A DNA stretch of 64,000 nucleotides. Origin: an uncultured Akkermansia sp. (GTDB taxonomy: Bacteria > Verrucomicrobiota > Verrucomicrobiia > Verrucomicrobiales > Akkermansiaceae). Positions 1 through 64,000 of the stretch are shown here, piece by piece. The translations under genes and the position numbers were made by a program. How positions within the stretch are numbered: position 1 is the stretch's first letter; the number at the start of each line of letters is the position of its first letter. The stretch spans positions 6,706-70,705 of the forward strand of contig CANQSS010000005.1 of the NCBI GenBank assembly GCA_947626545.1. The letters run 5' to 3'. The notes beneath the pieces were generated by a model. That model searched no databases. It saw only the letters and a list, made by a program, of their open reading frames with translations, and was not told the origin of the DNA.

Positions 1-273
1 CGCCCATGTCGGCTTCAAAATAGGCATGAGCACCAGCACGACAAACACGCACAACATGAGATAGGCACACAACAACAGCGCCACCCCTACCAACGCCGCG
101 GTAAGACGCCTTGCCTGTCTCCTTCCATACTCGTTGAGCTCCACTTGAAACAGCTCAGCCAACGCCTCCACGTGGCGCGTGGCATGCAACACAGCCTCGC
201 GCACACCTCCCAACACAGCCCCCCCCTGCTCGCGCAGGGTTGCCGGTTCCTCCGGGTGTTCGCTCTTGGCCAT
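1..273 (-). CDS. YqjE-like / phage-holin-family small membrane protein (DUF1469-like); C-terminus runs off the window
   Basis: Not in the ORF track because there is no stop in the window. ATG at 273..271, frame open to nt 1. My translation is MAKSEHPEEPATLREQGGAVLGGVREAVLHATRHVEALAELFQVELNEYGRRQARRLTAALVGVALLLCAYLMLCVFVVLVLMPIL..., an amphipathic helix followed by a TM helix. It starts 18 nt after the DUF883 gene, which is a yqjD-yqjE-like arrangement. Confidence 0.55.
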   Translation of the reverse strand, partial: MAKSEHPEEPATLREQGGAVLGGVREAVLHATRHVEALAELFQVELNEYGRRQARRLTAALVGVALLLCAYLMLCVFVVLVLMPILKPTWA

Positions 274-291
274 GGGATAGAAGGGGTAGAA

Positions 292-630
292 TTAGCGACG
301 ACTTCCCAAAAGCAGCCCCAAAACCAGCCCCACTCCCAATGCGCCAAGCACGCTCGTGGTCGGGTTTGCCTTCACGTACTCCTCCCCGGCGTGGTGCAGA
401 TCCTTCGCCTTGTTGCGCGTAGCATCCCAACCCTCGTGAAGCTGACGGCGCGCATCTTGCGTATAGCGACGCACATTCTCCACTTGGTCTGCCGTTGCAC
501 GGCGAAGCTTTTCATACTGCTCGCTTGCGAACTCGCGGGCTGCGCTCAGGCGTTTCTGGGTGTCGCTGGACGGAGCAGGGTCCGGCGCGGGGGCCGGCAC
601 AACATTCGGTTCTTTTTCTTCGTTGCTCAT
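292..630 (-). CDS. DUF883 / ElaB-YqjD family membrane-anchored stress protein
   Basis: ORF 292..798 trimmed to the internal ATG (cat at 628..630 on + strand), giving MSNEEKEP... The body is coiled-coil (EQYEKLRRATADQVENVRRYTQDARRQL...). The C-terminal anchor SVLGALGVGLVLGLLLGSRR is typical of the family. Confidence 0.8.
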   Translation of the reverse strand: MSNEEKEPNVVPAPAPDPAPSSDTQKRLSAAREFASEQYEKLRRATADQVENVRRYTQDARRQLHEGWDATRNKAKDLHHAGEEYVKANPTTSVLGALGVGLVLGLLLGSRR

Positions 631-910
631 GGTGGTATTTGGTTGACGCCATGCGGGGTCGCATTCCGGATGAGAGCTTCCCCTTACGTTTACCCCGCCA
701 TTATATGCACGTTTCGCATCCATTTGCAAGCTAACTCCAAAAGATGACGAATATTTTTCCCAACGGTTTAACTCTGCCGCACTGAGCCAGAGGCTCACGA
801 ATCCCTTATCGTAAATCGTCCGTCATAAATCATGAATAGCAAATGCGTTTCCAATGTATTTGCCCTGCGCGCCAAGTATGATTGCTTGCGAACATGCGGA
901 TTTGTCTTCA

Positions 911-1141
911 GGGTAAACGCATTTGAGAGAAGGTCATCAACAGAGAAAATGCTCTTAATGACTGATATCCCTGTTTATACGTATCAAAATCATCACAACA
1001 ACCGGTCATCATAATGATGGATCTAGAGGAATCTCTGCATACGTTAATGATCCGAAAAAAATCTGCGCAACGCGCACATTATTAATAAATCGTACATCGT
1101 ACATCGTACATAGGCAACCGCATTTTCTAATGCGGTTGCCC
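911..1141 (+). mobile_element. MITE-like intergenic repeat, full copy (family 1)
   Basis: 231 bp. Left end is GGGTAAACGCATT. Right end is the hairpin GGCAACCGCATT-TTCT-AATGCGGTTGCCC, the inverted copy of the left end. It has no ORF of transposase size. Near-identical copies lie at 14798..15146 and 17663..17899, with partial copies at 7968..8082 and 43823..44010. Confidence 0.75.
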
Positions 1142-1201
1142 TAGATTTGTCTTGCGTTTCACTGTCCAATTTGCTAAAGTTCCCCGGCTACACGTAATGG
1201 G

Positions 1202-2359
1202 ATGAAAGCTATACTTGCGCTAGAAGACGGTACGATATTCGAGGGAGAGTCCTTCGGAGCGACCGGTACCGTGACCGGTGAAGCGTGCTTCAACACCTCG
1301 ATGACCGGTTACCAGGAGGTACTCACCGATCCCTCTTACCGCGGACAAATCGTCACAATGACCTACCCGCTCATCGGCAACTACGGCGTCTGTGAGGAGG
1401 ACAACGAATCAGCCCATCCGCAGGTGCGCGGGTTTGCAGTGGCAGAGGTGGCTCGGCTGCACTCCAATTGGCGCTGCCGCGAATCACTGCCTGATTGGAT
1501 GGCGCGTTACGGCATTCCGGGCATTGAAGGGATTGACACGCGTAAGCTTACAAAACTACTGCGTACGAAAGGCGCCCAACGAGCATGTCTCACCACCGAA
1601 CTGACCGCTGAGCAGGCCGTAGCTGCGGCTCAAGCCGCTCCACCCATGGCAGGAAGCGACTTCGTGACTGAGGTGTCAACCCCAAAGGTGTATCACTGGG
1701 AGGAAGAATCTCGGGATTGGAAACTGCCAAACAAAACCTCAGGCGACCTCTCCAACTATGCTGAGCTTCCGCCCACTCGCTACCGTATTGTGGCGTTCGA
1801 TTTTGGAATCAAGAGGAACATCCTGCGCTGTCTGCGGCGGGATGGGTTTGACGTAACCGTGGTACCTGCCCACACCAAGGCAGAGGAAGTACTCTCCCTG
1901 CAGCCGGACGGCGTATTCCTTTCCAATGGACCGGGCGACCCTTCAGCTCTGCCCGACATCTATGCGGAAATTCAGAAACTCATCGGCAAGCTGCCTATCT
2001 TCGGCATTTGCCTGGGACACCAGTTGCTCGGCTTGGCTTTCGGCGGACGCACTTTCAAGTTGAAGTTCGGTCACCGGGGAGGTAATCAACCCGTCAAGGA
2101 TTTACGCACCGGCAAGGTAGCCATTACCTCCCAGAATCATGGTTTTGCCGTGGATCCGGAGTCCTTGCCGCCGGAAGCAGAAGTCACCCACATCAACCTC
2201 AACGACGGCACGGTGGAAGGGCTACGCCACAAAACGCTTCCCATTTTCTGTGTGCAGTACCACCCGGAAGCCGCTCCCGGTCCCAAAGATGCCACCTACT
2301 TTTTTGGCGAATTCATCGGGCTGATTGAAGACTTCAAGGCCGGCAAATATCAAGCTTAA
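1202..2359 (+). CDS. carA: Carbamoyl-phosphate synthase small (glutaminase) subunit
   Basis: 385 aa. N-terminal CPSase small-chain domain ([14 protein letters not shown]...). Class-I GATase motifs [12 protein letters not shown] and VQYHPEA. Confidence 0.97.
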
Positions 2360-2365
2360 GACACT

Positions 2366-3640
2366 ATGAATACACTCGTGATTGGTTCCCAGTGGGGAGA
2401 TGAAGGCAAGGGTAAGGTGATTGACTTTCTCACCGAAGATGCGGATATTGTGGTTCGCAGCCAGGGCGGCAGCAACGCCGGTCACACCGTCATCGCCCAC
2501 GGTAAGAAATACGTGCTGCACCTCGTGCCCTCCGGCATTCTCTGGCCCGGCAAGCTGAATGTTATCGGTAACGGCGTTGTCATCAATCCGACTTCCCTCG
2601 TAGAAGAAATGGCCTATTTGCGCGGCCTCGGCGTGGAGATCACTCCGGCAAACCTGCTGCTCTCTGACCGCGCCCATGTCGTGCTGCCCATCCACAAAAA
2701 AATTGATGCCGCGCAGGAGGAAGCGCTCGGCGACCACAAAATCGGCACTACCAAACAGGGCATCGGCCCCACCTATGCGGACAAGGTGCGTCGCGTCGGT
2801 ATCCGCATGGCTGATCTTGTCAATCCGGAGCACTTGAGGTCTGTTCTCACTGCTCGAATTGCGACCGCCAACGAAGAGCTGGTGCGCCTCGGCCACCCCG
2901 CCTCTGATCCGCAAGAGAACCTGAGCGCTGTCATGCAGGCTGCGGATGAGTTGCGTGCGCACATTACAAATACGATTCCTGTCCTCAATCACGCGGCAAA
3001 AGCAGGTAAAAGCATTCTTTTCGAAGGGGCTCAGGGTGCCATGCTTGATGTGGATTTTGGCACGTATCCCTTTGTCACCTCCTCCAACACCAGCGCCGGC
3101 GGCTGCTGCACCGGATCCGGCGTGCCGCCAACCGGCATCCACAAAATTATCGGCGTCTGCAAAGCCTACACCACTCGTGTGGGAGCCGGTCCTTTCGTCT
3201 CTGAGGATGCGCAGCTTGCCGATTACTTGCATGGGCTGGGGCGCGAATTCGGCGCCACTACGGGTCGCCCGCGCCGCTGTGGTTGGGCGGATGGTGTGGT
3301 TCTGCGCTTTTCCGCCATGTTCAACGGCTTTAATGAGATGGCCATGACCAATCTCGACGGTCTGGATGCATGCCAGGAAATCAAAATCTGCACCGGCTAC
3401 AAGCTTGGTGAACAAGTGCTGGAGTACCCCCCTGCCCTCATCGATGATTGGCAGCGGTGCGTGCCCATCTACGAAACCCTGCCCGGCTGGATGCAAGACA
3501 CAACGAAGTGCACATCTTGGGAACAGCTCCCGACTAATTGCCAATCGTACGTCAAACGCTTTGGGGAAATCATCGGCTGTCCTGTCGGTTCCGTCGGCGT
3601 TGGCCCCGACCGAGCTCAAACTCTCGCCGTACCCCACTGA
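2366..3640 (+). CDS. purA: Adenylosuccinate synthase
   Basis: 424 aa. Motifs QWGDEGKGK P-loop, GGSNAGHT, TTKQGIGPTY and KAYTTRVGAGPF. Starts 7 nt after carA. Confidence 0.97.
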   Translation: MNTLVIGSQWGDEGKGKVIDFLTEDADIVVRSQGGSNAGHTVIAHGKKYVLHLVPSGILWPGKLNVIGNGVVINPTSLVEEMAYLRGLGVEITPANLLLSDRAHVVLPIHKKIDAAQEEALGDHKIGTTKQGIGPTYADKVRRVGIRMADLVNPEHLRSVLTARIATANEELVRLGHPASDPQENLSAVMQAADELRAHITNTIPVLNHAAKAGKSILFEGAQGAMLDVDFGTYPFVTSSNTSAGGCCTGSGVPPTGIHKIIGVCKAYTTRVGAGPFVSEDAQLADYLHGLGREFGATTGRPRRCGWADGVVLRFSAMFNGFNEMAMTNLDGLDACQEIKICTGYKLGEQVLEYPPALIDDWQRCVPIYETLPGWMQDTTKCTSWEQLPTNCQSYVKRFGEIIGCPVGSVGVGPDRAQTLAVPH

Positions 3641-3708
3641 GCGAGCGCGCTGGCGAGGAAAACGACTTCGAGTCGATTCCTTGAATAAGTCAGCGCATGT
3701 ACTGCGGA

Positions 3709-4070
3709 CCACACGTGTCCCATGAAAAAAGCGATCCCAACACGCAGCGATCGGTGTACAATGCGGCATAACGTGTTCATAATTTACGATTTACGATTTA
3801 CGATTTGGAAAATTCCCGCGCTTGCGCGCAAGTTCGGCGGAGCAGATGCGAGCGAAATGTGATGAAGCTGTACACGGGCATAATTAGAAAGGTGCGGGGA
3901 TGCGGAGCAGGAGCGCGGAGAAACTTTCAAAACATTGCGTGTTTTCAGTTAAAATGATTCGTAGATATGCGATGCCAGCTTGCAGATTTCTTTTTCACCG
4001 TACTTCTTCCATGAAACGCATGAGGAATGGGTTGAATGAGCCCGGAGAATATTTTTATTGGGACGGATGT
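3709..4070 (+). repeat. Composite intergenic repeat (module 3 plus TTTACGA heptamers), copy 1
   Basis: About 360 bp. It aligns by eye at high identity to the reverse complement of 9934..10278, and its 3' part aligns to 43700..43822. Contains (TTTACGA)x3 at 3781..3806. Confidence 0.75.
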
Positions 4071-4137
4071 AACTGCGGACACAAAAAGGGAATCTAACGG
4101 CTTGCCCCGGGGAAGACGTGTCGGTAGAATAGGCATC

Positions 4138-5196
4138 ATGATACCGAAAACATTTCCACGAATTCCGGAGAAATTGGTGAATGATCACGGGGAGCCGTTG
4201 CGTGTGCTGTATTTGGCGCCATACGCGCCGGATGGCCCCGACTTCAGCGTGAAGCCCTACAAGGGCAATGGCGGCTACCCGCAATATCACCACAGTATTT
4301 TTCGGCTGCTGCAAAGCATCGGGTGTGAAGTGTACTCCAGCTCGAAACCATACGCCATCTTGCAAGCAAAGGGCAATGTGGATTACGTTTTCTCGCTGCT
4401 CAATCGCATCCCCATTGAAAATCCGGAGATTTTCATCTCATCGTACTGCGAGTTTGCGCGCATCCCTTACTTGGGCGCCCCGCCGAACATCCGCGCCATG
4501 GCGGAGGATAAGTGGCTCATGAAACTGGCGTTCTCAGGGCTGCATCTCCCCGTGGCTCCGGGGGTGGTAATCGGCAAGCTTTCGGAACCTCCCTCTGATC
4601 CACCACAACAACTCAACCACGTCAAACGTTTCTTCGTGAAAAAACGCTTCGGTGCTGCGTCTGACTGCATTACTGAGGCCAACATAGTCGACAGCTGGCA
4701 GGAAGCGGCTGACTGCGCCCGTGGTCTCAATGCACAGGGGCACGATGCTCTCATCGAAGAGTTTTGCCCCGGTACGGACTACACGGTGCCCGTGGTCGGC
4801 GGTCCGGTTGAGCCGACGATTTTGGGCTTTGTGAAACCGGGGTCGGACAAAAAGGAAGGCATCCTCACCGGTGACTTGAAGCTGCACGACCACTTGGGTT
4901 ATCAATGGGCGGATTTACCCGAGCAAGTGCAGCAGCAGATACGCGGGGACGTGATGACCGTGTGGCGGGGGCTGGGACCCATCGACTATTTCCGTCTGGA
5001 CTACCGCATCGATCCCTCGGCAGGCACACGCCGGCTCATCGAAATGAACATTTGCTGTTACATCGGCAAGTCCGGTCCTTTCGCCATGGGGGCGGAAAAG
5101 TGGGGGCTGTCGCATGGTGAACTGATGAAAGCCATTCTGCAGTATAGTCTGGATCGTCAGCGCCATTTCCGGACAAACAGCCGCTGTATCATCTGA
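4138..5196 (+). CDS. ATP-grasp domain protein (D-alanine--D-alanine ligase-like)
   Basis: ORF 4036..5196. The first 34 codons lie inside the dispersed repeat, so I prefer the start at ATG 4138 (MIPKTFP...). ATP-grasp-like features are YLGAPPNIRAMAEDKWLMK, FFVKKRFGAASDCI, LIEEFCPGTDYTVPVVGG and RLIEMN. Confidence 0.7.
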   Translation: MIPKTFPRIPEKLVNDHGEPLRVLYLAPYAPDGPDFSVKPYKGNGGYPQYHHSIFRLLQSIGCEVYSSSKPYAILQAKGNVDYVFSLLNRIPIENPEIFISSYCEFARIPYLGAPPNIRAMAEDKWLMKLAFSGLHLPVAPGVVIGKLSEPPSDPPQQLNHVKRFFVKKRFGAASDCITEANIVDSWQEAADCARGLNAQGHDALIEEFCPGTDYTVPVVGGPVEPTILGFVKPGSDKKEGILTGDLKLHDHLGYQWADLPEQVQQQIRGDVMTVWRGLGPIDYFRLDYRIDPSAGTRRLIEMNICCYIGKSGPFAMGAEKWGLSHGELMKAILQYSLDRQRHFRTNSRCII

Positions 5197-5225
5197 TTCC
5201 CGATCGGGGCAGACGGGGTCTGCCT

Positions 5226-5345
5226 ATGTACGATGTACGATGTACGATTTGAGGAATTCGCGCGCGTTGCGCGGGGAAGTCTCCGGAGTGACGCCATGCC
5301 GGCTCCACTACCTTGCTCAATCACCAACTGCTTGCCGTCTTGCTG
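5226..5345 (+). repeat. Partial intergenic repeat ((ATGTACG)x3 plus module shared with 15509..15600)
   Basis: ATGTACGATGTACGATGTACGATTT is followed by GCGCGCGTTGCGCGGGGAA...CCTTGCTCAATCACCAA. This matches GCGCGCGTTGCGTGGGAAA...CCTTGCTCAATCATCAA at about 15520..15590. A GGCAGAC-GGG-GTCTGCC hairpin precedes it (about 5206..5222). Confidence 0.6.
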
Positions 5346-5361
5346 ACTCATGGCAACCTCA

Positions 5362-7524
5362 TTACTCACCTCGAAGTGACTTGATGCGGTCGCGCAAGAC
5401 GGCAGCCACCTCGAAATCCAAACGTGCTGCCGCCTCTCGCATTTCTTTCTCCAAGCGCGCAATGGTGACTTCGGGGGTCTCATCCTCCTCTGCCGCTGCC
5501 AATACTTCCTCCTCCTCATCCGGAGTGTAGAGACGCAATGCACTCTGGTCAGCTCGGGCCACGCTGTGTGGCACAATGCCGTGTTCTTTGTTGTAAGCAA
5601 GCTGGATTTTACGGCGACGGTCACTTTCCTCCACGAGGGCTCGTATCGAGTCCGTAACCACATCGCAGAAAAGCACGCACTCCCCGTGCACATGGCGGGC
5701 AGCGCGGCCGGCTGTCTGAACCAGGCTGGTCTCGTTGCGCAGAAATCCCTCCTTATCGGCATCCAGAATGCAGACGAGCGAAACCTCCGGCAAATCTAGG
5801 CCCTCGCGCAGCAGGTTGATGCCCACGAGAATGTCAACCTTGCCACTGCGCAGCTTGCGCAGAATCTCCACACGCTCGATGGCATCCACATCCGCATGAA
5901 TATACTCCACACGCAAATCCACTTTCCGCAAATAATCGGTAAGATCCTCTGCCGTGCGTTTGGTAAGGGTGGTGATCAGCACGCGTTCGTGCACCTGAAC
6001 GCGCTCATGGCACAGCTCGATCGTCTTGTCAATTTGTCCCTCCAGCGGGAGGATGGTGATTTTGGGTTCCGGCAAGCCGGTGGGACGAATCAGCTGTTCC
6101 ACGATGAGAGCTTGCCCAAGGCGTGTGGGATCAAAACTCTCCACCGAAGCATTAGAAGGATGCGGCAGCACGCGCAGTTCTGCCAAATTGTGGAAAAAGA
6201 CTCCGCGAAAGCCTTCCGGCGCACGGGTAATGGCTCGGCTGGCTTTCTCACTGCGCGCATGCGTGTTGCCCCGCTTCGCTTTCAGAATCGGTATAAAGCT
6301 CTTATTGCCCGGCACGCAGTTCACATACTCAAAGGGACCGGGGGTCGCACTCATGTAAACGATCTGCGCTTGGCGGGCCATAAACTCATCAAAACGCAGA
6401 GGACGATTGTCCAGTGCAGAAGGCAGTCGGAAGCCATAATCGATGAGCACCTGCTTGCGAGAACGATCTCCCTCGTACATACCGCCGATCTGCGGCACTG
6501 TGGCGTGCGATTCATCAATGATCGTCAGGTGATCTGCCGGAAAGTAGTCCTGAAGGGTCGAGGGCGTGCTGCCGGGGGCTCGTCCGGCAAGGTGGCGCGA
6601 GTAATTCTCGATGCCCTTGCAATAGCCGATTTCGTTGATAAGCTCCAGATCATAGTCCGTACGCATTTTGAGCCGCTGCGCCTCGATGAGCTTGTTCTGC
6701 GACTCCAGCCAGGCAACGCGCTCCGCCAGTTCTGCGCGAATGCTCTGCATGGCCGCTGCTCGCTTTTCCGGGGCCGAAACATATTGCTTCACCGGGAAAA
6801 AGAGGTAGTTCGACAACCTCTCGCGCACGCGACCCGTGCCGGCATCAATGAGTGAAACACGATCAATTTCATCTCCAAAAAACTCCACCCGTATGGCTTC
6901 CCCATCGCTCTGACCGGGGTAAATCTCCACCACATCCCCGCGAACACGAAACGTTCCTCGCCGAAAATCATAATCGCTGCGCTCGTATAAAAGCTCCGTG
7001 AGGCACACCAACAAAGCATCCCGGTTCATTTCCTGCCCGGTGGCGATGGAAAGCGTGAGGTTGCGATAATCCTCCGGCGAACCGAGTCCGTAGATGCACG
7101 AAACACTCGCCACCACGATGACGTCTTTCCTTAGCAGCAGAGAACGCATCGCGTTCAGACAAAGTCGGTCAATTTCCTCGTTGATGGCACTGTCCTTTTC
7201 GATGTACGTATCCGTGCTGGCAATGTAGGCCTCCGGCTGGTAATAATCAAAGTAGGATACAAAGTACTCTACCGCATTCTGGGGGAAAAAAGCCTTCAAT
7301 TCAGAGTAGAGCTGAGCAGCGAGCGTCTTGTTGTGCGAGAGCACCAGCACCGGCCTATCTTGTTGGGCAATGATGTTAGCCATCGTGAACGTTTTGCCAC
7401 TGCCCGTCACCCCCAGCAAACACTGGTGACGATTCCCGGCGCGCAGCGATTTCAAGAGCTTGCCGATGGCCTGCTCCTGATCACCGGACGGCGTGTAATC
7501 CGTCACTAGTCGGAAGATTGACAT
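5362..7524 (-). CDS. uvrB: Excinuclease ABC subunit B
   Basis: 720 aa. Has Walker A GVTGSGKTF, helicase motifs, and a C-terminal UVR domain (AAARLDFEVAAVLRDRIKSL). Confidence 0.97.
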   Translation of the reverse strand: MSIFRLVTDYTPSGDQEQAIGKLLKSLRAGNRHQCLLGVTGSGKTFTMANIIAQQDRPVLVLSHNKTLAAQLYSELKAFFPQNAVEYFVSYFDYYQPEAYIASTDTYIEKDSAINEEIDRLCLNAMRSLLLRKDVIVVASVSCIYGLGSPEDYRNLTLSIATGQEMNRDALLVCLTELLYERSDYDFRRGTFRVRGDVVEIYPGQSDGEAIRVEFFGDEIDRVSLIDAGTGRVRERLSNYLFFPVKQYVSAPEKRAAAMQSIRAELAERVAWLESQNKLIEAQRLKMRTDYDLELINEIGYCKGIENYSRHLAGRAPGSTPSTLQDYFPADHLTIIDESHATVPQIGGMYEGDRSRKQVLIDYGFRLPSALDNRPLRFDEFMARQAQIVYMSATPGPFEYVNCVPGNKSFIPILKAKRGNTHARSEKASRAITRAPEGFRGVFFHNLAELRVLPHPSNASVESFDPTRLGQALIVEQLIRPTGLPEPKITILPLEGQIDKTIELCHERVQVHERVLITTLTKRTAEDLTDYLRKVDLRVEYIHADVDAIERVEILRKLRSGKVDILVGINLLREGLDLPEVSLVCILDADKEGFLRNETSLVQTAGRAARHVHGECVLFCDVVTDSIRALVEESDRRRKIQLAYNKEHGIVPHSVARADQSALRLYTPDEEEEVLAAAEEDETPEVTIARLEKEMREAAARLDFEVAAVLRDRIKSLRGE

Positions 7525-7580
7525 CTGCTCATTCCTTCATTGACAGCACGGGGATTTTGAGGCATAGTACGAACACGCCC

Positions 7581-7943
7581 ATGTACATCCCCACCCAGGA
7601 AGTAAGATACAGCAAAATAGCACGAATTACGCTCTTTCTTTGTGTCATGGCGCCATCGGCTGTAGTCGCGTGGCTCGGCGGCATTCATGGCATTTTGGAT
7701 TGCGCCATCGCCTTTCTCTGGCCGTTGGCCTTGCCCCTCATCTATCTCGATTTTGCCCCCCTGGCGGCTCTCTGCTGCTCAGCGCTGCTCCAGGCCGTCG
7801 TTTTTTACTGCGTGGTGCGCTCACGACGTCTCACCGCTCGCGGCAAAGCCACCTTTGCCATCACATGGGGCATGTTTTTCGCCCTCATCCTGCGGCTTGC
7901 CCTTGCCTACCAAGCCTGGCAGAGTGTATTCCCTGCGCCATAA
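7581..7943 (+). CDS. Small hydrophobic membrane protein, function unknown
   Basis: ORF 7518..7943 trimmed to ATG 7581 to avoid overlap with the uvrB start. Three or four predicted TM helices (ITLFLCVMAPSAVVAWLGG..., FLWPLALPLIYL..., WGMFFALILRLALAY). No recognisable motif. Confidence 0.4.
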   Translation: MYIPTQEVRYSKIARITLFLCVMAPSAVVAWLGGIHGILDCAIAFLWPLALPLIYLDFAPLAALCCSALLQAVVFYCVVRSRRLTARGKATFAITWGMFFALILRLALAYQAWQSVFPAP

Positions 7944-7967
7944 GCAAGACAATCGGCCTCTTTACCA

Positions 7968-8082
7968 GGGCGACCGCATTTGAGAAAAGTCAATCAACAG
8001 AGGGAATCCTCTTATTGACTGATATCACTGTTTATACGCATCAAAAATCGTGACAACCAGCGACCATCATGATGATGGCTCG
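7968..8082 (+). repeat. Family-1 MITE, truncated copy (left half only)
   Basis: GGGCGACCGCATTTGAGAAAAGTCAATCAACAGAGGGAATCCTCTTATTGACTGATATCACTG... aligns to the first ~115 bp of 911..1141. Confidence 0.65.
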
Positions 8083-8745
8083 AACGCAAAACCCGTGTGA
8101 TTCGCTTTCTGTCGTCGGGGTGCGGAGGGAAGAAGCTGATACGGCTAGTAAGCAATCTTCTTCAGTTTTCTCAGCCGTTTCTTAATTTCCAATATTTTTC
8201 TTCCTTCATTGATAAAGGACATGGCACCTGCCGTGTACCTTCCCCCGCATATGCGCTCCATTGATCTTACTGCACCGAGCAACCCTGTTCCAGATTGTTC
8301 AAAATGCTCCGGATCCCCATCATTGACAGCCTTGATACCAGCTTAGATGTGGGAAGTCCAATTTGTTCCGAGTTTTTCTGTTTTCCCGAAGTCATTTTTT
8401 CCTGAAGGGACATAGACAGAACACTGGAGATATCGTTTCATTCAGTAAATTCCAGCTTCGATTCCACTTCGAAGGACTCTCATTCATCCTTGACCCGTTC
8501 TGCTTCTCGTCTCTCTTCTTCCCCTCGAGCTTTTCGTTCTACTTCCATACGCTCCTAATTGCTTTTTGTTTTCCCATTCGAAGGCTCTGTCGAAAGTTGA
8601 TTTCTTGTCAGAGAAGAGCAAGCGTCAGGTGCAGAAAAGAGGGGGATTGATGGGCAAATTGGGGGAATGATACGTGTTTCTGGATTGACGCACAGACACA
8701 TCCGGACATAGATTACTCAACCCGGCAAAATACCGGATATTCATT

Positions 8746-9762
8746 ATGAGTAAAATACATAAAAATTGGACTAAAGAGATGGGGGTTATACCAGGTGATG
8801 TAATGCGTCTCGGACGCGAGTTGTTGGAGACGTGCCCGCATAACATAAAGGGAACGGCAAGACTCAATTACTGCCGGGAGATTATCATCGAAGGGAGTCG
8901 AGCCATGAAGGAAGCAACCTGTTCGGTTACATTCCGCGAAGCCGTAAAGGTATCTCTGCGCGAACGCGCTGGGCGGCGTCCCAGCACGCTGCGCGAGTTA
9001 CGTTATGTATGCAAGCGTATTCTGGAAGGTTCACCCGACATAGCTAAGATGAAACTGCGCCGCATCAAAACTGAGCATTGTTATAATGTACTCTCATCTC
9101 TCTTCCCAATTCCTAGGCAATTCCGCAAAGCGAGAGTCATATTGCACTCCATTTTCGCTTGCGGAATACGTCATGGGTGGTGCTGCAGCAACCCGGTTGA
9201 CGGAGTAACTGAACCTCCTTTAGCGGAAGTCGAGATAACGGCTCTCGCGTGGGAAAAGCTCAGAAAGCTGGTACAGAAGGCTCGTGAAGCGCAGCACCGT
9301 CCCTGCGCCGCGATGCTGGGAGTTATGCTCTGGGGTGGTATACGTCCTGCCGAGGCGCAGCGATTGCGTTGGGAGGACATTAACTGGGAAGAAGGAATCA
9401 TCCTCTTACCGGCTCGACACAGCAAAACAGGTGGGGCGCGTTGCATCACGCTCCATCCGGTGCTGAGGCGCTGGTTGACGCAGATATGTGAGGGGAAGAG
9501 GCGAACCGGTTTGCTTTGTCCGAGAAGTTGGGGAAACCGCTGGAGTAAACTACGACGCGAGTCGGGGATAGAGGAGTGGCAGCAGGATGTACTGCGTCAC
9601 ACCTTTGCCAGCTACCATCTCAAGCACTTCAAAGAGCTTTCGCGGCTGCAACTGGAAATGGGACATTCCTCACTAGAGCTCCTGCGCACGCGCTATTTGA
9701 ACATGCGAGACATCACAAAGGAGCACGCGCGTCAGTTTTGGTCACCGAAAGAATGGTGTTAA
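8746..9762 (+). CDS. Tyrosine-type site-specific recombinase / integrase
   Basis: 338 aa. C-terminal catalytic signature is present: GGIRPAEAQRLRWEDI (Arg), DVLRHTFASY (H-x-x-R), EMGHSS and LLRTRYLN (Tyr). Confidence 0.85.
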   Translation: MSKIHKNWTKEMGVIPGDVMRLGRELLETCPHNIKGTARLNYCREIIIEGSRAMKEATCSVTFREAVKVSLRERAGRRPSTLRELRYVCKRILEGSPDIAKMKLRRIKTEHCYNVLSSLFPIPRQFRKARVILHSIFACGIRHGWCCSNPVDGVTEPPLAEVEITALAWEKLRKLVQKAREAQHRPCAAMLGVMLWGGIRPAEAQRLRWEDINWEEGIILLPARHSKTGGARCITLHPVLRRWLTQICEGKRRTGLLCPRSWGNRWSKLRRESGIEEWQQDVLRHTFASYHLKHFKELSRLQLEMGHSSLELLRTRYLNMRDITKEHARQFWSPKEWC

Positions 9763-9793
9763 CAGGGAGAAAGATCCGTGTTACGCACCCATC

Positions 9794-9822
9794 GAGCCGC
9801 CCGGATTGGGCGGCTCTTTTTT
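9794..9822 (+). terminator. Rho-independent terminator after the integrase
   Basis: 9-bp stem GAGCCGCCC / GGGCGGCTC with a 5-nt loop, then TTTTTT. Lies 32 nt after the stop. Confidence 0.6.
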
Positions 9823-9933
9823 AGGGAAAGCCCATGCAATTCATTTACGATTTTTAGAAAAATGGGTCTCATTCTTTCTTGAGACGGATGCGGTCACGCC
9901 CTGAAAAAGATCTCCTCAATCAAGTGGGGCAAT

Positions 9934-10278
9934 CCACACGTGTCCCAATAAAATCTTCTCAGGGCTCATTCAACCCATTTCCCATGCGTTACATGGGAGA
10001 AATACGGTGAAAAAGAAATCTGCAAGCTAGCATCGCATATTCACGAATCATTCTAACTGACAACACGCAATGTTTTGAAAGTTTTTCTGCGCTCCTGCTC
10101 CGCATCCCCGCATCTTTCTAACTATGCCCGTATACAGCTTCGTCACATTTCGCTCGCATTTGCTCCGCCGAGTTCGTGCGCAAGCGCGGGAATTTCTCAA
10201 ATCGTAAATCGTAAATCGTAAATCGTAAATGAATTGCGTGTTGGGATCGCTTTTTTCTTGGGACGGATATGGGGGCAA
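9934..10278 (-). repeat. Composite intergenic repeat (module 3 plus heptamers), copy 2, inverted relative to 3709..4070
   Basis: Its reverse complement aligns along its whole length with 3709..4070, apart from one ~35-bp indel. Contains (ATCGTAA)x4 at 10199..10229. Confidence 0.75.
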
Positions 10279-11259
10279 TCAGTCTTTAGGCAGGAAATAG
10301 CCGCGCTGCTTGGCAGAGATGGGAAGGTGGGCGAGTTCCATGACGCGCAGCATTTCTTCCCATAGTTTGCGGCGCTCGGCAAGAATCGATGTTCGCAACA
10401 AGTAACTGGGGTGATGCGTCACAACAACTGACGCACCGCAATAGGAACATCCTTTCATCTGTTGGTATGCGGAGAGGGGCAATTCTCCCTGACCGATAAT
10501 GCCGCGAGCTGCCACCACGCCAAGCGCCACGATCACTTTTGGACGCACGTAGCGTACCTCAAACTCAAGCACCGGCATAGAAAGTCGGATTTCCTCCATG
10601 TCCGGCGCACGGTTATTAGTGGTTTGGCGCGCCATTTTGGGTCGGTATTTCACCAGATGCGTGATGTAAACATCTTTGCGGGTAAGCCCCATGGCGCGCA
10701 GCATCTCATCCAGCTTCGTACCGGCCTCTCCGCAAAAGGGGCGACCTTCCCGCTCATCGTAATAGTTGGGCGCATCACCCACAAAGATGATATCTGCGTC
10801 CGGCGAACCCTCACCCCACACCATCTTATCGCGCAGTGTGCCTAGCTCGCGCAATGGTTCCCAGCGGGCGAGCAGACTTTTTGCCTGTTCCCAAATTTCT
10901 TCCCGCGTTCTACCGGCGGGACGGAAAAAGACGGGATCCTTCGTCACAGGCTCCGTAGGCGCTTCCGGCGCCTCCTCCATCATCGCGCGCAAGGAAACGC
11001 CGGTCTCATTCGCCCTGCTTGGAGCAGACTCCTCGGGCGTCGTCGCCTGTGCATCAGGGCGGGGGGAATCAAGACCATCTCCAAGCTTGCCCGCAACACC
11101 GCCGCGGCGCGCCGCCAGCATCCACTCACGCAAAATAGGTCGCACCTCTTCCTGTAAGGCCAATCGCTTCTCGCCGCTTGCCATCAGGCTTTCAAGGTAT
11201 GACCTCACGAGACGACGCAAATCCATTTGTCCTGCATTGCTGGCCGCGGTCTGTTCCAC
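10279..11259 (-). CDS. Uracil-DNA glycosylase superfamily protein (family-4-like) with a ~140-aa N-terminal extension
   Basis: C-terminal half has IIFVGDAPNYYDEREGRPFCGEAGTKLDEML (motif A region) and VVVTHHPSYLLRT (motif B). Confidence 0.8.
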   Translation of the reverse strand: MEQTAASNAGQMDLRRLVRSYLESLMASGEKRLALQEEVRPILREWMLAARRGGVAGKLGDGLDSPRPDAQATTPEESAPSRANETGVSLRAMMEEAPEAPTEPVTKDPVFFRPAGRTREEIWEQAKSLLARWEPLRELGTLRDKMVWGEGSPDADIIFVGDAPNYYDEREGRPFCGEAGTKLDEMLRAMGLTRKDVYITHLVKYRPKMARQTTNNRAPDMEEIRLSMPVLEFEVRYVRPKVIVALGVVAARGIIGQGELPLSAYQQMKGCSYCGASVVVTHHPSYLLRTSILAERRKLWEEMLRVMELAHLPISAKQRGYFLPKD

Positions 11260-11300
11260 GCGATTATCCTAGCCTGCACCGCGTGATTTGTCAAGCGGCT

Positions 11301-11987
11301 TCACAAACCGAGTAAACAACGCAACACAAAGCTCAAACCGTGCTCCCGTCTGCGTCCCGTGTCTATCACCTCAGCGTGCGGCAGAACGTGAATAAGACGG
11401 GCAGAGGGATTCACCAACACGGCGCGCTCACAGATGGAGAGCATAGGAAGATCCGCCGTGCTGTCTGTGTAGCCCACCTGCGCACGAGTAATGCCGCAGG
11501 CAGCCAACCGCTCCACTTTAGCATTCCCGCGATTGTTGCCGGGAGGCGGAATGCACGGCATAAAAGGCACGCGATTTCCCAATAACTGCACCGGTGTGGC
11601 AATAGTGCGCGTAAACCCCATTTGCTTCCCCAACATATCCGTCCACCACTCGGGAGAAGCGGAACAGAGCACGGTTTCATCCCCGGCAGCTTGGTGTTGC
11701 TCCAACCGCTCGCGCAGGGGGGCATATACCGCCGGCAGAAGCTCCTGCCGCACAAAGGCGGAGCACTCGCACATCAACTCCTCGCGCCGCATTCTCCACG
11801 CGTAGCAGAGGAAAAGTCGCTTCATGCCCTGCGTACTCAGCAGTCCAAGCGCGCGCAGCAACAATCCCGGCGCCACCAACAGCAAATAGAGCCGCCGCCA
11901 ACCATGACGCCTCAACACCCAACGCACAAAACGCAGCTGAGAATCCCCCGCAAACAGCGTGCCGTCCATGTCGAAAATAGCCGTCAT
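11301..11987 (-). CDS. HAD-IB family hydrolase (phosphoserine-phosphatase-like)
   Basis: ORF trimmed to ATG 11987, which overlaps the rhomboid stop as ATGA. Motifs IFDMDGTL (DxDxT), CSASPEWW, and KVERL...GYTDSTADLPML. Confidence 0.8.
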   Translation of the reverse strand: MTAIFDMDGTLFAGDSQLRFVRWVLRRHGWRRLYLLLVAPGLLLRALGLLSTQGMKRLFLCYAWRMRREELMCECSAFVRQELLPAVYAPLRERLEQHQAAGDETVLCSASPEWWTDMLGKQMGFTRTIATPVQLLGNRVPFMPCIPPPGNNRGNAKVERLAACGITRAQVGYTDSTADLPMLSICERAVLVNPSARLIHVLPHAEVIDTGRRREHGLSFVLRCLLGL

Positions 11988-12733
11988 CCTTCTCCTCTTT
12001 TGAGAGCACGGTGGCGCCATATCCCCATGACAATAGCCGACAAAATGATGCCGCCGAGGTGACCGGCCTCACCGCCGGCATTGCTGCCATTGAAAGTGAC
12101 GGTCAGGAAGGCGATACCCAGTACCATGAGCGCGAAAGTGCGCATTGTCATGGCGATGGGAGGGAAAATGAGCTGCACCATGCTGCGCGGATGCAGAAAA
12201 GCCACCGCGACCAGCACACCGTAAATGCTCGCGCTCGCGCCCACCATAGGGATGAGTTTCCAAAAATCTTGCGGACTCAGTCCCGCATAATTCAGCAAGT
12301 CACCCAGCGGTGTGTATTGCGCCATAAGAGACACATCCGGCACATCCAGTATCCCTGTGGTGAAAAGCAGCGAACTGAACAGCGCTCCCGCTACCCCGCA
12401 CGACAGGTAGAAGATCAGATACCGGCGAGCTCCCATAAAATACTCCACCGCATACCCGAAAAAGTAGAGAGCCCACATATTGAAGACAAGGTGCCATATA
12501 TTCGCATGCAAAAATTGGTATGTGAGAAGCCGCCACACCTGCCCTTCTCCGAAACACGTGAACCACGAATATGCACCGCGCACAAAAAGCACGGGCTGCG
12601 ACTCCGGGGACATTGCATTGGGTATGCCGTAAAGCGCCGGCACCTCCACCATGTTGTCAATCAGGAAAACAATAATGTTGGAAATGATGAGCGCAGTGGT
12701 GATACTCATACCGTCTCGATTTGTGTAAGACAT
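11984..12733 (-). CDS. Rhomboid family intramembrane serine protease
   Basis: 249 aa and polytopic. Motifs FLHANIWHLVFNMWALYFFG and GASASIYGVL (catalytic Ser). Confidence 0.9.
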   Translation of the reverse strand: MSYTNRDGMSITTALIISNIIVFLIDNMVEVPALYGIPNAMSPESQPVLFVRGAYSWFTCFGEGQVWRLLTYQFLHANIWHLVFNMWALYFFGYAVEYFMGARRYLIFYLSCGVAGALFSSLLFTTGILDVPDVSLMAQYTPLGDLLNYAGLSPQDFWKLIPMVGASASIYGVLVAVAFLHPRSMVQLIFPPIAMTMRTFALMVLGIAFLTVTFNGSNAGGEAGHLGGIILSAIVMGIWRHRALKRGEG

Positions 12734-12764
12734 AATGGTGGGATAACTTCGGTTGGCAAATTGT

Positions 12765-13157
12765 TCAGGAATCGCCCTGTGCAGGTAGGCGCTTACTGAG
12801 CTGCTGGATTTCCTCCATGGTGAGAATATGCTCGATGAGACACGCCGTCTCGTTAGCGCGCTCGGTGCTCAGCCCCGCTACCTCGCGCATGAAACGACGC
12901 AGAATGCTGTGCGCGCTGATCACTCGGTCGGCGTACTGTTGGCCACGCGCGGTGAGTTCAATAGGAGAATACTGCTGATAGCTCACGTAGCCCAGCTCAG
13001 CCAAGCGACGCACGGCAACAGTAACACTGGGCTTTTTGACGTGCAGACGCTGGGCAATATCATTGACGCGCGCCACGCCCGTCTCGCGACAAAGGTGGCC
13101 AATGCACTCCAGATAATCTTCTGCGCTCCGGGAGAGGCGTGTTTCATCCTGTTTCAT
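12765..13157 (-). CDS. DtxR/MntR family metal-dependent transcriptional regulator
   Basis: Trimmed to ATG 13157, which overlaps the upstream stop as ATGA. Has AEDYLECIGHL, a wHTH (VNDIAQRLHVKKPSVTVAVRRLAELGYV), and RVISAHSILRRFM. Confidence 0.85.
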   Translation of the reverse strand: MKQDETRLSRSAEDYLECIGHLCRETGVARVNDIAQRLHVKKPSVTVAVRRLAELGYVSYQQYSPIELTARGQQYADRVISAHSILRRFMREVAGLSTERANETACLIEHILTMEEIQQLSKRLPAQGDS

Positions 13158-14380
13158 AGGTGTCGATCGAGCGTGGTTACGCACTCCAAGTGCTTAGTCT
13201 GGGGAAAGAGGTCAAACGGCTGCACCTCCGCAACCTCATAACCTGCCTCGCGAAAAGAAATGAGATCCCGCACCTGTGTAGCAGGGTTGCAGGATACATA
13301 CACTACCCGCCCCGGTCCATAAGCGAAGAGCTGATCCAGGAACAGTTTATCGCACCCCTTGCGCGGCGGGTCAATCACCACTACAGTCTCCTGAGCAGGG
13401 AAAGTGATCTGTGCAAAAATCGTCTCGGCGCTCGCCGCGAGGAACTCAGCATGTGAGATGGCGTTACCGGCAGCGTTGGCGCGCGCCCAGTCAGCGCTGC
13501 TCTCGCTCACCTCGACTCCTGCCACGCGCTCAAAATGCCCGGCAAGCGTGATCGCGAAAAGTCCACTGCCGCAGTAGGCATCCACCAAAAAGCGAGCCCC
13601 CTTGCCGCTTGCTTGTTTGGCTACATAGCTGGTAAAAGCGGGCAAGATGTAGGGATTATTTTGGAAAAAATCGCCTGCCAAAAAATTGAACGTTATCTCT
13701 CCGACGCGCTCTGTGCATACCGCGCGAGGGTTGGTAAGCACGGCGCCCTCGCTCACGCGCATCAGCAACGTGGCCCCGCGCTTGTACTGCGCAGCAGATG
13801 CCTGAACCTGCCGGCGCAGCTGCGGCAATGCTTCATTGATGACCGCCATGGCGATAGGACACTGAGCAATGTCGCACACTTCGCTGCGACTTCCGGCGCG
13901 CAGAAAGCCGATGTTGCCCATCTTCTGTCCCTTTGGCTTGTGAAAATGCGGGGTGATCTTGGAACGATAACCATACAGCTGCGCCGAAGCAATGGGCGGA
14001 AGCACCGGGATCTCAATGCCTGCACGCAAGCGCATCAGATCTGCCACCTGACGACGCTTCCATTCCAACTGCTTCTCGTAGCGCAGGTTTTGGTACTGGC
14101 AACCGCCGCAGACGCCGAACATCGGGCACTGGGGCGCTACACGGTCGGGCGAGGCCTGCAGCACTTCCACCAAATCCGCGCGTGAGCAGTTGGGTTCGTT
14201 ACGAAATACGCGCACGCGCACCCTCTCACCGGGCAAGGCAAAGGGCACAAACACCACCCATCCATCCACGCGTCCTACACCGTCACCCTCATTGCTCAAC
14301 GCATCAATGTTCAGCTCCACCTCTTGATGGTAGGCGAAAGGCTGCGGTACAAAGCCACGCGGTGGTGTATCCATGCGCAT
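13154..14380 (-). CDS. TrmA/RlmD (RumA) family RNA (uracil-C5)-methyltransferase
   Basis: 408 aa. TRAM domain (GDGVGRVDGWVVFVPFALPGERVRVRV), Fe-S Cys cluster (CGGCQYQ), SAM fold (VDAYCGSGLFA), and VVIDPPRKGC. Confidence 0.9.
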   Translation of the reverse strand: MRMDTPPRGFVPQPFAYHQEVELNIDALSNEGDGVGRVDGWVVFVPFALPGERVRVRVFRNEPNCSRADLVEVLQASPDRVAPQCPMFGVCGGCQYQNLRYEKQLEWKRRQVADLMRLRAGIEIPVLPPIASAQLYGYRSKITPHFHKPKGQKMGNIGFLRAGSRSEVCDIAQCPIAMAVINEALPQLRRQVQASAAQYKRGATLLMRVSEGAVLTNPRAVCTERVGEITFNFLAGDFFQNNPYILPAFTSYVAKQASGKGARFLVDAYCGSGLFAITLAGHFERVAGVEVSESSADWARANAAGNAISHAEFLAASAETIFAQITFPAQETVVVIDPPRKGCDKLFLDQLFAYGPGRVVYVSCNPATQVRDLISFREAGYEVAEVQPFDLFPQTKHLECVTTLDRHL

Positions 14381-14742
14381 TACAGTCCGGGGTTTAACTT
14401 TCCATCGATGTCCATGGGCAGAAGCTTGGGCAAAGCTGGTGAGCGCAAACCGCGCTGCTGCGCCGGATCCGGCAACATTTCATCATCCTCGTCCTCATCC
14501 ACAGATCTGTCGGTCTTTGGCCGAAAGTCTCCAACAATCGGCGGCTCTTCCTCCGGCTTCTCTTCTGCCTCTTGCGTCTTTTCCCGGAGTAGCTGCATAG
14601 CGGCTTCCTGCTGTGCCGGCGTCGGCTCCACCTGCTCTGTACTCGCGGGTGCAGTTAACGTCGACTTCGTATGCGCCGGCCATGAGCACGAGCCCAGAAG
14701 AGCCATCCCTACTAACACCGCTGTCGTCGCCATCCCCTTCAT
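14380..14742 (-). CDS. Small acidic lipoprotein, function unknown
   Basis: 120 aa. Signal peptide plus lipobox (ALLGSC). The stop overlaps the methyltransferase ATG (TAATG), suggesting translational coupling. Confidence 0.5.
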   Translation of the reverse strand: MKGMATTAVLVGMALLGSCSWPAHTKSTLTAPASTEQVEPTPAQQEAAMQLLREKTQEAEEKPEEEPPIVGDFRPKTDRSVDEDEDDEMLPDPAQQRGLRSPALPKLLPMDIDGKLNPGL

Positions 14743-14797
14743 GTCAGCATCCTACCACGCAGGCCTTTCTCTGGCAAGTCAGAAATCCTTCCTCATA

Positions 14798-15146
14798 GGG
14801 CAAACGCATTTGAGAAAAGTTCATCAACGGAGGAAGTGCTCTTATTGGCTGATATCACTGTCCATACGTATCAAGAATCATGACAACAAGCACTCATCAT
14901 GCTGATGGTTTTAAAGAAGCCCCTGCATACGTTGACGGTTCAAAAATTCTGTGCAATGCACACATTATTAATAAATCGTACATCGTAAATCGAAAGTTGA
15001 CTCACCGCCGCCCCATCGGCGGTTCGCCCTTTGGGCAGCGCCTTCGCGCTGTCCATACGCACTTACCGCCCGCTAACGCGTGCGCCCTCATCGGGGCCGT
15101 CGTGCGTGTTGTACATAGGCAACCGCATTTTCTAATGCGTTTGCCC
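14798..15146 (+). mobile_element. Family-1 MITE, full copy carrying a nested family-2 fragment
   Basis: Ends are GGGCAAACGCATT... and ...GGCAACCGCATTTTCTAATGCGTTTGCCC. Relative to 911..1141 it has a 119-bp insertion at 14994..15112, inside its heptamer stretch. That insertion is the reverse complement of parts of 42061..42239. Confidence 0.75.
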
Positions 15147-15175
15147 TGTCCTTCCTCACAGGTAAACGCCACATT

Positions 15176-15640
15176 CATCCCAAGAAAAAGCGATCCCAAC
15201 ACGCAGTTATCGGTGTGCAATGTAGAATAATGTGTTCATAATTTACGATTTACAACACGCACGACGGCCCTAGGCAGCCGCGAAGCGACTGCCTATGTAC
15301 GATGTTGGATGTACGATGTACGATTGCATATAATGCGCAGCCGAGCTGCGGGTGGCGAGTAGACAGCGCGGATGCGCTGCCCGAAGGGTGAAAACTGCCG
15401 ACGGCGTAAGGAAGTTTGGCCAAAAGCGCAGCTTTTGCCCCGTAGGGGTGAGGAGTCGTGGGGCGACTCCAAAGCAACCACGGCAGGGTGGTGCCGGTGA
15501 GTCAACTTGCAAGGCTTGCGCGCGTTGCGTGGGAAAACCTCTGGCGTGATGCCGTGCCGAGTTCACGGCCTTGCTCAATCATCAATGGTTTGAGCTTCTC
15601 GCTGGCTTACCTCCCTCATCCATGGGAAACGCATGAGTGT
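15176..15640 (+). repeat. Composite intergenic repeat block (CCCAAGAAAAAGCGATCCCAACACGCA module, heptamers, family-2 element 15252..15508, module-3 tail)
   Basis: 15176..15250 matches 3720..3790. 15252..15508 matches 42061..42239, with an extra internal ~70-bp insert containing ATGTACG heptamers. 15509..15635 matches 43700..43790 and 5250..5345. Confidence 0.7.
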
Positions 15641-15762
15641 GGATCGCAAAAATTAAATGCAACAGGTTCTTGGCACAAATAAGGGTACCAAGAAGTTCAA
15701 AGCATGCTAGAGTCATTTCTCTAAAACAAGCCAAGACACGCAAACGAATTATTCAACATTGT

Positions 15763-16725
15763 TCAATGCGCTTGCCGTGGGAATGCGGGAAGCTTTTCCA
15801 GCTGCCGCAGTTGGACAATTTGCTTCTTCTTTGCCTTGTAGGCGCGGCGGAGTTTGCCAAAGGTTATTTTGCTCATGAGGCGATAGAAGAGCAACTTACC
15901 GAGAGTGGGCTCGATAACTTCGTCGGAAAGGAGATACGACCCATTGAGTTCAAGGATTTTTGCTTTGTCTCTCTCTTGAATATGGAACAAGTAGAGTGTC
16001 AGGCAAAACTCTCCCAAATACCCCAGGAAACGCTTCGCGGCTGGTTTTAGCTGTGTGCTGTCCACCTGCCTGTCCACTTCGGCAAGAATGCGGAAGCAGA
16101 ACTCGCTGTACTCGAAAAAGAGCTCTCGCCGCATGATAAACATGTTGCACAAGTACTGCACACTGCCCTGCTCCAGTTTATCCGCCGCTGCCGCGTAGTC
16201 CGGGTAGAGCCGTCGCACGGCCTCCAACAGCAGGTCAAACCATTCCCCCTGCTGCCCCCGCAAGCACGTGTACTGCTCCCGTACGCTTGCCTTACCCAGT
16301 TTCTGCACATCATATGGCTTGAGTACCACGCAATCCTGTCCCACCACGCGTTGCATGATAAGCTCATCACGAACATACTGCATATACGCCGGCGTAACGC
16401 AGGGGGCGAAATAAACGTGTCCTCCCGGAAGCCAGACAGCTTCCGGGTTCCCCGCCCAATCATCAAACACGAAATGGCGGCGGTAATGCATGAATCCCAC
16501 GTACTCCGGGTTTCCTGCAGCCTCGTAATTTTTCCACACCCAATACTGTGCCGTCAGCTCACAGTACTTGTCATTCTCCGCAGAAATATTCTCCCCCTCA
16601 TCATCCCGCAGCATCCCTTCATACAGTTCCTCCGCCCCTGCACACCCCGTCTGTATAGGCGTCAGAATCTCACTTCTCACCAGTTTGTGGCGGTCGTGGT
16701 AGCTTAGATAAATTTTGATGTTCAT
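15763..16725 (-). CDS. DUF4422-domain glycosyltransferase
   Basis: 320 aa. IYLSYHDRHKLVRSEILTPIQTGCA...NISAENDKYCELTAQYWVWKNY...YVGFMHYRRHFVF. Same domain as the N-terminus of 34095..36197. Confidence 0.85.
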   Translation of the reverse strand: MNIKIYLSYHDRHKLVRSEILTPIQTGCAGAEELYEGMLRDDEGENISAENDKYCELTAQYWVWKNYEAAGNPEYVGFMHYRRHFVFDDWAGNPEAVWLPGGHVYFAPCVTPAYMQYVRDELIMQRVVGQDCVVLKPYDVQKLGKASVREQYTCLRGQQGEWFDLLLEAVRRLYPDYAAAADKLEQGSVQYLCNMFIMRRELFFEYSEFCFRILAEVDRQVDSTQLKPAAKRFLGYLGEFCLTLYLFHIQERDKAKILELNGSYLLSDEVIEPTLGKLLFYRLMSKITFGKLRRAYKAKKKQIVQLRQLEKLPAFPRQAH

Positions 16726-16898
16726 CGGATTTGTTGGTGCTCAGCTCACAACTCTCTCTGCTTGTTGATCGAATTCTGAAGGGGCTTCATCATTTCGAAT
16801 ACAAAACGATCCCGGAGGAACGAACCGCCTTCCTCCGTTCACGCTATGGCACCCCTCCAAAAAAGTCAAGCAAATTGTGGAATAGCTTTCGATTATGT

Positions 16899-17143
16899 GG
16901 ATTGCAAGATTCAACGCAACAGTGCGATAACATAAAGGAGAGAGCCCGGTTAGCTTGGGAAACACGAGTCCCTCTTTCCGTTGGGAGACGGATTCTGTCT
17001 GAGTTATGGTTGGTCGGGCAGAGCTGTTCCCAGCTCGGTCAGAGCCCTTCCAAATAGGTCAGCCCCTGTTTCCCTGCTCGAGGATCTTCTTGTCTATTTC
17101 TCTGCGCAGGATGGTGCGGATGTTGGTGTAGAGGATGTGCTCG
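16899..17143 (+). repeat. 245-bp direct repeat, copy A (flanks the Abi pseudogene)
   Basis: Near-identical to 18396..18640. Weaker similarity extends leftwards to about 16779 (versus about 18213). The minus strand carries a 3' ORF fragment ...GRLYYEHILYTNIRTILRREIDKKILEQGNRG*, followed by GC-rich hairpins (GAGCTG-GGAA-CAGCTC). Confidence 0.8.
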
Positions 17144-17222
17144 TAGTAGAGCCGTCCCACCAATCAAATGCAGTTTCACTTTTGATTCGCTCTATCCCAG
17201 CACCCTCCTATGCCGGAAATCT

Positions 17223-18233
17223 TCACCGCCATATTTTATCACTGGACCATTGCGCATTTGTGAATCCTAAATGTTTGTACAATTCAGGGATGGTGGGTTC
17301 AGTACTTGATAGAAAATCCTTACACCTATCCCGCCATTTGCTCTTTGGGGCTATCTTCCCCAAGATGATCGCACAAATACATAAAGCTGCGGCTGTCTTA
17401 TCGAGTTCTGCCGTACGAGAGATCAGTCCTCTGTCCTGCCGCAGTATGGGAGTCTTCTTCTTACTGAGCCATGTTTTATCCCATATTCTTGACTGATGTG
17501 CGCAAGAATTTCGCACATCCTTCAAAAAGGCTATCGCTGACAGAAAGAAAGAGGCATATGGGATTCCCATCTCCCCTGCAATCTTTTTTACTATCTTGTC
17601 GGGGAGGCAGATTCTAAGCAGAGTGTGTATATTTCCCAAGGTGGCAAACTCGACGTAAGCCCGGGGCAAACGCATTGAAAATGCGTTTGCCATGTACGAT
17701 GTACGATTTTCGATGTACGATTTATTAATAATGTGCGCGTTGCGCAGATTTTTCGGATCATTAATGTATGCTGAGATCCCTTTAAAACCATCATCATGAT
17801 GACCGCTGGTTGTCATGATTTTTGATGTATATAAACAGTTATATCAGTCAACAAGAGCATTTCCTCTGTTTATTGATTTCTCTCAAATGCAGTTGCCCCG
17901 ATTATAGGCCACCTGAGTACGTAATGCTATTTCAATTCGGGAAATAGCATCGAACAGCAAATTCCTAAGTCTTCTATCGAACATATACCTTGCCATCACA
18001 TCCTCCCAACGCACGCCAGCTTGGAAAAAGAGTTCTTTCCCTTTTTCTCCTTTTCTAGTTTCTATAAACGGGTGCCAGTAGGCAGACAAACGATAGTAGT
18101 TTATGTATCGAAGCCTCTGTTTTATTTCTTCTCGCAGCTCTCTTTCATCCAGTTCACGACTCTGCATTTCTCTACCGAGGATGATATCCACTTGGTCGTC
18201 GAAATTTTTGAAGGGCTTCGTCATATCGAACAT
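17223..18233 (-). pseudogene. Abi_2 (AbiD/AbiF-like) abortive-infection gene, split by a MITE insertion
   Basis: N-terminal ORF 17883..18293 (MTKPFKNFDDQVDIILGR...YINYYRLSAYWHPF...) and C-terminal ORF 17223..17816 (...VRNSCAHQSRIWDKTW...) together form an Abi_2-like protein. The first ORF terminates inside the inserted repeat (...AYNRGNCI*). Confidence 0.8.
17663..17899 (-). mobile_element. Family-1 MITE, full copy inserted in the Abi_2 gene
   Basis: 237 bp. The ends GGGGCAAACGCATT (17663..17676) and AATGCAGTTGCCCC (17886..17899) are inverted repeats. The interior aligns to the reverse complement of 911..1141. Confidence 0.8.
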
Positions 18234-18395
18234 AGAGAGACCCCGGAGGGACGAACCGCAGCCGGGGTCAAGTTTGCGGGTTGTACACTGCACTTGCAGC
18301 GTCCACGGGTCAACCGCAGAACCGCCTTTCTGGGTTCAGACTACACTACACCTCAGTGAAAGTCAAGAAATTTTACAAAAATATTTTGATTTTGA

Positions 18396-18640
18396 GGATT
18401 GCAAGATTCAACGCAACAGTGCGATAACATAAAGGAGAGAGCCCGGTTAGCTTGGAAAACACGAGTTCCTCTTTCCGTTGGGGAATGGATTCTGTCTGAG
18501 TTATGGTTGGTCGGGCAGAGCTGTTCCCAGCTCGGTCAGGGCCCTTCCAAATAGGTCAGCCTCTGTTTCCCTGTTCGAGGATCTTCTTGCCTATTTCTCC
18601 GCGCAGGACGGTGCAGATGCTGGTGTAGAGGATGTGCTCG
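18396..18640 (+). repeat. 245-bp direct repeat, copy B
   Basis: See copy A (16899..17143). It ends exactly where the composition switches to AT-rich DNA. Confidence 0.8.
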
Positions 18641-18674
18641 GGCTACATTACATTAGAACACAAAGGAGCATGCT

Positions 18675-19922
18675 TTATTTCTGATTAGTAAACAAATCTT
18701 TTAACTTAGAGGGAAGCTCTTCATATTCGTTGAACCAAATAACTTTTAATCCCAGTCTGGACATAATTATACATGTCGATTCCTTTTCTCCCTCCGTATT
18801 TCCGTGTTCGTCTTCTTTTAGAAAAATACAATGTTCCCTACTTCCATCACCATTTGCAAGCTCCAAGAGTCTTCGTAAATTCGGGTCTTGCATAGAAAAG
18901 CCCACAAAAATACAATTAGTACTTCTCATGTAATGAAGTTGTTCTACATTAACCCACCTGTATGACTCGTTAAATAATCTATTGTAGCTGCTTTCTTCTA
19001 AAATCAAATGGGGAACACTTGTTGGCTTTTTAGACTTTGGTATGTATCCATGAACATGAAGAATAGGTACACCATCTCGCTGCATTACTTCATCACCTTC
19101 AAGAACGGGAAAGACTGGCGTACCATAAGATTCTAATTTTCTCTCTATTAAATCATCATAGTTATACGTTACAATTGTGTCTATTTGTTTATTCTGAATT
19201 AAACTTATGATTGTATTAAGAAGATGTGATTCTTTTTCTTCATTTAAATATAATGCTTCTTTGATTAATTCATAAACATGAAACTCAGGCTCGTACTTAT
19301 ATTTGTACTCGTGTTTGTACTCGTACTTTTGAAGAATAGTTATTATCTTTCGAGATTTGATAATTAAATTATTATCCCTAATTTTAGAAACGATTTCTTT
19401 TATTTTAGGATCCTGTATGCAATTTTCCATGTTTTTTAACAGCTCATCCCATGCAGGTAATCCTGATGATATGCCCACACCTGCCCCAACAAACAGAGTT
19501 TTACTCCCTCTTAATTTCGGGTATTCATCTTCGACAACTTGTTTTCTCTCTATGGGTTTTGTTTTTTTGAGAATGCTTTTTGCTGGTAGGAAAAAAATTG
19601 ATTTAGATTCTAGTTTTTTTACATATTCCTCTGGAATGCTGATATTAAGGTAAATAATATATACATAGTGATTTTCTTGTAATTTGCTTTCTATATAATG
19701 TAAAACTCTAGTTATCGCTGTTCCTAGATTATATTTAAATTCTATAATGGCGGGACCCTTGATGTTTAATTTTGCACATCCATTAGGTAATACCATATCC
19801 CAAACAGCGTGATCCTGCGAATCATTTACACCTTTTAGTTCTCGAGGGCTACATGCAGACGTGATAGCCATAACCATCTCTTTTTCGAATTCGTACCCAC
19901 TCTTTATATAATCTTGTTTCAT
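18675..19922 (-). CDS. PD-(D/E)xK-like N-terminal domain fused to a SIR2_2 (defence-type sirtuin) domain
   Basis: 415 aa, ATG start, AT-rich. SIR2_2 motifs appear in order: TLFVGAGVGISSGLPAWDELL, DTIVTYNYDDLIE, VPILHVHGYIP and CIFVGFSMQDPNLRRLL. The N-terminal ~130 aa has GYEFE ... WDMVL-x18-EFK spacing like Mrr-type nuclease cores. Confidence 0.85.
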   Translation of the reverse strand: MKQDYIKSGYEFEKEMVMAITSACSPRELKGVNDSQDHAVWDMVLPNGCAKLNIKGPAIIEFKYNLGTAITRVLHYIESKLQENHYVYIIYLNISIPEEYVKKLESKSIFFLPAKSILKKTKPIERKQVVEDEYPKLRGSKTLFVGAGVGISSGLPAWDELLKNMENCIQDPKIKEIVSKIRDNNLIIKSRKIITILQKYEYKHEYKYKYEPEFHVYELIKEALYLNEEKESHLLNTIISLIQNKQIDTIVTYNYDDLIERKLESYGTPVFPVLEGDEVMQRDGVPILHVHGYIPKSKKPTSVPHLILEESSYNRLFNESYRWVNVEQLHYMRSTNCIFVGFSMQDPNLRRLLELANGDGSREHCIFLKEDEHGNTEGEKESTCIIMSRLGLKVIWFNEYEELPSKLKDLFTNQK

Positions 19923-20317
19923 GGTTAGAGAATATTGCTTAAATTACTATTTCTCAATAAAAAATGATAAAACTGAACAAGATGATTTGGAAATCAGAGC
20001 TTAAGATCAATCCAATTTATTGTGGAAGGAGAGAATTTTGTTAAAGAGGAGGAAACCATTCGAGAAGAACTCTGAGACGGGTAGATTCTGGTTAATTCAC
20101 GCGGTAGCTTCCGACTCTCCTGGCTAGTATGGAGTGACTAAGACAATGGGTGTGAAGTCCTCTCCCTCTACACTCTTGCATGAGACAGAAGACGTCGAGG
20201 GGTTCTTATTGAGCTTATGAGCGCGGCTATTATCGATGCCTGATAACCCTATTCGTTCATTAATATTGCACGATTTATCCATATTTGTACTTTTCAACGA
20301 TGTGATGGAACAAAGCC

Positions 20318-21340
20318 TCAATTTTCTTTGGAAGCTCGTGTCCTTTCCCCATGTCTCTTAAGCCACGCTTCCAGCAATTTTTTATTCTTCGGATACCAGT
20401 CATTGCATATCCTATACTTTTTCCCAAGTATCGTCACGGGCTCTACATAATACCGGGCATGTAATTTGCCGGACAATCCCTCGGCATTTATTGGCAAAAG
20501 AGCAGCGTATGATAAATTAAACTCTTTTTTCGAATATTCCTCGTCACACAAATCCCGCAAAAGCTTTTTATCTTTACACCTTAAACACGATTCCCTAAAT
20601 CTGCCTCGTGCCAGTTCTCCCACTTTATACTGTTCTTCTACCTCTTTTTGTTCGCCCTGGAGTGTATGACCAAATACACTACTACAATTTGACATCAACT
20701 GACAAAAACGCAAAAACAACTCTTGAGTGTTAGTGTATTTAACCTTTGAAGCCATATCTTCAATACCTTTTACGATTGAACGAACAAAATCGCTGTTAAA
20801 GAGCAGATCTATCTTAATGCTCTTTCCCTTCTCCCGATACAGGAACTCCTGTAAGTCCCCAATAAGGCCTTTTATCTTTTCTACGTCGGTACCTCGAACA
20901 AATGGTGAAGCAAAGAATATATGAAGTTCGTCATAATCAATATAAGCTGTTAGGGATAATATGCTCCGCATAATTTTAGACACAATCTTCCATGCAGAGG
21001 ATAGTTTTTTGTTCCCTCCATAATTCAACCCGTGTGAGTGGAATGCAACATCTCCCGCCTTAATGTACAGTTTCTTTTTCTTTTCGACTTTGATGCCAAC
21101 CACGTCAATTTCACACTGCTTCAATATCGTTCCCAACTTATCCCTTTCCCCAAATACCTTTACTCCTCCTTTTTTCTGGCAAAATTGTTGGAACTCCTCA
21201 TATAGCCTCACAGCACGGGATTCCCTTTCTGACCCAATTTCTTTCCAATTAGGCGCTTTCCAATTGGTTTGTACAACCGGATATTTCTCCATATGTCGAA
21301 GCCATGAAGCAATGAGCGATTCAGCTACGTCTATTTGCAT
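20318..21340 (-). CDS. Uncharacterised 340-aa protein, upstream partner of the SIR2 fusion
   Basis: Clean ATG ORF in the same AT-rich block and on the same strand. I recognise no family signature. Weak nuclease-like pattern (AESLIASWL..., CEIDVVGIKVEKKK, GDVAFHSHG). C-terminal basic region ...RYYVEPVTILGKKYRICNDWYPKNKKLLEAWLKRHG. Confidence 0.75.
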   Translation of the reverse strand: MQIDVAESLIASWLRHMEKYPVVQTNWKAPNWKEIGSERESRAVRLYEEFQQFCQKKGGVKVFGERDKLGTILKQCEIDVVGIKVEKKKKLYIKAGDVAFHSHGLNYGGNKKLSSAWKIVSKIMRSILSLTAYIDYDELHIFFASPFVRGTDVEKIKGLIGDLQEFLYREKGKSIKIDLLFNSDFVRSIVKGIEDMASKVKYTNTQELFLRFCQLMSNCSSVFGHTLQGEQKEVEEQYKVGELARGRFRESCLRCKDKKLLRDLCDEEYSKKEFNLSYAALLPINAEGLSGKLHARYYVEPVTILGKKYRICNDWYPKNKKLLEAWLKRHGERTRASKEN

Positions 21341-21442
21341 GATTTTAGTTTATTGGTAGTTTGATTATTAAAATGACGTCTTCTCACAGTAGTGAAGTTT
21401 TTTCTATGAAAGTGGGGCTTGGGTCATCAATTTTCCCCCGTC

Positions 21443-22579
21443 TTATTCTTCAGCTTTGGACAGCCGGCAATGGAGCAGAAGACGACGGAGGAACGCTTTT
21501 TTATCCACCCGAATGGCGGATGCGAGTGCAGTGTACACCAGCCGTAGGGATTCCGAGAAGATGATGGCAAGCGCTAGGTTGATAGCGAACATGATGAGCA
21601 GCTTGATGCCCCACTCCAGGCGGATGTACGGGGAGATGAGGAAGAGGCAAGAGGCGGAGACTCCCTGACCGGCATAGTAGAAAATGGCGTTGCGGCCGAC
21701 ATGTTCGAAGAATCGGTTGCGCAGGGTGTCACTGACGAAGAAGATGATGCCAGCCATGGAGAGGCAAGAGGCGGCTATGTACGGAAGTTTGACGGGGAAT
21801 TTGTTAATTTGCAGGTTATAGACGCTACTGCCCTCACACAAATAGCAGAGACGAAATACGATGCAAGCAACGAATACCAGGAGCAGGGCAAACTTTCTGC
21901 GTTTGTGAACCTCCGCCTGAATGATGTGCTGCTGGCACCAATAGCCAAACAGGTAACTCGCTACCGGGAAGAGCAACATCTCCAGTTTGCTCCCGAGGAA
22001 GCTGTACCCTGAAAAGTTCAGTAGTCCTCCGAACGAGAGTACGTAGGTAAGTACGATGAGGGAAGTAACCCCCATAATATACCCCCCCCCGGTATGTTTG
22101 ATAACTACGCCGCCCAAGATGATGGTACAGGCATAGATCGGCACGAACCAGTAGGAGTCGAACACACTCTTAAACAGGGGAGAAACATTGATACCCATGA
22201 GAAACAGCGGTCGGAAAATCGATGCCCATGTAACTTCTCCATCAATCAGATTGCACAAGAGTCCCAGAAGTACAAATATCATTGAAAGCTTGAAGAGCTG
22301 GGTCAAAATGGTGTCTTTCTGAATGTACGCCCTGGTCATGCCTGCAATGAAAAAAAATGCAGGCACGTCCAACAGCAGTGAAATGGATTGCATCGGCATG
22401 GGAACATACGACCCACCCGAGCAAAAGCATGTGTGAATAAACACGATGCTCAAGGCACAGATGCCGCGCACCAGATCAATGTAGTGCGCACGCGGTCTTC
22501 TTACGGATGCATTTTCGACTGCGGGTGTGGGCGCGATGGTTGTCTCTTCTTCGGAGTCCTTGGTATCCGTTTGTTTCAT
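21443..22579 (-). CDS. Acyltransferase family 3 (OafA-like) membrane O-acyltransferase
   Basis: 378 aa with about 10 TM helices. N-terminal HYIDLVRGICALSIVFIHT signature. The start overlaps the upstream stop (ATGA). Contains a G9 coding-strand tract (22082..22090). Confidence 0.85.
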   Translation of the reverse strand: MKQTDTKDSEEETTIAPTPAVENASVRRPRAHYIDLVRGICALSIVFIHTCFCSGGSYVPMPMQSISLLLDVPAFFFIAGMTRAYIQKDTILTQLFKLSMIFVLLGLLCNLIDGEVTWASIFRPLFLMGINVSPLFKSVFDSYWFVPIYACTIILGGVVIKHTGGGYIMGVTSLIVLTYVLSFGGLLNFSGYSFLGSKLEMLLFPVASYLFGYWCQQHIIQAEVHKRRKFALLLVFVACIVFRLCYLCEGSSVYNLQINKFPVKLPYIAASCLSMAGIIFFVSDTLRNRFFEHVGRNAIFYYAGQGVSASCLFLISPYIRLEWGIKLLIMFAINLALAIIFSESLRLVYTALASAIRVDKKAFLRRLLLHCRLSKAEE

Positions 22580-22956
22580 GACGTGAAATCTTTACTGTAG
22601 GTTAAAATGGTGACCCCCAGGCAAATGACCGCTATCCCGATGCATTTTTGTAGAGTCAGCGGCTCATTGAGGAAAAAATAAGCCAAGACAGCGGTGATGA
22701 TGAATCCGACACAGGAAAAGGGATAAGCCAGCGACACATTGACCTTCGAAAGCACTACCATCCAGAGAACTAGAGATACAGCATAGCACAACATCCCGCC
22801 CCACAAGTACAGATTCGTAAAAAAGCTCAAAACCATGTTCCACAGCTGCTCGAGCTTCAGGGAAACGGAGCCGATCTTGAGCATCCCCTGCCGGATGAAC
22901 AGTTGTGCCAGGGCATTCAATGCCACACTGGATAAAATGAGTAGGATGTTTTTCAT
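22576..22956 (-). CDS. Small 4-TM DMT/EamA (ArnE/ArnF-like) transporter, putative lipid-linked sugar flippase
   Basis: 126 aa. LILSSVALNALAQLFIRQGM..., four hydrophobic helices, sits in an operon with the UbiA-family enzyme. Confidence 0.75.
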   Translation of the reverse strand: MKNILLILSSVALNALAQLFIRQGMLKIGSVSLKLEQLWNMVLSFFTNLYLWGGMLCYAVSLVLWMVVLSKVNVSLAYPFSCVGFIITAVLAYFFLNEPLTLQKCIGIAVICLGVTILTYSKDFTS

Positions 22957-22965
22957 GGATTTTGT

Positions 22966-23832
22966 TTATGCAATGTTAAAGAACAGGGACAGCACGTAGC
23001 CGACAAAGGCGCAGCATGTCAACAGCAAGGCCCTATCCTTGTACAAGTTTTCGGTCGGATCCTCCGAACCGTTATACTTGTCCAAAATGTACACGTACCA
23101 AAACATCCCGAACACGACAAACACGATGCTGTAAATCATGCGGTGCGTACCCAGATTGGCCTTCGTATTGGTCTCCATGGTCCAGAGGGCGTAGGACATG
23201 ATGGTGAGCGCCATCGTGACGGACAGATAGGCGTTGAGCATTTCCTTCCCGTACTTTTTGAGCACCGTTCGCGATGCCGTTCCATGCCGCAGCAGCTCGC
23301 CCTTGCGCTTCGCAAATCCCAGAAAGAGCGATAAAAACAGCGTTGTCATGAAGATGAAGCTCGAGACCGGCTCATGGATGGCATAGGCTCCGGCATACAT
23401 CCGCAGCACAAAGCCTATCGCGATGACGAACACATCCAGCAGGACAATATTTTTCAGCTTCCCGGAATAAAGGACGTTGATGAGCAAATAGAGTCCGATG
23501 ACTCCCGCAACTTTGATGTCACCCAACATCCAGATAAATACCCCCCCCCCGTATAGAAGAAGGAGAGCTGCCACAAGGCCTTTTTTCACCGAGATGACCC
23601 CACTGGCTATCGGTCGATGTTTCTTTTGAGGGTGCAGCGCATCCTTTTCCCGATCCTGAATATCGTTGACGATGTAGTGGGCGCTGGCGATAAGGCTGAA
23701 TGCGAAGAAGGCGTAGAGTGCCGACAGGACGGAGGAGATGTCCGTAAATTGGAAGGAGAAGAGCAATGGCGCAAGGACAAAGGCGTTCTTGACCCACTGC
23801 TTGATGCGGATGAGTTTCAACCAGGCTTTCAT
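22966..23832 (-). CDS. UbiA-family polyprenyl-phosphate phosphoribosyltransferase (DPPR-synthase-like)
   Basis: 288 aa. LIRIKQWVKNAFVLAPLLFS, NDIQDREKDALHPQKKHRPIASG (Asp-rich motif 1), and a later YSGKLKNIVLLD region. Contains a G10 coding-strand tract (23541..23550). Confidence 0.8.
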   Translation of the reverse strand: MKAWLKLIRIKQWVKNAFVLAPLLFSFQFTDISSVLSALYAFFAFSLIASAHYIVNDIQDREKDALHPQKKHRPIASGVISVKKGLVAALLLLYGGGVFIWMLGDIKVAGVIGLYLLINVLYSGKLKNIVLLDVFVIAIGFVLRMYAGAYAIHEPVSSFIFMTTLFLSLFLGFAKRKGELLRHGTASRTVLKKYGKEMLNAYLSVTMALTIMSYALWTMETNTKANLGTHRMIYSIVFVVFGMFWYVYILDKYNGSEDPTENLYKDRALLLTCCAFVGYVLSLFFNIA

Positions 23833-24320
23833 GAGACGACATAGAAGTTGATGATGAGGAGGCAGAGTCCGGCGTAAATCCCGGCGAAGACGTCATCGAG
23901 CATCACTCCCCAGGCGTTGAGCAGCTTTTGATCCGCCCACTTGGCGGGCTGAGGTTTAACGATGTCGAAGAGTCGGAATAGGAAGAAGCCGGCGATGTAT
24001 GCCCACCAGGCATGCAGGTTTTCAACCAGGCAGGAACCGACAAAGGCGAGGGTGACCAACTGTCCCACGACCTCATCGATGATGATGAGCGAGGGGTCGT
24101 GCTTGGTGTATTTGAGGATTTCCTTAGACGCGATGACGCCTACGAAGAAGGTGACAACAGCGGTGAGTAGCAGTCCCCACGTCCCGTAGAAGTAGGCGAT
24201 GCCAAAGGCGACGGGCAGAGTGGCTGCAGAGCCTGCCGTTCCGGAGGCGAAGGGAAAGTAGCCGACGCAAAATCCACTGCCGGCTGTGTAACACAGGAAT
24301 CTGTATATTTTGTTATTCAT
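23829..24320 (-). CDS. PgpA-family (phosphatidylglycerophosphatase A-like) phosphatase
   Basis: 163 aa. GSGFCVGYFPFASGTAGS, FRLFDIVKPQP and LDDVFAGIYAG. Has 4-nt overlaps with both neighbours. Confidence 0.8.
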   Translation of the reverse strand: MNNKIYRFLCYTAGSGFCVGYFPFASGTAGSAATLPVAFGIAYFYGTWGLLLTAVVTFFVGVIASKEILKYTKHDPSLIIIDEVVGQLVTLAFVGSCLVENLHAWWAYIAGFFLFRLFDIVKPQPAKWADQKLLNAWGVMLDDVFAGIYAGLCLLIINFYVVS

Positions 24321-26590
24321 AATGCTTTCTGAGGTTGTCGAGGAAATTCTTTCGCGAGTTGCTTCTTGTACTCCTCAAGCAGCTTTGCATCGGTGACAAA
24401 GAGGATGACATCTTTCCACACGATGAGTCCATTCTCGTGTGGCCACGCGCGTGCTTTGTCCAGAATGCCGGCTTCCCACAGTCGCTTGAGTTGAGCCCTG
24501 TATTTGGGATCATTAGGGTGGTTAGGACGAGGGTGCTCACCTCTAAATTCTGTCTGATAATAAAATTCGTAGGCATGAAACAAATCCCAGGGAGCATCAT
24601 AGCTAAATGACAATAGGCTGTTTCCGTGGTCATGGAATCTTTTTGAAGGCCGCAATTTCTTATAAAAGCGAGAGCGCATGGAAATAGGCATACCAATCTG
24701 AATAATATTGTATTTTCGACTCACGTCAAAATCTTTTTGGATTTCCATACGCATCAGTACCCTGTTCCAGAGCATCTTTTCTGCATCAAAGCCCAGTTTC
24801 CAGACACGGAGACAGTCCAGATCATTGATGATAGACACCCATACAACTCCTGTTGCCGCAAGAACGCTTAAATTGTGCATCTTTTTGAGTTTTGTAAAGA
24901 CTATAACTGTCACAAGTGTTTCAAAAACAATTAATCCAAATAATTCTATCCGTCCAGCTATGAGGTACTTATTAGCAATTATCATGGCAGTCTGCGTCGC
25001 GAAAAGCGCTCCACCAAGTAAAAGCACTCTCACGATCTTTTGCTTGATGTTTCCAATCGAACAAATGTACAACACCACGAGAACGACAAACCCTAAAAAG
25101 ACCCACAAAAGGCCCTGGGAGATAAAGGGAAAAGGATATTCGCACAATTGACGGAAACTTTGTTCGAATAAAACAACTAAACGTTCCGAGATCTGGCCAA
25201 GGGGCAAAGTTTGCGTGTTGTAGTCACCATTTGGCGGAAACACAAACGTAAGTACGAGTTTGTAAGAAAGAATCCCAAGGACAATGTTGATCGCCGAAAC
25301 AGCGTACGGGACAAAGCAGGTTCGAAACTGTCTCCATGAGCAATCCCTCTCAAATGACTGGACTAACAACCTGCCGACAAAAGCCACGGCGATGGTGTTA
25401 ATCAGGACGGGATACGTTGCCAGAGACAGGTTAATCAGAACAATGGAAAGGAGTGAACAAACCACTTTCCTCGTGCGAGAACTTTTCTCGAATGCTATCT
25501 TCTCGGTCAGCGTAAGTGCAGTCAGAGCAAGGGTGACACCAATGAAAGTTTCGGGGAGCATATGCTCGTAATACATCATGCATAATGTAAACGGCTGCGC
25601 CGTCAGAATGAGGCCGCACAGGACAAAGTAAATAACTCGTTTTTCGAGTTTCCAGTAAGTACAGAGCAATACCGCATTCAGTGCGAGAAAAAGGAAGGAG
25701 ACAACATCGTAGATAAGAGGCAAATAGATGCCGCCAAGAACGGTACTCTTAATACCATACAATGCGTACCTCCCGCACCATACAAAAGCCGTTGCACTCT
25801 TAAAAGCGAACGCATCTTTCCAATCATGATTACCCCACATAAATTGAATAGCGTGGAATCCAAAAGCGAAACACAGCACGCCAAAGATGATCCAAAAAGC
25901 TCGTCGATAGACCCCGTCAATACTTCTGTAATTATCTGCGATTACTTGAACGATATCCTTCTTGTTGAGCCCACTGACTAGCCGTCTGAGAGTATCGAAA
26001 CAGGAGATAAGTAACGAACAAGCAATGAATAATCCAAATAGCCTCTCCCATCTGATGTCCGTGAAGAAAATCGGCTTACGGACTGCAAAACTCAATGTGA
26101 CAGTCGAGTTGTCAGAAATGTTCTTTGCGCAGTACCGGAACGGCTTGTCATGCCAAACTGTTTGCTTCCCAGCAACGGTTTTCCCATTAACTCGTATATT
26201 CTCAAAACAGACGTAGGCAGGTTTCCTCTGGTTGTCAACCATCAAATCTTTCCCACGAAATTTCATTATCAGAGACATATCTTTGGCATTCCCTCGAGGC
26301 GTCAGCGCCATTTGGTAGGATTTTTGCGGGTAGGAAACAGGAAATTGAAGCATGACTCCTTGGTTACCTTTGCTGTCGCGTATCCACCGCGGTCTATCCA
26401 CTCGCAATGTCTTTCCTTGGAAATCAATCTTCCCGTTACAAACTTCTCCGGCAAAGGCAACGTCTACTCGACCAACATCGCTTTGGTATGTCCAGTAGGC
26501 ATCATCTTTTAGGAAAGCACTCGGAAACAGGGAGACCAGCACTATACTCAACCCAAGCCCTCCCAACAACGCTTTTATAATCTTTTTCAT
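24317..26590 (-). CDS. Large polytopic membrane protein, putative GT-C/GtrII-like lipid-linked-sugar transferase (function inferred from context)
   Basis: 757 aa. Signal/anchor, then a ~170-aa extracytoplasmic domain, then more than 10 TM helices, then a ~170-aa C-terminal soluble domain. It is the first gene of the UbiA/PgpA/DMT/acyltransferase operon. Confidence 0.5.
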   Translation of the reverse strand: MKKIIKALLGGLGLSIVLVSLFPSAFLKDDAYWTYQSDVGRVDVAFAGEVCNGKIDFQGKTLRVDRPRWIRDSKGNQGVMLQFPVSYPQKSYQMALTPRGNAKDMSLIMKFRGKDLMVDNQRKPAYVCFENIRVNGKTVAGKQTVWHDKPFRYCAKNISDNSTVTLSFAVRKPIFFTDIRWERLFGLFIACSLLISCFDTLRRLVSGLNKKDIVQVIADNYRSIDGVYRRAFWIIFGVLCFAFGFHAIQFMWGNHDWKDAFAFKSATAFVWCGRYALYGIKSTVLGGIYLPLIYDVVSFLFLALNAVLLCTYWKLEKRVIYFVLCGLILTAQPFTLCMMYYEHMLPETFIGVTLALTALTLTEKIAFEKSSRTRKVVCSLLSIVLINLSLATYPVLINTIAVAFVGRLLVQSFERDCSWRQFRTCFVPYAVSAINIVLGILSYKLVLTFVFPPNGDYNTQTLPLGQISERLVVLFEQSFRQLCEYPFPFISQGLLWVFLGFVVLVVLYICSIGNIKQKIVRVLLLGGALFATQTAMIIANKYLIAGRIELFGLIVFETLVTVIVFTKLKKMHNLSVLAATGVVWVSIINDLDCLRVWKLGFDAEKMLWNRVLMRMEIQKDFDVSRKYNIIQIGMPISMRSRFYKKLRPSKRFHDHGNSLLSFSYDAPWDLFHAYEFYYQTEFRGEHPRPNHPNDPKYRAQLKRLWEAGILDKARAWPHENGLIVWKDVILFVTDAKLLEEYKKQLAKEFPRQPQKAL

Positions 26591-26619
26591 TTTTTAAACA
26601 AAGAGAGAAGAGTCCTGTC

Positions 26620-27738
26620 TCATGAGATTGGGGTGATCATCTTAATCAATTTATATATAATCATTTTTAATGATTTTTTTGATTGTCCTCGTTCGCTAAT
26701 CTTACCATCAAGCAACAACTTTGCATCTTGAACATAGGGAGCTGCTTTCTCCAACCATGCTTTACTCTCCGCTTCCAACTTATGGGCTTTACCTTTATAA
26801 TAAAGTCCTAAGTGATACTGGGCTATAACAAATCCTTGACCAGCGGCCATTAGCAAATAGTGCTCATGATCCCCGTAATACTCTTCATAGGTGCCCAAAA
26901 AGAATTGAGCAATTAGATCTCCATTTTCAGCAGCTTGTTCTATCAGGGAATAATACTTTTGGTCGTTCTCTGCAAACAAAGTCACGTAAACCATACATGC
27001 CAGTGAAAATCCCTCATCAGCCATAGCTTTCAAGATATCTTTCCCTTTTCCGTTATTCCCCGAGCACACACAATCAAATATGAGCATCAACTGATTTTGC
27101 AAATGGGAAAATAACGCATAAGGTTCTCCTTCCCTATGCGTTGTTTCATTCAAATTTATCTCGGGAATATTGGTATTCAATATATAGCCAAAATTGCGCT
27201 CCAGCACATCATACATAGAACCATCATCATCAACAAAGAATGATTTCGTGTCGGCGATGTTAAACTCTCCTTTTAAAACCTTATCTATCATCCTTTCAGC
27301 GTCTTTGCAAATTTCAAGGAGTTTCTTATCATCTTCCGAGAGGGAGCCCAAACTTTCCAATTTTTGGATAACACTCCTAAAATTTTCTTGCGCACTTCCG
27401 GGATTAAGACACAAACAATTAATTATTCCCAGCACGAATTTCGTTTCTATACAAGCGTGAATATCTATCATCTCCGCGCTACGAAGCGCCTGTCTATAAC
27501 AATTTCTCGCATGTATTAGATTCTTATAAGAAAAAACTTCACCACAAATTGCTTTCTTAATATAGAATTCTGCTTCTTTTGTTAAATTGTCATATTCAGT
27601 ACTTAGTTGCGCATCTTTCACATGAGAATCTGAAGCATCGTTCAATTCTTCCACCGCTGTGAGTTGCATAGTCAGACAGGCTCCCATAGTGAAGAGCATG
27701 CGCACGACCTGATTTTTGAATATATTCATAGAAGTCAC
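26620..27738 (-). CDS. Secreted Sel1-like/TPR repeat protein
   Basis: 372 aa with an N-terminal signal-like segment. C-terminal Sel1-type repeats (GDLIAQFFLGTYEEYYG..., GFVIAQYHLGLYYKGKA...AWLEKAA). Confidence 0.65.
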   Translation of the reverse strand: MTSMNIFKNQVVRMLFTMGACLTMQLTAVEELNDASDSHVKDAQLSTEYDNLTKEAEFYIKKAICGEVFSYKNLIHARNCYRQALRSAEMIDIHACIETKFVLGIINCLCLNPGSAQENFRSVIQKLESLGSLSEDDKKLLEICKDAERMIDKVLKGEFNIADTKSFFVDDDGSMYDVLERNFGYILNTNIPEINLNETTHREGEPYALFSHLQNQLMLIFDCVCSGNNGKGKDILKAMADEGFSLACMVYVTLFAENDQKYYSLIEQAAENGDLIAQFFLGTYEEYYGDHEHYLLMAAGQGFVIAQYHLGLYYKGKAHKLEAESKAWLEKAAPYVQDAKLLLDGKISERGQSKKSLKMIIYKLIKMITPIS

Positions 27739-28412
27739 GGTTTTAGAGTATATATAATTATTTTTGCTTTTTTATTATTATTCCTGGCTGAACTAAGCAA
27801 CCAGAGAAGGGCCAATAGGTTGTCCTGCACCACTCCTTTCCCCCGCAAATACAGACATCCCAAGATGTATTGTGCACGGTCATTCTCCGCGTACGCTGCG
27901 GCTCTGTACACAGAGATTACCTTTTTAGAAGGTCTCGTACTCAGTTGCCCCCTTCCCAATGCCTCCTCTTGTCCGTTGATGCCCCATTTGTTTGTTCCTG
28001 GTTCGCCCTCCATTTCAAGTCCCAACCATAGTCGTATAAGAAAAAATACAGGAGTTACAACCCACCACCCACTTCTCCCGATGTCATGTAACCGACTTAT
28101 GGATACATCTATAAGTAAATACAAGAAGTAAAAACACAGTATAGAGTAAATACCAAATGAGATGTCGCCAATCTTTCCTTCGCTAACAAGGAATTGAGCA
28201 CAGAGAAGGCTTCCTAATGACTCATATACGAGTGTTATGATGATCAGGTTTAAATAAAGAAAAATCCGCTTCTTTTTATACAATTCTAAGGCAATCCTTT
28301 TCTTTTTCTGGGGTACATAAAAATCCCATATCATCCTTTTCATTGCTTTTCCAATTTCGCTTCTGTTGGTTCTTGATCTCATCGACGTACCTTTGCTATG
28401 CTGTTGGATCAC
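27735..28412 (-). CDS. DUF805 membrane protein with a C-terminal Sel1 repeat
   Basis: 225 aa. DUF805 core ISRLHDIGRSGWWVV...GEPGTNKWG. C-terminal AENDRAQYILGCLYLRGKGVVQDNLLALLWLLSSA. Has a 4-nt overlap with the downstream gene. Confidence 0.7.
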   Translation of the reverse strand: MIQQHSKGTSMRSRTNRSEIGKAMKRMIWDFYVPQKKKRIALELYKKKRIFLYLNLIIITLVYESLGSLLCAQFLVSEGKIGDISFGIYSILCFYFLYLLIDVSISRLHDIGRSGWWVVTPVFFLIRLWLGLEMEGEPGTNKWGINGQEEALGRGQLSTRPSKKVISVYRAAAYAENDRAQYILGCLYLRGKGVVQDNLLALLWLLSSARNNNKKAKIIIYTLKP

Positions 28413-28415
28413 CGT

Positions 28416-29015
28416 TTATTTTGAGGCATTACTCTGTTCCCTCTCGAGATATTTTCCTATGTGATATATTGCTAATTTGGCTACTACGACCTCCTGTACT
28501 GAAATTTTAGGATCGTGTGATTCGAGAAAACTCTCAAAAAACTTCTTTGCTTTTTCCAAATCTTCCTTGTATCCGTCATTGAAGAACATCAGTGTACCCG
28601 CCTGCTCTGGTCTGAAATGTTCAAAAAATACTGCCGAGAACACTTTGTAAGCAGCCTCCCGATATAGGACAGGGTGAGAGGAAAGAGACGGAAGTTGAGC
28701 TATAAGGTTGCTATAGTTATGATTTTTTACCTCATGTTCTTCTTCCCAAAGCTTGTTCAGAATTTCATGAAAATATTTCTCCGTTGTATCTGCGTTCCCT
28801 CTCGTGAAACACTTCCTGACCTCCTCTCCATCTTTTTCATTCATCTCCCGATCTAATTTTATATTGATCGCTTTTTGTAAGAATGAACAAAAAAGAATGA
28901 ACGGCACCAAGTTCATGAAAGTCTCCCCTGTTTTATGGATAGTTATCCACAGGTATTTCTGCATGTTCCTTCTTGTTTTCATCATCGTTATCGGAGAGAA
29001 ATGAGGATTGTTCAA
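28416..29015 (-). CDS. Hypothetical protein
   Basis: 199-aa ORF, AT-rich, co-directional and tightly packed. The true start may be the internal MNLVPFILF... (about 28916). No recognised motif. Confidence 0.5.
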   Translation of the reverse strand: MNNPHFSPITMMKTRRNMQKYLWITIHKTGETFMNLVPFILFCSFLQKAINIKLDREMNEKDGEEVRKCFTRGNADTTEKYFHEILNKLWEEEHEVKNHNYSNLIAQLPSLSSHPVLYREAAYKVFSAVFFEHFRPEQAGTLMFFNDGYKEDLEKAKKFFESFLESHDPKISVQEVVVAKLAIYHIGKYLEREQSNASK

Positions 29016-29090
29016 ATCCGTGTGGTACAGATGTTCCCTCGTCGTGGTTTTTCTTTTATCCTTGATACATCTAAATCAAAGGTATCAAAC

Positions 29091-29888
29091 TTACAAGAAA
29101 GAGGCAAAGGCTCGATTCATGCTTACGATGTAGGCTTGCCTCTTAATGCCGAACCGTTCAAAGGTCTGCAAAGCTATTGCTTTCTTCCTTAATGCTTCTT
29201 GTACCTTCCTGATTGTGTTTTTCTCTCCCACACGCTCAGCATCGTCAAAAATGATCACGAAATCCTCTGCTAAATTCCCGTTATCGATCAAATCAACTAC
29301 ATTGGATCGCGGCAAATTCTTCCCTCCTCCCACAGGACCATCTACAATAATCAAATCAAACTTTTGATCTTCCACCAATTCCAACAATCCTGCATATTTG
29401 TCATTCCTCTTGCATCGGTACTCAAAATACTCTAAATCGAGGTGATTGATGTGGATGTGCTCATGTTCTGGTAGCTCCTGCTGATAAATTTTTATCCAAT
29501 CGCGGCTGTGCTCGCATACATTGAGGTAGGCTTCGGGATTTTTGTACGCAATATACTGAGTCGTCAACTTCGTCGTCTGTCCCAAGCCGAACTCCAAGAT
29601 GTTTTGCGGCTCAATCTTGTCCAGGATGCGGAACAGCAGATAGATAAAGCTGTAATTAGCTGCCCAGTTGTGCAGGTCGAAAGTCTGGTTTTTCACCCAA
29701 GAGCTTTCTCTCATGCCGTCATGCAAGAGATGAGCGTAATTGAGTTCTTTCAGCTCGTTGTAGCAAAGACCCAGCTTCTGCTCTATGGCAGCGAGTCGTT
29801 GTTCATGCTGGCGAGCTAGCTCCCGCAACGTTGCCGGTTTTTCCTTGGGGCAGCGAGAAGTTCTCTTTTTTGATGGGTTATTTTGCAT
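29091..29888 (-). CDS. Probable class I SAM-dependent methyltransferase
   Basis: 265 aa. ILEFGLGQTT (motif-I-like) and DLIIVDGPVGGGKNLPR. Overlaps the upstream gene by 11 nt. Confidence 0.55.
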   Translation of the reverse strand: MQNNPSKKRTSRCPKEKPATLRELARQHEQRLAAIEQKLGLCYNELKELNYAHLLHDGMRESSWVKNQTFDLHNWAANYSFIYLLFRILDKIEPQNILEFGLGQTTKLTTQYIAYKNPEAYLNVCEHSRDWIKIYQQELPEHEHIHINHLDLEYFEYRCKRNDKYAGLLELVEDQKFDLIIVDGPVGGGKNLPRSNVVDLIDNGNLAEDFVIIFDDAERVGEKNTIRKVQEALRKKAIALQTFERFGIKRQAYIVSMNRAFASFL

Positions 29889-32868
29889 GGCTGATTGCTT
29901 TGTAGATTTTATCTGTCAACGCGTCGATGTTTTTCTGAATCGCTTCCGATGTCGGGTTGAGTTTTAGGATCGTTTCCTTCAATTCTTCTCGCGAGTATGG
30001 ATGTGGCTGCTGTTCATACTCAACCCATACTTCTTGTTCATCCCTCACGGGCATCTCATAGCGCCATGGTTTATTGTGCCACACGGCGATAGGTGAGGAT
30101 AGTATCTCCTTTCCGTCAATTTTGATGGATTTATAGTCAAGCCACACCGGGAACCTCTTACCTTCAAAACGTACATCCGGCCCCATAAAATTCAGAGTGA
30201 GATTGCCATCCCCACTGGTGAAAATCTTTATTCTCTTCTTGTCTGTTGTACTTGTCAGAACTCGTCCTTCACCCTTCGCATCGCAAAACCAACTCGGTGC
30301 TGTGATCGTGCAGTTCCGTGCTTCAATCGCGATGGCGTTTTTTTCTGTGCCAACATTCTTGATATCAATGCGCGCCTGTTTCAGCTGATCTAAAATGTGT
30401 TCTTTGAGCAATGATTCGGTACTCTTCAACGGACGATGACCTCTACACCAATCTAACAACATTAATTTCTTCCTAGGTTTATAATATTCGCCGGTATCTA
30501 TATCGTAGGCTAACTCAGGAAGTTTAATTTGCTGTCCCATAAAAAGATTAATGTGTTGACTGCTCCAATGAGATGTCCCACTGGCAGGAGTAAATGTCAT
30601 TTCTCCAAATTTGACTTCCCCATTATTAAGGAGGTAAAAATCCACTCGAACATAGTTAAATCCATCGGATAGCTTTTCTGCCAGCTGAATCATCAATTCA
30701 AGATTAGCAGGTTTGGGAATGGTTTTAGTGTCTAAGGGATAAGAAGACGTAAAATCCTGCTTCTCCCATTGTCGGTTATAAAACGCCACCTTCAAACCAG
30801 ACAGATTTCGCTCGGATAAAAATTCGATATAGATGACTTTGCCATTAAAACAAAAAAACTTGTAATCATACAGATCATTTGTTCCTTCATTTTCAAGGTA
30901 GGCCTCAACAAGAATCTTAGGTTTGATATCCCGATAATGAAGCTCAAAACCATTCTTAAATGCAAAGTTCTCACACATCCACCTATCCACCTTCTGCTTG
31001 GCATCGTTGAGATCAAGTTGAGATTTGTCTCTGACTACAATATTATAGCCACAACCATGGTTGCATTTAATCACGAATTGATTGGGTAACTTTTCAAAAT
31101 TAATGTCTTCGAACTGATCATAAACGCCTAACAGTGGAATAAGATATTTCTCGCCGATTTTCTCTTTCACCCATTCACGCACAAGATATTTGTCAGCCAG
31201 CCTCGTCTTGATAGGCGTTGAATCATAGAGCTTGAGCCACTGAATCTTCTCGTTAAATGTTTTTGGAGCTCTCAAATTCAAGCGCCTACCCGTCTGTTTT
31301 TGAAACCATTCAGAAAGAGCAACGGCGTAGTTGACTATTTTAGTTTCCAAGTTAATAAATTGCACTCCTCTGAAATTGCATCTACTTCCGAAAAACCATT
31401 CCTTGAGTGCTTTTTCGGAAGCTGCTCCCAGTGAAACTTGCAAAACGGATGCGATTTTATCCGATGAGATGAACCGTCTGATTAAATTCTCGTCTGTAGC
31501 ATTTTGAACGACAAAGTGTACTTTGGAGGCCTCCTCCTGAACAATTTCTTGTAGCCGTTGCTTGTTAGAATCCCATGAAACCGACAAGTCAAAAACGCAG
31601 CACACCCGCTGGGAGTCTCGTATCGAAATCCTGTTCCTGACGTAGCTCAAATAGAATAACACAGAATCCGATAATGAAGGCTCTACGGAGATGGGGATCC
31701 CCATGATAGAACGCTTTTTGTATCCCCCTGTAAATTTGATTTGTGCATACGGAATGCCCAGGATCTGCTTTACTTCCATATCTGAAGAATAGCGATGCTT
31801 CCACAAAGTAAGTCCCAGGAAGCGGAATTGTATCGCGTTAGAGCTTACCCGCATACCTGATAGGCGTTTTGCTTGCAGAATCCGGCAGACGACCTTGTAG
31901 TCATGATTGCTGATGAGGTGTGCGATAAAATAGTACGAAGGAGAATACCTTTTCAGGAATTCCTGCACAGCCGGGGTGTTGTCAAAGTGATTCTTAATAT
32001 ATTGCTTGATGGAATCGAAGAAAAAGCGCTTCTTTTCATCACCCGTTACCCCATACGTCTTCAGGTGCCATATATAGGAAAACAGGATCACAGCTTTAAA
32101 GCCTGCCTCGCAGGCGGGAAACGCCGGGTATTGCCGGCATCTCTCGAAAGAATATTCATACGCCTGAATAACACAGGACAAATCCTCCCCTTTCGTCAAC
32201 CTCGTGTTCCCTTTGCGGTTGTGACGATAGTAATAGTAAGCCTTGTTATGCACCATCATTCGGTCAGCAGCTATGGCAACCTCATAGGCAAAGCTTGCAT
32301 CGTTTGTGTTTTGAATCGTCTGGAAGCGGATCTTGTTCTTGATCAGAAATTCTCTTCGATATATTTTGTTGAAAGGATAAACAATCAGGCTCCATATAAA
32401 ATTTCCTAAATCTCTTGCATTGAAAATTTTACCCTTACAGAAATCAGTAACAAACAGTTTCGAAAAAGGACCCTCATAATTCATTCGTTGTCCAAAATCG
32501 TTGTAAAAGCCGCAGAAAAGGACATCTAATCTGAACTTTTGAGTGAGAGCGTAGAGTTCTTCGAGCATGGTCACATCACAGTAATCATCCGGGTCAAAAA
32601 ACATAACCCATTCGCCTAGGGCGTGGCCAAGCCCTGTATTACGGGCGGAGCCGGCAAATGAATGTTTGTTCCGGAAGAGCCGGATACGGGCATCTTTTGC
32701 CATGAACTCGCGAATAATGTCCACTGACGCATCTGTAGAGCCATCATCCACACAAATAACCTCAATCTCCCGCAAGGTCTGGTTCAGCAGACATGACAGC
32801 GAATGCTTCAGGTAGGCTGCCACATTGTAAACGGGCAGAATGACTGATACTTTTACTTCATCTGGCAT
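29878..32868 (-). CDS. Three-module protein: GT2 glycosyltransferase + TupA-like ATP-grasp amidoligase + C-terminal beta-rich domain
   Basis: 996 aa. N-terminus is VSVILPVYNVAAYLKHSLSCLLNQTLREIEVICVDDGSTD (GT2). The middle is FNEKIQWLKLYDSTPIKTRLADKYLVREWV...FVIKCNHGCGYNIVV...YDYKFFCFNGKV (TupA-like ATP-grasp). The C-terminus contains AVWHNKPWRY. Confidence 0.88.
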   Translation of the reverse strand: MPDEVKVSVILPVYNVAAYLKHSLSCLLNQTLREIEVICVDDGSTDASVDIIREFMAKDARIRLFRNKHSFAGSARNTGLGHALGEWVMFFDPDDYCDVTMLEELYALTQKFRLDVLFCGFYNDFGQRMNYEGPFSKLFVTDFCKGKIFNARDLGNFIWSLIVYPFNKIYRREFLIKNKIRFQTIQNTNDASFAYEVAIAADRMMVHNKAYYYYRHNRKGNTRLTKGEDLSCVIQAYEYSFERCRQYPAFPACEAGFKAVILFSYIWHLKTYGVTGDEKKRFFFDSIKQYIKNHFDNTPAVQEFLKRYSPSYYFIAHLISNHDYKVVCRILQAKRLSGMRVSSNAIQFRFLGLTLWKHRYSSDMEVKQILGIPYAQIKFTGGYKKRSIMGIPISVEPSLSDSVLFYLSYVRNRISIRDSQRVCCVFDLSVSWDSNKQRLQEIVQEEASKVHFVVQNATDENLIRRFISSDKIASVLQVSLGAASEKALKEWFFGSRCNFRGVQFINLETKIVNYAVALSEWFQKQTGRRLNLRAPKTFNEKIQWLKLYDSTPIKTRLADKYLVREWVKEKIGEKYLIPLLGVYDQFEDINFEKLPNQFVIKCNHGCGYNIVVRDKSQLDLNDAKQKVDRWMCENFAFKNGFELHYRDIKPKILVEAYLENEGTNDLYDYKFFCFNGKVIYIEFLSERNLSGLKVAFYNRQWEKQDFTSSYPLDTKTIPKPANLELMIQLAEKLSDGFNYVRVDFYLLNNGEVKFGEMTFTPASGTSHWSSQHINLFMGQQIKLPELAYDIDTGEYYKPRKKLMLLDWCRGHRPLKSTESLLKEHILDQLKQARIDIKNVGTEKNAIAIEARNCTITAPSWFCDAKGEGRVLTSTTDKKRIKIFTSGDGNLTLNFMGPDVRFEGKRFPVWLDYKSIKIDGKEILSSPIAVWHNKPWRYEMPVRDEQEVWVEYEQQPHPYSREELKETILKLNPTSEAIQKNIDALTDKIYKAISHAK

Positions 32869-32912
32869 AATGTATCATTTTGTTTTTTATTCCATCTTCC
32901 GAACGAGGTATA

Positions 32913-33992
32913 TTAATTCTCAAGTGTCTTCCACACGGTCACCCCGAAGAAGTTAATCTTCCGGGTGGTTTCCAAAAAATTAATTGATACGACCGGGATC
33001 CCCAGAAAGTAGTATCGAGTCCTTTCGGGGGAAATTTTGTGTATGGTCAGCACTCGTACTGCTCCAAATAGCATATAAGTTTTCTTAGATGTCTTGAATG
33101 GTTCAGGAGGAGGGGGCGGGACCTTCTTGACAGGAGGAATAACTATTTTTTCCTTAATGGATAAATTAAAAAGATCGTTGAAATTAAATTGATAAAATCC
33201 CCAATGATCTTTGTAAACTACGGTCATGTCTTTTCCACGAAAGAACGCCAGAAGATCACAAATTCCACTACGCAAAGCATGAATGGAGTGACAATTCAAT
33301 CCGAGCCAAAGAGCCTCTTCTAAGCTCATGTTCAAATGTATGGCTCCTTTAAGAGGAAACGGATGAAGAGCGTTGATGATAACTTTCAATCCCTGCCTTG
33401 CATACTCTGCGATTTCCTTTTCCCAGTATGCATCAATTTCTCTCGTCATCTGAAATTTATCCCCACATTCAGGAATTAAAAGAACCATCTGAGAAAGCTG
33501 ACCCAGTTGCGATACCCTATTCATGAACTCAGTCGACACCGTAATATTATCTGACTTTGGGCGTTCAAAATAATCCCAACACGAAGAAGGGATCTGCAAA
33601 AGATATTCAAAATAATTGCGCATCCTGAACGTTTGTCTATTGATCGCCCTACGAGGATCCAATTCCCTATGATTTCCAAAAAAGGCGACCCAAACTGCCC
33701 CCTTACGTAAACGAGGCGTCTGATCAGAAATTGCTGTCAACCTATCGCATGCAATCCCAGAAAAACCCTCAGCCGCAAAATCCAATACATCATAGTCATC
33801 CACTCCGTACATCTTCATGATAACTTCGTGACTCCGACGGATCAGGAAATGAAAGGGTCCTCCCCATCTCTGCTCCATATATCGGCGTAAACCTAGATAA
33901 ACCAAGGTGTCACCGCATCCGGCAGATAGCAGAATGTAATACTTCTCCGGGTCAAGACGAATATTCGAGAGACGTACGATTGGTTTACTCAT
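32913..33992 (-). CDS. Hypothetical protein, paralogue of 38876..39820 (possible glycosyltransferase-like fold)
   Basis: The ORF 32913..34019 start codon reads TTG. I prefer ATG at 33992 (MSKPIVRLSN...). It shares ALRSG(I/L)CD(L/V)L and surrounding similarity with 38876..39820. Confidence 0.65.
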   Translation of the reverse strand: MSKPIVRLSNIRLDPEKYYILLSAGCGDTLVYLGLRRYMEQRWGGPFHFLIRRSHEVIMKMYGVDDYDVLDFAAEGFSGIACDRLTAISDQTPRLRKGAVWVAFFGNHRELDPRRAINRQTFRMRNYFEYLLQIPSSCWDYFERPKSDNITVSTEFMNRVSQLGQLSQMVLLIPECGDKFQMTREIDAYWEKEIAEYARQGLKVIINALHPFPLKGAIHLNMSLEEALWLGLNCHSIHALRSGICDLLAFFRGKDMTVVYKDHWGFYQFNFNDLFNLSIKEKIVIPPVKKVPPPPPEPFKTSKKTYMLFGAVRVLTIHKISPERTRYYFLGIPVVSINFLETTRKINFFGVTVWKTLEN

Positions 33993-34094
33993 AACAGGTA
34001 AAATATGTGGGCTGACCAAATTGTTTCCCGCTGAAATTTTCCTCCTCTTTTTGACTTCTGCGGGATTTCAAATACGTATTAATACTTAAATTCA

Positions 34095-36197
34095 TCAACT
34101 AAAACTTACTCGGTTAATTGTTTCCTTAGCATCCCTGATCAAAATCTTTAGCTCCCTCTTACGCTCGATAAGTTTTCTCCTCTTTTTACCAACACTAAAT
34201 AGAATTCGCATACGAATTCTTCTCAACTTTCTTTCCAGTTGAGGCAACACTTCCATGGCACGTAAAATTTCCTTCATTTTTTCTTCGCTACAGCTTATTA
34301 ATTTCTGAAATTTTACCCCACTGTCGCTAATTAATTTCTGAAAATCCGGAATCTTCTTTTCACTCTCGGACTTTTGGAACAGTTCCTTCTGTATGTTCGC
34401 GATGTGTTCATAAAGGATCGTTTCATAAAATGGAGTTTTACGTGCATAGTGCCAAAAATAAGTGCTCAGAGGATCATCATATGCACTGTTCCACGGTTTT
34501 TTGTGTCCACAGTAATGAACAATCCAAGGATCTCCTCTGCTAGTCAAGTATTCAAACAAGTCTGAGGCGGCCATCTTTTGCATCCAATCGTTTACATGCA
34601 AGGTTATTGAAGACTCAACGTTCCACCTGACGTCCAAAAACGATGTTCTTCCCTTGAAAACTATATTCATAACATCTTGATCATTGAGTCTTAAGCTGCC
34701 AACTCTTTTCTCGAGTGTTTCAAGCAGTTGTGAAAGTATGTCCTCTCTGACCATTTGTCGGACGTTCATTAGCAGAACTCCCGCATTAAAATACTGCTTA
34801 ACATTGTCCAATCCAATCACCTCCCTAACGTATTTCCTCCAGAAATCTGAAACATTAGATAACAAGCACAATCCTCTATCTCTGATTACCGCTGCTAGTG
34901 AATTATTATCCAATTCGGTTTCATACAACTTTGCTACATCTCTTTTTACAACTAAGTCGCAATCTAAATAAAGGAGCTTATCGTAATTTTTAAAAATTAG
35001 CGGAATGAAAAACCTGTTGTAAGTGTTGATGGAGTGGTACGATTTAGTTTGAAAGATGTCAGGTAATGATGCAAAATAGGGTTTAACGTTGACGAATCGG
35101 ATCAATATATTCTTTTTTTGTAATTGTTTAATCAAGTTTTGATCTTCCAAAGACATTTCCTGATACAAGATGCAAATATCATAATTATTTGAATCCGAAG
35201 CATTTTCTATCAGAGACTGTATGGTCGTGACCAGATATGGCAAATAACGCTGATTTGAACTCAAACAAACAGCGATATTTTTCTCACTGAAGCCAGGTTC
35301 AACAGTCGGACATTCAAGTACAGGTGTCTCTTCTACAAGTGTCCTCTTCAATTCCAACACATTCAGATTTTTTGTAGTTTTGTTGTGGAACAGCCATATT
35401 CCGAACAATCGCTCGGCAATATATCCTATTACCCTCGTTTCTTGAACATTGTATCGTGATATATCAAGCTTTTTTTCTACTTCAAACAAGATTGTAAAGA
35501 GCCATTGAGCAAACTCGTGAAACAACTCGCGCCGCATTACAAAGCAGTTTGTGAAATATCCATACTTTTGGGAGTTATATTTTTTTGCGCTCTCTACATT
35601 TTGAGGGGAGATTTCCTCCATCACTTGCAAGGCAATCTCGTAGTCATGAATGTGGTGAAATTTCTTGTACTGCTCATATACAGTCTGAACTTTCGCATAT
35701 CCCACATCTAATTTTTCGGCCACAGCAATGTCGTAATCTTTTACGACGTTGGTAATCTGCTCACGCGTCAGGTGGAAGGTCCGGACATACCCGTCGTCCA
35801 TCTTTCGCCAAGTAATGACACCTCCTCCGTTCGGTTTGAGAGAATTATTCAAATCAAAGCACAGATGCCTTCGGTAGTGCATAAGACCAATATAATCAGG
35901 GTCTCCTAATTTATCATAATTCTTCCATGCCCAATACAAAGCTGTTAATTCACAATATCTACGATTCAGGTGAGAAATATTCTCGCCCGTATCATCACCA
36001 AGGGATATATTGTCAATCATCCACTGATAATCATCAGCAGATATGTAGCCATCTCTTGTGGCCTCTCTTGCGATCGCCCTCCCTGTATGGATGGGAACTA
36101 AGATATCGCTCTTGAGGAGGGTAGCCGGTTTGTTATATGCAACCAATATTTTTACTGTGGGTTGGGTTTTCATTTTATAGTTCGATTGATTTTTCAC
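34095..36197 (-). CDS. Bifunctional DUF4422 + GT8 glycosyltransferase
   Basis: 700 aa. N-terminus is ILVAYNKPATLLKSDILVPIHTGRA...CELTALYWAWKNY...GLMHYRRHL (DUF4422). C-terminus is IAVCLSSNQRYLPYLVTTIQS...YLDCDLVVKRDVAKLY...YFNAGVLLMNV (GT8). The start may be the internal MKTQPTV (9th codon). Confidence 0.88.
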   Translation of the reverse strand: MKNQSNYKMKTQPTVKILVAYNKPATLLKSDILVPIHTGRAIAREATRDGYISADDYQWMIDNISLGDDTGENISHLNRRYCELTALYWAWKNYDKLGDPDYIGLMHYRRHLCFDLNNSLKPNGGGVITWRKMDDGYVRTFHLTREQITNVVKDYDIAVAEKLDVGYAKVQTVYEQYKKFHHIHDYEIALQVMEEISPQNVESAKKYNSQKYGYFTNCFVMRRELFHEFAQWLFTILFEVEKKLDISRYNVQETRVIGYIAERLFGIWLFHNKTTKNLNVLELKRTLVEETPVLECPTVEPGFSEKNIAVCLSSNQRYLPYLVTTIQSLIENASDSNNYDICILYQEMSLEDQNLIKQLQKKNILIRFVNVKPYFASLPDIFQTKSYHSINTYNRFFIPLIFKNYDKLLYLDCDLVVKRDVAKLYETELDNNSLAAVIRDRGLCLLSNVSDFWRKYVREVIGLDNVKQYFNAGVLLMNVRQMVREDILSQLLETLEKRVGSLRLNDQDVMNIVFKGRTSFLDVRWNVESSITLHVNDWMQKMAASDLFEYLTSRGDPWIVHYCGHKKPWNSAYDDPLSTYFWHYARKTPFYETILYEHIANIQKELFQKSESEKKIPDFQKLISDSGVKFQKLISCSEEKMKEILRAMEVLPQLERKLRRIRMRILFSVGKKRRKLIERKRELKILIRDAKETINRVSFS

Positions 36198-36259
36198 GCG
36201 TTTCTCCTGTCATCTTGACTTCTATAGCGATTTCTCAGTTTTTATTGTCTTTTATCTGT

Positions 36260-37423
36260 CTATTTTTGCCAATTCAGCGTCGTTTCTATTTTCGCGAAAC
36301 ACTGTAAAGCCGCTTCCACTGTCTGATCCATATTGAAATATCGGTAGGAGGCAAGGCGGCCGAGAAAGTAAGTATTGGGTAAGGAGGATGCGAGTTGTTG
36401 ATAACGGCGATAGAGGGCGTCGTTTTCTGCAGATGGAATGGGGTAGTAAGGTTCGTTCTGACCGGGAGAGTAGGCGCAAGGGTATTCACGCGAGATGGTG
36501 GTATGTGGTGTTTTCTCGTCCATGAAGTATTTGTATTCCACACTTCGAGTGAAGTCATAGTTGCAGGGGAAATTGATTTGAAGACCAGACTGCGCAAACT
36601 CACGTGGCAAATTTCGGAACTGAATATCCAGACTTCGATAGGGGAGTGCGCCAAACTTGTAGTCGAAAAACTCATCAATCGGTCCTGTGAAGAAAAGCCG
36701 GTCGTAGGAAATCGTCTCCTTCACATCCGACCAATTCGTGTTGAGTCGTAGCTCAATGAGCGAGTGATCAATCATACGTCGTGCCAGCGCCGTATAGCCC
36801 TCGGACGGGACGGCCTGATACGTGTCACGAAAATAACGATCGTCGCGCCCAATGCGTATCGGCACGCGTCCACTCACGGAAGAATCCAGCTGCTCCGCCG
36901 TCAACCCCCACTGTTTCATCGTATACCCGGCAAACACCTTTTCATAGATAAAATCTGCCAGCTGGCGAAGATCCGCCTCTTCCGTCTCACGCAGTCTGAG
37001 GATGGGTACCTCCGTGTTAAACCCGAATGCCGCGATCAATTTTCCCTCGATGCGTGTTGCCATTGTGCGTGGAAAGAGCGCATGCAGTGAGTTGAGATTG
37101 AAGGGCACCGGCACCTCCGTACCATCCACCACCGCCTTCACACGGGACATGAATGGGTGCCATTCCGTAAAACGGCTCACATAGTCCCACACTTGTTTAT
37201 CATTCGTATGAAACACGTGTGGACCGTACCTATGCACCGTCACTCCTGTTTCGGGCTCCTTTTCATCGTAGATATTGCCGCCGATATGGGCGCGTTTGTC
37301 GATGATGAACACAGACTCGCCGAACTGAGAGGCTATACGCTCCGCCACGACCATGCCGGACAGACCGCAGCCTACCACAAGATTCTTCACGTGTTCCTTC
37401 TTCGATATATTCATAGAGTGCAA
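36260..37423 (-). CDS. glf: UDP-galactopyranose mutase
   Basis: 387 aa. VVGCGLSGMVVAERIA (FAD fold), IDKRAHIGGNIYDE, HRYGPHVFHT and GRLASYRYFNMDQ. Confidence 0.92.
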   Translation of the reverse strand: MHSMNISKKEHVKNLVVGCGLSGMVVAERIASQFGESVFIIDKRAHIGGNIYDEKEPETGVTVHRYGPHVFHTNDKQVWDYVSRFTEWHPFMSRVKAVVDGTEVPVPFNLNSLHALFPRTMATRIEGKLIAAFGFNTEVPILRLRETEEADLRQLADFIYEKVFAGYTMKQWGLTAEQLDSSVSGRVPIRIGRDDRYFRDTYQAVPSEGYTALARRMIDHSLIELRLNTNWSDVKETISYDRLFFTGPIDEFFDYKFGALPYRSLDIQFRNLPREFAQSGLQINFPCNYDFTRSVEYKYFMDEKTPHTTISREYPCAYSPGQNEPYYPIPSAENDALYRRYQQLASSLPNTYFLGRLASYRYFNMDQTVEAALQCFAKIETTLNWQK

Positions 37424-37496
37424 TGCTTCAAAAAATAAAATTCCCTGAAGCCCGATACTTCAGATCTCAAAATCAGCACCTGTTTCTTTTCCTCCA

Positions 37497-38750
37497 TCAG
37501 CGTTTTTTAAAAAAGCGGAAGTCTAATATGTGGTGCGAGCGCAACTCGCTCACCACGCGTTTCCAATCTGCCGCATCAAACTGCGGCCATTCCGTGAGAA
37601 TGACCAACACATCGGCTCCCTGCACCGCGCTGTACATATCGGGCGCATACCGGACGGTGTCGCCCAGAATACGGCGTGCCGTCGTCATCGCTTGCGGGTC
37701 ATAGACGCACACGTCCACGTAGTGACTCGTCAAGCGCTGCACAATCTCCACCGCGGGACTCTCCCGGCAGTCATCCGTCCCTTCCTTGAACGCCAGCCCC
37801 CAAACGGCTATCTTCGGAGAGGGTATATCCTCGACTTCCCTCAAGATACGCTGCGCCATGTTTTCGCGGCGTTTCTTGTTTCCCTTGATGGCTGCTCGAA
37901 TGAGCGAAAGTTCTACTCCCAACTTGCGCGCCATGTGTTCGATGGCTTTTGTATCTTTCGGGAAGCAGGAGCCACCATAACCGGGCCCGGGTCTGAGGAA
38001 GGCGGACCCGATGCGTGAATCCAGCCCCATACCCTGCGCGACCTCGTGGATATTGGCTCCTGCGGCCTCGCAGAAGTCTGCCATCTCGTTAATGTAATGG
38101 ATCTTCACCGCGAGGAAGGCATTGGAGGCGTACTTGATGGCCTCCGAGGAACGCCGCGCCACGAAGAGGAATCGAGGTACGTTGGGGAGATGAGCGTAGA
38201 GCCCGCGGATCAATTCACGCGCCCTGAGCGATTCGGTACCCACGACGATGCGCACAGGGTGGAAAAAGTCGTGGACGGCGTAGCCCTCCCTCAAAAATTC
38301 CGGAAGACTGATGACTTCCGCACGCGCACTCGGATTCAGACGACGCAACAGGGCTTCCACTTCATCTCCCGTGCCGACCGGTACTGTGGATTTGACCGCC
38401 ACGATGACATTGGACGGTAGAAAGGGAGCCACTTCCCTCACCGCCCCGAACAGGTAGCGCAAGTCGGCTTGACCGGTACGGCGATTCGGCGGCGTCCCCA
38501 CTGCCAACAGGACGAGCTGCACTCGGCGCACCCCCTCTGACATGTTATCGGTGAAAGAGAGTCGGCCGGACTCTAATCCGGACTTCAACAGCTCTTTGAG
38601 CCCCTCCTCAAAGAGTGTTACCTCTCCCGCACGCAATTTCTCCACCTTGGCACGGTCGCAGTCGATGCAGGTGACATCGTGCCCGAGCTTCGCCAGCCCC
38701 GCTCCCGTAGGAAGCCCCACGTATCCTGTTCCTATGACGGCTACTCTCAT
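37497..38750 (-). CDS. ugd: UDP-glucose 6-dehydrogenase (nucleotide-sugar dehydrogenase family)
   Basis: 417 aa. MRVAVIGTGYVGLPTGA and the catalytic GYGGSCFPKDTKA. Confidence 0.88.
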   Translation of the reverse strand: MRVAVIGTGYVGLPTGAGLAKLGHDVTCIDCDRAKVEKLRAGEVTLFEEGLKELLKSGLESGRLSFTDNMSEGVRRVQLVLLAVGTPPNRRTGQADLRYLFGAVREVAPFLPSNVIVAVKSTVPVGTGDEVEALLRRLNPSARAEVISLPEFLREGYAVHDFFHPVRIVVGTESLRARELIRGLYAHLPNVPRFLFVARRSSEAIKYASNAFLAVKIHYINEMADFCEAAGANIHEVAQGMGLDSRIGSAFLRPGPGYGGSCFPKDTKAIEHMARKLGVELSLIRAAIKGNKKRRENMAQRILREVEDIPSPKIAVWGLAFKEGTDDCRESPAVEIVQRLTSHYVDVCVYDPQAMTTARRILGDTVRYAPDMYSAVQGADVLVILTEWPQFDAADWKRVVSELRSHHILDFRFFKKR

Positions 38751-38875
38751 AATTGATTAGTTAACAAATCGGCAGTATTTATGGATTTCAACACGATACC
38801 CTCATGAGAATTTCTCGTCCCTCGCTGTCGAGAGTACCTGATTCTAATCTTTTGAATGACCACATAGATTAGGTC

Positions 38876-39820
38876 TTAAAGATGAGAAATGATCGTGTCA
38901 GAAATAGCAGAGGTGTCTTGTTTCAATGCGCTATATTCGGAAATGGAAGATGAGTAAGCCCATGGGAAATGCTCAAAGCTGTACATGGGCTGCAAATCGT
39001 TGTGGAATTTATTGTAGGAGTAAATGATGAACTGAGGAACGTGGAGATCACAAAGGACATCGCACAGACCACTGCGCAGAGCGATGATCGCCTTGGCGCG
39101 TGAGGCGAGAGCGTAGGCCTCCGGAATGGAGAACAGCGTGGAGTTGTAGAATACATCGTGACCTTTGGTTCGCAGAGAAGTTTCAATCTCATCCCAGAAA
39201 GCGGTCGGCAGAGCCTCGCAGGAACGGGCGGCGGGCGAGAGAAAAACGAAATTGTCCAGATTGAGCCGTAGGGCCTGCGCTTTGATGAGAGCGCTGCGTT
39301 CGACCTCCGAAGAGATAGCAGCGCGGGAGTATGAGAGAGGCGACACATCGACCTGCATATGCTCTGCCCACGACTGCAGGAAGGGCTTTCCCTGATTATT
39401 CAGCGCGATGAGTTGAGGGCCTGTGAGGAGGGGTTCAACGCAATTTCCGTCGATGCTTTGGGGCTCATTGAGTTCCGCCGCATTGCCACAGTAGAAGACC
39501 GGAATCTGCGGGGCAAACATGCGAAAGATGTCGGCATGCTGAGGACGGCTGCCGAAGACGAGTTCATCGGGTTTGTACCAGAGGGCGTGGGTGCGCGCGT
39601 ACGTGACCGCCTCGCCCGTGTTGTTGACGATCACCCTGATGCGGCGGTCGTGCACGCCGCGCACATTGGCGGCAAAGGCCTCTGCAAAGCTGTCGTACCG
39701 CTGTGCGTACTTCTTCACTTTGTATTGAATGCCCAGGAAATAGCGCTTCTCGCACAATTCCGTTTTCTTCACCCGGATGATGGGCAAACCAAATAAGTGG
39801 ACTTCTCGTTGCATCATCAC
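38876..39820 (-). CDS. Hypothetical protein, paralogue of 32913..33992
   Basis: 314 aa. AIIALRSGLCDVLCDL region is shared with the paralogue. Has a 4-nt overlap with the upstream HAD gene. Confidence 0.65.
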   Translation of the reverse strand: MMMQREVHLFGLPIIRVKKTELCEKRYFLGIQYKVKKYAQRYDSFAEAFAANVRGVHDRRIRVIVNNTGEAVTYARTHALWYKPDELVFGSRPQHADIFRMFAPQIPVFYCGNAAELNEPQSIDGNCVEPLLTGPQLIALNNQGKPFLQSWAEHMQVDVSPLSYSRAAISSEVERSALIKAQALRLNLDNFVFLSPAARSCEALPTAFWDEIETSLRTKGHDVFYNSTLFSIPEAYALASRAKAIIALRSGLCDVLCDLHVPQFIIYSYNKFHNDLQPMYSFEHFPWAYSSSISEYSALKQDTSAISDTIISHL

Positions 39821-40194
39821 ACCTCCTCATCAATGCTCCAATGAATATCCCACGTTCTGTCGCGCCGTTGCCTCACCGCATACGCCATGCACAAACCACT
39901 GGGCTTGTCGTCGTTGATGAGGATACGCTCTCCCACGGGCGCCCCGCAGATGAGCCAATTATAGCGGATTCCTTCTCGATGCAAAAAATCTTCCAACGCT
40001 GCCCTGTGCTCCTCCTTGCGGCTCGTGAGCAGCACCACCACGTCTTCCTCCGGCAGCTGCGCAAAAAACTCCTTCACCCCCGGCAGCAGTTCATCTCCGC
40101 CATGGAGGTGTCCGTTGTGCACGCAGAGTGTGCCGTCCACATCCAGAATCCAAGTGTGCGGCAAGGACGAGAGCGTGAGAGAGGCAGGAGTCAT
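39817..40194 (-). CDS. HAD-superfamily phosphatase (small, cap-less type)
   Basis: ORF 39817..40344 trimmed to ATG 40194, which overlaps the upstream stop as ATGA. WILDVDGTLC (DxDxT), VVLLTSRKE and ILINDDKP. Confidence 0.75.
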   Translation of the reverse strand: MTPASLTLSSLPHTWILDVDGTLCVHNGHLHGGDELLPGVKEFFAQLPEEDVVVLLTSRKEEHRAALEDFLHREGIRYNWLICGAPVGERILINDDKPSGLCMAYAVRQRRDRTWDIHWSIDEEV

Positions 40195-41738
40195 GCGCGC
40201 TGTTCGTCGAGGTAGGTTTGCAGTTCCAGAAGCCCTTTGTAGAAGGCGCCGCAGATGGCGTCGTAGTCCTCCCAGGCGTAGGTGGTGAGACTCAGCCAGA
40301 TAATCGCGTGCAGCAGCTTGATCTTGCGGCGATCTGCCCCGCACAGCTCAAAGAAGTCCTCCTCCAGTGCGCTCCATCCATTGGAGACGATTTCCAGCTC
40401 TACGTCCTTCTCACGGATCTCCAGAGAGAAATTCTTGCGGTTGAACTGGTCGTAGTCTCCCACCACGCTGTAGTAGAGCTTTGCCCAATCGTAGTCTGCG
40501 TCGCCGTACAGCGCCGTCTTGCCGAAATAGCCGCGCGGGTCGATGAGCACCGGTCGCACCCCCTCCGTTTCCAGCAGCATGTTGTGGAAGGTGCAGTCGC
40601 CGTGGATGAAGTGGAACTCGCTCGGGAACATACGGCGCATCTGCTCCACGACCTCGTCTTTGATGGCGTAGATGTTGCGGCAACGCTTGCCGTTGATGGT
40701 GACCCATTCATCCTGCGCAAAGGGGACGAGTTGCTGCACCTTGGCGAGGCGGTCGAAGGTTTTGGTGATGTAGTTGTTCTCGCAATCCGCCTGATTCGCG
40801 GGGATGGCGGGGGCGAGGTCGTGCAACTGCTTGAGGGCATCGACAATCTTCACCAGCAAGGCCCGCTTGAACCCGCGAGTCAGGAAGGCGTACTCATACA
40901 CATTCTTGCCGCGCACCTTCTCCATCACCAGCGGGGCGTAGCCGTAGATCTGCGGGATGTTTTCATAGCCCAGCTCCTTGGCCTTGCGGTACCAGTTGCC
41001 CTCATCCACGGCGAGCTTCTCACCCTGCGCGTTGATGGGGTACTTGATGACCACGTCGCCCTTGAAGTCCACCTTGTTGAACGGACGGCACTTCGGGCGA
41101 TTCAACTCGTTCTGGAAGTAGGAGAGCATGGTGCCCACCTCCAGCCCGCCGTACATATCCAGCCGCCGGAAAGAGAGCCCCTTTCCCGCCAAGTAACGCA
41201 CAAACTCTCCCTCTTGAGGGACGTCGGCTATCTGCCCCTTGTCGCGGAAAATGAACATGCCCGCCACACCGTTCTCCGCAGAGGCTTCTTCGCTGAACTG
41301 CCCGTCGCGGTACGACCAACGGCACGGGAAATCCTTGGAGATGCCCAGGTAGTTGCTCTCTACGGACTCCGGGATCCCTGTGACATCCGAGAGGATGAGG
41401 TCGCACCAGATGAGCATGAAGGGCGAAGCGGACGGTATGTGCTGCAGGGCCTCAGCAATGCCTGAACAGGTGCCCTTGCGCGCGGCGTCAATCACTTCGT
41501 AATTTGCCTCACAGAACGCCGAGAGATACCGCTTGAAGGTCTCCTTCTGGTAGTCTGCAATGATGAGGAACTTGGCCTGCGGATAGCGCTCGAAGAGATG
41601 AAAGATCATCGGACGATTATCCACGGGCACCAGAGCTTTCGGCTTGTTCGTGGTGAGCGTCTCCAGCTGCGAGCCGCGCCCGCCCGCCTGCACGATAATA
41701 TGGGGGATATTATTTCCTGGTCGGCTCTCTTCCGTCAT
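40191..41738 (-). CDS. Nucleotidyltransferase + APH/choline-kinase-like phosphotransferase fusion (sugar-1-phosphate activation)
   Basis: 515 aa. N-terminus is IIVQAGGRGSQLETLTTNKPKALVPVDNRPMI (NTP_transferase). C-terminus is FIHGDCTFHNMLLE...VLIDPRGYFG (kinase Brenner/DFG-like motifs). Confidence 0.85.
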   Translation of the reverse strand: MTEESRPGNNIPHIIVQAGGRGSQLETLTTNKPKALVPVDNRPMIFHLFERYPQAKFLIIADYQKETFKRYLSAFCEANYEVIDAARKGTCSGIAEALQHIPSASPFMLIWCDLILSDVTGIPESVESNYLGISKDFPCRWSYRDGQFSEEASAENGVAGMFIFRDKGQIADVPQEGEFVRYLAGKGLSFRRLDMYGGLEVGTMLSYFQNELNRPKCRPFNKVDFKGDVVIKYPINAQGEKLAVDEGNWYRKAKELGYENIPQIYGYAPLVMEKVRGKNVYEYAFLTRGFKRALLVKIVDALKQLHDLAPAIPANQADCENNYITKTFDRLAKVQQLVPFAQDEWVTINGKRCRNIYAIKDEVVEQMRRMFPSEFHFIHGDCTFHNMLLETEGVRPVLIDPRGYFGKTALYGDADYDWAKLYYSVVGDYDQFNRKNFSLEIREKDVELEIVSNGWSALEEDFFELCGADRRKIKLLHAIIWLSLTTYAWEDYDAICGAFYKGLLELQTYLDEQRA

Positions 41739-41763
41739 GGGGTGAAAACTGTTGGCGGGGAGT

Positions 41764-41948
41764 GTATCTCTTTTTGAAAGAGATACTCAGCATCTTTTTA
41801 ATTATCAATTAACAATAAGTCTATTATAATTTAAAATTAAGACAGATCGACAAAGACTGCCGTTCGCTTTTATGACATGATGGAAAGCTAAAATCCTACT
41901 TTTAAGGATTTTCATATTTTTGGGCTGGACATCTCTTTCAAAAAGAGA
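41764..41948. promoter_or_regulatory. Pair of related palindromes in the AT-rich leader of the glycan operon
   Basis: GTATCTCTT-TTTGA-AAGAGATAC (41764..41786) and ATCTCTTT-CAA-AAAGAGAT (41930..41948). A third palindrome AAAATCCT...AGGATTTT lies between them. No function demonstrated. Confidence 0.25.
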
Positions 41949-42047
41949 TATCTAAGCTTAACTCATTAAGTAACTGTTGGAAAAGTCAGAAAAAAGGGCA
42001 AAAGATTAAAAACGGAACAGATGCATATCTGACCCCAGAAACATACT

Positions 42048-42255
42048 ACATTTACGATTTACAACACGCACGACGGCTGTAAGTGCGTATGGACAGTGCA
42101 AATGCGCTGCCCGGAGGGTGAAAACTGGCGACGGCTGTAAGCCAGTTTGGCCAAAAGCATTAGCTTTTGCCCCGCAGGGGTTAAGGAGTCGTGAGGCGAC
42201 TCCGAAGCAACCGGCAATGGGGTGCCAGTGAGTCAACTTTCGATTTACGATTTGG
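42048..42255 (+). repeat. Family-2 hairpin-rich element embedded in a TTTACGA heptamer array
   Basis: The core 42061..42239 (ACAACACGCACGACGG...GAGTCAACTT) matches 15252..15508 and, in reverse, 14994..15112. Internal hairpins are AAAAGC-ATTA-GCTTTT and GGAGTCG-TGAGG-CGACTCC. Flanked by TTTACGATTT on both sides. Confidence 0.7.
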
Positions 42256-42376
42256 GAAAAATGCGCAGCGGGGCTGCGGGAAAACGGCCGGCCGTTGTAA
42301 CCGCGCGCGGGAATGGGGGTAGCCGCGGATACTCTGAACGGGTCTTCTCCCGGCATTCCCTACTTTCGGTGGGACG

Positions 42377-43469
42377 TCAGGATTGCTCTTTTTTCTTGCA
42401 ACGTTCCTCCAGTTCCAGCAGGTAGCGGTCGTAGTCCGAGAGGTACTCGCGATCCTGGATCACCCTGTATTTCTCAAACTCGCTCTCGGCATGCAAGCGG
42501 GCGATTTCCGCCGTCACCTTGCCCGCATCGGTAAGCACGCCGTATTCAAACATACGGATGAACCCATTGAGTCGTTGTTCCCAATCATGCATCGTCATGG
42601 GGATCTTACGTCGGGCCATCGTTTCGGCATAATCCAGGTAGGCATTCACCAGACGATTGAGCTGCGCCATTTCCTCTGCTGACAAGTAATTTTTCGCGAT
42701 AACGACATCGCTCTTGATGATTTTGCCTTCCGGTGCATCCTTCCATGTGGTCAATCCCATGTGCTTTTTTGTGGCATCTGCGCGATCCACAATCAACTCC
42801 GCAGCCGTATGCCCATGCACGGCGTAGTGCAGCTTATTTTGCACAGACGCGTAGAATCGTCGCGTAGCGGCAGCCGTGCGGTCGTATAGCGGCAGCCGTG
42901 CGGTCGTAATCAGTCGCGGTGGCGTAAATATCCGTGATCTTCTGATAAAATCTTCGTTCGCTCGCGCGGATCTCGCGCACGCGCTCCAGCTGCTCCTCGA
43001 AGTACTTATCGGTCAAGTAGGCGCCTTGCTTCAACCGCTCGTCGTCTATTACCCAACCTTTGATGGTGTACTCCATCGCGATCGCGTTGACCCACTTGCG
43101 GAACTGGACGGCGCGCTCAGAGTTCACCTTGAACCCCACCGCTATCGCCATCTGCAACCCATAGTGATTCACGTTGTACTTTTTCCCGTCCGGGGCAGTT
43201 ATTAGAAATTTTCGAACAACTGAATCCTCTTGAAGCTCAGCGTCTTCGAAAACTTTCTTGATGTGGTAATTGATCGTGGGCACCTCCACGCCGTATATCC
43301 CCGCGAGCATCTTCTGCGTCAGCCAGATATTTTCATCCTCATAGCGAATTTCAAAACTCTCCCCGCCATCGCCGACCGATGCCACATAGGTCAAATACTC
43401 CGCAGCAGAACTGCGCAAACTCACTTGTGCCTTGCTTCCCTTCACACGATCATTGTACGCGCACACCAC
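42377..43469 (-). pseudogene. RhuM-family protein gene, frameshifted by a 22-bp tandem duplication
   Basis: ORFs 42834..43469 (…WLTQKMLAGIYGVEVPTINYHIKKVF…ERRFYQKITDIYATATDYDRTAA) and 42377..42844 (QNKLHYAVHGHTAAELI…) are the two halves of one RhuM-like protein. Removing one duplication unit restores ...DYDRTAAATRRFYASVQNKLHYAVHG. Confidence 0.85.
42865..42908. repeat. Perfect 22-bp x2 tandem duplication
   Basis: TAGCGGCAGCCGTGCGGTCGTA occurs at 42865..42886 and again at 42887..42908. Confidence 0.9.
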
Positions 43470-43586
43470 CGCCTAAGTCAATACGATTTACAATGCGATT
43501 AATTAGGGCAAGCGCACATTCGTCCCAAGAAAAAGCACCCCCAATAGGTAGCTGACGGCACATCATGCAATATAAGCCGTTGGTTA

Positions 43587-43822
43587 TTTACGATTTACGA
43601 TTTGAATGCTAGCGCACTACGCGCGTTCCTGCGAAGCAAAAGCGAAGCGGAACTTTCGAAGACGATGGTGCGTTGATAGAAGGAAAACATCTGCTGTTAC
43701 GCTATGCTCTCTGCTCAATCATCAATGGTTTGAGCTTCTTGCTGGCTTATCTCCTTCATCCATGGGAAACGCACGAGGAATGGGTTGAATGAGCCCGGAG
43801 AAGACTTTATTGGGAGACGTGT
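43587..43822 (+). repeat. Module-3 intergenic repeat, partial copy
   Basis: (TTTACGA)x2, then sequence whose 3' ~120 bp (…CTGCTCAATCATCAATGGTTTGAGCTTCT…CCATGGGAAACGCACGAGGAATGGGTTGAATGAGCCCGGAGAAGACTTTATTGGGAGACGTGTGG) matches 15560..15635 and 4000..4070. Confidence 0.7.
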
Positions 43823-44010
43823 GGGGCAAACGCATTTGAGAGAAGTCAATCAGCAGAGAAAATACTCTTATTGACCGATATCATTGCTTACACGTATCAA
43901 AAATCGTGGCAACCAATGGTCATCATGATGACGGCTCCAAAGCCCTCCCCCGCATACGTTGGCGGTTCGGGAAAATCTACGCAACGCGCACATTATTAAT
44001 GAATCGAAAA
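43823..44010 (+). repeat. Family-1 MITE, copy lacking the right-end hairpin
   Basis: GGGGCAAACGCATTTGAGAGAAGTCAATCAGCAGAGAAAATACTCTTATTGACCGATATC... aligns to 911..~1095. Confidence 0.7.
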
Positions 44011-44051
44011 TTGCAGTGAGGAGCGAAGCTGCAGAAAGGGCGACGGCACGG

Positions 44052-47000
44052 TCACTCCTGGGGGATCCTCTCGATGGGGCGGATCACCACGCGTTCATCT
44101 GAATAACGCATGAGCTCCAAACGACCGTTCGCAATCACCGGGGAAGACTCCATGCGCAACCCGCAAGCTGCGGCACGCGCCACGGCCTGCGCACCAGCTC
44201 CGGGATTCCGCAGTAAAATCCCGCGCGCCGCGAGCGCTGCAAAACTCGCCTCAAAATCTTCCCGACTAGCATAACTAATTGAAGCGCCATGCTGCTCAGC
44301 AAATAAAGAAAGCCATCCGCGCTCTTCTGCGACACTCAGTTCAATACGACAGCGCATCTGCCGGGCCGCCATCAACATGATGGCCAAATCCGTATCGCTC
44401 AGTTCCCGTTCCACGCGCAGGCAAACGCGCTCCGGATGGTAGGTCAGCACAGCCTGAAGTCCCTCTACGGGTGACAGCCGGCGCTTCCGGCTAAACTCTT
44501 GCTCCCACCAATACGAAATGGAATCCGCCGCCGCAGAGAGTCGCATAGCCTCATCCACGTTAGACGATGAGGGAAGAATATCCTTTGGATCGAACTCCAG
44601 GTTCCGGCGAGGACTGCGCACAGTGGGCCGCTCCTTCTCCTCCCACCGGCAAAGGGCTGCCGCACTGCTCATCAGCCCCCGCATGGGACCCGTCGCCCCG
44701 CCCTGAGCCGTCTTGCACATGGGCATGGGACAAGCCCCGTGGCGCATTGTCGGGCAGCAGTTTACGCACACCCGTCGGCAATCTGCTTCCCGCATCCACG
44801 TGGCTATCTCCTCCTCATCATCAGAGTAGATGACAGCGCAAATGCCGCGCGAAAGCTGCATTTGGATCCCCGCAGCTTCACGGGCGCTGCCCACGCGCAC
44901 AATACCGAGCACGGGGAGACGCTGCCCGTAGCGTACGAGGTCGCCCTGTGGCTGCACATGGGCACACAACCCCGGACTCCATAGCTGGGAAGTGGGACTT
45001 TCGGCGCGAGGCGCGACCCACCACTCCACGTCGTCGGAATCGCCCGTGAGCAATCGACGCTCGCAATCCCCCAACGGCGTAGAAATCGGGCCAAGATGCG
45101 CACCCTCCAGCCATGTGGGACGAGGCTCCTGGGAAGCCACGATATCCTCGAGAGCCGCGCAAAAGGCAGCATCGTTGCAAAGAGAATCATGCACCAGAAT
45201 AAGATGCGGACAATGGGATCCCTGCCCAGAGCGCCTGAAAGAGGCAGCCGAAATCTCGCGCACGGCTTGTGCCCAATCACAGCTCTCTGCCAGATAAACA
45301 CTGGGGCCATGCGCCGGAGTCGCCAAAATCGACGCACCCGGATTCGCCGCTGCAAGACGACGCGCCTGATCCGGCGCAGTCGTACACACCACAGCATGCA
45401 CACGCTTGTCGCTCATCAAGCGGTGGCTGATCTCGGCATCAGCGCAGGGGAGCAGAATGAGCTCGACCCCACACTCGCGCAGCAGTTCGGAAAAACGCGC
45501 CCCTAGCAGTGCAGAATATGTAGCCGGGCGATAGATAATGGTGTTGCCACCCATCCAAGCGGCTGCAATACCATCCGCCGCGTCTGCAAGCGGATGAGCA
45601 GAACCCGCCGCCACAACGACGACACCCTTGGCTCGTGCCTCTGCCCCATCCTGCAAGCCGCGCCATACTTCATCCTGAATGGCGGCATAGCGCAGGGCAT
45701 CCTGAGCGTCGCGCAGCTCCGCCGCCGCATCTGCCACGGTAAATCCCGCATCCCGTACCAGCACTCCCGCAAATTCAGCGCGCCTCTTCTTAAGCTCGCG
45801 TGCGGCGCGTCGCAAACCCGCCGAGCGGTCATCGATACTCGGCTTAGGCTCGTTCGCCTGCTTTTCCGCATAGGCTAACGCTGCGCTCACCGCCTCATAA
45901 TCTGCGCCTGTATAACGGTAATCCTCAAGGCTTGGTACAATGAGGGAACGATGGATACAGGTGAGAGGACTGCGCAATTCATCCTTCCCCAAATGCAGAG
46001 AAATAAGTTCTTGTTGACGCTCCTTTTCCGCACGGGCAGCAGCATAAAAGGCATCCACCTCCGCTCGCTCTGACAGCGCCTCCAAACAGCCCGGCTTCCA
46101 GGCGCCGACATCATTTGTGGAATTACCCGACACGTTGCCGGAATCGCGCTTACTGTGGGCAGCCATGATAGGCTTGGCCTTGGCAGACCAATCGATGGCC
46201 CCGGGGTTTGCGGCATTACCGGTCGTCATATAGCTGCCCGGACGCGAAAGTTCGTGCAGCGTGTTGAGCAGGTAACGCTCAAAGGCTCGAGCCTCGCTTT
46301 CCTCCGCCGCTACGCCTGCCACTAGATCCACCTGGCTTCCAAGCGCCGCAAAAACCCGCCCCACGTGATTGCCTAGTCCGTATATCAACGATATGGGTGG
46401 CATACCTTCCCTTCCACTGCGCGCCCATAGCAAGGCAGCGTAGCTCAGGTGCATCACCTCGTGCGTACCCACCACCGGTGTAATCGCCCGATCGGGACAG
46501 GCCACCGCCGCCTCCAGCAAACGGATAAAGTTCATATCCGTTTCCGCCTTCCCATCACACAGGCGGCTCTCTGTACCATAGCGAGCGCTGCACCGACGCT
46601 GCTCCTCCAGATGATCACCCTTCACCAACAGGACTCGCAGGGGACGAGCTCCACGAAGACTGCGAGCTTCCGCCCAGTCTGACAACTCGCGCAGGCAACT
46701 CAGGCTCGTCTTCAGATAGGCCGGCAACTCAATGCTCACCTCGGCCTCATCCAGTTCCGGCAAAGTCAACGCATGCTTCAACGCGCTGGCCATGATGCCC
46801 AAGGTATCGCTGCAACGCGTCTTAATATGGACAGGGCTGCCCCCGGCTTCCTGAGCCGCCTGCACGACATGCTGCAGCTTATCAGCCAAAAGCTGAACAC
46901 TGTACTCCGGCGAAGAGGGCGAAATGGCCGGACAGAGGCGTTGCGGCTCGACGACCACGCCCACACCCGGCTGCTTGGAAAGAATCGCGAGCAGGTTTTT

Positions 47001-47543
47001 CTCGTAACGCTCGGCTCCCTTCTGCCCAAACACGCGTGGGGAGAGAGGGCGCAGTATCAATCGCATTTTTTCCTTGGCCAAGGCGCCGGCGCGGCGGCTC
47101 ACTTTGCCCATGTGCGTGGATAGCACCAGCTCCCCGAAAGTGGATCGGAAAACCCGCTTCACCTCCCCCATAGCAGCATTTTGCATCCCGCGCGGAGCCA
47201 TGGCCGCCGCCTTGATGCGCAGCCGAGCCATGGAACTGAAAAAAGTGGGAACTCCTCCATGATTTGCAATCATGTCCTTTACCTCATCGATCGAATCGTC
47301 TGTGGGGTGTAGAACGGCCTCGCACAAATGCCGCACAAAATGGCGACTTTCCTCATCCAACGCCAAGCGTTTAGCAGCAGAGATGAAAGTACGTTCCTCG
47401 GCACGCATCTGACCCAGCGAGGCTGCGTACACCTCCTTGGCCAACTCTGTTGATCGCTGCACCAACGTCTGATCGGCCCAACCCTTGCTGCGCGCATCGT
47501 TCAGTAGTGTGCGGATTTCTGTCTCGCCCATGTCAGCCCCCAT
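44052..47543 (-). CDS. Divergent PutA-like protein (proline-dehydrogenase-like + aldehyde-dehydrogenase-like domains)
   Basis: ORF 44052..47840 trimmed to ATG 47543 (MGADMGETEIR...), because the longer version overlaps the divergent gene at 47629. PRODH-like string is ELPAYLKTS...RVLLVKGDHLEEQ...KAETDMNFIRLLE...VVGTHEVMHLSYA...LIYGLGNHVG. The ALDH-like region has GQGSHCPHLILVH. Confidence 0.7.
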   Translation of the reverse strand: MGADMGETEIRTLLNDARSKGWADQTLVQRSTELAKEVYAASLGQMRAEERTFISAAKRLALDEESRHFVRHLCEAVLHPTDDSIDEVKDMIANHGGVPTFFSSMARLRIKAAAMAPRGMQNAAMGEVKRVFRSTFGELVLSTHMGKVSRRAGALAKEKMRLILRPLSPRVFGQKGAERYEKNLLAILSKQPGVGVVVEPQRLCPAISPSSPEYSVQLLADKLQHVVQAAQEAGGSPVHIKTRCSDTLGIMASALKHALTLPELDEAEVSIELPAYLKTSLSCLRELSDWAEARSLRGARPLRVLLVKGDHLEEQRRCSARYGTESRLCDGKAETDMNFIRLLEAAVACPDRAITPVVGTHEVMHLSYAALLWARSGREGMPPISLIYGLGNHVGRVFAALGSQVDLVAGVAAEESEARAFERYLLNTLHELSRPGSYMTTGNAANPGAIDWSAKAKPIMAAHSKRDSGNVSGNSTNDVGAWKPGCLEALSERAEVDAFYAAARAEKERQQELISLHLGKDELRSPLTCIHRSLIVPSLEDYRYTGADYEAVSAALAYAEKQANEPKPSIDDRSAGLRRAARELKKRRAEFAGVLVRDAGFTVADAAAELRDAQDALRYAAIQDEVWRGLQDGAEARAKGVVVVAAGSAHPLADAADGIAAAWMGGNTIIYRPATYSALLGARFSELLRECGVELILLPCADAEISHRLMSDKRVHAVVCTTAPDQARRLAAANPGASILATPAHGPSVYLAESCDWAQAVREISAASFRRSGQGSHCPHLILVHDSLCNDAAFCAALEDIVASQEPRPTWLEGAHLGPISTPLGDCERRLLTGDSDDVEWWVAPRAESPTSQLWSPGLCAHVQPQGDLVRYGQRLPVLGIVRVGSAREAAGIQMQLSRGICAVIYSDDEEEIATWMREADCRRVCVNCCPTMRHGACPMPMCKTAQGGATGPMRGLMSSAAALCRWEEKERPTVRSPRRNLEFDPKDILPSSSNVDEAMRLSAAADSISYWWEQEFSRKRRLSPVEGLQAVLTYHPERVCLRVERELSDTDLAIMLMAARQMRCRIELSVAEERGWLSLFAEQHGASISYASREDFEASFAALAARGILLRNPGAGAQAVARAAACGLRMESSPVIANGRLELMRYSDERVVIRPIERIPQE

Positions 47544-47628
47544 TCTATCGTCTGTCTGCCCGCCTTGCAAGTGAAAATTTCGTTGACGTTCACCAAGGTA
47601 GGATGATAAAGTAGGACCAAGGACTGAT

Positions 47629-48252
47629 ATGGACACCTTTCTTGAAATCGTTGCGCAACTCATGAGTTTCCTTCGTGCCGCCGATCTCATGCCCGATTTC
47701 GTTTCGGCACGTGGCATTTTCTGCTTCATCGCCTGGTTGTCCACTCTGCTAGCGATCATCTCGCTGGTTCTCTCTCTCTTTGCAGATTTTGACGGCGGGT
47801 CAGATGCGGATGTGCCGGGTGACACACCGGATGGCGACACCGGTCCCTTCTCGTTGCGAGCCGTGATTGGATTCCTGCTCGGGCTTGGCTGGGGCGGCTA
47901 CATCTCCATGCAAAACGGGCTTTCGGTGGTCATGTCCATCATCGTTGGGTTGCTCTTGGGGATCTTTCTCTTCATCATTATCGCAGCCATTATGCGCTTC
48001 ATCTACAGCATGAAATCAGATGGCACTCTACGTTACGAAGAGCTGGTTGGTTTGCGCGGCACGGTGTACATTACCATTCCGCCAAATGGCGAACCGGGCG
48101 GGCAAGTGCAAGTGCCGCATCCCTCCCAGCTCGTCACGATGGCGGCAATCCAAACCGGCTCCACTCCCCTACCCGCTCAAACATCCATTGTTGTCACTCA
48201 AGCCACCTCCTCCCTCCTGACGGTGCAAGCCGTCAATCCCGTTAAAAATTAA
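47629..48252 (+). CDS. YqiJ/NfeD-like membrane protein
   Basis: 207 aa. Acidic loop DGGSDADVPGDTPDGD, TM helices, and a C-terminal OB-like LVGLRGTVYITIPPNGEPGGQVQV. Lies immediately upstream of the flotillin gene (yqiJ-yqiK arrangement). Confidence 0.7.
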   Translation: MDTFLEIVAQLMSFLRAADLMPDFVSARGIFCFIAWLSTLLAIISLVLSLFADFDGGSDADVPGDTPDGDTGPFSLRAVIGFLLGLGWGGYISMQNGLSVVMSIIVGLLLGIFLFIIIAAIMRFIYSMKSDGTLRYEELVGLRGTVYITIPPNGEPGGQVQVPHPSQLVTMAAIQTGSTPLPAQTSIVVTQATSSLLTVQAVNPVKN

Positions 48253-48265
48253 CCCCACTGAAATC

Positions 48266-49780
48266 ATGTTCATCCTCGCGCTAAACCCATCTGCCAGCTC
48301 GGCGCCGGTCATCGCCATCGCCGTCATTATTCTAGTGCTTTTCGGCACGGTTGCGCTCATTTTGAGCCGCTATAAGATGTGCCCGTCAGATAAGATTCTC
48401 ATCGTGTACGGGAATGTGGGCACAGGGCGCTCGGCCAAGTGCATTCACGGCGGCGCTACTTTTGTGATCCCCGTGTTCCAGAGTTACGCTTTCATGGATT
48501 TGAACCCCATCAACATCGATGTGCCGCTCAAGGGAGCCCTCTCCAGTCAGAACATCCGCGTGGACGTGCCTTCGTCTTTCATCGTAGGTATCAGTACGCA
48601 GCCGGAAATCATGCAAAATGCTGCCAGTCGTCTGTTGGGGCGTTCCCGTGAGGATATCCGCGATCTCGCCTCTGAAATTATCATGGGACAGATGCGCGTC
48701 GTCATCGCCTCTCTTACCATCGAGGAAATTAACGCCGACCGCGAAAAGCTCATTAAAGGGATCACCGGTGGGGTGGATGTGGAGCTGCACAAGGTGGGGC
48801 TCTACCTCATTAACGCCAACATCACGGATATTCGCGACGCTTCCGGGTACATTGCTGCCCTCGGGCAAGAGGCTGCCGCTCGCGCCATCAATGATGCGAT
48901 GATTAAAGTGGCCGAAGAAACGCGCCGCGGTGAAATCGGTAAAGCCGAAGCTCTGCGCGACCAAACGGTACAGGTGGCACTGGCGAATGCAGCTGCTGTT
49001 GAAGGCAATAATGAAGCTCAAATGAAGGTGGCAGACTCAAACGCCAAGCTTAAGGTCCGCCAGGCTGAGGCTCAACGTATCGCACTGGTCGCTGAGCGTG
49101 AGCAAGCCGCCAAAGCGGAAGAAGCCGGCTACATCGCCAACCGCGAGGCCGAAATGAAACGCGCCGAACTTGAACGCGCTACCCAGACAGCCAATGAAAT
49201 CGTAGCTGCAGAAATCCAAAAGCGCAAACAGGAAATCGCTGCTGAAGCCGCCGCTGCCGTGCGCGTGAAAGAAGAGCAAGGCCGCGCGGATGCTCTTGTC
49301 ATCGCAAAGGAAGCAGAGGGTAACGCCGCCATTAAATTAGCCAAGGGCGAGGCTGATGCTCTTCTGCTCAAGAAAAAGGCAGAGGGCGAAGGTCTGCAAC
49401 TGGTTGGACAAGGTCAGGCCGCTGCCATTCAGGCTACGCTGGAAGCTAAGGCAACGGGCTTCCGCCGCATTGTGGAAGCCGCCGGCGATGCTCGTTCTGC
49501 TTCCGGCCTGCTCGTCACTGAACAGCTTCCAAAGATTGTGGAAACTCAGGCCACGGCGGTACGCAATCTGAAGTTTGACAAAGTGATCGTAATGGGCGGC
49601 AATGGCGGTGATTCGCAATCAGCTTCAGTCGGCAGCTTCGTACAAAACCTTGTTACCGGCACACTCCCGTTGCATGAGCTCGCCTCATCCGTGGGCATCG
49701 AACTTCCCAACTACCTTGGTAAAAAAGCCGCTCCGACTGAACCGGAAAAGCCGGAGCATCCCCAAGGTAAGAAGGGCTGA
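48266..49780 (+). CDS. Flotillin / SPFH (Band 7) family protein (YqiK-like)
   Basis: 504 aa. N-terminal TM, SPFH domain, and a long Ala/Glu/Lys-rich coiled coil (EAQRIALVAEREQAAKAEEAGY...). Confidence 0.9.
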   Translation: MFILALNPSASSAPVIAIAVIILVLFGTVALILSRYKMCPSDKILIVYGNVGTGRSAKCIHGGATFVIPVFQSYAFMDLNPINIDVPLKGALSSQNIRVDVPSSFIVGISTQPEIMQNAASRLLGRSREDIRDLASEIIMGQMRVVIASLTIEEINADREKLIKGITGGVDVELHKVGLYLINANITDIRDASGYIAALGQEAAARAINDAMIKVAEETRRGEIGKAEALRDQTVQVALANAAAVEGNNEAQMKVADSNAKLKVRQAEAQRIALVAEREQAAKAEEAGYIANREAEMKRAELERATQTANEIVAAEIQKRKQEIAAEAAAAVRVKEEQGRADALVIAKEAEGNAAIKLAKGEADALLLKKKAEGEGLQLVGQGQAAAIQATLEAKATGFRRIVEAAGDARSASGLLVTEQLPKIVETQATAVRNLKFDKVIVMGGNGGDSQSASVGSFVQNLVTGTLPLHELASSVGIELPNYLGKKAAPTEPEKPEHPQGKKG

Positions 49781-49838
49781 CGACACCTGCGAGAAGAGCC
49801 GCACCGCGACCGCTTCCCCTAAAAGAGGGTGTTTGCAC

Positions 49839-51080
49839 TCACGCCAATTTGCTGAGCACACTGCGGAGGATGTCCAGTCCCTCGTTCAGCACGTCCTCAG
49901 GGATATTCAGAGCGGGGATGAGTCGCAGCGTGTCCGCACCTGCCGGACAGGCAAGCAGACCGACCTCGCGGCAAAGCTCACTCACGTAAGCCGCCGGCGT
50001 CTTACCCTCCGGCACGGCAAAGCGGCCCGGCCTCAAGGCCACGCCTCGCAACAATCCCAATCCACGTACTTTTTCCACACAGGGGAGCTGCCAACCCTCC
50101 ACCGTCTGCTTCATGTATTCGCCGAGCTTTTTGGCGCGAGCTGCGAGATCGAGGCGCAAAATCTCGCTCACAACCGCCTTGGATACCGCACAGGCCAGTG
50201 GTGTGCCGCCAAAGGTAGATCCATGTGACCCAGGAGTCATGATCGAAGATAGCGTGGTGCCGTGGGCATCAATCGCCCGATTGCTCACCCAAAAGCAGCC
50301 CATGGGGAAGCCCCCACCTATGCCTTTCGCACATGAAATGAGGTCCGGCTCAATATCCGGGCACACCGCCTGCCACCCCATCATCTTGCCGCAACGGGCA
50401 AAGCCACACTGCACCTCGTCGATCATGAGCAATAAATCTTTTTCTCGACACAATTCCGCCACGCCGCGCAGGAAGTCTGCATCCACGGGATTCACGCCGC
50501 CTTCCCCCTGCACTGCCTCCAGCAAGATGCCGCAGGTTTCTTTGCCTACCGCCGCGCGCAACGCCGCCATGTCGTTGAAATCCACATACCGAAATCCCAC
50601 CAACAGCGGGTCAAATTCTACTTGGATTTTTTTCTGTCCGGTGGCAGCCATGGAGCCAAGCGTGCGCCCATGAAAACTTTTGTTGAAGGTGATCACCTCG
50701 AAACGCGGAGAGCCGTCTGCCGCCGGGTGCCGATGGCCAAATCGGCGTGCTACTTTGATAATGCCGTCATTCGCTTCCGCCCCGGAATTGCAGAAGAAAA
50801 CCTGCCCATCAAGACCCACAACCTCGCGCACAATGAGCTCGGCCAGCTCCTCCTGTCCCGGTATGCCATACAAGTTGGAACAGTGCATCAGCTTGTGCGC
50901 TTGCTCCTCCAGCGCTCCTACCACTACCGGGTGGCAATGTCCAAGACAGCAGGTTGCTATCCCTGCACAAAAATCCACGTAGCGCTTTCCCGTAGTGTCA
51001 TACAGGAACGACCCCTCGCCGCGTTCCATCTGAATAGGCGCGCGACCATACGTTCCCAGCACATATTGCTTCTTTTCCAT
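49839..51080 (-). CDS. argD: Class-III PLP aminotransferase, acetylornithine aminotransferase-like
   Basis: 413 aa. FCNSGAEANDG, LLMIDEVQCGFARCGKMMGWQ and SCAKGIGGGFP (PLP Lys). Confidence 0.85.
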   Translation of the reverse strand: MEKKQYVLGTYGRAPIQMERGEGSFLYDTTGKRYVDFCAGIATCCLGHCHPVVVGALEEQAHKLMHCSNLYGIPGQEELAELIVREVVGLDGQVFFCNSGAEANDGIIKVARRFGHRHPAADGSPRFEVITFNKSFHGRTLGSMAATGQKKIQVEFDPLLVGFRYVDFNDMAALRAAVGKETCGILLEAVQGEGGVNPVDADFLRGVAELCREKDLLLMIDEVQCGFARCGKMMGWQAVCPDIEPDLISCAKGIGGGFPMGCFWVSNRAIDAHGTTLSSIMTPGSHGSTFGGTPLACAVSKAVVSEILRLDLAARAKKLGEYMKQTVEGWQLPCVEKVRGLGLLRGVALRPGRFAVPEGKTPAAYVSELCREVGLLACPAGADTLRLIPALNIPEDVLNEGLDILRSVLSKLA

Positions 51081-51229
51081 GGCGTTCAGACTCTACTCCT
51101 CTCTTCTTTCCTTGTCAATCCTTTTCATCCTTCAACTCCACGCCCGAATTTGTCCCCATGAAATTTCTCTGTGCCCATTCAATTCTTCTCCCATGCGTTT
51201 CGTGGAAGATGGACGACGCAACGAAGCCT

Positions 51230-51340
51230 CCATTCGCCGCCGATACTGCCCCAGCTCTGCGATCCCACGCAGTGCGCGAACCTTCCAAATCGTAAATCAC
51301 AAATCGTAAATGGTTTGCGTTTTCTTGGGACGGATGTGAC
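51230..51340 (-). repeat. Partial intergenic repeat (heptamers plus GTCCCAAGAAAA module)
   Basis: CAAATCGTAAATCACAAATCGTAAATGGTTTGCGTTTTCTTGGGACGGATGTG resembles 10199..10275. Confidence 0.55.
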
Positions 51341-51420
51341 GCCACATTGTTCTGCTCTCTATATATTCTTGACATCTACGGCGTTATTGACTAGAATCCC
51401 GGTCTTTCACACTGAACATT

Positions 51421-54117
51421 ATGAAGCTTGTATATCATTTCGGTAATGGGAAAGCGGACGGCGAAGGTAAAATGAAGGAGCTGCTGGGCGGAAAGGGCGC
51501 TAATCTGGCAGAAATGGCGCGCATTGGACTGCCGGTGCCTCCGGGCTTTACCATTACCACAGAGGTGTGCACCTACTACTATGATCACGGACAGACCTAT
51601 CCGGAAGAGCTCGACAAACTGGTGAAAGAAGGCATTGCTCGCATGGAGGAGATAGTGGGCCACCGCTTTGGCGCAGCGGATGACATGCCGCTGCTCGTAT
51701 CTGTGCGCTCCGGTGCGCGGGAGAGTATGCCGGGCATGATGGACACCATATTGAACTTGGGACTCAATGATGAGACAGTTGAGGCCATGGCAAAAGCCAC
51801 GGACAACGACCGCTTTGCGTGGGATTGCTACCGTCGTTTCGTGCAGATGTACGGCGACGTGGTAATGGGAGTGCAGAAGGACGAAGGCGAAGACTTGGAA
51901 CCCTTTGAAATGGTCATTCACGAGCTCAAGCAAGAGCGCTATGGCAAAAATGTGAGCGATGCCGAGATGACTGCCGCCGACAACCGCGAGCTGGTGAGCC
52001 GTTTCAAATCGCTGGTTCACCGCCGCACGGGCAAAATTTTCCCCACAGATGTGTGGCAGCAGCTCTGGGGAGCTATTGGCGCTGTGTTTGGGTCCTGGAA
52101 CAACGAGCGCGCCATCACCTACCGCCAAAAGTATAATATCCCGGGAGACTGGGGCACCGCTGTCAATGTGCAGTGCATGGTCTTTGGCAACACGTCTGAC
52201 CAATCCGGCTCCGGCGTCGCTTTCACGCGCAACCCGGCCGTGGGGATCAACGAATTTTACGGTGAATTCCTGATGAATGCGCAAGGGGAGGATGTCGTAG
52301 CCGGTGTGCGCACGCCGGCTCCAGTCGCACACCTTGCGGAGGTCATGCCCAAGGCCTACGAGGAGCTCTGCAACATTCGCAGAATTCTTGAAAATCATTT
52401 CCGCGATATGCAAGATTTCGAGTTCACCATCCAGGACGGCAAGGTGTACATGCTCCAGACCCGCAATGGCAAGCGCACCGGCATCGCGGCTTTCCGCATC
52501 GCCTGCGAGATGGAGCGCGAAGGCCTTATCGATTGGAAAACTGCCGTTTCCCGCATACCGGCGGACCAAGTGGACCAACTGCTTGCTCCCATTTTTGATG
52601 ATGCTGCTGTGCATCGAGTACCCCCCATTGCGAAGGGATTGAATGCGGGCCCCGGAGCGACATCCGGTCGTTTTTACTTAAATGCCAACCGCTGTATCGA
52701 GGCAACCAAGCGCGGTGAGCGCGTGCTGCTCGTGCGTCTCGAAACCTCGCCGGAGGATCTGCGCGGCATGATTGCGGCGGAGGGCATCCTCACCGCTCGC
52801 GGCGGTCTTTCCAGTCATGCGGCGTTGGTGGCGCGTCAGATGGGTAAGGTCTGCGTCTGCGGCGTGAGCGATATGGAAATCGACTACGCAGCGCGTACTG
52901 CCACCATCGCCGGGGTCACTTACAAGGAAGGAGATTTCCTTTCGTTGGACGGCACGGCAGGGCTCGTGTATGCAGGTGAATTACCCACGGCTCCTTCGGA
53001 AATTATCCAAGTGCTGCTCAAAAAAACGATGAGGCCGGAGCAGAGCGGCTGCTACCGCGACTTTGCGAAAGTGATGGAATGGTGCAGCAAGCTTGCCAAG
53101 CTGCAAGTGCGCACCAACGCTGATTCACCGGATCAGGCTGCGACAGCTATTGCCTTCGGCGCCACCGGCATCGGTCTTTGCCGCACCGAGCACATGTTCT
53201 TCTCCGGCAACCGTATCGATTTCATGCGCCGCATGATTCTCTCTGAGCGCCTAGATGACCGCAAGCAAGCCGTTGCCAAACTTCTTCCCTTCCAGAAGAG
53301 TGACTTCAAGGGCATTTTCAAGGCGCTTGCGGGGCGTCCGGCTACCATCCGCCTGCTCGACCCGCCGTTGCATGAGTTCCTGCCCCAAACCAAGGAGCAA
53401 CAGCTCGATATCGCGCACAAATTCAATCTGCCGGTGGAGTTGGTGATGCGTCGAGTCATGGAGCTGCATGAGTTTAACCCCATGCTCGGTCACCGCGGTT
53501 GTCGACTCGGCATCGCCTACCCGGAAATCACCGAAATGCAGACTCGTGCCATTCTGGAAGCTGCCATCGAGGTAGAGGAAGAAGACGGCATTGAAACTCG
53601 CCCGGAAATTATGGTGCCGCTCGTTGCCTTTAAACGCGAACTCGACTTGCAAAAGGAGGTCATCGACCGCACGGCCGAACAAGTCTTCTCCGAAAGAGGT
53701 CGCCGCGTCTCCTACAAGGTCGGCACCATGATGGAAATTCCGCGCGCCTGTCTCACGGCAGATGAAATTGCCCAGACGGCGGAATTCTTCTCTTTCGGCA
53801 CCAATGATCTCACCCAAACCGGTCTCGGCATGAGCCGCGATGACTCCGGCTCCTTCATGGGCGTGTACCGCAACCTTGAAATTGTGAAAGGTAACGTCTT
53901 TGCCAGCATAGATCAGGGTGGCGTTGGCAAGCTCATGCAGATGGCTGTCTCACTCGGTCGCCAAACCCGCCCGGGCATGAAGATGGGTATTTGCGGTGAA
54001 CACGGCGGCGACCCCGCTTCCGTGCGCTTCTGCCACTCCATCAATCTCGATTATGTGTCCTGCTCGCCGTACCGCGTGCCCACAGCTCGCATCGCCGCTG
54101 CGCAGGCTGCACTCTGA
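51421..54117 (+). CDS. ppdK: Pyruvate, phosphate dikinase
   Basis: 898 aa. ATP-grasp N-terminus ([12 protein letters not shown]), phospho-His domain [15 protein letters not shown], and PEP/pyruvate TIM barrel ([20 protein letters not shown]). Confidence 0.97.
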
Positions 54118-54256
54118 GCGGCAACCCTCAAACTAAACGCATTCGGCGCGTGCCATTTCGTCATGAGCGGAGCTTGTTGACGATGTATGGCGCGTTTGCT
54201 CTCAATCCGTACCCGTCTTCCACCGGAGTTGCCCCACTCATTCCTGCATCGTAAAT

Positions 54257-54285
54257 GGCAGACGCATTTTCTAGTGCGTTTGCCC
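54257..54285 (+). repeat. Solo copy of the family-1 right-end hairpin
   Basis: GGCAGACGCATTTTCTAGTGCGTTTGCCC, preceded by ATCGTAAAT. Same hairpin as 1113..1141 and 15118..15146. Confidence 0.55.
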
Positions 54286-54330
54286 TGTATTGTGCTTGAA
54301 CATAGTAGTGCTCAGTGATAGAATGCGTCC

Positions 54331-56385
54331 ATGACTTCTCGTCACACTTTAACAGGTTTGGCTGTGCTGGGGCTTGCAGTGTGCGGTGTCTGCCCCGGTC
54401 AAGTTTCCCCTGCCACAACTGACCTGGCGCAACCTATCACTACCAACGCTAACTCAGCCATGATTGAAAATGATTATATCTCCGTAACGGTTGAAAAAGC
54501 CGGACGTAAGCTCGTGAGTGTCACCGTGCAGGATAAAATAAACGGTCGCTCATACTCCTTGGACAACGGTATCTTTTGTCTGGACGTGCTAGACGAAGCC
54601 CCCGATGAAGCCTGTTCAAAGAAAAAGGTAGCGGAGACGAGTCACCTGCTCACGGCATCGGATCTCATCTGCGGAGAATTGAGAGTTGAAAAGCTGAGCG
54701 CGCAGAAAAATGCTCGCCGACTTGTGGAACGGGTGGAAGGCACCCGCGTGCGCGTCCCCTTTGCTCTACCCGCCGATGGCAACCAGATCACTTGGTGGCT
54801 GGAGTTGCGGGATGGCATGCCGTACATACGCGTCGGACTGGACATCACGCCACAGCAGTTCGCCATGCCGGTGCGTAAGATCACGCTGCTCGATATAAAG
54901 ACTCAAGAGGCTCGTGTGGAAGGCAGCGTAAAGGGCGCACCTGTTGTGGCCGCCGGGAACCGCCTGTTTGCGGGCATGGAGCATCCGATGGGTCTGAGTG
55001 AAGTCACAGACAAGGGATTTACCTGCTCGCTGCCGCGCAAGACAGACCTACCGAGCCGCGCCGAGAGCAAGTTCTCCGCCGTACTCGGCTTCAGCGTGCC
55101 GGGACAGCTGCGACGCACGTTCCAGCTCGGTTATTTGAACTCCGAACGTGCTCGTGCCTACGCTCCTTTCCTTAACTACAACACCTGGTATGACATCGGC
55201 TATTTCACGCCATATGGCGAAAAGGCGGCGATGGACGCTGTGCGCTCCTTCGGCGAGGAACTCGTCGGAAAGCGCGGCGTGCAAATGGATTCTTTCCTTT
55301 TCGACGACGGGTGGGATGACACGGAAACGCTCTGGCAATTCCACAAGGATCTGCCCAATGAGTTCCGTAACATACGCAAACTTGCAGAAAGCTACAAGGC
55401 AGCCCCCGGTGTGTGGCTCTCTGCTTGGGGTGGTTACGGTCCGCCCAGGGATAAACGACTGGCGGCGGCCAAGGGTAAGTACGAAACCAATGAGGGAGGT
55501 TTTGCGCTCTCCGGTCCCAAGTACTACGAGTTCTTCCGCGACATGTGCCTGCATATGATCCGGGAAAACGGCATCAATCACTTCAAATTCGACGGCACCT
55601 CCAGCGAAGCTACTCCCGCAGAAGGTTCCAAATTCGGCACCGATTTTGACGCCATCATCGCTCTCATCGAGGAACTGCGCAATGAGCGTCCCGACATCTA
55701 CATCAACCTCACCACCGGTACGTGGGCTTCCCCATTCTGGTTCGGTATCGCCGACTCCATCTGGCGCGGCGGCTGGGATCACGATTTCTGCGGCGAAGGC
55801 TCTGCACGCAACCAGTGGATCACCTTCCGCGATTCCCAAATCTACGCCAATAACGTGGCCATCTCGCCGCTGTTTCCCATCAACTCGCTCATGACTCACG
55901 GCGTCATCTACAACAAGAGCGCGCGCAACTTGCAGACAACGGAGGGTGACGACCTGTCCAATGAGATCTGGAGCGGCTTTGGTCTGGGAACTCAAATGCA
56001 GGAGATGTACATCACTCCTTCTATGCTCAAGGCTGAGGAGTGGGATGTGCTCGCTGCCGCAGCGAAGTGGACTCGCGAGAATGCCGATGTGATGGTAGAT
56101 GCGCACTGGGTGGGTGGAGATCCTGCCGGCCTGCAAGTGTACGGCTTTGCCGCCTGGTCCCCGCGAAAGGGTATCTTGACGCTGCGCAATCCCTCCTCCC
56201 AGCCTCAGGAATTCTCCTTTGATCCTGCGGCAGTCTTTGAATTGCCGGTAGGTGCTCCCTCCTCTTACACTCTCTCGTCTCCCAAGGGTGACAAGCTCCC
56301 CGAGAGTGTGCAGGCCGGCAAGACGACTACTCTCAAACTTGAGCCTTTCCAGGTTCTCGTTATTGAGGCTTCTCCGGCCAAGTAA
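54331..56385 (+). CDS. Secreted glycoside hydrolase, alpha-galactosidase-like (clan GH-D-type TIM barrel); specificity unknown
   Basis: 684 aa with a signal peptide (LAVLGLAVCGVCPG). FLFDDGWDD and INHFKFDG motifs resemble the GH27/36-type catalytic region. Confidence 0.6.
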   Translation: MTSRHTLTGLAVLGLAVCGVCPGQVSPATTDLAQPITTNANSAMIENDYISVTVEKAGRKLVSVTVQDKINGRSYSLDNGIFCLDVLDEAPDEACSKKKVAETSHLLTASDLICGELRVEKLSAQKNARRLVERVEGTRVRVPFALPADGNQITWWLELRDGMPYIRVGLDITPQQFAMPVRKITLLDIKTQEARVEGSVKGAPVVAAGNRLFAGMEHPMGLSEVTDKGFTCSLPRKTDLPSRAESKFSAVLGFSVPGQLRRTFQLGYLNSERARAYAPFLNYNTWYDIGYFTPYGEKAAMDAVRSFGEELVGKRGVQMDSFLFDDGWDDTETLWQFHKDLPNEFRNIRKLAESYKAAPGVWLSAWGGYGPPRDKRLAAAKGKYETNEGGFALSGPKYYEFFRDMCLHMIRENGINHFKFDGTSSEATPAEGSKFGTDFDAIIALIEELRNERPDIYINLTTGTWASPFWFGIADSIWRGGWDHDFCGEGSARNQWITFRDSQIYANNVAISPLFPINSLMTHGVIYNKSARNLQTTEGDDLSNEIWSGFGLGTQMQEMYITPSMLKAEEWDVLAAAAKWTRENADVMVDAHWVGGDPAGLQVYGFAAWSPRKGILTLRNPSSQPQEFSFDPAAVFELPVGAPSSYTLSSPKGDKLPESVQAGKTTTLKLEPFQVLVIEASPAK

Positions 56386-56407
56386 GTTCCTTTATTTCCG
56401 TTTTCAA

Positions 56408-56443
56408 GGACCGCAACGCTCACCCCGCTGCGGTCCTTTTTTT
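56408..56443 (+). terminator. Rho-independent terminator after the glycoside hydrolase
   Basis: GGACCGCA / TGCGGTCC 8-bp stem with a 13-nt loop, followed by TTTTTTT. Confidence 0.65.
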
Positions 56444-56482
56444 CTTGCTGACATGCTCCTAATGTGATAAAAGGCGTGACTG

Positions 56483-57571
56483 ATGATACGCGAGCTGACT
56501 TTATCAGGTGTGACAGCATTTCTGCACGAGGCACACCTCGATTTCGCTGCAGGGATAAACGTGATTGTGGGTGGAAACGATACAGGAAAAAGCCACCTGA
56601 TGCGCCTGATGTACGCGCTATGCCGCTGGATGGAGCGGAGTCCACGCCGCGATTTCCCGGAAAAATGGGCTGAAGAACACCGCCTGCGCCGCTACCTGCT
56701 GCATTCCTTCGCCGCGCGACAGCTTTCCGCGCTCGTGTCCCGTCGCGCCAACACGGCCTCGGCCTGTGTTCATGCGTCCTTTAGGGGCTGCAAGGCACCG
56801 GACGGCTCTGCTGACGTCTCCTTCCGTTTCGATTCCCGCAAGGATGAAAATCCGGAGATTTCTTCCCTGCCTCAGCGTTTCCTGCAAGAGCGAGCTCTCT
56901 TTATCCCGTCGCGTGACGTGCTCACGCTCTTTCCCTGCTATGTGCAAGTGGGCAAGCACTACCCTGATCTGCTGGACGGCGCCACTTGGGATCTCTGCCG
57001 TGCACTGGAAGCGGGACCAAGCAAGACTGAGCATAGCGAGGCGCTACAACGCGTGCTCAAACTTATCCGTACCGTGCTGCAAGGCAAAATACAGCGGGGA
57101 GGAGGCTCACGGTTCTTGCTGCGCCGCGGCAAGGAGGAACCGTTGGAAATGAGTCTCATCGCCGAGGGCTTCAAGCGCGTGGGTACGTTGGGGCTGCTGA
57201 TCGAAAATGATGCGTTGCACGAGGGCGATACGCTTTTCTGGGATGAACCGGAAATGAATCTGAACACGACACAGCTCCCCCTGCTCTGCGGTATCATGCT
57301 TAGCTTGTGCGAAGCCGGTGTGCAGCTAATCATTACAACGCACAGTCTCTTCCTGCTGCGCGAGCTCATGATTCATCTGAACCGAAGTAGCTTCAGTTCT
57401 CTCCCTCGCCGCTTTATCGGCCTTCATGCGGGCACAGGACTTTTTGGCTCCGTGCAAGTACAGCAGGGTGAAAGTGCCGATGATTTGGGCCCTCTGGAAA
57501 GCTTGCAAGCCGAGATGGAACAAGCCGACCGTTACCTGAGTATGCCAACCCCTGCACCCTATGCCGAGTGA
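56483..57571 (+). CDS. ABC/AAA_21-type ATPase (SMC/RecF-like fold), standalone
   Basis: 362 aa. N-terminal Walker A VIVGGNDTGKSHL, Walker B TLFWDEPEMNLN, and H-loop region LIITTHSLFLL. Confidence 0.85.
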   Translation: MIRELTLSGVTAFLHEAHLDFAAGINVIVGGNDTGKSHLMRLMYALCRWMERSPRRDFPEKWAEEHRLRRYLLHSFAARQLSALVSRRANTASACVHASFRGCKAPDGSADVSFRFDSRKDENPEISSLPQRFLQERALFIPSRDVLTLFPCYVQVGKHYPDLLDGATWDLCRALEAGPSKTEHSEALQRVLKLIRTVLQGKIQRGGGSRFLLRRGKEEPLEMSLIAEGFKRVGTLGLLIENDALHEGDTLFWDEPEMNLNTTQLPLLCGIMLSLCEAGVQLIITTHSLFLLRELMIHLNRSSFSSLPRRFIGLHAGTGLFGSVQVQQGESADDLGPLESLQAEMEQADRYLSMPTPAPYAE

Positions 57572-58337
57572 GTCCTACCAACCCGGAGTCTCCTGTGTGG
57601 AGGGTGTGTACCGCTTCCAATTTGACGCGGGCTACCTCGTCTGCCGCTCCGAATGCTCTCCTTTCTACTCCCGCCACGCGCAAAACTTCTGCAACAGTTG
57701 CAAGGAGATGGACTTTATGCTCTACCACCCGGGCAAAAAGGAACTCTGGCTCATCGAGGTGAAAGACTACCGCTTTAACGCCCGTCCCAAGGTGCAGGAT
57801 TTGGTGGAAAAACTCTGCCGCAAAGTGCGCGACTCCCTTTTTCTGCTGCGTACGGCAGCGCTCTGCGCCCCCGATGAGGAACCCGCGGAGGGTATTTCTC
57901 TGCGCAAAATGGCTCGTCTGAGTTTGCAGGCCAAGCATATTCGCATTGCTTTCACAATTGAGCTGGGCGGCAGCGCCTTCTACCCGGCGAAAAGCCTGCT
58001 GGCGCACATACGTGACCTGCTTTACCGCCAAATCCGCTTCATCGATCCACAAATGATCTGCTTGCCCATCACAGAATCCGGCGGCATCGGACCCTGGCGT
58101 ATTTTCCCGGCCGGTAACGAACACTCGGCTCGCATCCAAAAGCGCATTGAAGAGGCTCGCCTCGCCCACGAACGCAAGCTAGAGGAATTACGCCGCAAGG
58201 CAGCTGCCGACCGAAAAGCAAGTCGCCGCAAGGATCACAAAACTCCCGCCATTCCTGTTTGGAAGCAGCGTGCCATGGAACGCGAAAGCGGCGTCAAACG
58301 CAACAAACGCAGAAACCGCAACGGTTCACCGTCATAG
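57561..58337 (+). CDS. Small PD-(D/E)xK-like protein with Cys-rich N-terminus and Lys/Arg-rich tail; partner of the ATPase
   Basis: 258 aa. The ATG overlaps the ATPase stop by 11 nt. EMDFMLYHPGKKELWLIEVKDY gives D-x13-E-V-K spacing. Cys positions are VCRSEC...FCNSC. C-terminal tail is RRKAAADRKASRRKDHK...KRNKRRNRN. Confidence 0.7.
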   Translation: MPSESYQPGVSCVEGVYRFQFDAGYLVCRSECSPFYSRHAQNFCNSCKEMDFMLYHPGKKELWLIEVKDYRFNARPKVQDLVEKLCRKVRDSLFLLRTAALCAPDEEPAEGISLRKMARLSLQAKHIRIAFTIELGGSAFYPAKSLLAHIRDLLYRQIRFIDPQMICLPITESGGIGPWRIFPAGNEHSARIQKRIEEARLAHERKLEELRRKAAADRKASRRKDHKTPAIPVWKQRAMERESGVKRNKRRNRNGSPS

Positions 58338-60017
58338 CCCCGCCCCCTTCTTTTCTCCTCGCTTCCTTCCCTTCCCTTTGTAGGGGACGTAGGAAGCCAC
58401 GACGACCGCCGGCACTTTGCGGATACGAGCGACTTCCTCCGCACTGAGTCTGCACTCCGGGTGCGCGGCATAAAAGCGTGCCATATGCTCTTTCACGATG
58501 GGCAGGAGGTGTTCTGTAATCTTCAAATAGCCCTCTCTGGTAAAGTGAGCCATGTCCTTGGTACGCAGTCGTACGTACTTTCCATGAAAATCGCCAAACG
58601 CTTCAAAACGTCCCCATTCCCCGGAAAAGACATCATCTGTGCGTAGGGATGAAGTGCCGTGTTTTTCGCAATATTCGCGCTGAGCTATCTGAGTTTCGTG
58701 CATGTACTGATAACGCTGCTCACCCAGCGCCGGCATCTGGATCCAAATGGCATCAGCACCGGCGTTGCGCACCATTTCCACCATTTCCGCCATCTTTGCA
58801 GCATACGCATCCCTCCACCTCTGTCCTCCGATCGGTACCACTCCCTCCTCGGTTACTATCGACTGTCTATCGTTCGCTCCGAAAAAGAAGATCACCATAT
58901 CCGACTTGTGTCGCCGTAATGTTTCGCGCAGCTGCATCGGCCAGTTGAAGAAGTCCGGACGACACAAGCCCGTGGAAACTCTCGCATTTATATAAAACTC
59001 CACCCCCTTGTACTCGCGCATGGATGAATGCATCACGGGCCCCAATCCTTCCATCATGGAATCCCCCACCATCTGGATGCGATAACGCATCGGTGGCAGC
59101 ATGCCGGGAGGAAGTATGGACGGCGCCGGATCTTGCACGACAGGAGGCGCATTCTTCTCCTCTTCAAGCGTTTCCTGATGCACTCGCTCAGACGGCGCTT
59201 CTTTCGTCAGACGTGGGGGAGCTTTCTTTCCCTGCCGGTTTCCTCCTGCTTCACCTCCTTCAGCAGCGGTAATCTGTGACATCTTGTGACTTTTGTGCGG
59301 CGGCATCTCCTGCTGATGTGTATCCTCATGCCGCACTTCCGCAATTTCCAGCGCTGGGTTAGACAAGCGAGCCCCCCCTTGGGTGCTGTCGGTACGCGCG
59401 TCAGATTGTTCTCCCAGCGCGCACTCCAGCACATCCTCCATGCTCAGAGTACCCGGCGGCGCGCTGATTACCAAGGCTCGCGTTTCTTTCTCACCTTTCG
59501 GTTCAATCCAGCGCCTGGACTGGGAAGTTTGGGCAGGTATTTTCGGAACGAGGCGCGATACCTCGGGCTTGACCAATGTTGGAGGCGCGTATTTCTCTGT
59601 TGTACTGAGCGCCGGTGTGTTCGGCAGTTCCGAAGCCACCGTGAGCCGCGCCGGCCTTTCATTCTGCAGGTTCTCCAGGTCATCCTGTCCCGACTCTAAA
59701 ATCGTTGCCATTGCTTCCGCCGGTTCCCCATCACGATCTTCTTCCCCTCTTGCCAGCGTCATTTCAAACTCGCGCGCCACATCATCCGCAAATGCTCTTT
59801 CCTCGCCATCCAACCATTCCAGCCCCGCCATATTGCCGAGCTTTTGCAGCATCTGGGGCACGTTCTGAGCCGAGCTGTACAGTGCCATGGAGGTCAGCTG
59901 CTCCTGCAGCCAATGCGCGCAGGAATCGGCGTTCTGCAACAGCAACACCACCCCGGCACATACTGCGGCGCCGCATGTAGTAATGCTTTTCGGGAACTTA
60001 GGGAAAGAGAATGGCAT
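58332..60017 (-). CDS. SGNH/GDSL (DUF459-like) hydrolase with long low-complexity N-terminal region (long paralogue 2)
   Basis: 561 aa. N-terminal anchor MPFSFPKFPKSITTCGAAVCAGVVLLL. C-terminal YRIQMVGDSMMEGLGP...FFFGANDRQ... is the SGNH block pattern. Confidence 0.8.
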   Translation of the reverse strand: MPFSFPKFPKSITTCGAAVCAGVVLLLQNADSCAHWLQEQLTSMALYSSAQNVPQMLQKLGNMAGLEWLDGEERAFADDVAREFEMTLARGEEDRDGEPAEAMATILESGQDDLENLQNERPARLTVASELPNTPALSTTEKYAPPTLVKPEVSRLVPKIPAQTSQSRRWIEPKGEKETRALVISAPPGTLSMEDVLECALGEQSDARTDSTQGGARLSNPALEIAEVRHEDTHQQEMPPHKSHKMSQITAAEGGEAGGNRQGKKAPPRLTKEAPSERVHQETLEEEKNAPPVVQDPAPSILPPGMLPPMRYRIQMVGDSMMEGLGPVMHSSMREYKGVEFYINARVSTGLCRPDFFNWPMQLRETLRRHKSDMVIFFFGANDRQSIVTEEGVVPIGGQRWRDAYAAKMAEMVEMVRNAGADAIWIQMPALGEQRYQYMHETQIAQREYCEKHGTSSLRTDDVFSGEWGRFEAFGDFHGKYVRLRTKDMAHFTREGYLKITEHLLPIVKEHMARFYAAHPECRLSAEEVARIRKVPAVVVASYVPYKGKGRKRGEKKGAGL

Positions 60018-60069
60018 CAGTATCGCGTAATGTGAACGAACATGGTCAATTGTTTACTGTAGATGAGTT

Positions 60070-60942
60070 TCAGTGACGGCGCGGGCTATTTGTTGTCCCC
60101 CCGCGGTAGCTTCGACTATTTCCGGCGCGCACAGTGATACCATGCACCGAGCCGCGCCCTGTAATACTTCGGTTGCCACGCATGGTGGTAGTGATCGGGG
60201 AGTATCCCATCACGATGCGACTCAAATCGGGAAGCAGGCGTTTCATCACGATCCGATTTCCCGCCGCCGTGATGTGCACACCATCTGGGGTGCGTATCGG
60301 CACCATGCTGCCGTCGGGCATCCGGGCCTGTTGGCAATATCTCCCTTCCCTATCTGCAAGTGCCGCGCGCGTATCAATGAAAGGAATCCTGGCTCTCTGA
60401 CAAACTCGCTGCATAAGCTTGTTAATCACGGCAAGCTTCGCATCCGTTTTCGCATCACTCACCACAGGGGGTCCCATGAGAACGAACTTGGCGCCACGGC
60501 TCAGGCTCAGCCGAGCTACTTCCGCTATCTTACCATAGTACTCCGCCAACCATGTCTTGCTGCCCACCTCCCCGATACTCGACATCCCGTATATTGCCTG
60601 CGAATCATTCGTGCCCACCCACATAACGACTACCTGCGGTCGATCGCTACGTAAGTGCTCTTCCAGCACGCGCGGCCAGTTGTAAAAATCGGCGCGTGCG
60701 AGACCGGATGATGACTTTCCGATCGGGATGAAGGTGAGATTGCTGTAACCGCTCAGCTCCGTGCGCATCTGCGGCCCCAACCCCACCATGAGGGAATCCC
60801 CCGCCATGAGCACCCTCTGCTCGCGCGGCAATTTCCCTTTGCCGCCGGGTTTCAGTCCCCACTCCCCGGCCTGTAGCACGTTCGTGACGCACACTACCGC
60901 CATCCACATCCATTTGAATGCCCTCTGTACGACTTGTTTCAT
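60070..60942 (-). CDS. SGNH/GDSL (DUF459-like) hydrolase, short form
   Basis: 290 aa with a signal-like N-terminus. RVLMAGDSLMVGLGP, MWVGTNDSQ and PDGVHITAAG. Confidence 0.85.
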   Translation of the reverse strand: MKQVVQRAFKWMWMAVVCVTNVLQAGEWGLKPGGKGKLPREQRVLMAGDSLMVGLGPQMRTELSGYSNLTFIPIGKSSSGLARADFYNWPRVLEEHLRSDRPQVVVMWVGTNDSQAIYGMSSIGEVGSKTWLAEYYGKIAEVARLSLSRGAKFVLMGPPVVSDAKTDAKLAVINKLMQRVCQRARIPFIDTRAALADREGRYCQQARMPDGSMVPIRTPDGVHITAAGNRIVMKRLLPDLSRIVMGYSPITTTMRGNRSITGRGSVHGITVRAGNSRSYRGGTTNSPRRH

Positions 60943-62705
60943 TGATGACCCTCAGTTGCTGCCGGTTGAGTCGTAGCTGCTGCGTCGCGCTTTTTTGGGG
61001 ATCTCGGGCGGATATATTGGCTGGTGTACACAGCCGGTACGCGGTGAATGCGCGCAACTTCCTCCGCGCTCAACCAGCGTTCCGGGTGCCGAGCGTAAAA
61101 AACAGACAAACGTTGCTCCACAATAGGTAGAAGATGCTCGACCAGCTTCAGATATCCTTGCTTGGTGAAGTGAGCCTGATCTTTGGTGCGCAGGCGTGTG
61201 TAGCTCCCGTTGAAATCGCCGTATGGCTCAAAACGCCCCCACTCGCCGGAGAGAAACGGATCTGTGCGCAGGGTAGTGATACCGTTGCTCTCACAGTACG
61301 CACGCTGGGCGATCTGCGTTTGGTGCAACAGCTTGTTGTAGGTTCCGCCCACCGCCGGTAATTCTACCCAAATGATATCAGCCCCCACATTGCGCGCTAT
61401 ATTCACCATCTCGTCCATTTTTGCAGCATACGCCGTTCGCCAGGCTTCTCCGCCGGTCGGCACAAGCCCGCGCTTCTGGCGAATGGGCATTCCATCATTC
61501 GCACCGATGAAAAAGATAACGAGATCCGGAGCATAGCGGTGTACCACGCTGCTCATATGCTGGGGCCAGTTGAAATAGTCCGGTCGGCATAAGCCCGTGG
61601 AATACTTGGCGCTGATAATGAACTCCAGTCCCCGACGATTGCGCATGACCCGGTGCATCACTGGTCCCAACCCTTCCATGAGAGAATCACCCAGCAACAA
61701 GATTCGACAACGCATGGGCGGGGTCTCACCGGGAGATGTCGGGGGGGCCGGTGGCTGCTGTGCGGTATGTTGCACCTGTTGTTGCCCTACGTGTGTGGTT
61801 GCCGTTTGCTGCTGCAGAGGCTGTAGCTGCGTGACATTCCCCATGGCAGCTAAACGCAACGGCTCTTTTCTCGGCCTTGCTGCCGGAGGAATGGCAGACG
61901 CGGTAAGCCGCGCCATCCTTCGACTCACGCGGTGTCGAACACCTTGGCGCTGTGTGTCCCGAGTTGCATGTTTTTCTGCGGCGACCCGCTGTTTCTGCTC
62001 CGGCGCGGAACGACCTTGTTCCGGGGTAGCTGCGCGTCTGCCACCGCCCTTCCCCAGCGCATACTCCAACGCGTCTACCATGCTCGGAAGACTCTGCGGT
62101 GTGCTGCTCGTCATTCTCTGCATATTCCACCCATGCTCCATTTCGCTAGGAAGCTGCTTAAGAAAAGGCGGCAAGTCTGCTACGAACTCAACCGTCGATT
62201 CCTTCCAAAGAGGGGTATCGGTGGTGCCCACCGGAACTGCAACCGGAGTTGTCCGAGCTTCACCGGACGACACCGTTTGAACTGATACCTTCTCAGTCTG
62301 TTTCTCTGCTACCGGAGAACCGGACAGCCAACTCCGTTGCTCCGGTAGGCTTACGATTTCATCCAAAATGACCTCTTCCTCCTCCAGGCTCATTTCTTCC
62401 TGAGCGGAGGAGGGACTATAGATGTCCTGTGCGCCCTCTGCTAGCGGCATCACCAACGCTTCGGACACTTTGTCCGCAAAGTGTTTTTCAGCGAGATCCA
62501 ACTTTTCCAAGTGCACCACGTTGCCAAATTGCTGCAGTACTTGTGGCGCTTCTTGCACCAGCCCGGTGAAGGAGGTGGCAAACAAGCGCTCCTCGAGCCA
62601 AAGAGCGCATGAGTTGGTATGCTGCATGAGCAGTGCCATTGTCGCACAAACCGCCCCTCCACATAGGGTGAAGCTATTTGACAATTTGGGAAGGGAGAAG
62701 AACAT
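60939..62705 (-). CDS. SGNH/GDSL (DUF459-like) hydrolase with long low-complexity N-terminal region (long paralogue 1)
   Basis: ORF 60939..63131 trimmed to ATG 62705 (MFFSLPKLSNSFTLCGGAVCATMALLM...). That start parallels the N-terminus of 58332..60017 and overlaps the MBOAT stop (TAATG). CRILLLGDSLMEGLGP, FFIGANDGM. Confidence 0.8.
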   Translation of the reverse strand: MFFSLPKLSNSFTLCGGAVCATMALLMQHTNSCALWLEERLFATSFTGLVQEAPQVLQQFGNVVHLEKLDLAEKHFADKVSEALVMPLAEGAQDIYSPSSAQEEMSLEEEEVILDEIVSLPEQRSWLSGSPVAEKQTEKVSVQTVSSGEARTTPVAVPVGTTDTPLWKESTVEFVADLPPFLKQLPSEMEHGWNMQRMTSSTPQSLPSMVDALEYALGKGGGRRAATPEQGRSAPEQKQRVAAEKHATRDTQRQGVRHRVSRRMARLTASAIPPAARPRKEPLRLAAMGNVTQLQPLQQQTATTHVGQQQVQHTAQQPPAPPTSPGETPPMRCRILLLGDSLMEGLGPVMHRVMRNRRGLEFIISAKYSTGLCRPDYFNWPQHMSSVVHRYAPDLVIFFIGANDGMPIRQKRGLVPTGGEAWRTAYAAKMDEMVNIARNVGADIIWVELPAVGGTYNKLLHQTQIAQRAYCESNGITTLRTDPFLSGEWGRFEPYGDFNGSYTRLRTKDQAHFTKQGYLKLVEHLLPIVEQRLSVFYARHPERWLSAEEVARIHRVPAVYTSQYIRPRSPKKRDAAATTQPAATEGHQ

Positions 62706-64000
62706 TAGAAGCGCATGTAAATGAAGGGCAGGATGCCATCCGGTCCAAGGTTCATGATGAATGCCACCACCAGCCCTGCTACCACGCCCTGGACAGCCCA
62801 TGGCAAGACACTCATCCCTCGCACTGTCCAGCGGTACAACTTTGTGCCACAAAACGACAACAGCACACCCCACACTGTTGCAACCAGCACGGCCAACGGA
62901 AAGCCCTCCCCCTCCGAAGCCCCCTCTGCTACTCGGCCCAGCACTGCCAGCGCGTCCGTCAATGTCTCCGCGCGGAAAAACACCCACAACAACGCTACCA
63001 CATGCATGGTAATCACCCAGCTTATGACGTTGCCAAGTCCACGCAGCGCATGGTTGCGTACCTGCCACCCGGCGCTCAGTCGGTGCCACGCGTGAACTAC
63101 CGCCAGCCCCGCGCCGTGCAATGTACCCCACACCAGAAAGCCCAGCGAACTTCCGTGCCAGAGGCCGCCAATGATCATGGTAATCATCAGGTTCACGTAA
63201 CGGTTACCCTTGCGGCTTCCGCCCAGTGGAATGTATAAGTAGTCACGCAACCAGGTGGACAGACTGATGTGCCAGCGATGCCAAAATTCTTGCAAACTGA
63301 GTGAGCGGTACGGTTCATCAAAGTTTTTGGGGATATGGAAACCCATGAGCTGAGCCACACCCATGGCGATATTGGTGTAACCCGAAAAATCGCAATATAT
63401 TTGCACACTGTAGGCATACACCGCCATGAGCGCCGCCGCCGAACTGTACTCATCCGGCGCGGCAAACACGCCATCCACCAAATGGCTCTGCAAATATGTG
63501 GCCATCACTACTTTCTTAAAAAGCCCACTCAATATGAGCACGACTCCTTCCGGAAAGTCTTCTTCTCCTGCAAAACTGGTCCGCAGTTGCGGGAAAAAAG
63601 TACTCTCGCGCATAATGGGACCGCTCATGACCGTAGGGAAAAAAGAAAGAAAACACAACACCTGCGCGTAACTTCGCGGTGCCAAGCCTTCCTCACGGTA
63701 ATGATCAATGGTGTAGGAAAGCCCCTGAAAGCTGTAGAATGAAAGCCCAACCGGCAGTACCCAAGATGCCAGATACGGATTGACGAGCCACTGCGCACTC
63801 GGGCCAATCAACTCGACAAGCCCTAACGCGGCCGCTTCGTAATACTTGAAAAAGGCTAGGATAAATACATGCGCCGCCACCGTCGCGCTTACCATGATTA
63901 GCCGCTTCCGCCGCCCTTTTCTTTCCATCGCGCGCACGCAAATCCAGTTAATGAACGCGATGAACAACAAAAACGGCAGGTATCCCACCCCCGCTAAGGC
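62705..64000 (-). CDS. MBOAT family O-acyltransferase (AlgI/PatA/DltB-like); N-terminus probably beyond the window
   Basis: WHRWHISLSTWLRDYLYIPLGGSRKGN...IGGLWHG signature. The frame stays open upstream of the GTG at 63988 to nt 64000. Confidence 0.88.
   Translation of the reverse strand, partial: ALAGVGYLPFLLFIAFINWICVRAMERKGRRKRLIMVSATVAAHVFILAFFKYYEAAALGLVELIGPSAQWLVNPYLASWVLPVGLSFYSFQGLSYTIDHYREEGLAPRSYAQVLCFLSFFPTVMSGPIMRESTFFPQLRTSFAGEEDFPEGVVLILSGLFKKVVMATYLQSHLVDGVFAAPDEYSSAAALMAVYAYSVQIYCDFSGYTNIAMGVAQLMGFHIPKNFDEPYRSLSLQEFWHRWHISLSTWLRDYLYIPLGGSRKGNRYVNLMITMIIGGLWHGSSLGFLVWGTLHGAGLAVVHAWHRLSAGWQVRNHALRGLGNVISWVITMHVVALLWVFFRAETLTDALAVLGRVAEGASEGEGFPLAVLVATVWGVLLSFCGTKLYRWTVRGMSVLPWAVQGVVAGLVVAFIMNLGPDGILPFIYMRF

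Follow-up and report, generated by a model that had tools for sequence, protein, structure and literature searches.

Two adjacent minus-strand genes in a low-GC block of an uncultured Akkermansia sp. encode a 415-aa protein, in which a putative PD-(D/E)xK-like domain precedes a SIR2 domain, and a 340-aa protein that belongs to a large family without annotation. The initial annotation had taken the pair for a two-component abortive-infection module of a new type. From the analysis of the window (the whole stretch of 64,000 nucleotides) and of the genomic neighbourhoods of both families, we conclude instead, with a probability of roughly 0.7, that each is an independent single-gene module of horizontal origin and that the two are chance neighbours in a strain-variable hotspot, one being a SIR2 sensor-effector and the other a separate, putatively nuclease-like protein. 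The features of the locus are collected in Table 1.

Table 1. Features of the locus (positions in the window; aa, amino acids)
Feature	Position	Strand	Basis or remarks
Abi_2/AbiD pseudogene, two ORFs between the direct-repeat copies; context only, outside both modules	17223..18293	-	Pfam, PADLOC
Direct repeat copy B (family D1), left edge of the low-GC block	18319..18618	.	Other copy at 16822-17121, 87% identical
415-aa candidate defence module, putative N-terminal PD-(D/E)xK-like and C-terminal SIR2 (NADase-type) domains	18675..19922	-	ORF, Pfam, AF2, Foldseek, homologues
SIR2 domain, aa ~138-415: GAGVS Rossmann loop, Asn254 (TYNYD), His291 (HVHG), DPNLRRL	18678..19511	-	Conservation, PDB profiles
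N-terminal domain, aa 1-~125, motif E...E28...D42-x2-LPxGC...E61-x-K63; putative nuclease-like sensor	19548..19922	-	Conservation
Spacer between the genes, 395 nt	19923..20317	-	Promoter-like sites close upstream of the SIR2 start
340-aa protein from a large family without annotation; putative restriction-endonuclease fold, separate stand-alone module	20318..21340	-	ORF, homologues, AF2, Foldseek
Region 5' of the 340-aa gene, at the right edge of the low-GC block	21341..21442	-	102 nt, AT-rich, GC 0.363; promoter-like match 21371-21342

Results

The locus and its composition

Both ORFs lie exactly where the initial annotation had placed them, with the same sizes, and all the peptide motifs that it quoted were found in the sequence. 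Homologous or identical proteins matching with E values down to 1e-277 and 1e-227 indicate that both are real genes. The description of the block as one-third G+C fits the SIR2 gene (G+C 0.331, GC3 0.279) but neither the 340-aa gene (0.402, GC3 0.405) nor the spacer (0.395), and the flanks, which had been put at well over half, have values of about half (acyltransferase gene 0.507, repeat copy B 0.477, Abi_2 remnant 0.439, DUF4422 gene 0.529). The foreign composition attributed to the block is supported by these G+C and GC3 figures. As for its borders, the composition does switch at ~21.44 kb on the right, but the left switch coincides with the stop of the SIR2 gene at ~18.67 kb, ~55 nt past the end of repeat copy B and not exactly at it. 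An island variant with 92% identity (L193) keeps part of this repeat, after which its context diverges.

The neighbours of the two genes are the Abi_2 fragments, an acyltransferase gene and a DUF4422 gene. On contigs of sister strains AAA_21+RloB and AAA_14/DUF4143 genes adjoin the same DUF4422 gene, and the site looks like a strain-variable hotspot; no tRNA attachment site or RNA element was found in or near the spacer. This hotspot, together with the defence and mobile-element genes in the neighbourhoods of the families (see below), agrees with the defence-like setting proposed for the locus. One argument for it has lost weight, because the adjacent Abi_2 gene is split and incomplete and is in fact a pseudogene, which weakens its support for a defence module. 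PF07751 (model length 184) matches with its positions 3-66 in the ORF at 17883-18293 and with positions 128-184 in the ORF at 17223-17816, the middle of the domain being missing and no single ORF being intact. The PADLOC AbiD model matches both fragments, and the arm of an inverted repeat (17704-17898) spans the break.

The 415-aa protein

The Pfam family that had been expected, SIR2_2 (PF13289), matches aa 249-377 above its gathering score (64.1 bits, cut-off 24.5; E 1.9e-17), and the protein carries the SIR2 motifs TLFVGAGVGISSGLPAWDELL, TYNYDDLIE, ILHVHGY and FVGFSMQDPNLRRLL, with the catalytic Asn and His conserved. Twelve positions are invariant in 32 sequences (G146, A147, G148, N254, D256, H289, H291, D346, P347, N348, R350 and R351), and His291 aligns with His146 of KomC, the site of the mutation in PDB entry 9xvc, 'KomC(H146N)'. 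With the AF2 model of the whole protein (pLDDT 82), Foldseek returned ThsA (8btp) as the best match (E 1.3e-12) as well as DSR2 and KomC, with E values from 1e-12 to 1e-9 and prob 1.00, and a PDB profile search with the SIR2 domain returned ThsA (8wc0) at 8e-21, KomC, FAM118B and DSR2. Profiles and predicted structure agree that the SIR2 domain is of the ThsA/DSR2/KomC type, from which we infer NADase activity.

The N-terminal region contains the GYEFE...WDMVL-x18-EFK motif that had been compared to PD-(D/E)xK cores. Among 20 diverse sequences E61 is invariant and E28, D42, L45, P46, G48 and K63 are at least 90% conserved, and the core of the motif aligns with that of a distant clade of ~500-aa proteins (hhalign 91%, E 1e-6). 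In the topology predicted by AF2 (H9-23, E43-45, E58-66, H70-80, E86-94) D42 comes before strand 43-45, and strand 58-66 contains E61-x-K63. With a conserved acidic residue and a (D/E)xK the PD-(D/E)xK-like motif holds, and the domain is putatively assigned to this class by motif and predicted topology only. Its best hit in a PDB profile search was an unrelated protein (E 0.82), a Pfam search at E ≤ 1 gave no match, and hhalign produced no alignment with one Mrr_cat sequence or with the 340-aa family.

Over 246 homologues of 400-470 aa share this architecture, which is patchily distributed and occurs in Bacteroidota, Verrucomicrobiota, Proteobacteria and Bacillota as well as in further phyla, and one relative with 46% identity is encoded in an Akkermansia sp. 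MAG. Their surroundings are variable: in the 80 SIR2-family loci surveyed no neighbour family was common to more than three loci, and the 77 immediate neighbours represented 76 Pfam families, none of them in more than two. The neighbours are often defence or mobile-element genes and include SLFN_AlbA_2, RES, RloB, CHAT, a CAP12 TIR domain and IS66, a TIR domain occurring in 1 of the 77. As the fusion has no conserved neighbour, we read it as a one-protein module. No model of the whole protein is present in PADLOC v2 or NCBIfam, the PADLOC matches (LmuA and SIR2 among them) are restricted to the SIR2 core, and a limited literature search found no description of a REase-like::SIR2 architecture or of PDC-S25 biology.

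The 340-aa protein and its family

The family of the 340-aa protein comprises 1,641 representative proteins at E ≤ 1e-3, nearly all of them full-length and of 310-350 aa, and named 'hypothetical protein' in all annotation sources. It had been noted that the protein shows no family signature, and indeed it has no Pfam, PADLOC or NCBIfam match; 60 members of the family likewise gave no Pfam or PADLOC match. In 60 sequences E7, E77, D79, F143, P146 and W315 are invariant. A PDB profile search and Foldseek against PDB and BFVD returned nothing significant. The AF2 model has a pLDDT of 65 overall and of ~80 for residues 1-200, and the weak Foldseek matches obtained with it were Nt.BspD6I (prob 0.82-0.87, E 0.06, TM ~0.23), Bse634I and XPF. 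E7, E77 and D79 sit on a predicted alpha-beta-beta-beta core, and the model weakly suggests a restriction-endonuclease-like fold.

The neighbourhoods of this family are also variable, with 107 Pfam families among 119 neighbours and none in more than three. They include HsdR, Mrr_cat-helicase, UvrD, PDDEXK_4, AAA_13, HEPN, serine recombinases and phage portal genes, and the PADLOC matches nearby comprise PDC-S14, UzuA, PbeA and mREase_IV among others. In 9 of 65 lineages, and at none of 82 control loci, the family lies beside Macro/ADP-ribosylglycohydrolase genes, for example in the array HsdR-WYL-[340-aa family]-x-Macro-x-x-ARG. We also considered that the family could be a partner with a variable downstream effector, since the genes behind it differ from locus to locus, with SIR2, GIY-YIG, Macro, ankyrin and small ORFs among them. 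This model was dropped because LysR, DAHP synthase and phage portal genes are found downstream as well and the pairing with GIY-YIG occurs in 2 of 65 lineages.

With such neighbours, the 340-aa gene could be a non-defence cargo of mobile elements or prophages, encoding for instance a nuclease for recombination or replication or serving in counter-defence, which would leave the SIR2 gene as the sole defence gene. The 22 family loci on IMG/VR viral contigs, the phage portal proteins and serine recombinases nearby, and the occurrence of the family as an isolated insertion amid housekeeping genes would all fit this explanation, although defence genes are themselves common prophage cargo. We consider it unlikely, given that many neighbours are of defence type (HsdR, Mrr-helicase, AAA_13, HEPN and the PADLOC candidates) and that the gene is not surrounded in the window by a recognisable phage structural or replication module.

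Neighbourhood surveys of the two families

A lack of synteny in other genomes had been named beforehand as a finding against the two-component module, and the adjacency of the two genes is not kept across divergent genomes. At the 80 SIR2-family loci, each from a different species, no homologue of the partner was found within ±6 kb (hmmsearch, E ≤ 10), and none of 106 loci of the 340-aa family (65 lineages at 80% identity) contains a SIR2 gene. The partner is missing from all the closest relatives of the SIR2 gene outside the island (57%, 46%, 45% and 41% identity), and the two genes recur together in island copies of at least 90% identity only. These reciprocal surveys lead us to reject a two-gene system and, as each family is otherwise found without the other, we regard them as two separate candidate anti-phage genes that happen to be adjacent.

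A lineage-specific two-component system, in which one protein senses and the other executes or in which ADP-ribose made by the SIR2 protein feeds its partner, has in its favour that the genes are co-directional and adjacent in a single low-GC block and that a 92%-identical island variant (L194/L195) keeps both genes and the spacer. This retention could reflect a linkage within the lineage, but at that distance it amounts simply to shared ancestry. The Macro and ADP-ribosylglycohydrolase neighbours mentioned above provide a thematic link to NAD+ and ADP-ribose, and with this tie the presence of a NADase next door looks a little less like pure chance. Against such a system stand, besides the lack of co-occurrence across 80 + 106 loci and the absence of the partner from the relatives at 41-57% identity, several features of the pair itself. 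The spacing is not operon-like, the 395 nt containing sigma-70-like matches on the minus strand (19993-19964 and 19957-19929), which are consensus matches only and may not be of the host's promoter type. The spacer has no Rfam match and folds no better than shuffled sequences (z = +0.87). Moreover, the composition at codon positions is unlike between the genes (GC3 0.279 vs 0.405), and each family is found overwhelmingly with unrelated and variable neighbours. We therefore hold a lineage-specific system to be quite improbable. Still less probable is a new coupled system in which the 340-aa protein would be a nuclease-fold effector tied to NAD+/ADP-ribose chemistry, a tie to which the repeated Macro, ADP-ribosylglycohydrolase and WYL neighbours of its family point, recruited in this island to the side of a SIR2 NADase and controlled either by direct contact or by what the SIR2 domain produces (ADP-ribose or one of its derivatives), with the REase-like::SIR2 proteins forming an undescribed class of nucleic-acid-sensing NADases widespread in gut Bacteroidota.

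Discussion

The two genes are best described as ordinary-looking, uncharacterised single-gene candidates, and their neighbouring position within a single AT-rich block is no evidence of a common system. Most likely the 415-aa protein is a self-contained sensor-effector, in which the N-terminal PD-(D/E)xK-like domain would recognise, and perhaps cut, a nucleic-acid cue that appears in infection, and this recognition would turn on the C-terminal SIR2 domain. The latter would then split NAD+ into ADP-ribose and nicotinamide, and the loss of NAD+ could block phage growth through abortive infection or growth arrest. Deacylation and ADP-ribosylation are also among the reactions of SIR2 folds, but that the fusion is a regulatory deacylase or ADP-ribosyltransferase, with a target in the host or on DNA, seems very improbable, considering that immune NADases (ThsA, DSR2, KomC) make up all of its top matches in sequence and in structure and none is a CobB-/Sir2-type deacetylase, that the Pfam match is to SIR2_2 and not to SIR2 (PF02146), and that the fusion is patchily distributed, of foreign composition and neighboured in its family by defence or mobile-element genes. 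The 340-aa protein, for its part, may combine an N-terminal restriction-endonuclease-like catalytic core (E7, E77, D79) with a conserved C-terminal RYY...W...W module, and probably acts alone, most likely as a nuclease-type defence or mobile-element gene.

If the explanation that we favour is true, the locus holds no new two-gene system but representatives of two large unannotated candidate defence families. One of them would be a compact single protein of ~420-500 aa in which a PD-(D/E)xK-like domain and a ThsA-type SIR2 NADase are fused, and it would add a nucleic-acid-sensing route to the NAD+-depletion immunity of gut commensals. To our knowledge, few defence systems of gut commensals have been tested. 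The other, the ~340-aa family, would offer through its WYL-Macro-ARG arrays a concrete handle on predicted anti-ADP-ribosylation conflict systems.

Neither protein as a whole matches a validated defence family. In agreement with the initial annotation, Pfam, PADLOC and NCBIfam reveal no TIR, HerA, pAgo or long DSR-type architecture at the locus, and a gene for a HerA ATPase, pAgo/APAZ or LmuB (SMC) partner is likewise missing from it, with no conserved neighbour in the 80 related loci. Membership in Thoeris, DSR, SIR2-HerA, pAgo-SIR2 and Lamassu is ruled out by the architecture and by the absent partners.

The 340-aa protein has as its sole fold matches Nt.BspD6I and Bse634I (Type II/IIS), and its invariant acidic residues are located on the predicted core; however, these matches are not significant (E ≥ 0.06), the protein has no canonical (D/E)xK and no methyltransferase gene was seen next to it in the window. 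By gene content, the only level at which they were compared, the arrays found in 9 of 65 lineages fit the ARG-centric conflict systems for which section 3.8 of Iyer, Burroughs, Anantharaman and Aravind (2022; PMC9503650) lists WYL regulators, Macro domains and a 'rapidly evolving REase'. In contrast, the window contains no WYL, Macro or ARG gene, and most members of the family are found outside such arrays.

The 415-aa protein shares a ThsA-like SIR2 NADase core with KomC (Kongming) and SIR2-HerA, but these are SIR2-only subunits (264 aa in KomC) of multi-gene systems with KomA/B or HerA, and such partners were found neither at the locus nor in the 80 related loci. Closer in organization are DSR1 and DSR2, which combine a SIR2 NADase effector of similar fold with a sensor region in a single protein, the activator reported for DSR2 being the phage tail tube protein. 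In these proteins of ~1,000-1,300 aa the SIR2 domain comes first and a large sensor forms the C-terminal part, whereas ours has 415 aa and a small N-terminal nuclease-like domain, and it scores 25.6 bits with the Dsr1 model of NCBIfam (NF041818), for which the cut-off is 1400. In ThsA the SIR2 domain is N-terminal and followed by a signal-binding SLOG/STALD or Macro domain, and the protein works with the TIR protein ThsB; in the 415-aa protein it is C-terminal and preceded by an unrelated domain, with neither SLOG nor a TIR neighbour. The PADLOC ThsA1 profile aligns accordingly over its positions 20-273 of 478, the 415-aa protein ending with its SIR2 domain. It is nevertheless ThsA that gives the best sequence-profile and structural match of this domain, with the same arrangement of the catalytic Asn and His, and by this analogy NAD+ depletion is the likely output of the fusion.

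Two genes of one island without conserved linkage

The initial annotation had proposed that the 415-aa SIR2 fusion and the 340-aa protein (the partner), encoded in the same low-GC island, form a new two-component abortive-infection system. This proposal is not supported, as homologues of the two genes are not syntenic elsewhere, an outcome that the annotation itself had named as counting against it. In a survey of SIR2-family loci with one genome per species, in hosts that include Bacteroidota, an Akkermansia MAG (46% identity), Proteobacteria, Bacillota, Armatimonadota and others, a partner homologue was found within +/-6 kb in none of the 80 loci, even at hmmsearch E<=10, and the closest SIR2 relatives outside the island (57%, 46%, 45% and 41% identity) all lack it. 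No neighbour family is common to more than three of these loci, and in the subset with the same architecture the 77 immediate neighbours are spread over 76 Pfam families, each with two occurrences at the most. From the partner side, 106 loci were taken from metagenomes, IMG/VR and contigs of Logan/ENA; at 80% identity they represent 65 lineages, and a SIR2 gene was present in none of them. The 119 genes immediately next to the partner in these loci belong to 107 Pfam families, each with three occurrences at the most. Both genes were seen side by side only in copies of this island, either identical ones (L007-L010; L-numbers denote retrieved loci or contigs) or those of a variant with 92% identity (L194/L195); at such a distance, the co-occurrence in the variant reflects shared ancestry and not independent conservation. 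Within the island, promoter-like matches are located upstream of the SIR2 start in the spacer between the genes (395 nt, G+C 0.395), where no RNA element was found, and the two genes differ clearly in third-position composition.

Features of the island and its left flank (window coordinates)
Feature	Position	Strand	Remarks
340-aa gene	20318..21340	-	340-aa ORF
SIR2 gene	18675..19922	-	415-aa ORF
Direct repeat, copy B	18319-18618		300 nt, 87% identical to partner copy
Direct repeat, partner copy	16822-17121		300 nt
Abi_2/AbiD pseudogene	17223-18293	-	two ORFs
Inverted-repeat arms	14798-14992, 17704-17898		195 nt each, 80% complementary
DUF4422 gene	15763-16725		host-like flank

Composition and genomic setting of the island

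Both ORFs and every peptide motif quoted for them were recovered as first annotated. The block is indeed AT-rich, but unevenly so: one-third G+C is true of the SIR2 gene alone (G+C 0.331, GC3 0.279), the 340-aa gene having 0.402 and 0.405, respectively. The flanking host-like genes are about half G+C (acyltransferase 0.507, DUF4422 0.529; GC3 ~0.64 in both), and to describe them as well over half was an overstatement. The right-hand switch in composition falls at the acyltransferase stop, as had been noted, while the left-hand one coincides with the stop codon of the SIR2 gene, ~55 nt further on than copy B of the direct repeat and not exactly at its end. Other low-GC blocks in the window (26500-29000, 30000-31000 and 33500-35500; 0.37-0.41 compared to a window median of 0.54) are possibly further acquired segments in the surface-polysaccharide gene region.

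The adjacent Abi_2 gene, which had been cited in favour of abortive infection, is a pseudogene whose two ORFs span positions 3-66 and 128-184 of the 184 in the Pfam model, with positions 67-127 absent. The break coincides with an arm of the inverted repeat, and the direct repeats bracket the entire remnant; the repeats around it, in which short motifs of the ATGTACGAT type occur, have the appearance of a dispersed repeat element. Sister-strain contigs (L199-L201) share the DUF4422 gene and carry beside it AAA_21 with RloB and AAA_14/DUF4143, which replace the Abi_2, SIR2 and 340-aa genes, and in L193, from the 92% island variant, RloB follows the SIR2 gene. This difference in gene content beside a shared DUF4422 gene marks the site as a defence hotspot that varies from strain to strain, within a polysaccharide/glycosyltransferase region.

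The 415-aa protein

The C-terminal half of the 415-aa protein matches SIR2_2 (PF13289) with 64.1 bits (Pfam cut-off 24.5), and its PADLOC and NCBIfam matches (ThsA1, LmuA, PDC-S25 and Dsr1) are confined to the SIR2 core. A profile of 32 SIR2-family sequences retrieved ThsA (8e-21), KomC, FAM118B and DSR2 among solved structures, and a Foldseek search with the AlphaFold2 model (pLDDT 82) found ThsA, DSR2 and KomC at E 1e-12 to 1e-9. Asn254 (TYNYD) and His291 (HVHG) are invariant across the 32-sequence alignment, and His291 corresponds in the alignment to His146 of KomC, which is the mutated position of PDB entry 9xvc. Taken together, this evidence makes the SIR2 assignment and the conservation of the catalytic residues, both proposed initially, well supported.

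The N-terminal ~125 residues contain a conserved E...E28...D42-x2-LPxGC...E61-x-K63 motif, in which E61 never varies and the conservation of D42 and K63 reaches 90% or more. In the predicted topology D42 lies just before a strand and E61-x-K63 within the next long strand, followed by a helix and a strand. The motif and this topology fit the PD-(D/E)xK-like site that had been suggested, although no sequence-profile match to a known member was obtained (PDB profile, Pfam and hhalign against one Mrr_cat sequence), and we infer the fold on these two grounds. More distant homologues of ~500 aa (L032, L036, L038, L046, L047 and ~26 more loci) from Proteobacteria, Flavobacteriia, Bacillota and Armatimonadota have a longer N-terminal region, the core of which can be aligned to this domain (hhalign 91%, E 1e-6) and keeps the motif E..D..ExK; by this homology, the fusion architecture is therefore spread much more widely than the Bacteroidales/Akkermansia clade.

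The 340-aa family and its possible link to ADP-ribose

As first noted, the 340-aa protein has no family signature, with no match in Pfam, PADLOC or NCBIfam and nothing from BFVD or a PDB sequence profile. A word-indexed search retrieved only 7 relatives; with an exhaustive profile search, the number of representative proteins rose to 1,641 at E<=1e-3 (287 at E<=1e-30), almost all full-length (310-350 aa). This is a sizeable unannotated family: 60 diverse members matched no Pfam or PADLOC family, and every source naming them gives "hypothetical protein". Residues E7, E77, D79, F143, P146 and W315 are invariant, and H16, N26, W27, Q75, H101, R296 and Y297 are among the near-invariant ones. The AF2 model (pLDDT 65 overall, ~80 at residues 1-200, poor at the C-terminus) is mediocre, and the sole suggestive matches that Foldseek gave for it are to nucleases of restriction type, namely Nt.BspD6I (probability 0.82-0.87, E 0.06-0.08), Bse634I and XPF, none of them significant; a restriction-endonuclease-like catalytic core is predicted with low confidence.

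The surroundings of both families are of a defence-like or mobile-element kind. Among the neighbours of the SIR2 family are SLFN_AlbA_2 with RES, RloB, CHAT, a CAP12-type TIR domain, IS66 and DUF2924; those of the partner family include HsdR, Mrr_cat-helicase, UvrD, PDDEXK_4, AAA_13, HEPN_Swt1, DUF488, serine recombinases and phage portal proteins, with many PADLOC matches, and 22 partner-family loci are from IMG/VR. In L001 (3377-7678) a relative of the 340-aa protein with 34% identity lies amid three proteins with ankyrin repeats, and the PADLOC candidate PDC-M72A is matched by one of the three. Members of one clade, which comprises 2 lineages at 80% identity, have directly behind the 340-aa gene a gene for a conserved protein of ~285 aa whose C-terminal domain is GIY-YIG (L110 7024-7878, L150 7023-7895 and 11 more loci, mostly IMG/VR contigs L174-L190), with stop and start codons overlapping or <=20 nt apart and serine recombinases often near; in that clade the two may be a genuine two-gene module.

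Among the 106 partner-family loci, Macro-domain genes are present in 9, ADP-ribosylglycohydrolase (ARG) genes in 9 and either in 13 (9 of the 65 lineages), while the control, a set of 82 SIR2-family loci, has neither. In some loci (L099 1767-11708 and L163 1845-11614) the genes form tight co-directional arrays such as HsdR-WYL-[340-aa family]-x-Macro-x-x-ARG, and arrays of this kind with HsdR, WYL, Macro and ARG genes are also found in L125, L156, L166 and L172. By gene content alone, these arrays match what Iyer et al. (2022; PMC9503650) describe as ARG-centric conflict systems, which are predicted anti-ADP-ribosylation systems. This thematic NAD+/ADP-ribose link is the sole point that keeps alive a functional tie between the 340-aa protein and the neighbouring NADase, a tie that the lack of co-occurrence in both surveys makes improbable.

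Proposed function and comparison with known systems

What the analysis shows is the domain architecture, the conservation of residues, the occurrence of each family on its own, neighbourhoods that vary and a foreign composition; all enzymatic activities, the trigger and the anti-phage role are predictions. In the best explanation, with a probability of roughly 70%, the 415-aa protein is sensor and effector in one, and the 340-aa gene is independent of it, most likely a nuclease-type gene of defence or of a mobile element. The predicted trigger would be infection-associated nucleic acid, detected and possibly cut by the nuclease-like N-terminal domain; detection would activate the SIR2 domain, perhaps through oligomerisation of the kind seen in the ThsA and KomC filaments, and the hydrolysis of NAD+ would then abort phage replication. 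We rate the fusion as a predicted SIR2 NADase effector joined to a small predicted sensor domain that is so far undescribed. A SIR2 domain joined to yet another sensor would not surprise the specialist; both families are large and experimentally tractable.

PADLOC v2 and NCBIfam hold no whole-protein model for the fusion, and no description of its architecture was found in the literature searched, which is no proof of novelty. Membership in Thoeris, DSR1/2, SIR2-HerA and pAgo-SIR2, in agreement with the initial annotation, and also in Lamassu is ruled out by architecture, score and absent partners: the fusion lacks the SLOG domain and the TIR partner of Thoeris as well as the partner genes of SIR2-HerA, pAgo-SIR2 and Lamassu, and it differs from DSR1/2 in size, domain order and NCBIfam score. 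Its catalytic domain has ThsA as its closest relative, and its mode of working would be that of the DSR-type single-protein sirtuin defences.

Follow-up and report, generated by a model that had tools for sequence, protein, structure and literature searches.

A stand-alone ATPase–nuclease gene pair of the HEC-02 type, a probable anti-phage defense system, in an Akkermansia chromosome

Gene layout and boundaries

The window, which is the whole 64-kb stretch of DNA that we analyzed from a rabbit-gut Akkermansia genome, contains a two-gene unit in which a gene encoding an ABC ATPase overlaps the start of a second gene on the same strand (Table 1). The coordinates and lengths of the two ORFs, as well as the 11-nt overlap, agree with the original prediction for this DNA, and both ORFs are far beyond chance because they have hundreds of homologues and dN/dS values well below 1. 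No Shine-Dalgarno motif precedes the ATG of the partner gene, and the overlap implies that translation of the partner may be coupled to that of the ATPase. Across 81 loci of the Akkermansia clade, the junction between the two genes lies between −11 and +8 nt in nearly all cases.

Table 1. Coordinates within the window of the gene pair, its motifs, and its flanking features
Feature	Position	Strand	Description
Intrinsic terminator of upstream 684-aa gene	56406..56445	+	stem 56406..56438, U7 run to ~56445
ATPase ORF	56483..57571	+	362 aa, HEC-02A-type ABC ATPase (Pfam AAA_21/AAA_15)
Walker A/P-loop GGNDTGKS	56570..56593	+	residues 30-37; G30, G35, K36, and S37 invariant in 80/80 clade members
Walker B and D-loop LFWDEPE	57233..57253	+	residues 251-257; D254, E255, and E257 invariant in 80/80
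H-loop TTHS	57335..57346	+	residues 285-288; H287 kept in 78/80, S288 in 80/80
Overlap of ATPase stop and partner ATG	57561..57571	+	11 nt, ATGCCGAGTGA
Partner ORF	57561..58337	+	258 aa, HEC-02B-type NERD-like PD-(D/E)xK protein (predicted)
Cysteine cluster C28-x3-C32-x11-C44-x2-C47	57642..57701	+	just before the predicted catalytic Asp
Predicted catalytic hairpin	57711..57764	+	D51 opens one strand; E66-V-K68 in the next
Basic helical C-terminal extension	58128..58334	+	residues 190-258, ~70 aa, clade-specific
Convergent downstream gene	58332..60017	−	6-nt overlap with the 3′ end of the partner

On its 5′ side, the pair is delimited by the intrinsic terminator that ends the upstream 684-aa gene. 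The predicted folding energy of this terminator is −18.1 kcal/mol (z = −3.84), and 0 of 200 shuffled sequences fold as well; with an outer loop of more than 8 nt, it escaped detection by a simple scanner. The original prediction was right that a terminator is present, but had placed it at 56408..56443. The claim that the pair forms an autonomous unit between this terminator and the convergent gene also stands, as does the claim that its composition matches the backbone: the GC content of the pair is 0.56-0.57, unlike the island at 17-36 kb of the window, where GC content is 0.32-0.47. A promoter scan found no sigma-70-like promoter, and an Rfam search of the window returned no RNA. The pair lies among housekeeping genes, and the only other PADLOC-positive gene in the window is ~36 kb away.

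The ATPase

All nucleotide-binding motifs of the ATPase are intact. Walker A, Walker B, and the H-loop are present as originally claimed, and they are accompanied by a signature-like motif, S224LIAEGFKR. The protein matches AAA_21 (1.1e-15) and AAA_15 (1.4e-08) in Pfam; within PADLOC, it matches two models over its full length (PDLC04146, 7.6e-63; PDLC04213, 1.8e-59), with residues 1-354 aligning to positions 1-342 of the 344 positions in PDLC04146.

Within the Akkermansia clade, ATPase sequences share ~50% identity, compared with ~72% for the nuclease partner, and dN/dS for the ATPase is 0.07-0.2. Variation is concentrated in faster-evolving insert regions at about residues 76-135, 181-210, and 301-362; omega is 0.35 in the variable blocks and 0.11 in the core blocks. 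Pairwise dN/dS analysis of the variable blocks gave no indication of positive selection (maximum, 0.83).

The nuclease partner

The partner protein consists of a core (residues ~8-189) and a clade-specific tail (residues 190-258). Its assignment as a nuclease is a prediction based on motifs, modeled topology, and weak matches of its relatives to the Pfam NERD family. The motifs M50DFML and E66VK68 occur as the original prediction had claimed; however, the spacing between them is x11 (D51 to E66) rather than x13. Across 72 family members with a mean identity of only 25%, E66 is conserved in all 72, D51 in 71, and K68 in 70; D51, K68, D69, K88, D91, and E134 are each ≥90% conserved in this family.

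When the core was modeled separately with a deeper alignment, the model reached a pLDDT of 92.8 and a pTM of 0.89; the pLDDT of the full-length model is 80. In the core model, strands at residues 52-56 and 61-70 form a hairpin that is followed by a long helix and then by a strand at residues 126-135, a predicted topology that fits the PD-(D/E)xK arrangement. Foldseek comparison of the full-length model with the PDB returned nothing significant. The core model likewise has no significant structural neighbor (best PDB E-value, 0.077); its best match in BFVD (3.7e-3) is an uncharacterized protein, and PD-(D/E)xK nucleases appear in the Foldseek lists among non-significant matches only. With respect to the restriction-endonuclease-like fold suggested earlier, the D...ExK motif is in place, and the Foldseek match falls below significance.

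The partner itself has no Pfam match; NERD is matched weakly by 12 of its 72 relatives (best, 5.2e-05), and other Pfam matches among these relatives are Hjc, Mrr_cat_2, and HSDR_N_2. In PADLOC, residues 13-164 of the partner match PDLC04145 (5.9e-20), and this model is matched by 72/72 family members, with PDLC04228 matched by 71/72. The partner has no match in PHROGs and only a weak one in NCBIfam (HYExAFE, 0.055); when the protein, its family profile, or its tail was used to search PDB sequences, the results were either empty or at chance level (JAK2, TRIM5). The family shares with the NERD (PF08378)/PD-(D/E)xK superfamily the predicted placement of D...(D/E)xK on a beta-hairpin that leads into a helix and then a strand, but it forms a distinct, distant branch.

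Two additions distinguish the partner in the Akkermansia clade. The first is a set of seven invariant cysteines that are absent elsewhere in the family. The four that form the cluster noted in the original prediction (C28RSEC32 and C44NSC47) are each conserved in 78/78 clade proteins and not in the wider family; their arrangement is possibly a metal site, for which Zn and Fe-S are candidates. The second is the basic tail, also correctly predicted, which contains 24 K/R residues against 9 D/E residues and a motif, P232-x-W234-K235-x-R237, that is invariant in the clade. Distant relatives of the partner end at ~170-180 aa and therefore do not have this tail, which has no match in Pfam or the PDB and possibly serves in nucleic-acid binding or in docking on the ATPase. 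Omega is 0.25-0.4 in the tail, and dN/dS is 0.01-0.08 in the nuclease core, where entropy is 0.06-0.5 bits.

Public records give the Akkermansia nuclease gene no name, and gene calls often leave out 52 residues, among them a predicted catalytic residue.

Relation to HEC-02 and other two-gene systems

HEC-02 (Hma-embedded candidate 02) is a pair consisting of an ABC ATPase and a NERD protein (Payne, Hughes, Fineran & Jackson, bioRxiv 10.1101/2024.01.29.577857). HEC-02 of Dickeya dianthicola NCPPB 3534 protects Escherichia coli from phages, reducing plaquing by orders of magnitude, and both genes are needed; the proteins tested were WP_024108366.1 and WP_024108365.1 (Table S2 in 10.1101/2024.01.29.577857). 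RefSeq wrongly labels the validated homologue from Dickeya as "cysteinyl-tRNA synthetase."

We used BLASTP to align both Akkermansia proteins to the tested pair. The ATPase aligned to HEC-02A (WP_024108366.1) with 30% identity over 354 aa (E = 9e-48), and the partner aligned to HEC-02B (WP_024108365.1) with 28% identity over 155 aa (E = 1e-17), including an aligned WLIEVKDYR block. The Dickeya genes are also co-directional and in the same order, with the ATPase first. HEC-02 models are present in PADLOC-DB v2, and both Akkermansia proteins match them (7.6e-63 and 5.9e-20). In both systems, the gene for the ABC ATPase precedes that for the small NERD-like protein on the same strand and overlaps or abuts it; homology covers the ATPase and the nuclease core in full; the proteins match the same PADLOC models; and Walker A, signature, Walker B, H-loop, and the D...ExK block correspond.

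There are also differences. HEC-02 is nested within Hma (helicase-methylase-ATPase) systems, whereas the Akkermansia pair stands alone in housekeeping surroundings and is widely retained across one genus. The Akkermansia nuclease is 258 aa long compared with ~170 aa in HEC-02, its basic helical tail carries the invariant PxWKxR, and it has the seven clade-invariant cysteines. As far as can be told, embedding in Hma is the context in which HEC-02 was discovered and not a requirement of the PADLOC model. Considering all of these features, we think that the pair is probably a stand-alone HEC-02-type anti-phage defense system in the Akkermansia chromosome. Because the Akkermansia proteins share just 28-30% identity with the validated pair, their activity and target could differ from those of Dickeya HEC-02.

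The original prediction of an ATPase-sensor and PD-(D/E)xK-nuclease defense module matches HEC-02 as described and is borne out by homology to a validated pair. It was also correct that the effector differs from those of Septu and PARIS; however, to call this effector "non-canonical" would be wrong if the word means undescribed, since the combination of ABC ATPase and NERD was published in 2024 and is included in PADLOC-DB v2. The HEC-02 system is already described and is not new; what Akkermansia carries is a version with its own additions. In the literature that we searched, HEC-02 has no follow-up study, no new name, and no record from Akkermansia.

Similarity to other systems is more limited. 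PARIS (AriA and the Toprim protein AriB) likewise pairs an AAA_21-type ABC ATPase with a small nuclease effector, and the C-terminal half of the Akkermansia ATPase matches AriA models (9.1e-17), though only over residues 191-292. The Akkermansia effector is NERD-like/PD-(D/E)xK rather than Toprim/DUF4435, and we rejected membership in PARIS given that Pfam and PADLOC searches with the partner gave no match to AriB, Toprim, or DUF4435. Septu (PtuA and the HNH protein PtuB) is also a two-gene operon of an ABC ATPase and a separate nuclease, but the Akkermansia ATPase matches PtuA models at the P-loop only (residues 2-52, 4.5e-06); the partner has no HNH or PtuB match, and membership was rejected. 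Weaker PADLOC matches of the ATPase were to AbiLi (1.6e-10), PD-T4-4_A (1.1e-12), NsnB of Menshen (8.3e-10), and GajA of Gabija (1.8e-08), all with scores at least 40 orders of magnitude weaker than for HEC-02. AbiL (AbiLi/AbiLii), PD-T4-4, Gabija, Menshen, and HEC-01, HEC-03, and HEC-04 have other partner or effector domains (Toprim, PIN, and others).

Because Pfam describes AAA_21 as a "putative AbiEii toxin, Type IV TA system," an alternative is that the pair is a toxin-antitoxin or addiction module, in which a nuclease toxin would be continuously neutralized by the ATPase and the pair would persist through post-segregational killing, with no dedicated phage sensing. A tightly coupled operon of overlapping genes is compatible with such a module, and the sister systems HEC-03 and HEC-04 are toxic on induction (10.1101/2024.01.29.577857). 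However, the AbiEii description is a historical label; neither protein matches AbiEi or AbiEii, on which basis membership in AbiE was rejected, and the partner matches no toxin-antitoxin family. The pair is chromosomal, its persistence appears vertical, and it is almost absent from viral contigs; moreover, the validated homologue reduces plaquing strongly. We consider an addiction module very unlikely, and this reading in any case overlaps with defense by abortive infection and does not truly exclude a defense role.

Distribution, neighborhood, and selection

Among species-representative genomes, 195 contain relatives; the 80 top-ranking ones all belong to Akkermansia, Akkermansiaceae, or Verrucomicrobiales. 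The ATPase gene lies directly upstream on the same strand in all 86 Akkermansia loci and in 82 of 83 distant metagenomic and viral loci; the metagenome scan for distant relatives used a tighter family alignment as the query. Only two viral contigs carry relatives. A 3,962-aa protein with 59 matches (P0129), considered as a giant relative, was rejected as an unrelated tandem-repeat protein. Hma systems (helicase, DUF1156 methylase, and DUF499 ATPase) surround distant relatives in 14 of 35 long loci; the window has neither the DUF1156 methylase nor the DUF499 ATPase, and the same holds for each of 95 Akkermansia loci.

Within Akkermansia, the order of the two genes is kept and their surroundings vary. 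We counted 24 combinations of flanks in 48 loci (20 upstream and 11 downstream flank types), and in some loci the pair adjoins an integrase and a type I RM system. This variability indicates that the pair is not tied to the glycoside hydrolase or SGNH genes, and it bears on the reading in which the pair would belong to an operon for carbohydrate or cell-envelope functions, together with the genes for the 684-aa putative glycoside hydrolase and SGNH/DUF459-MBOAT. That arrangement is common to the nearest relatives (L001-L011), which would suit an operon; yet the terminator separates the upstream gene from the pair, the downstream genes are convergent, both window flanks are kept in only 5 of 80 species-level loci, and distant relatives belong to Hma systems. 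In other lineages, orthologues of the 684-aa gene lack the pair as a neighbor, and adjacency to this gene is lineage-specific. The neighborhood analysis refutes the operon reading, to which we give almost no credence. The two genes have been inherited together, intact and tightly coupled, and purifying selection acts on both.

A different alternative is that an HEC-02-derived pair became fixed in Akkermansia as a domesticated housekeeping module that acts in genome maintenance and not in phage defense, for example as a nuclease for repair, recombination, or chromosome processing that is regulated by the ABC ATPase. At least 80 Akkermansiaceae species retain the pair, and its nuclease is highly conserved, a pattern that is unusual for defense genes and would be just as compatible with a housekeeping role. 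The nuclease core shows almost no change (entropy and omega values given above), and its conservation is on par with that of the neighboring 684-aa gene (~70%). The composition of the pair is that of the backbone, and its flanks are housekeeping genes and never Hma. The clade has also gained cysteines and a basic tail; Fe-S-containing repair nucleases exist in the PD-(D/E)xK superfamily, and these additions may be likened to theirs. Nevertheless, both proteins are homologous to a system with demonstrated anti-phage action, and, relative to the nuclease, the ATPase evolves far more quickly, with the changes in discrete blocks on its surface, the pattern that a sensor engaged in a conflict would be expected to show. 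The position of the pair has been reshuffled, sometimes beside an integrase and type I RM genes, and the figure of at least 80 species-level genomes is a count of carriers and not a fraction of all Akkermansia genomes, so that it does not establish "core" status. We regard domestication as unlikely. A related reading, doubtful but somewhat easier to entertain, is that the clade represents a fixed, vertically inherited, stand-alone HEC-02 derivative whose metal (Zn/Fe-S) cluster and nucleic-acid-binding tail belong to a genus-wide "core" nuclease for immunity or genome maintenance.

Proposed mechanism and significance

For the HEC-02-type defense system that we favor, a mechanism can be proposed along the lines of PARIS, Septu, and Gabija, in keeping with the proposal of the HEC-02 authors. 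Translational coupling would supply the ATPase and nuclease in fixed proportion, and the two would form a complex in which the ATPase would act as the sensor or regulator. The ATPase insert regions may recognize a phage cue, whereupon ATP binding or hydrolysis would license the nuclease to cut nucleic acid, most likely DNA if it behaves as a NERD-type enzyme. Cleavage would then stop phage replication, either directly or through the death of the infected cell.

HEC-02 is backed by one preprint. The Akkermansia clade provides a large, naturally diverged set of intact pairs from at least 80 species; this set maps which parts of the ATPase are constant and which are variable, pointing to testable specificity regions. 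The cysteines and basic tail peculiar to the clade hint that the nuclease has taken on a cofactor or an extra binding function. If the reading of a fixed HEC-02 derivative with a metal cluster and a nucleic-acid-binding tail were true, the pair would be a defense system caught mid-domestication in an important gut commensal. A widely conserved nuclease-based defense could affect the phage susceptibility and transformability of Akkermansia, with relevance for probiotic strains, phage therapy, and genetic tools.

Homology of the gene pair to HEC-02

The original prediction described a two-gene unit in the window, comprising an ATPase and a PD-(D/E)xK-type effector, and we recovered both ORFs at the predicted coordinates, together with their motifs, the terminator, and the convergent flank (Table). 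The ATG of the partner gene lies 11 nt within the ATPase ORF (overlap sequence: ATGCCGAGTGA). The strong terminator claimed upstream is a hairpin followed by U7; 0 of 200 shuffles were as stable as the native sequence, and a simple scanner overlooked this hairpin because of its loop size. The GC content of the pair (0.56–0.57) is backbone-like, as claimed, versus 0.32–0.47 in the 17–36 kb island.

Table. Features of the gene pair and its surroundings in the window
Feature	Position	Strand	Details
ATPase ORF	56483..57571	+	362 aa
ATPase Walker A	G30GNDTGKS37		
ATPase signature-like motif	S224LIAEGFKR		
ATPase Walker B	L251FWDEPE257		
ATPase H-loop	T285THS288		
Partner ORF	57561..58337	+	258 aa
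Partner motif	M50DFML		
Partner motif	E66VK68		
Partner Cys cluster	C28RSEC32...C44NSC47		
Hairpin + U7	56406..56438		Upstream of pair; fold −18.1 kcal/mol, z = −3.84
Convergent gene	58332..60017	−	Downstream of pair; 6-nt overlap with partner 3' end
684-aa gene	54331..56385		Upstream of pair
DUF459/SGNH-type and MBOAT genes	58332..63131	−	561, 290, and 730 aa by ORF, then MBOAT
Low-GC island	17000..37000		GC 0.32–0.47 vs 0.55–0.58
ThsA/SIR2-like gene	18675..19922	−	PADLOC 1.3e-16

The ATPase is assigned to the Pfam classes AAA_21 (1.1e-15) and AAA_15. In PADLOC-DB, it matches two HEC-02 ATPase models along their whole length (PDLC04146, 7.6e-63; PDLC04213, 1.8e-59), and the next-best matches are far weaker and partial (AriA at 9e-17, PD-T4-4_A, AbiLi, NsnB, GajA, and PtuA). 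Residues 13–164 of the partner match PDLC04145, a 170-position model, at 5.9e-20. HEC-02 has been described as an ABC ATPase and a NERD (PD-(D/E)xK) protein embedded in Hma (helicase-methylase-ATPase) systems; in E. coli, it made several coliphages plaque less efficiently, an effect that needed both genes (Payne et al., bioRxiv 10.1101/2024.01.29.577857). PADLOC sub-models label the two components inconsistently; Payne et al. use A for the ATPase and B for the small protein. We used the tested Dickeya dianthicola NCPPB 3534 sequences (Table S2 of bioRxiv 10.1101/2024.01.29.577857) as the reference pair. The window ATPase aligned to HEC-02A with 30% identity over 354 aa (E 9e-48), with every motif aligned, and the partner aligned to HEC-02B with 28% identity over 155 aa (E 1e-17), including MD(F/V) and WLIEVKDYR. 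The pair is thus homologous to a validated two-gene defence system, with catalytic motifs intact in both proteins. The predicted defence reading was right in kind; the system is not undescribed, as HEC-02 was published earlier and would be flagged automatically by PADLOC. The validated HEC-02B (WP_024108365.1) is called “cysteinyl-tRNA synthetase” in RefSeq, an evident misannotation.

The partner as a candidate nuclease

An exhaustive profile search placed the partner in a family of 329 representative clusters. Distant relatives are 167–185 aa long and span profile positions ~8–180. In an alignment of 72 family sequences (mean identity 25%), E66 is invariant, and F21, K48, D51, K68, D69, K88, D91, E134, D162, and W179 are ≥90% conserved. 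All 72 sequences match the HEC-02 small-partner PADLOC model, 12 match Pfam NERD weakly (best 5.2e-05), and a few match Hjc, Mrr_cat_2, or HSDR_N_2; these four domains belong to one superfamily. MDFML and EVK are both present as predicted, albeit separated by 11 residues rather than 13.

In the AlphaFold model of the partner core (pLDDT 92.8, pTM 0.89), D51 begins strand 52–56 and ExK lies within strand 61–70 of a hairpin, followed by helix 78–102 and then strand 126–135 bearing E134; in this model, the layout is the arrangement expected for a PD-(D/E)xK site. Foldseek returned nothing significant for partner models against PDB (best E 0.15 and 0.077) or against BFVD (best E 3.7e-3, to an uncharacterised protein), and the nuclease assignment therefore rests on motif, topology, and the published assignment. 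The non-significant tail included Hjc, EcoRV, HincII, FAN1, MUS81, cap-snatching endonucleases, CdiA-CT, Cdn1, Cas4, and RecU.

Public gene calls for the partner (the cluster of library protein P0001) are unnamed, and many are 206 aa long, starting at M53. That start drops 57561..57716 of the window and with it the N-terminal strands, the Cys cluster, and the predicted catalytic D51; we favour the 258-aa ORF because homology to Dickeya HEC-02B begins at residue 10.

The wider family

We compared 83 distant loci: 80 metagenomic loci (relatives 27–35% identical), one further metagenomic contig, and two viral contigs. A homologous ATPase lies directly upstream in 82 of them, and the exception is truncated by a contig end. 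In 14 of 35 long distant loci, the pair is nested among three components in the Hma layout (an SNF2/ResIII helicase with a NOV_C domain, a DUF1156 methylase, and a DUF499 ATPase). Only two viral contigs (L097 and L098 from IMG/VR; 28% and 31% identity) carry a HEC-02-like pair, so the family is rare in phage and prophage sequence. Library protein P0129 (3,962 aa, ~59 near-identical 66-aa repeats) scored 5.7e-43 and was rejected as a false positive, because weak catalytic-block matches sum over its repeats; it is possibly an assembly or translation artefact.

Conservation and additions in the Akkermansia clade

Close partner relatives occur in 195 species-representative genomes, and the best 80 of these are all Akkermansia, Akkermansiaceae, or Verrucomicrobiales. 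The ATPase lies directly upstream on the same strand in 86/86 loci, with junctions mostly of −11 to +8 nt; pairing is obligate and coupling tight. Whereas HEC-02 is described as Hma-embedded, the Akkermansia-clade pair is stand-alone and widely retained, and none of the three Hma components was found in 95 Akkermansia loci or in the window.

The clade nuclease is also longer (~255 aa vs ~170 aa). Residues 190–258 form a predicted long basic helix and tail (24 K/R vs 9 D/E in the last 69 residues) with an invariant P232-x-W-K-x-R237 motif, and this region has no relative in Pfam or PDB. Seven cysteines (C12, C28, C32, C44, C47, C86, and C167) are conserved in 78/78 clade members, at positions that hold hydrophobic or acidic residues in the wider family. 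Four of them form C-x3-C-x11-C-x2-C immediately before D51, a candidate Zn or Fe-S site.

Purifying selection acts on both genes. Pairwise NG86 estimates of dN/dS were 0.07–0.2 for the ATPase, 0.01–0.08 for the nuclease core, and 0.25–0.4 for the tail; the core is nearly frozen within the clade (entropy 0.06–0.5 bits). In the ATPase, G30, G35, K36, S37, D254, E255, and E257 are conserved in 80/80 clade members and H287 in 78/80. Blocks ~76–135, ~181–210, and ~301–362 vary while catalytic residues are retained, with omega of 0.35 versus 0.11 in core blocks and >1 in no pair.

Genomic neighbourhood

Window proteins are 98–100% identical to those of a rabbit-gut Akkermansia MAG. A check of neighbourhood conservation, as the original prediction had proposed, indicated that the pair is not confined to GH/SGNH surroundings: the GH-like and SGNH/MBOAT flanks are retained together in 5/80 loci, in nearest relatives only. 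In other loci, the pair borders a dehydrogenase gene; ribosomal, PEGA, and acyltransferase genes; or ZnuABC together with an integrase and type I RM genes. When 3-kb flanks were clustered without supervision, 20 types emerged upstream and 11 downstream, and 48 loci showed 24 combinations of them. In other lineages, no pair adjoins the orthologues of the 684-aa neighbour. Membership in a metabolic operon is refuted by these varying flanks and by the 684-aa orthologues that stand without the pair. Domestication as a housekeeping nuclease would fit the breadth of retention, the sequence conservation, and the genomic context; however, homology to HEC-02, the rapid evolution of some ATPase blocks, and the shuffled position of the pair make it unlikely.

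In one Akkermansiaceae lineage (L091 8766..16499), the pair is directly followed by an integrase, type I RM genes (HsdR, HsdM, and HsdS), and a second integrase, which looks like a shufflon-like defence hotspot. The 684-aa gene, originally labelled a glycoside hydrolase, is ~70% conserved across Akkermansia and has no Pfam match on record; some orthologues are called “enterotoxin” in NCBI. In another Akkermansia lineage (L180 5004..6855), a different AAA_21 protein (294 aa) and a 279-aa protein are encoded just upstream of its orthologue and may be another ABC-ATPase two-gene module. The three successive DUF459/SGNH-type genes and the MBOAT gene resemble a cluster for O-acetylation of the cell envelope; the proteins of 561 and 730 aa have similar C-terminal domains, preceded by long low-complexity N-terminal regions. 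Nearly all large ORFs of the low-GC island are on the minus strand. The ThsA/SIR2-like gene is its sole PADLOC match, and nine further large ORFs lack one; therefore, most of the island may be unrelated to defence.

Proposed mechanism and classification

PARIS, Septu, and Gabija provide the analogy for an ATPase-controlled nuclease, and from them and the authors' discussion (bioRxiv 10.1101/2024.01.29.577857) we infer a mechanism for the pair. The ATPase and nuclease would assemble into a complex, the variable ATPase regions may sense an infection cue, and nucleotide binding or hydrolysis would release or activate the nuclease, which would then cut DNA and abort the infection. A toxin-antitoxin or addiction module, which overlaps with abortive infection, appears more improbable still than domestication. 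The pair is best filed as a stand-alone, extended, cysteine-rich variant of the already described HEC-02, and its interest stems mainly from the clade-specific additions and its wide retention in Akkermansia.
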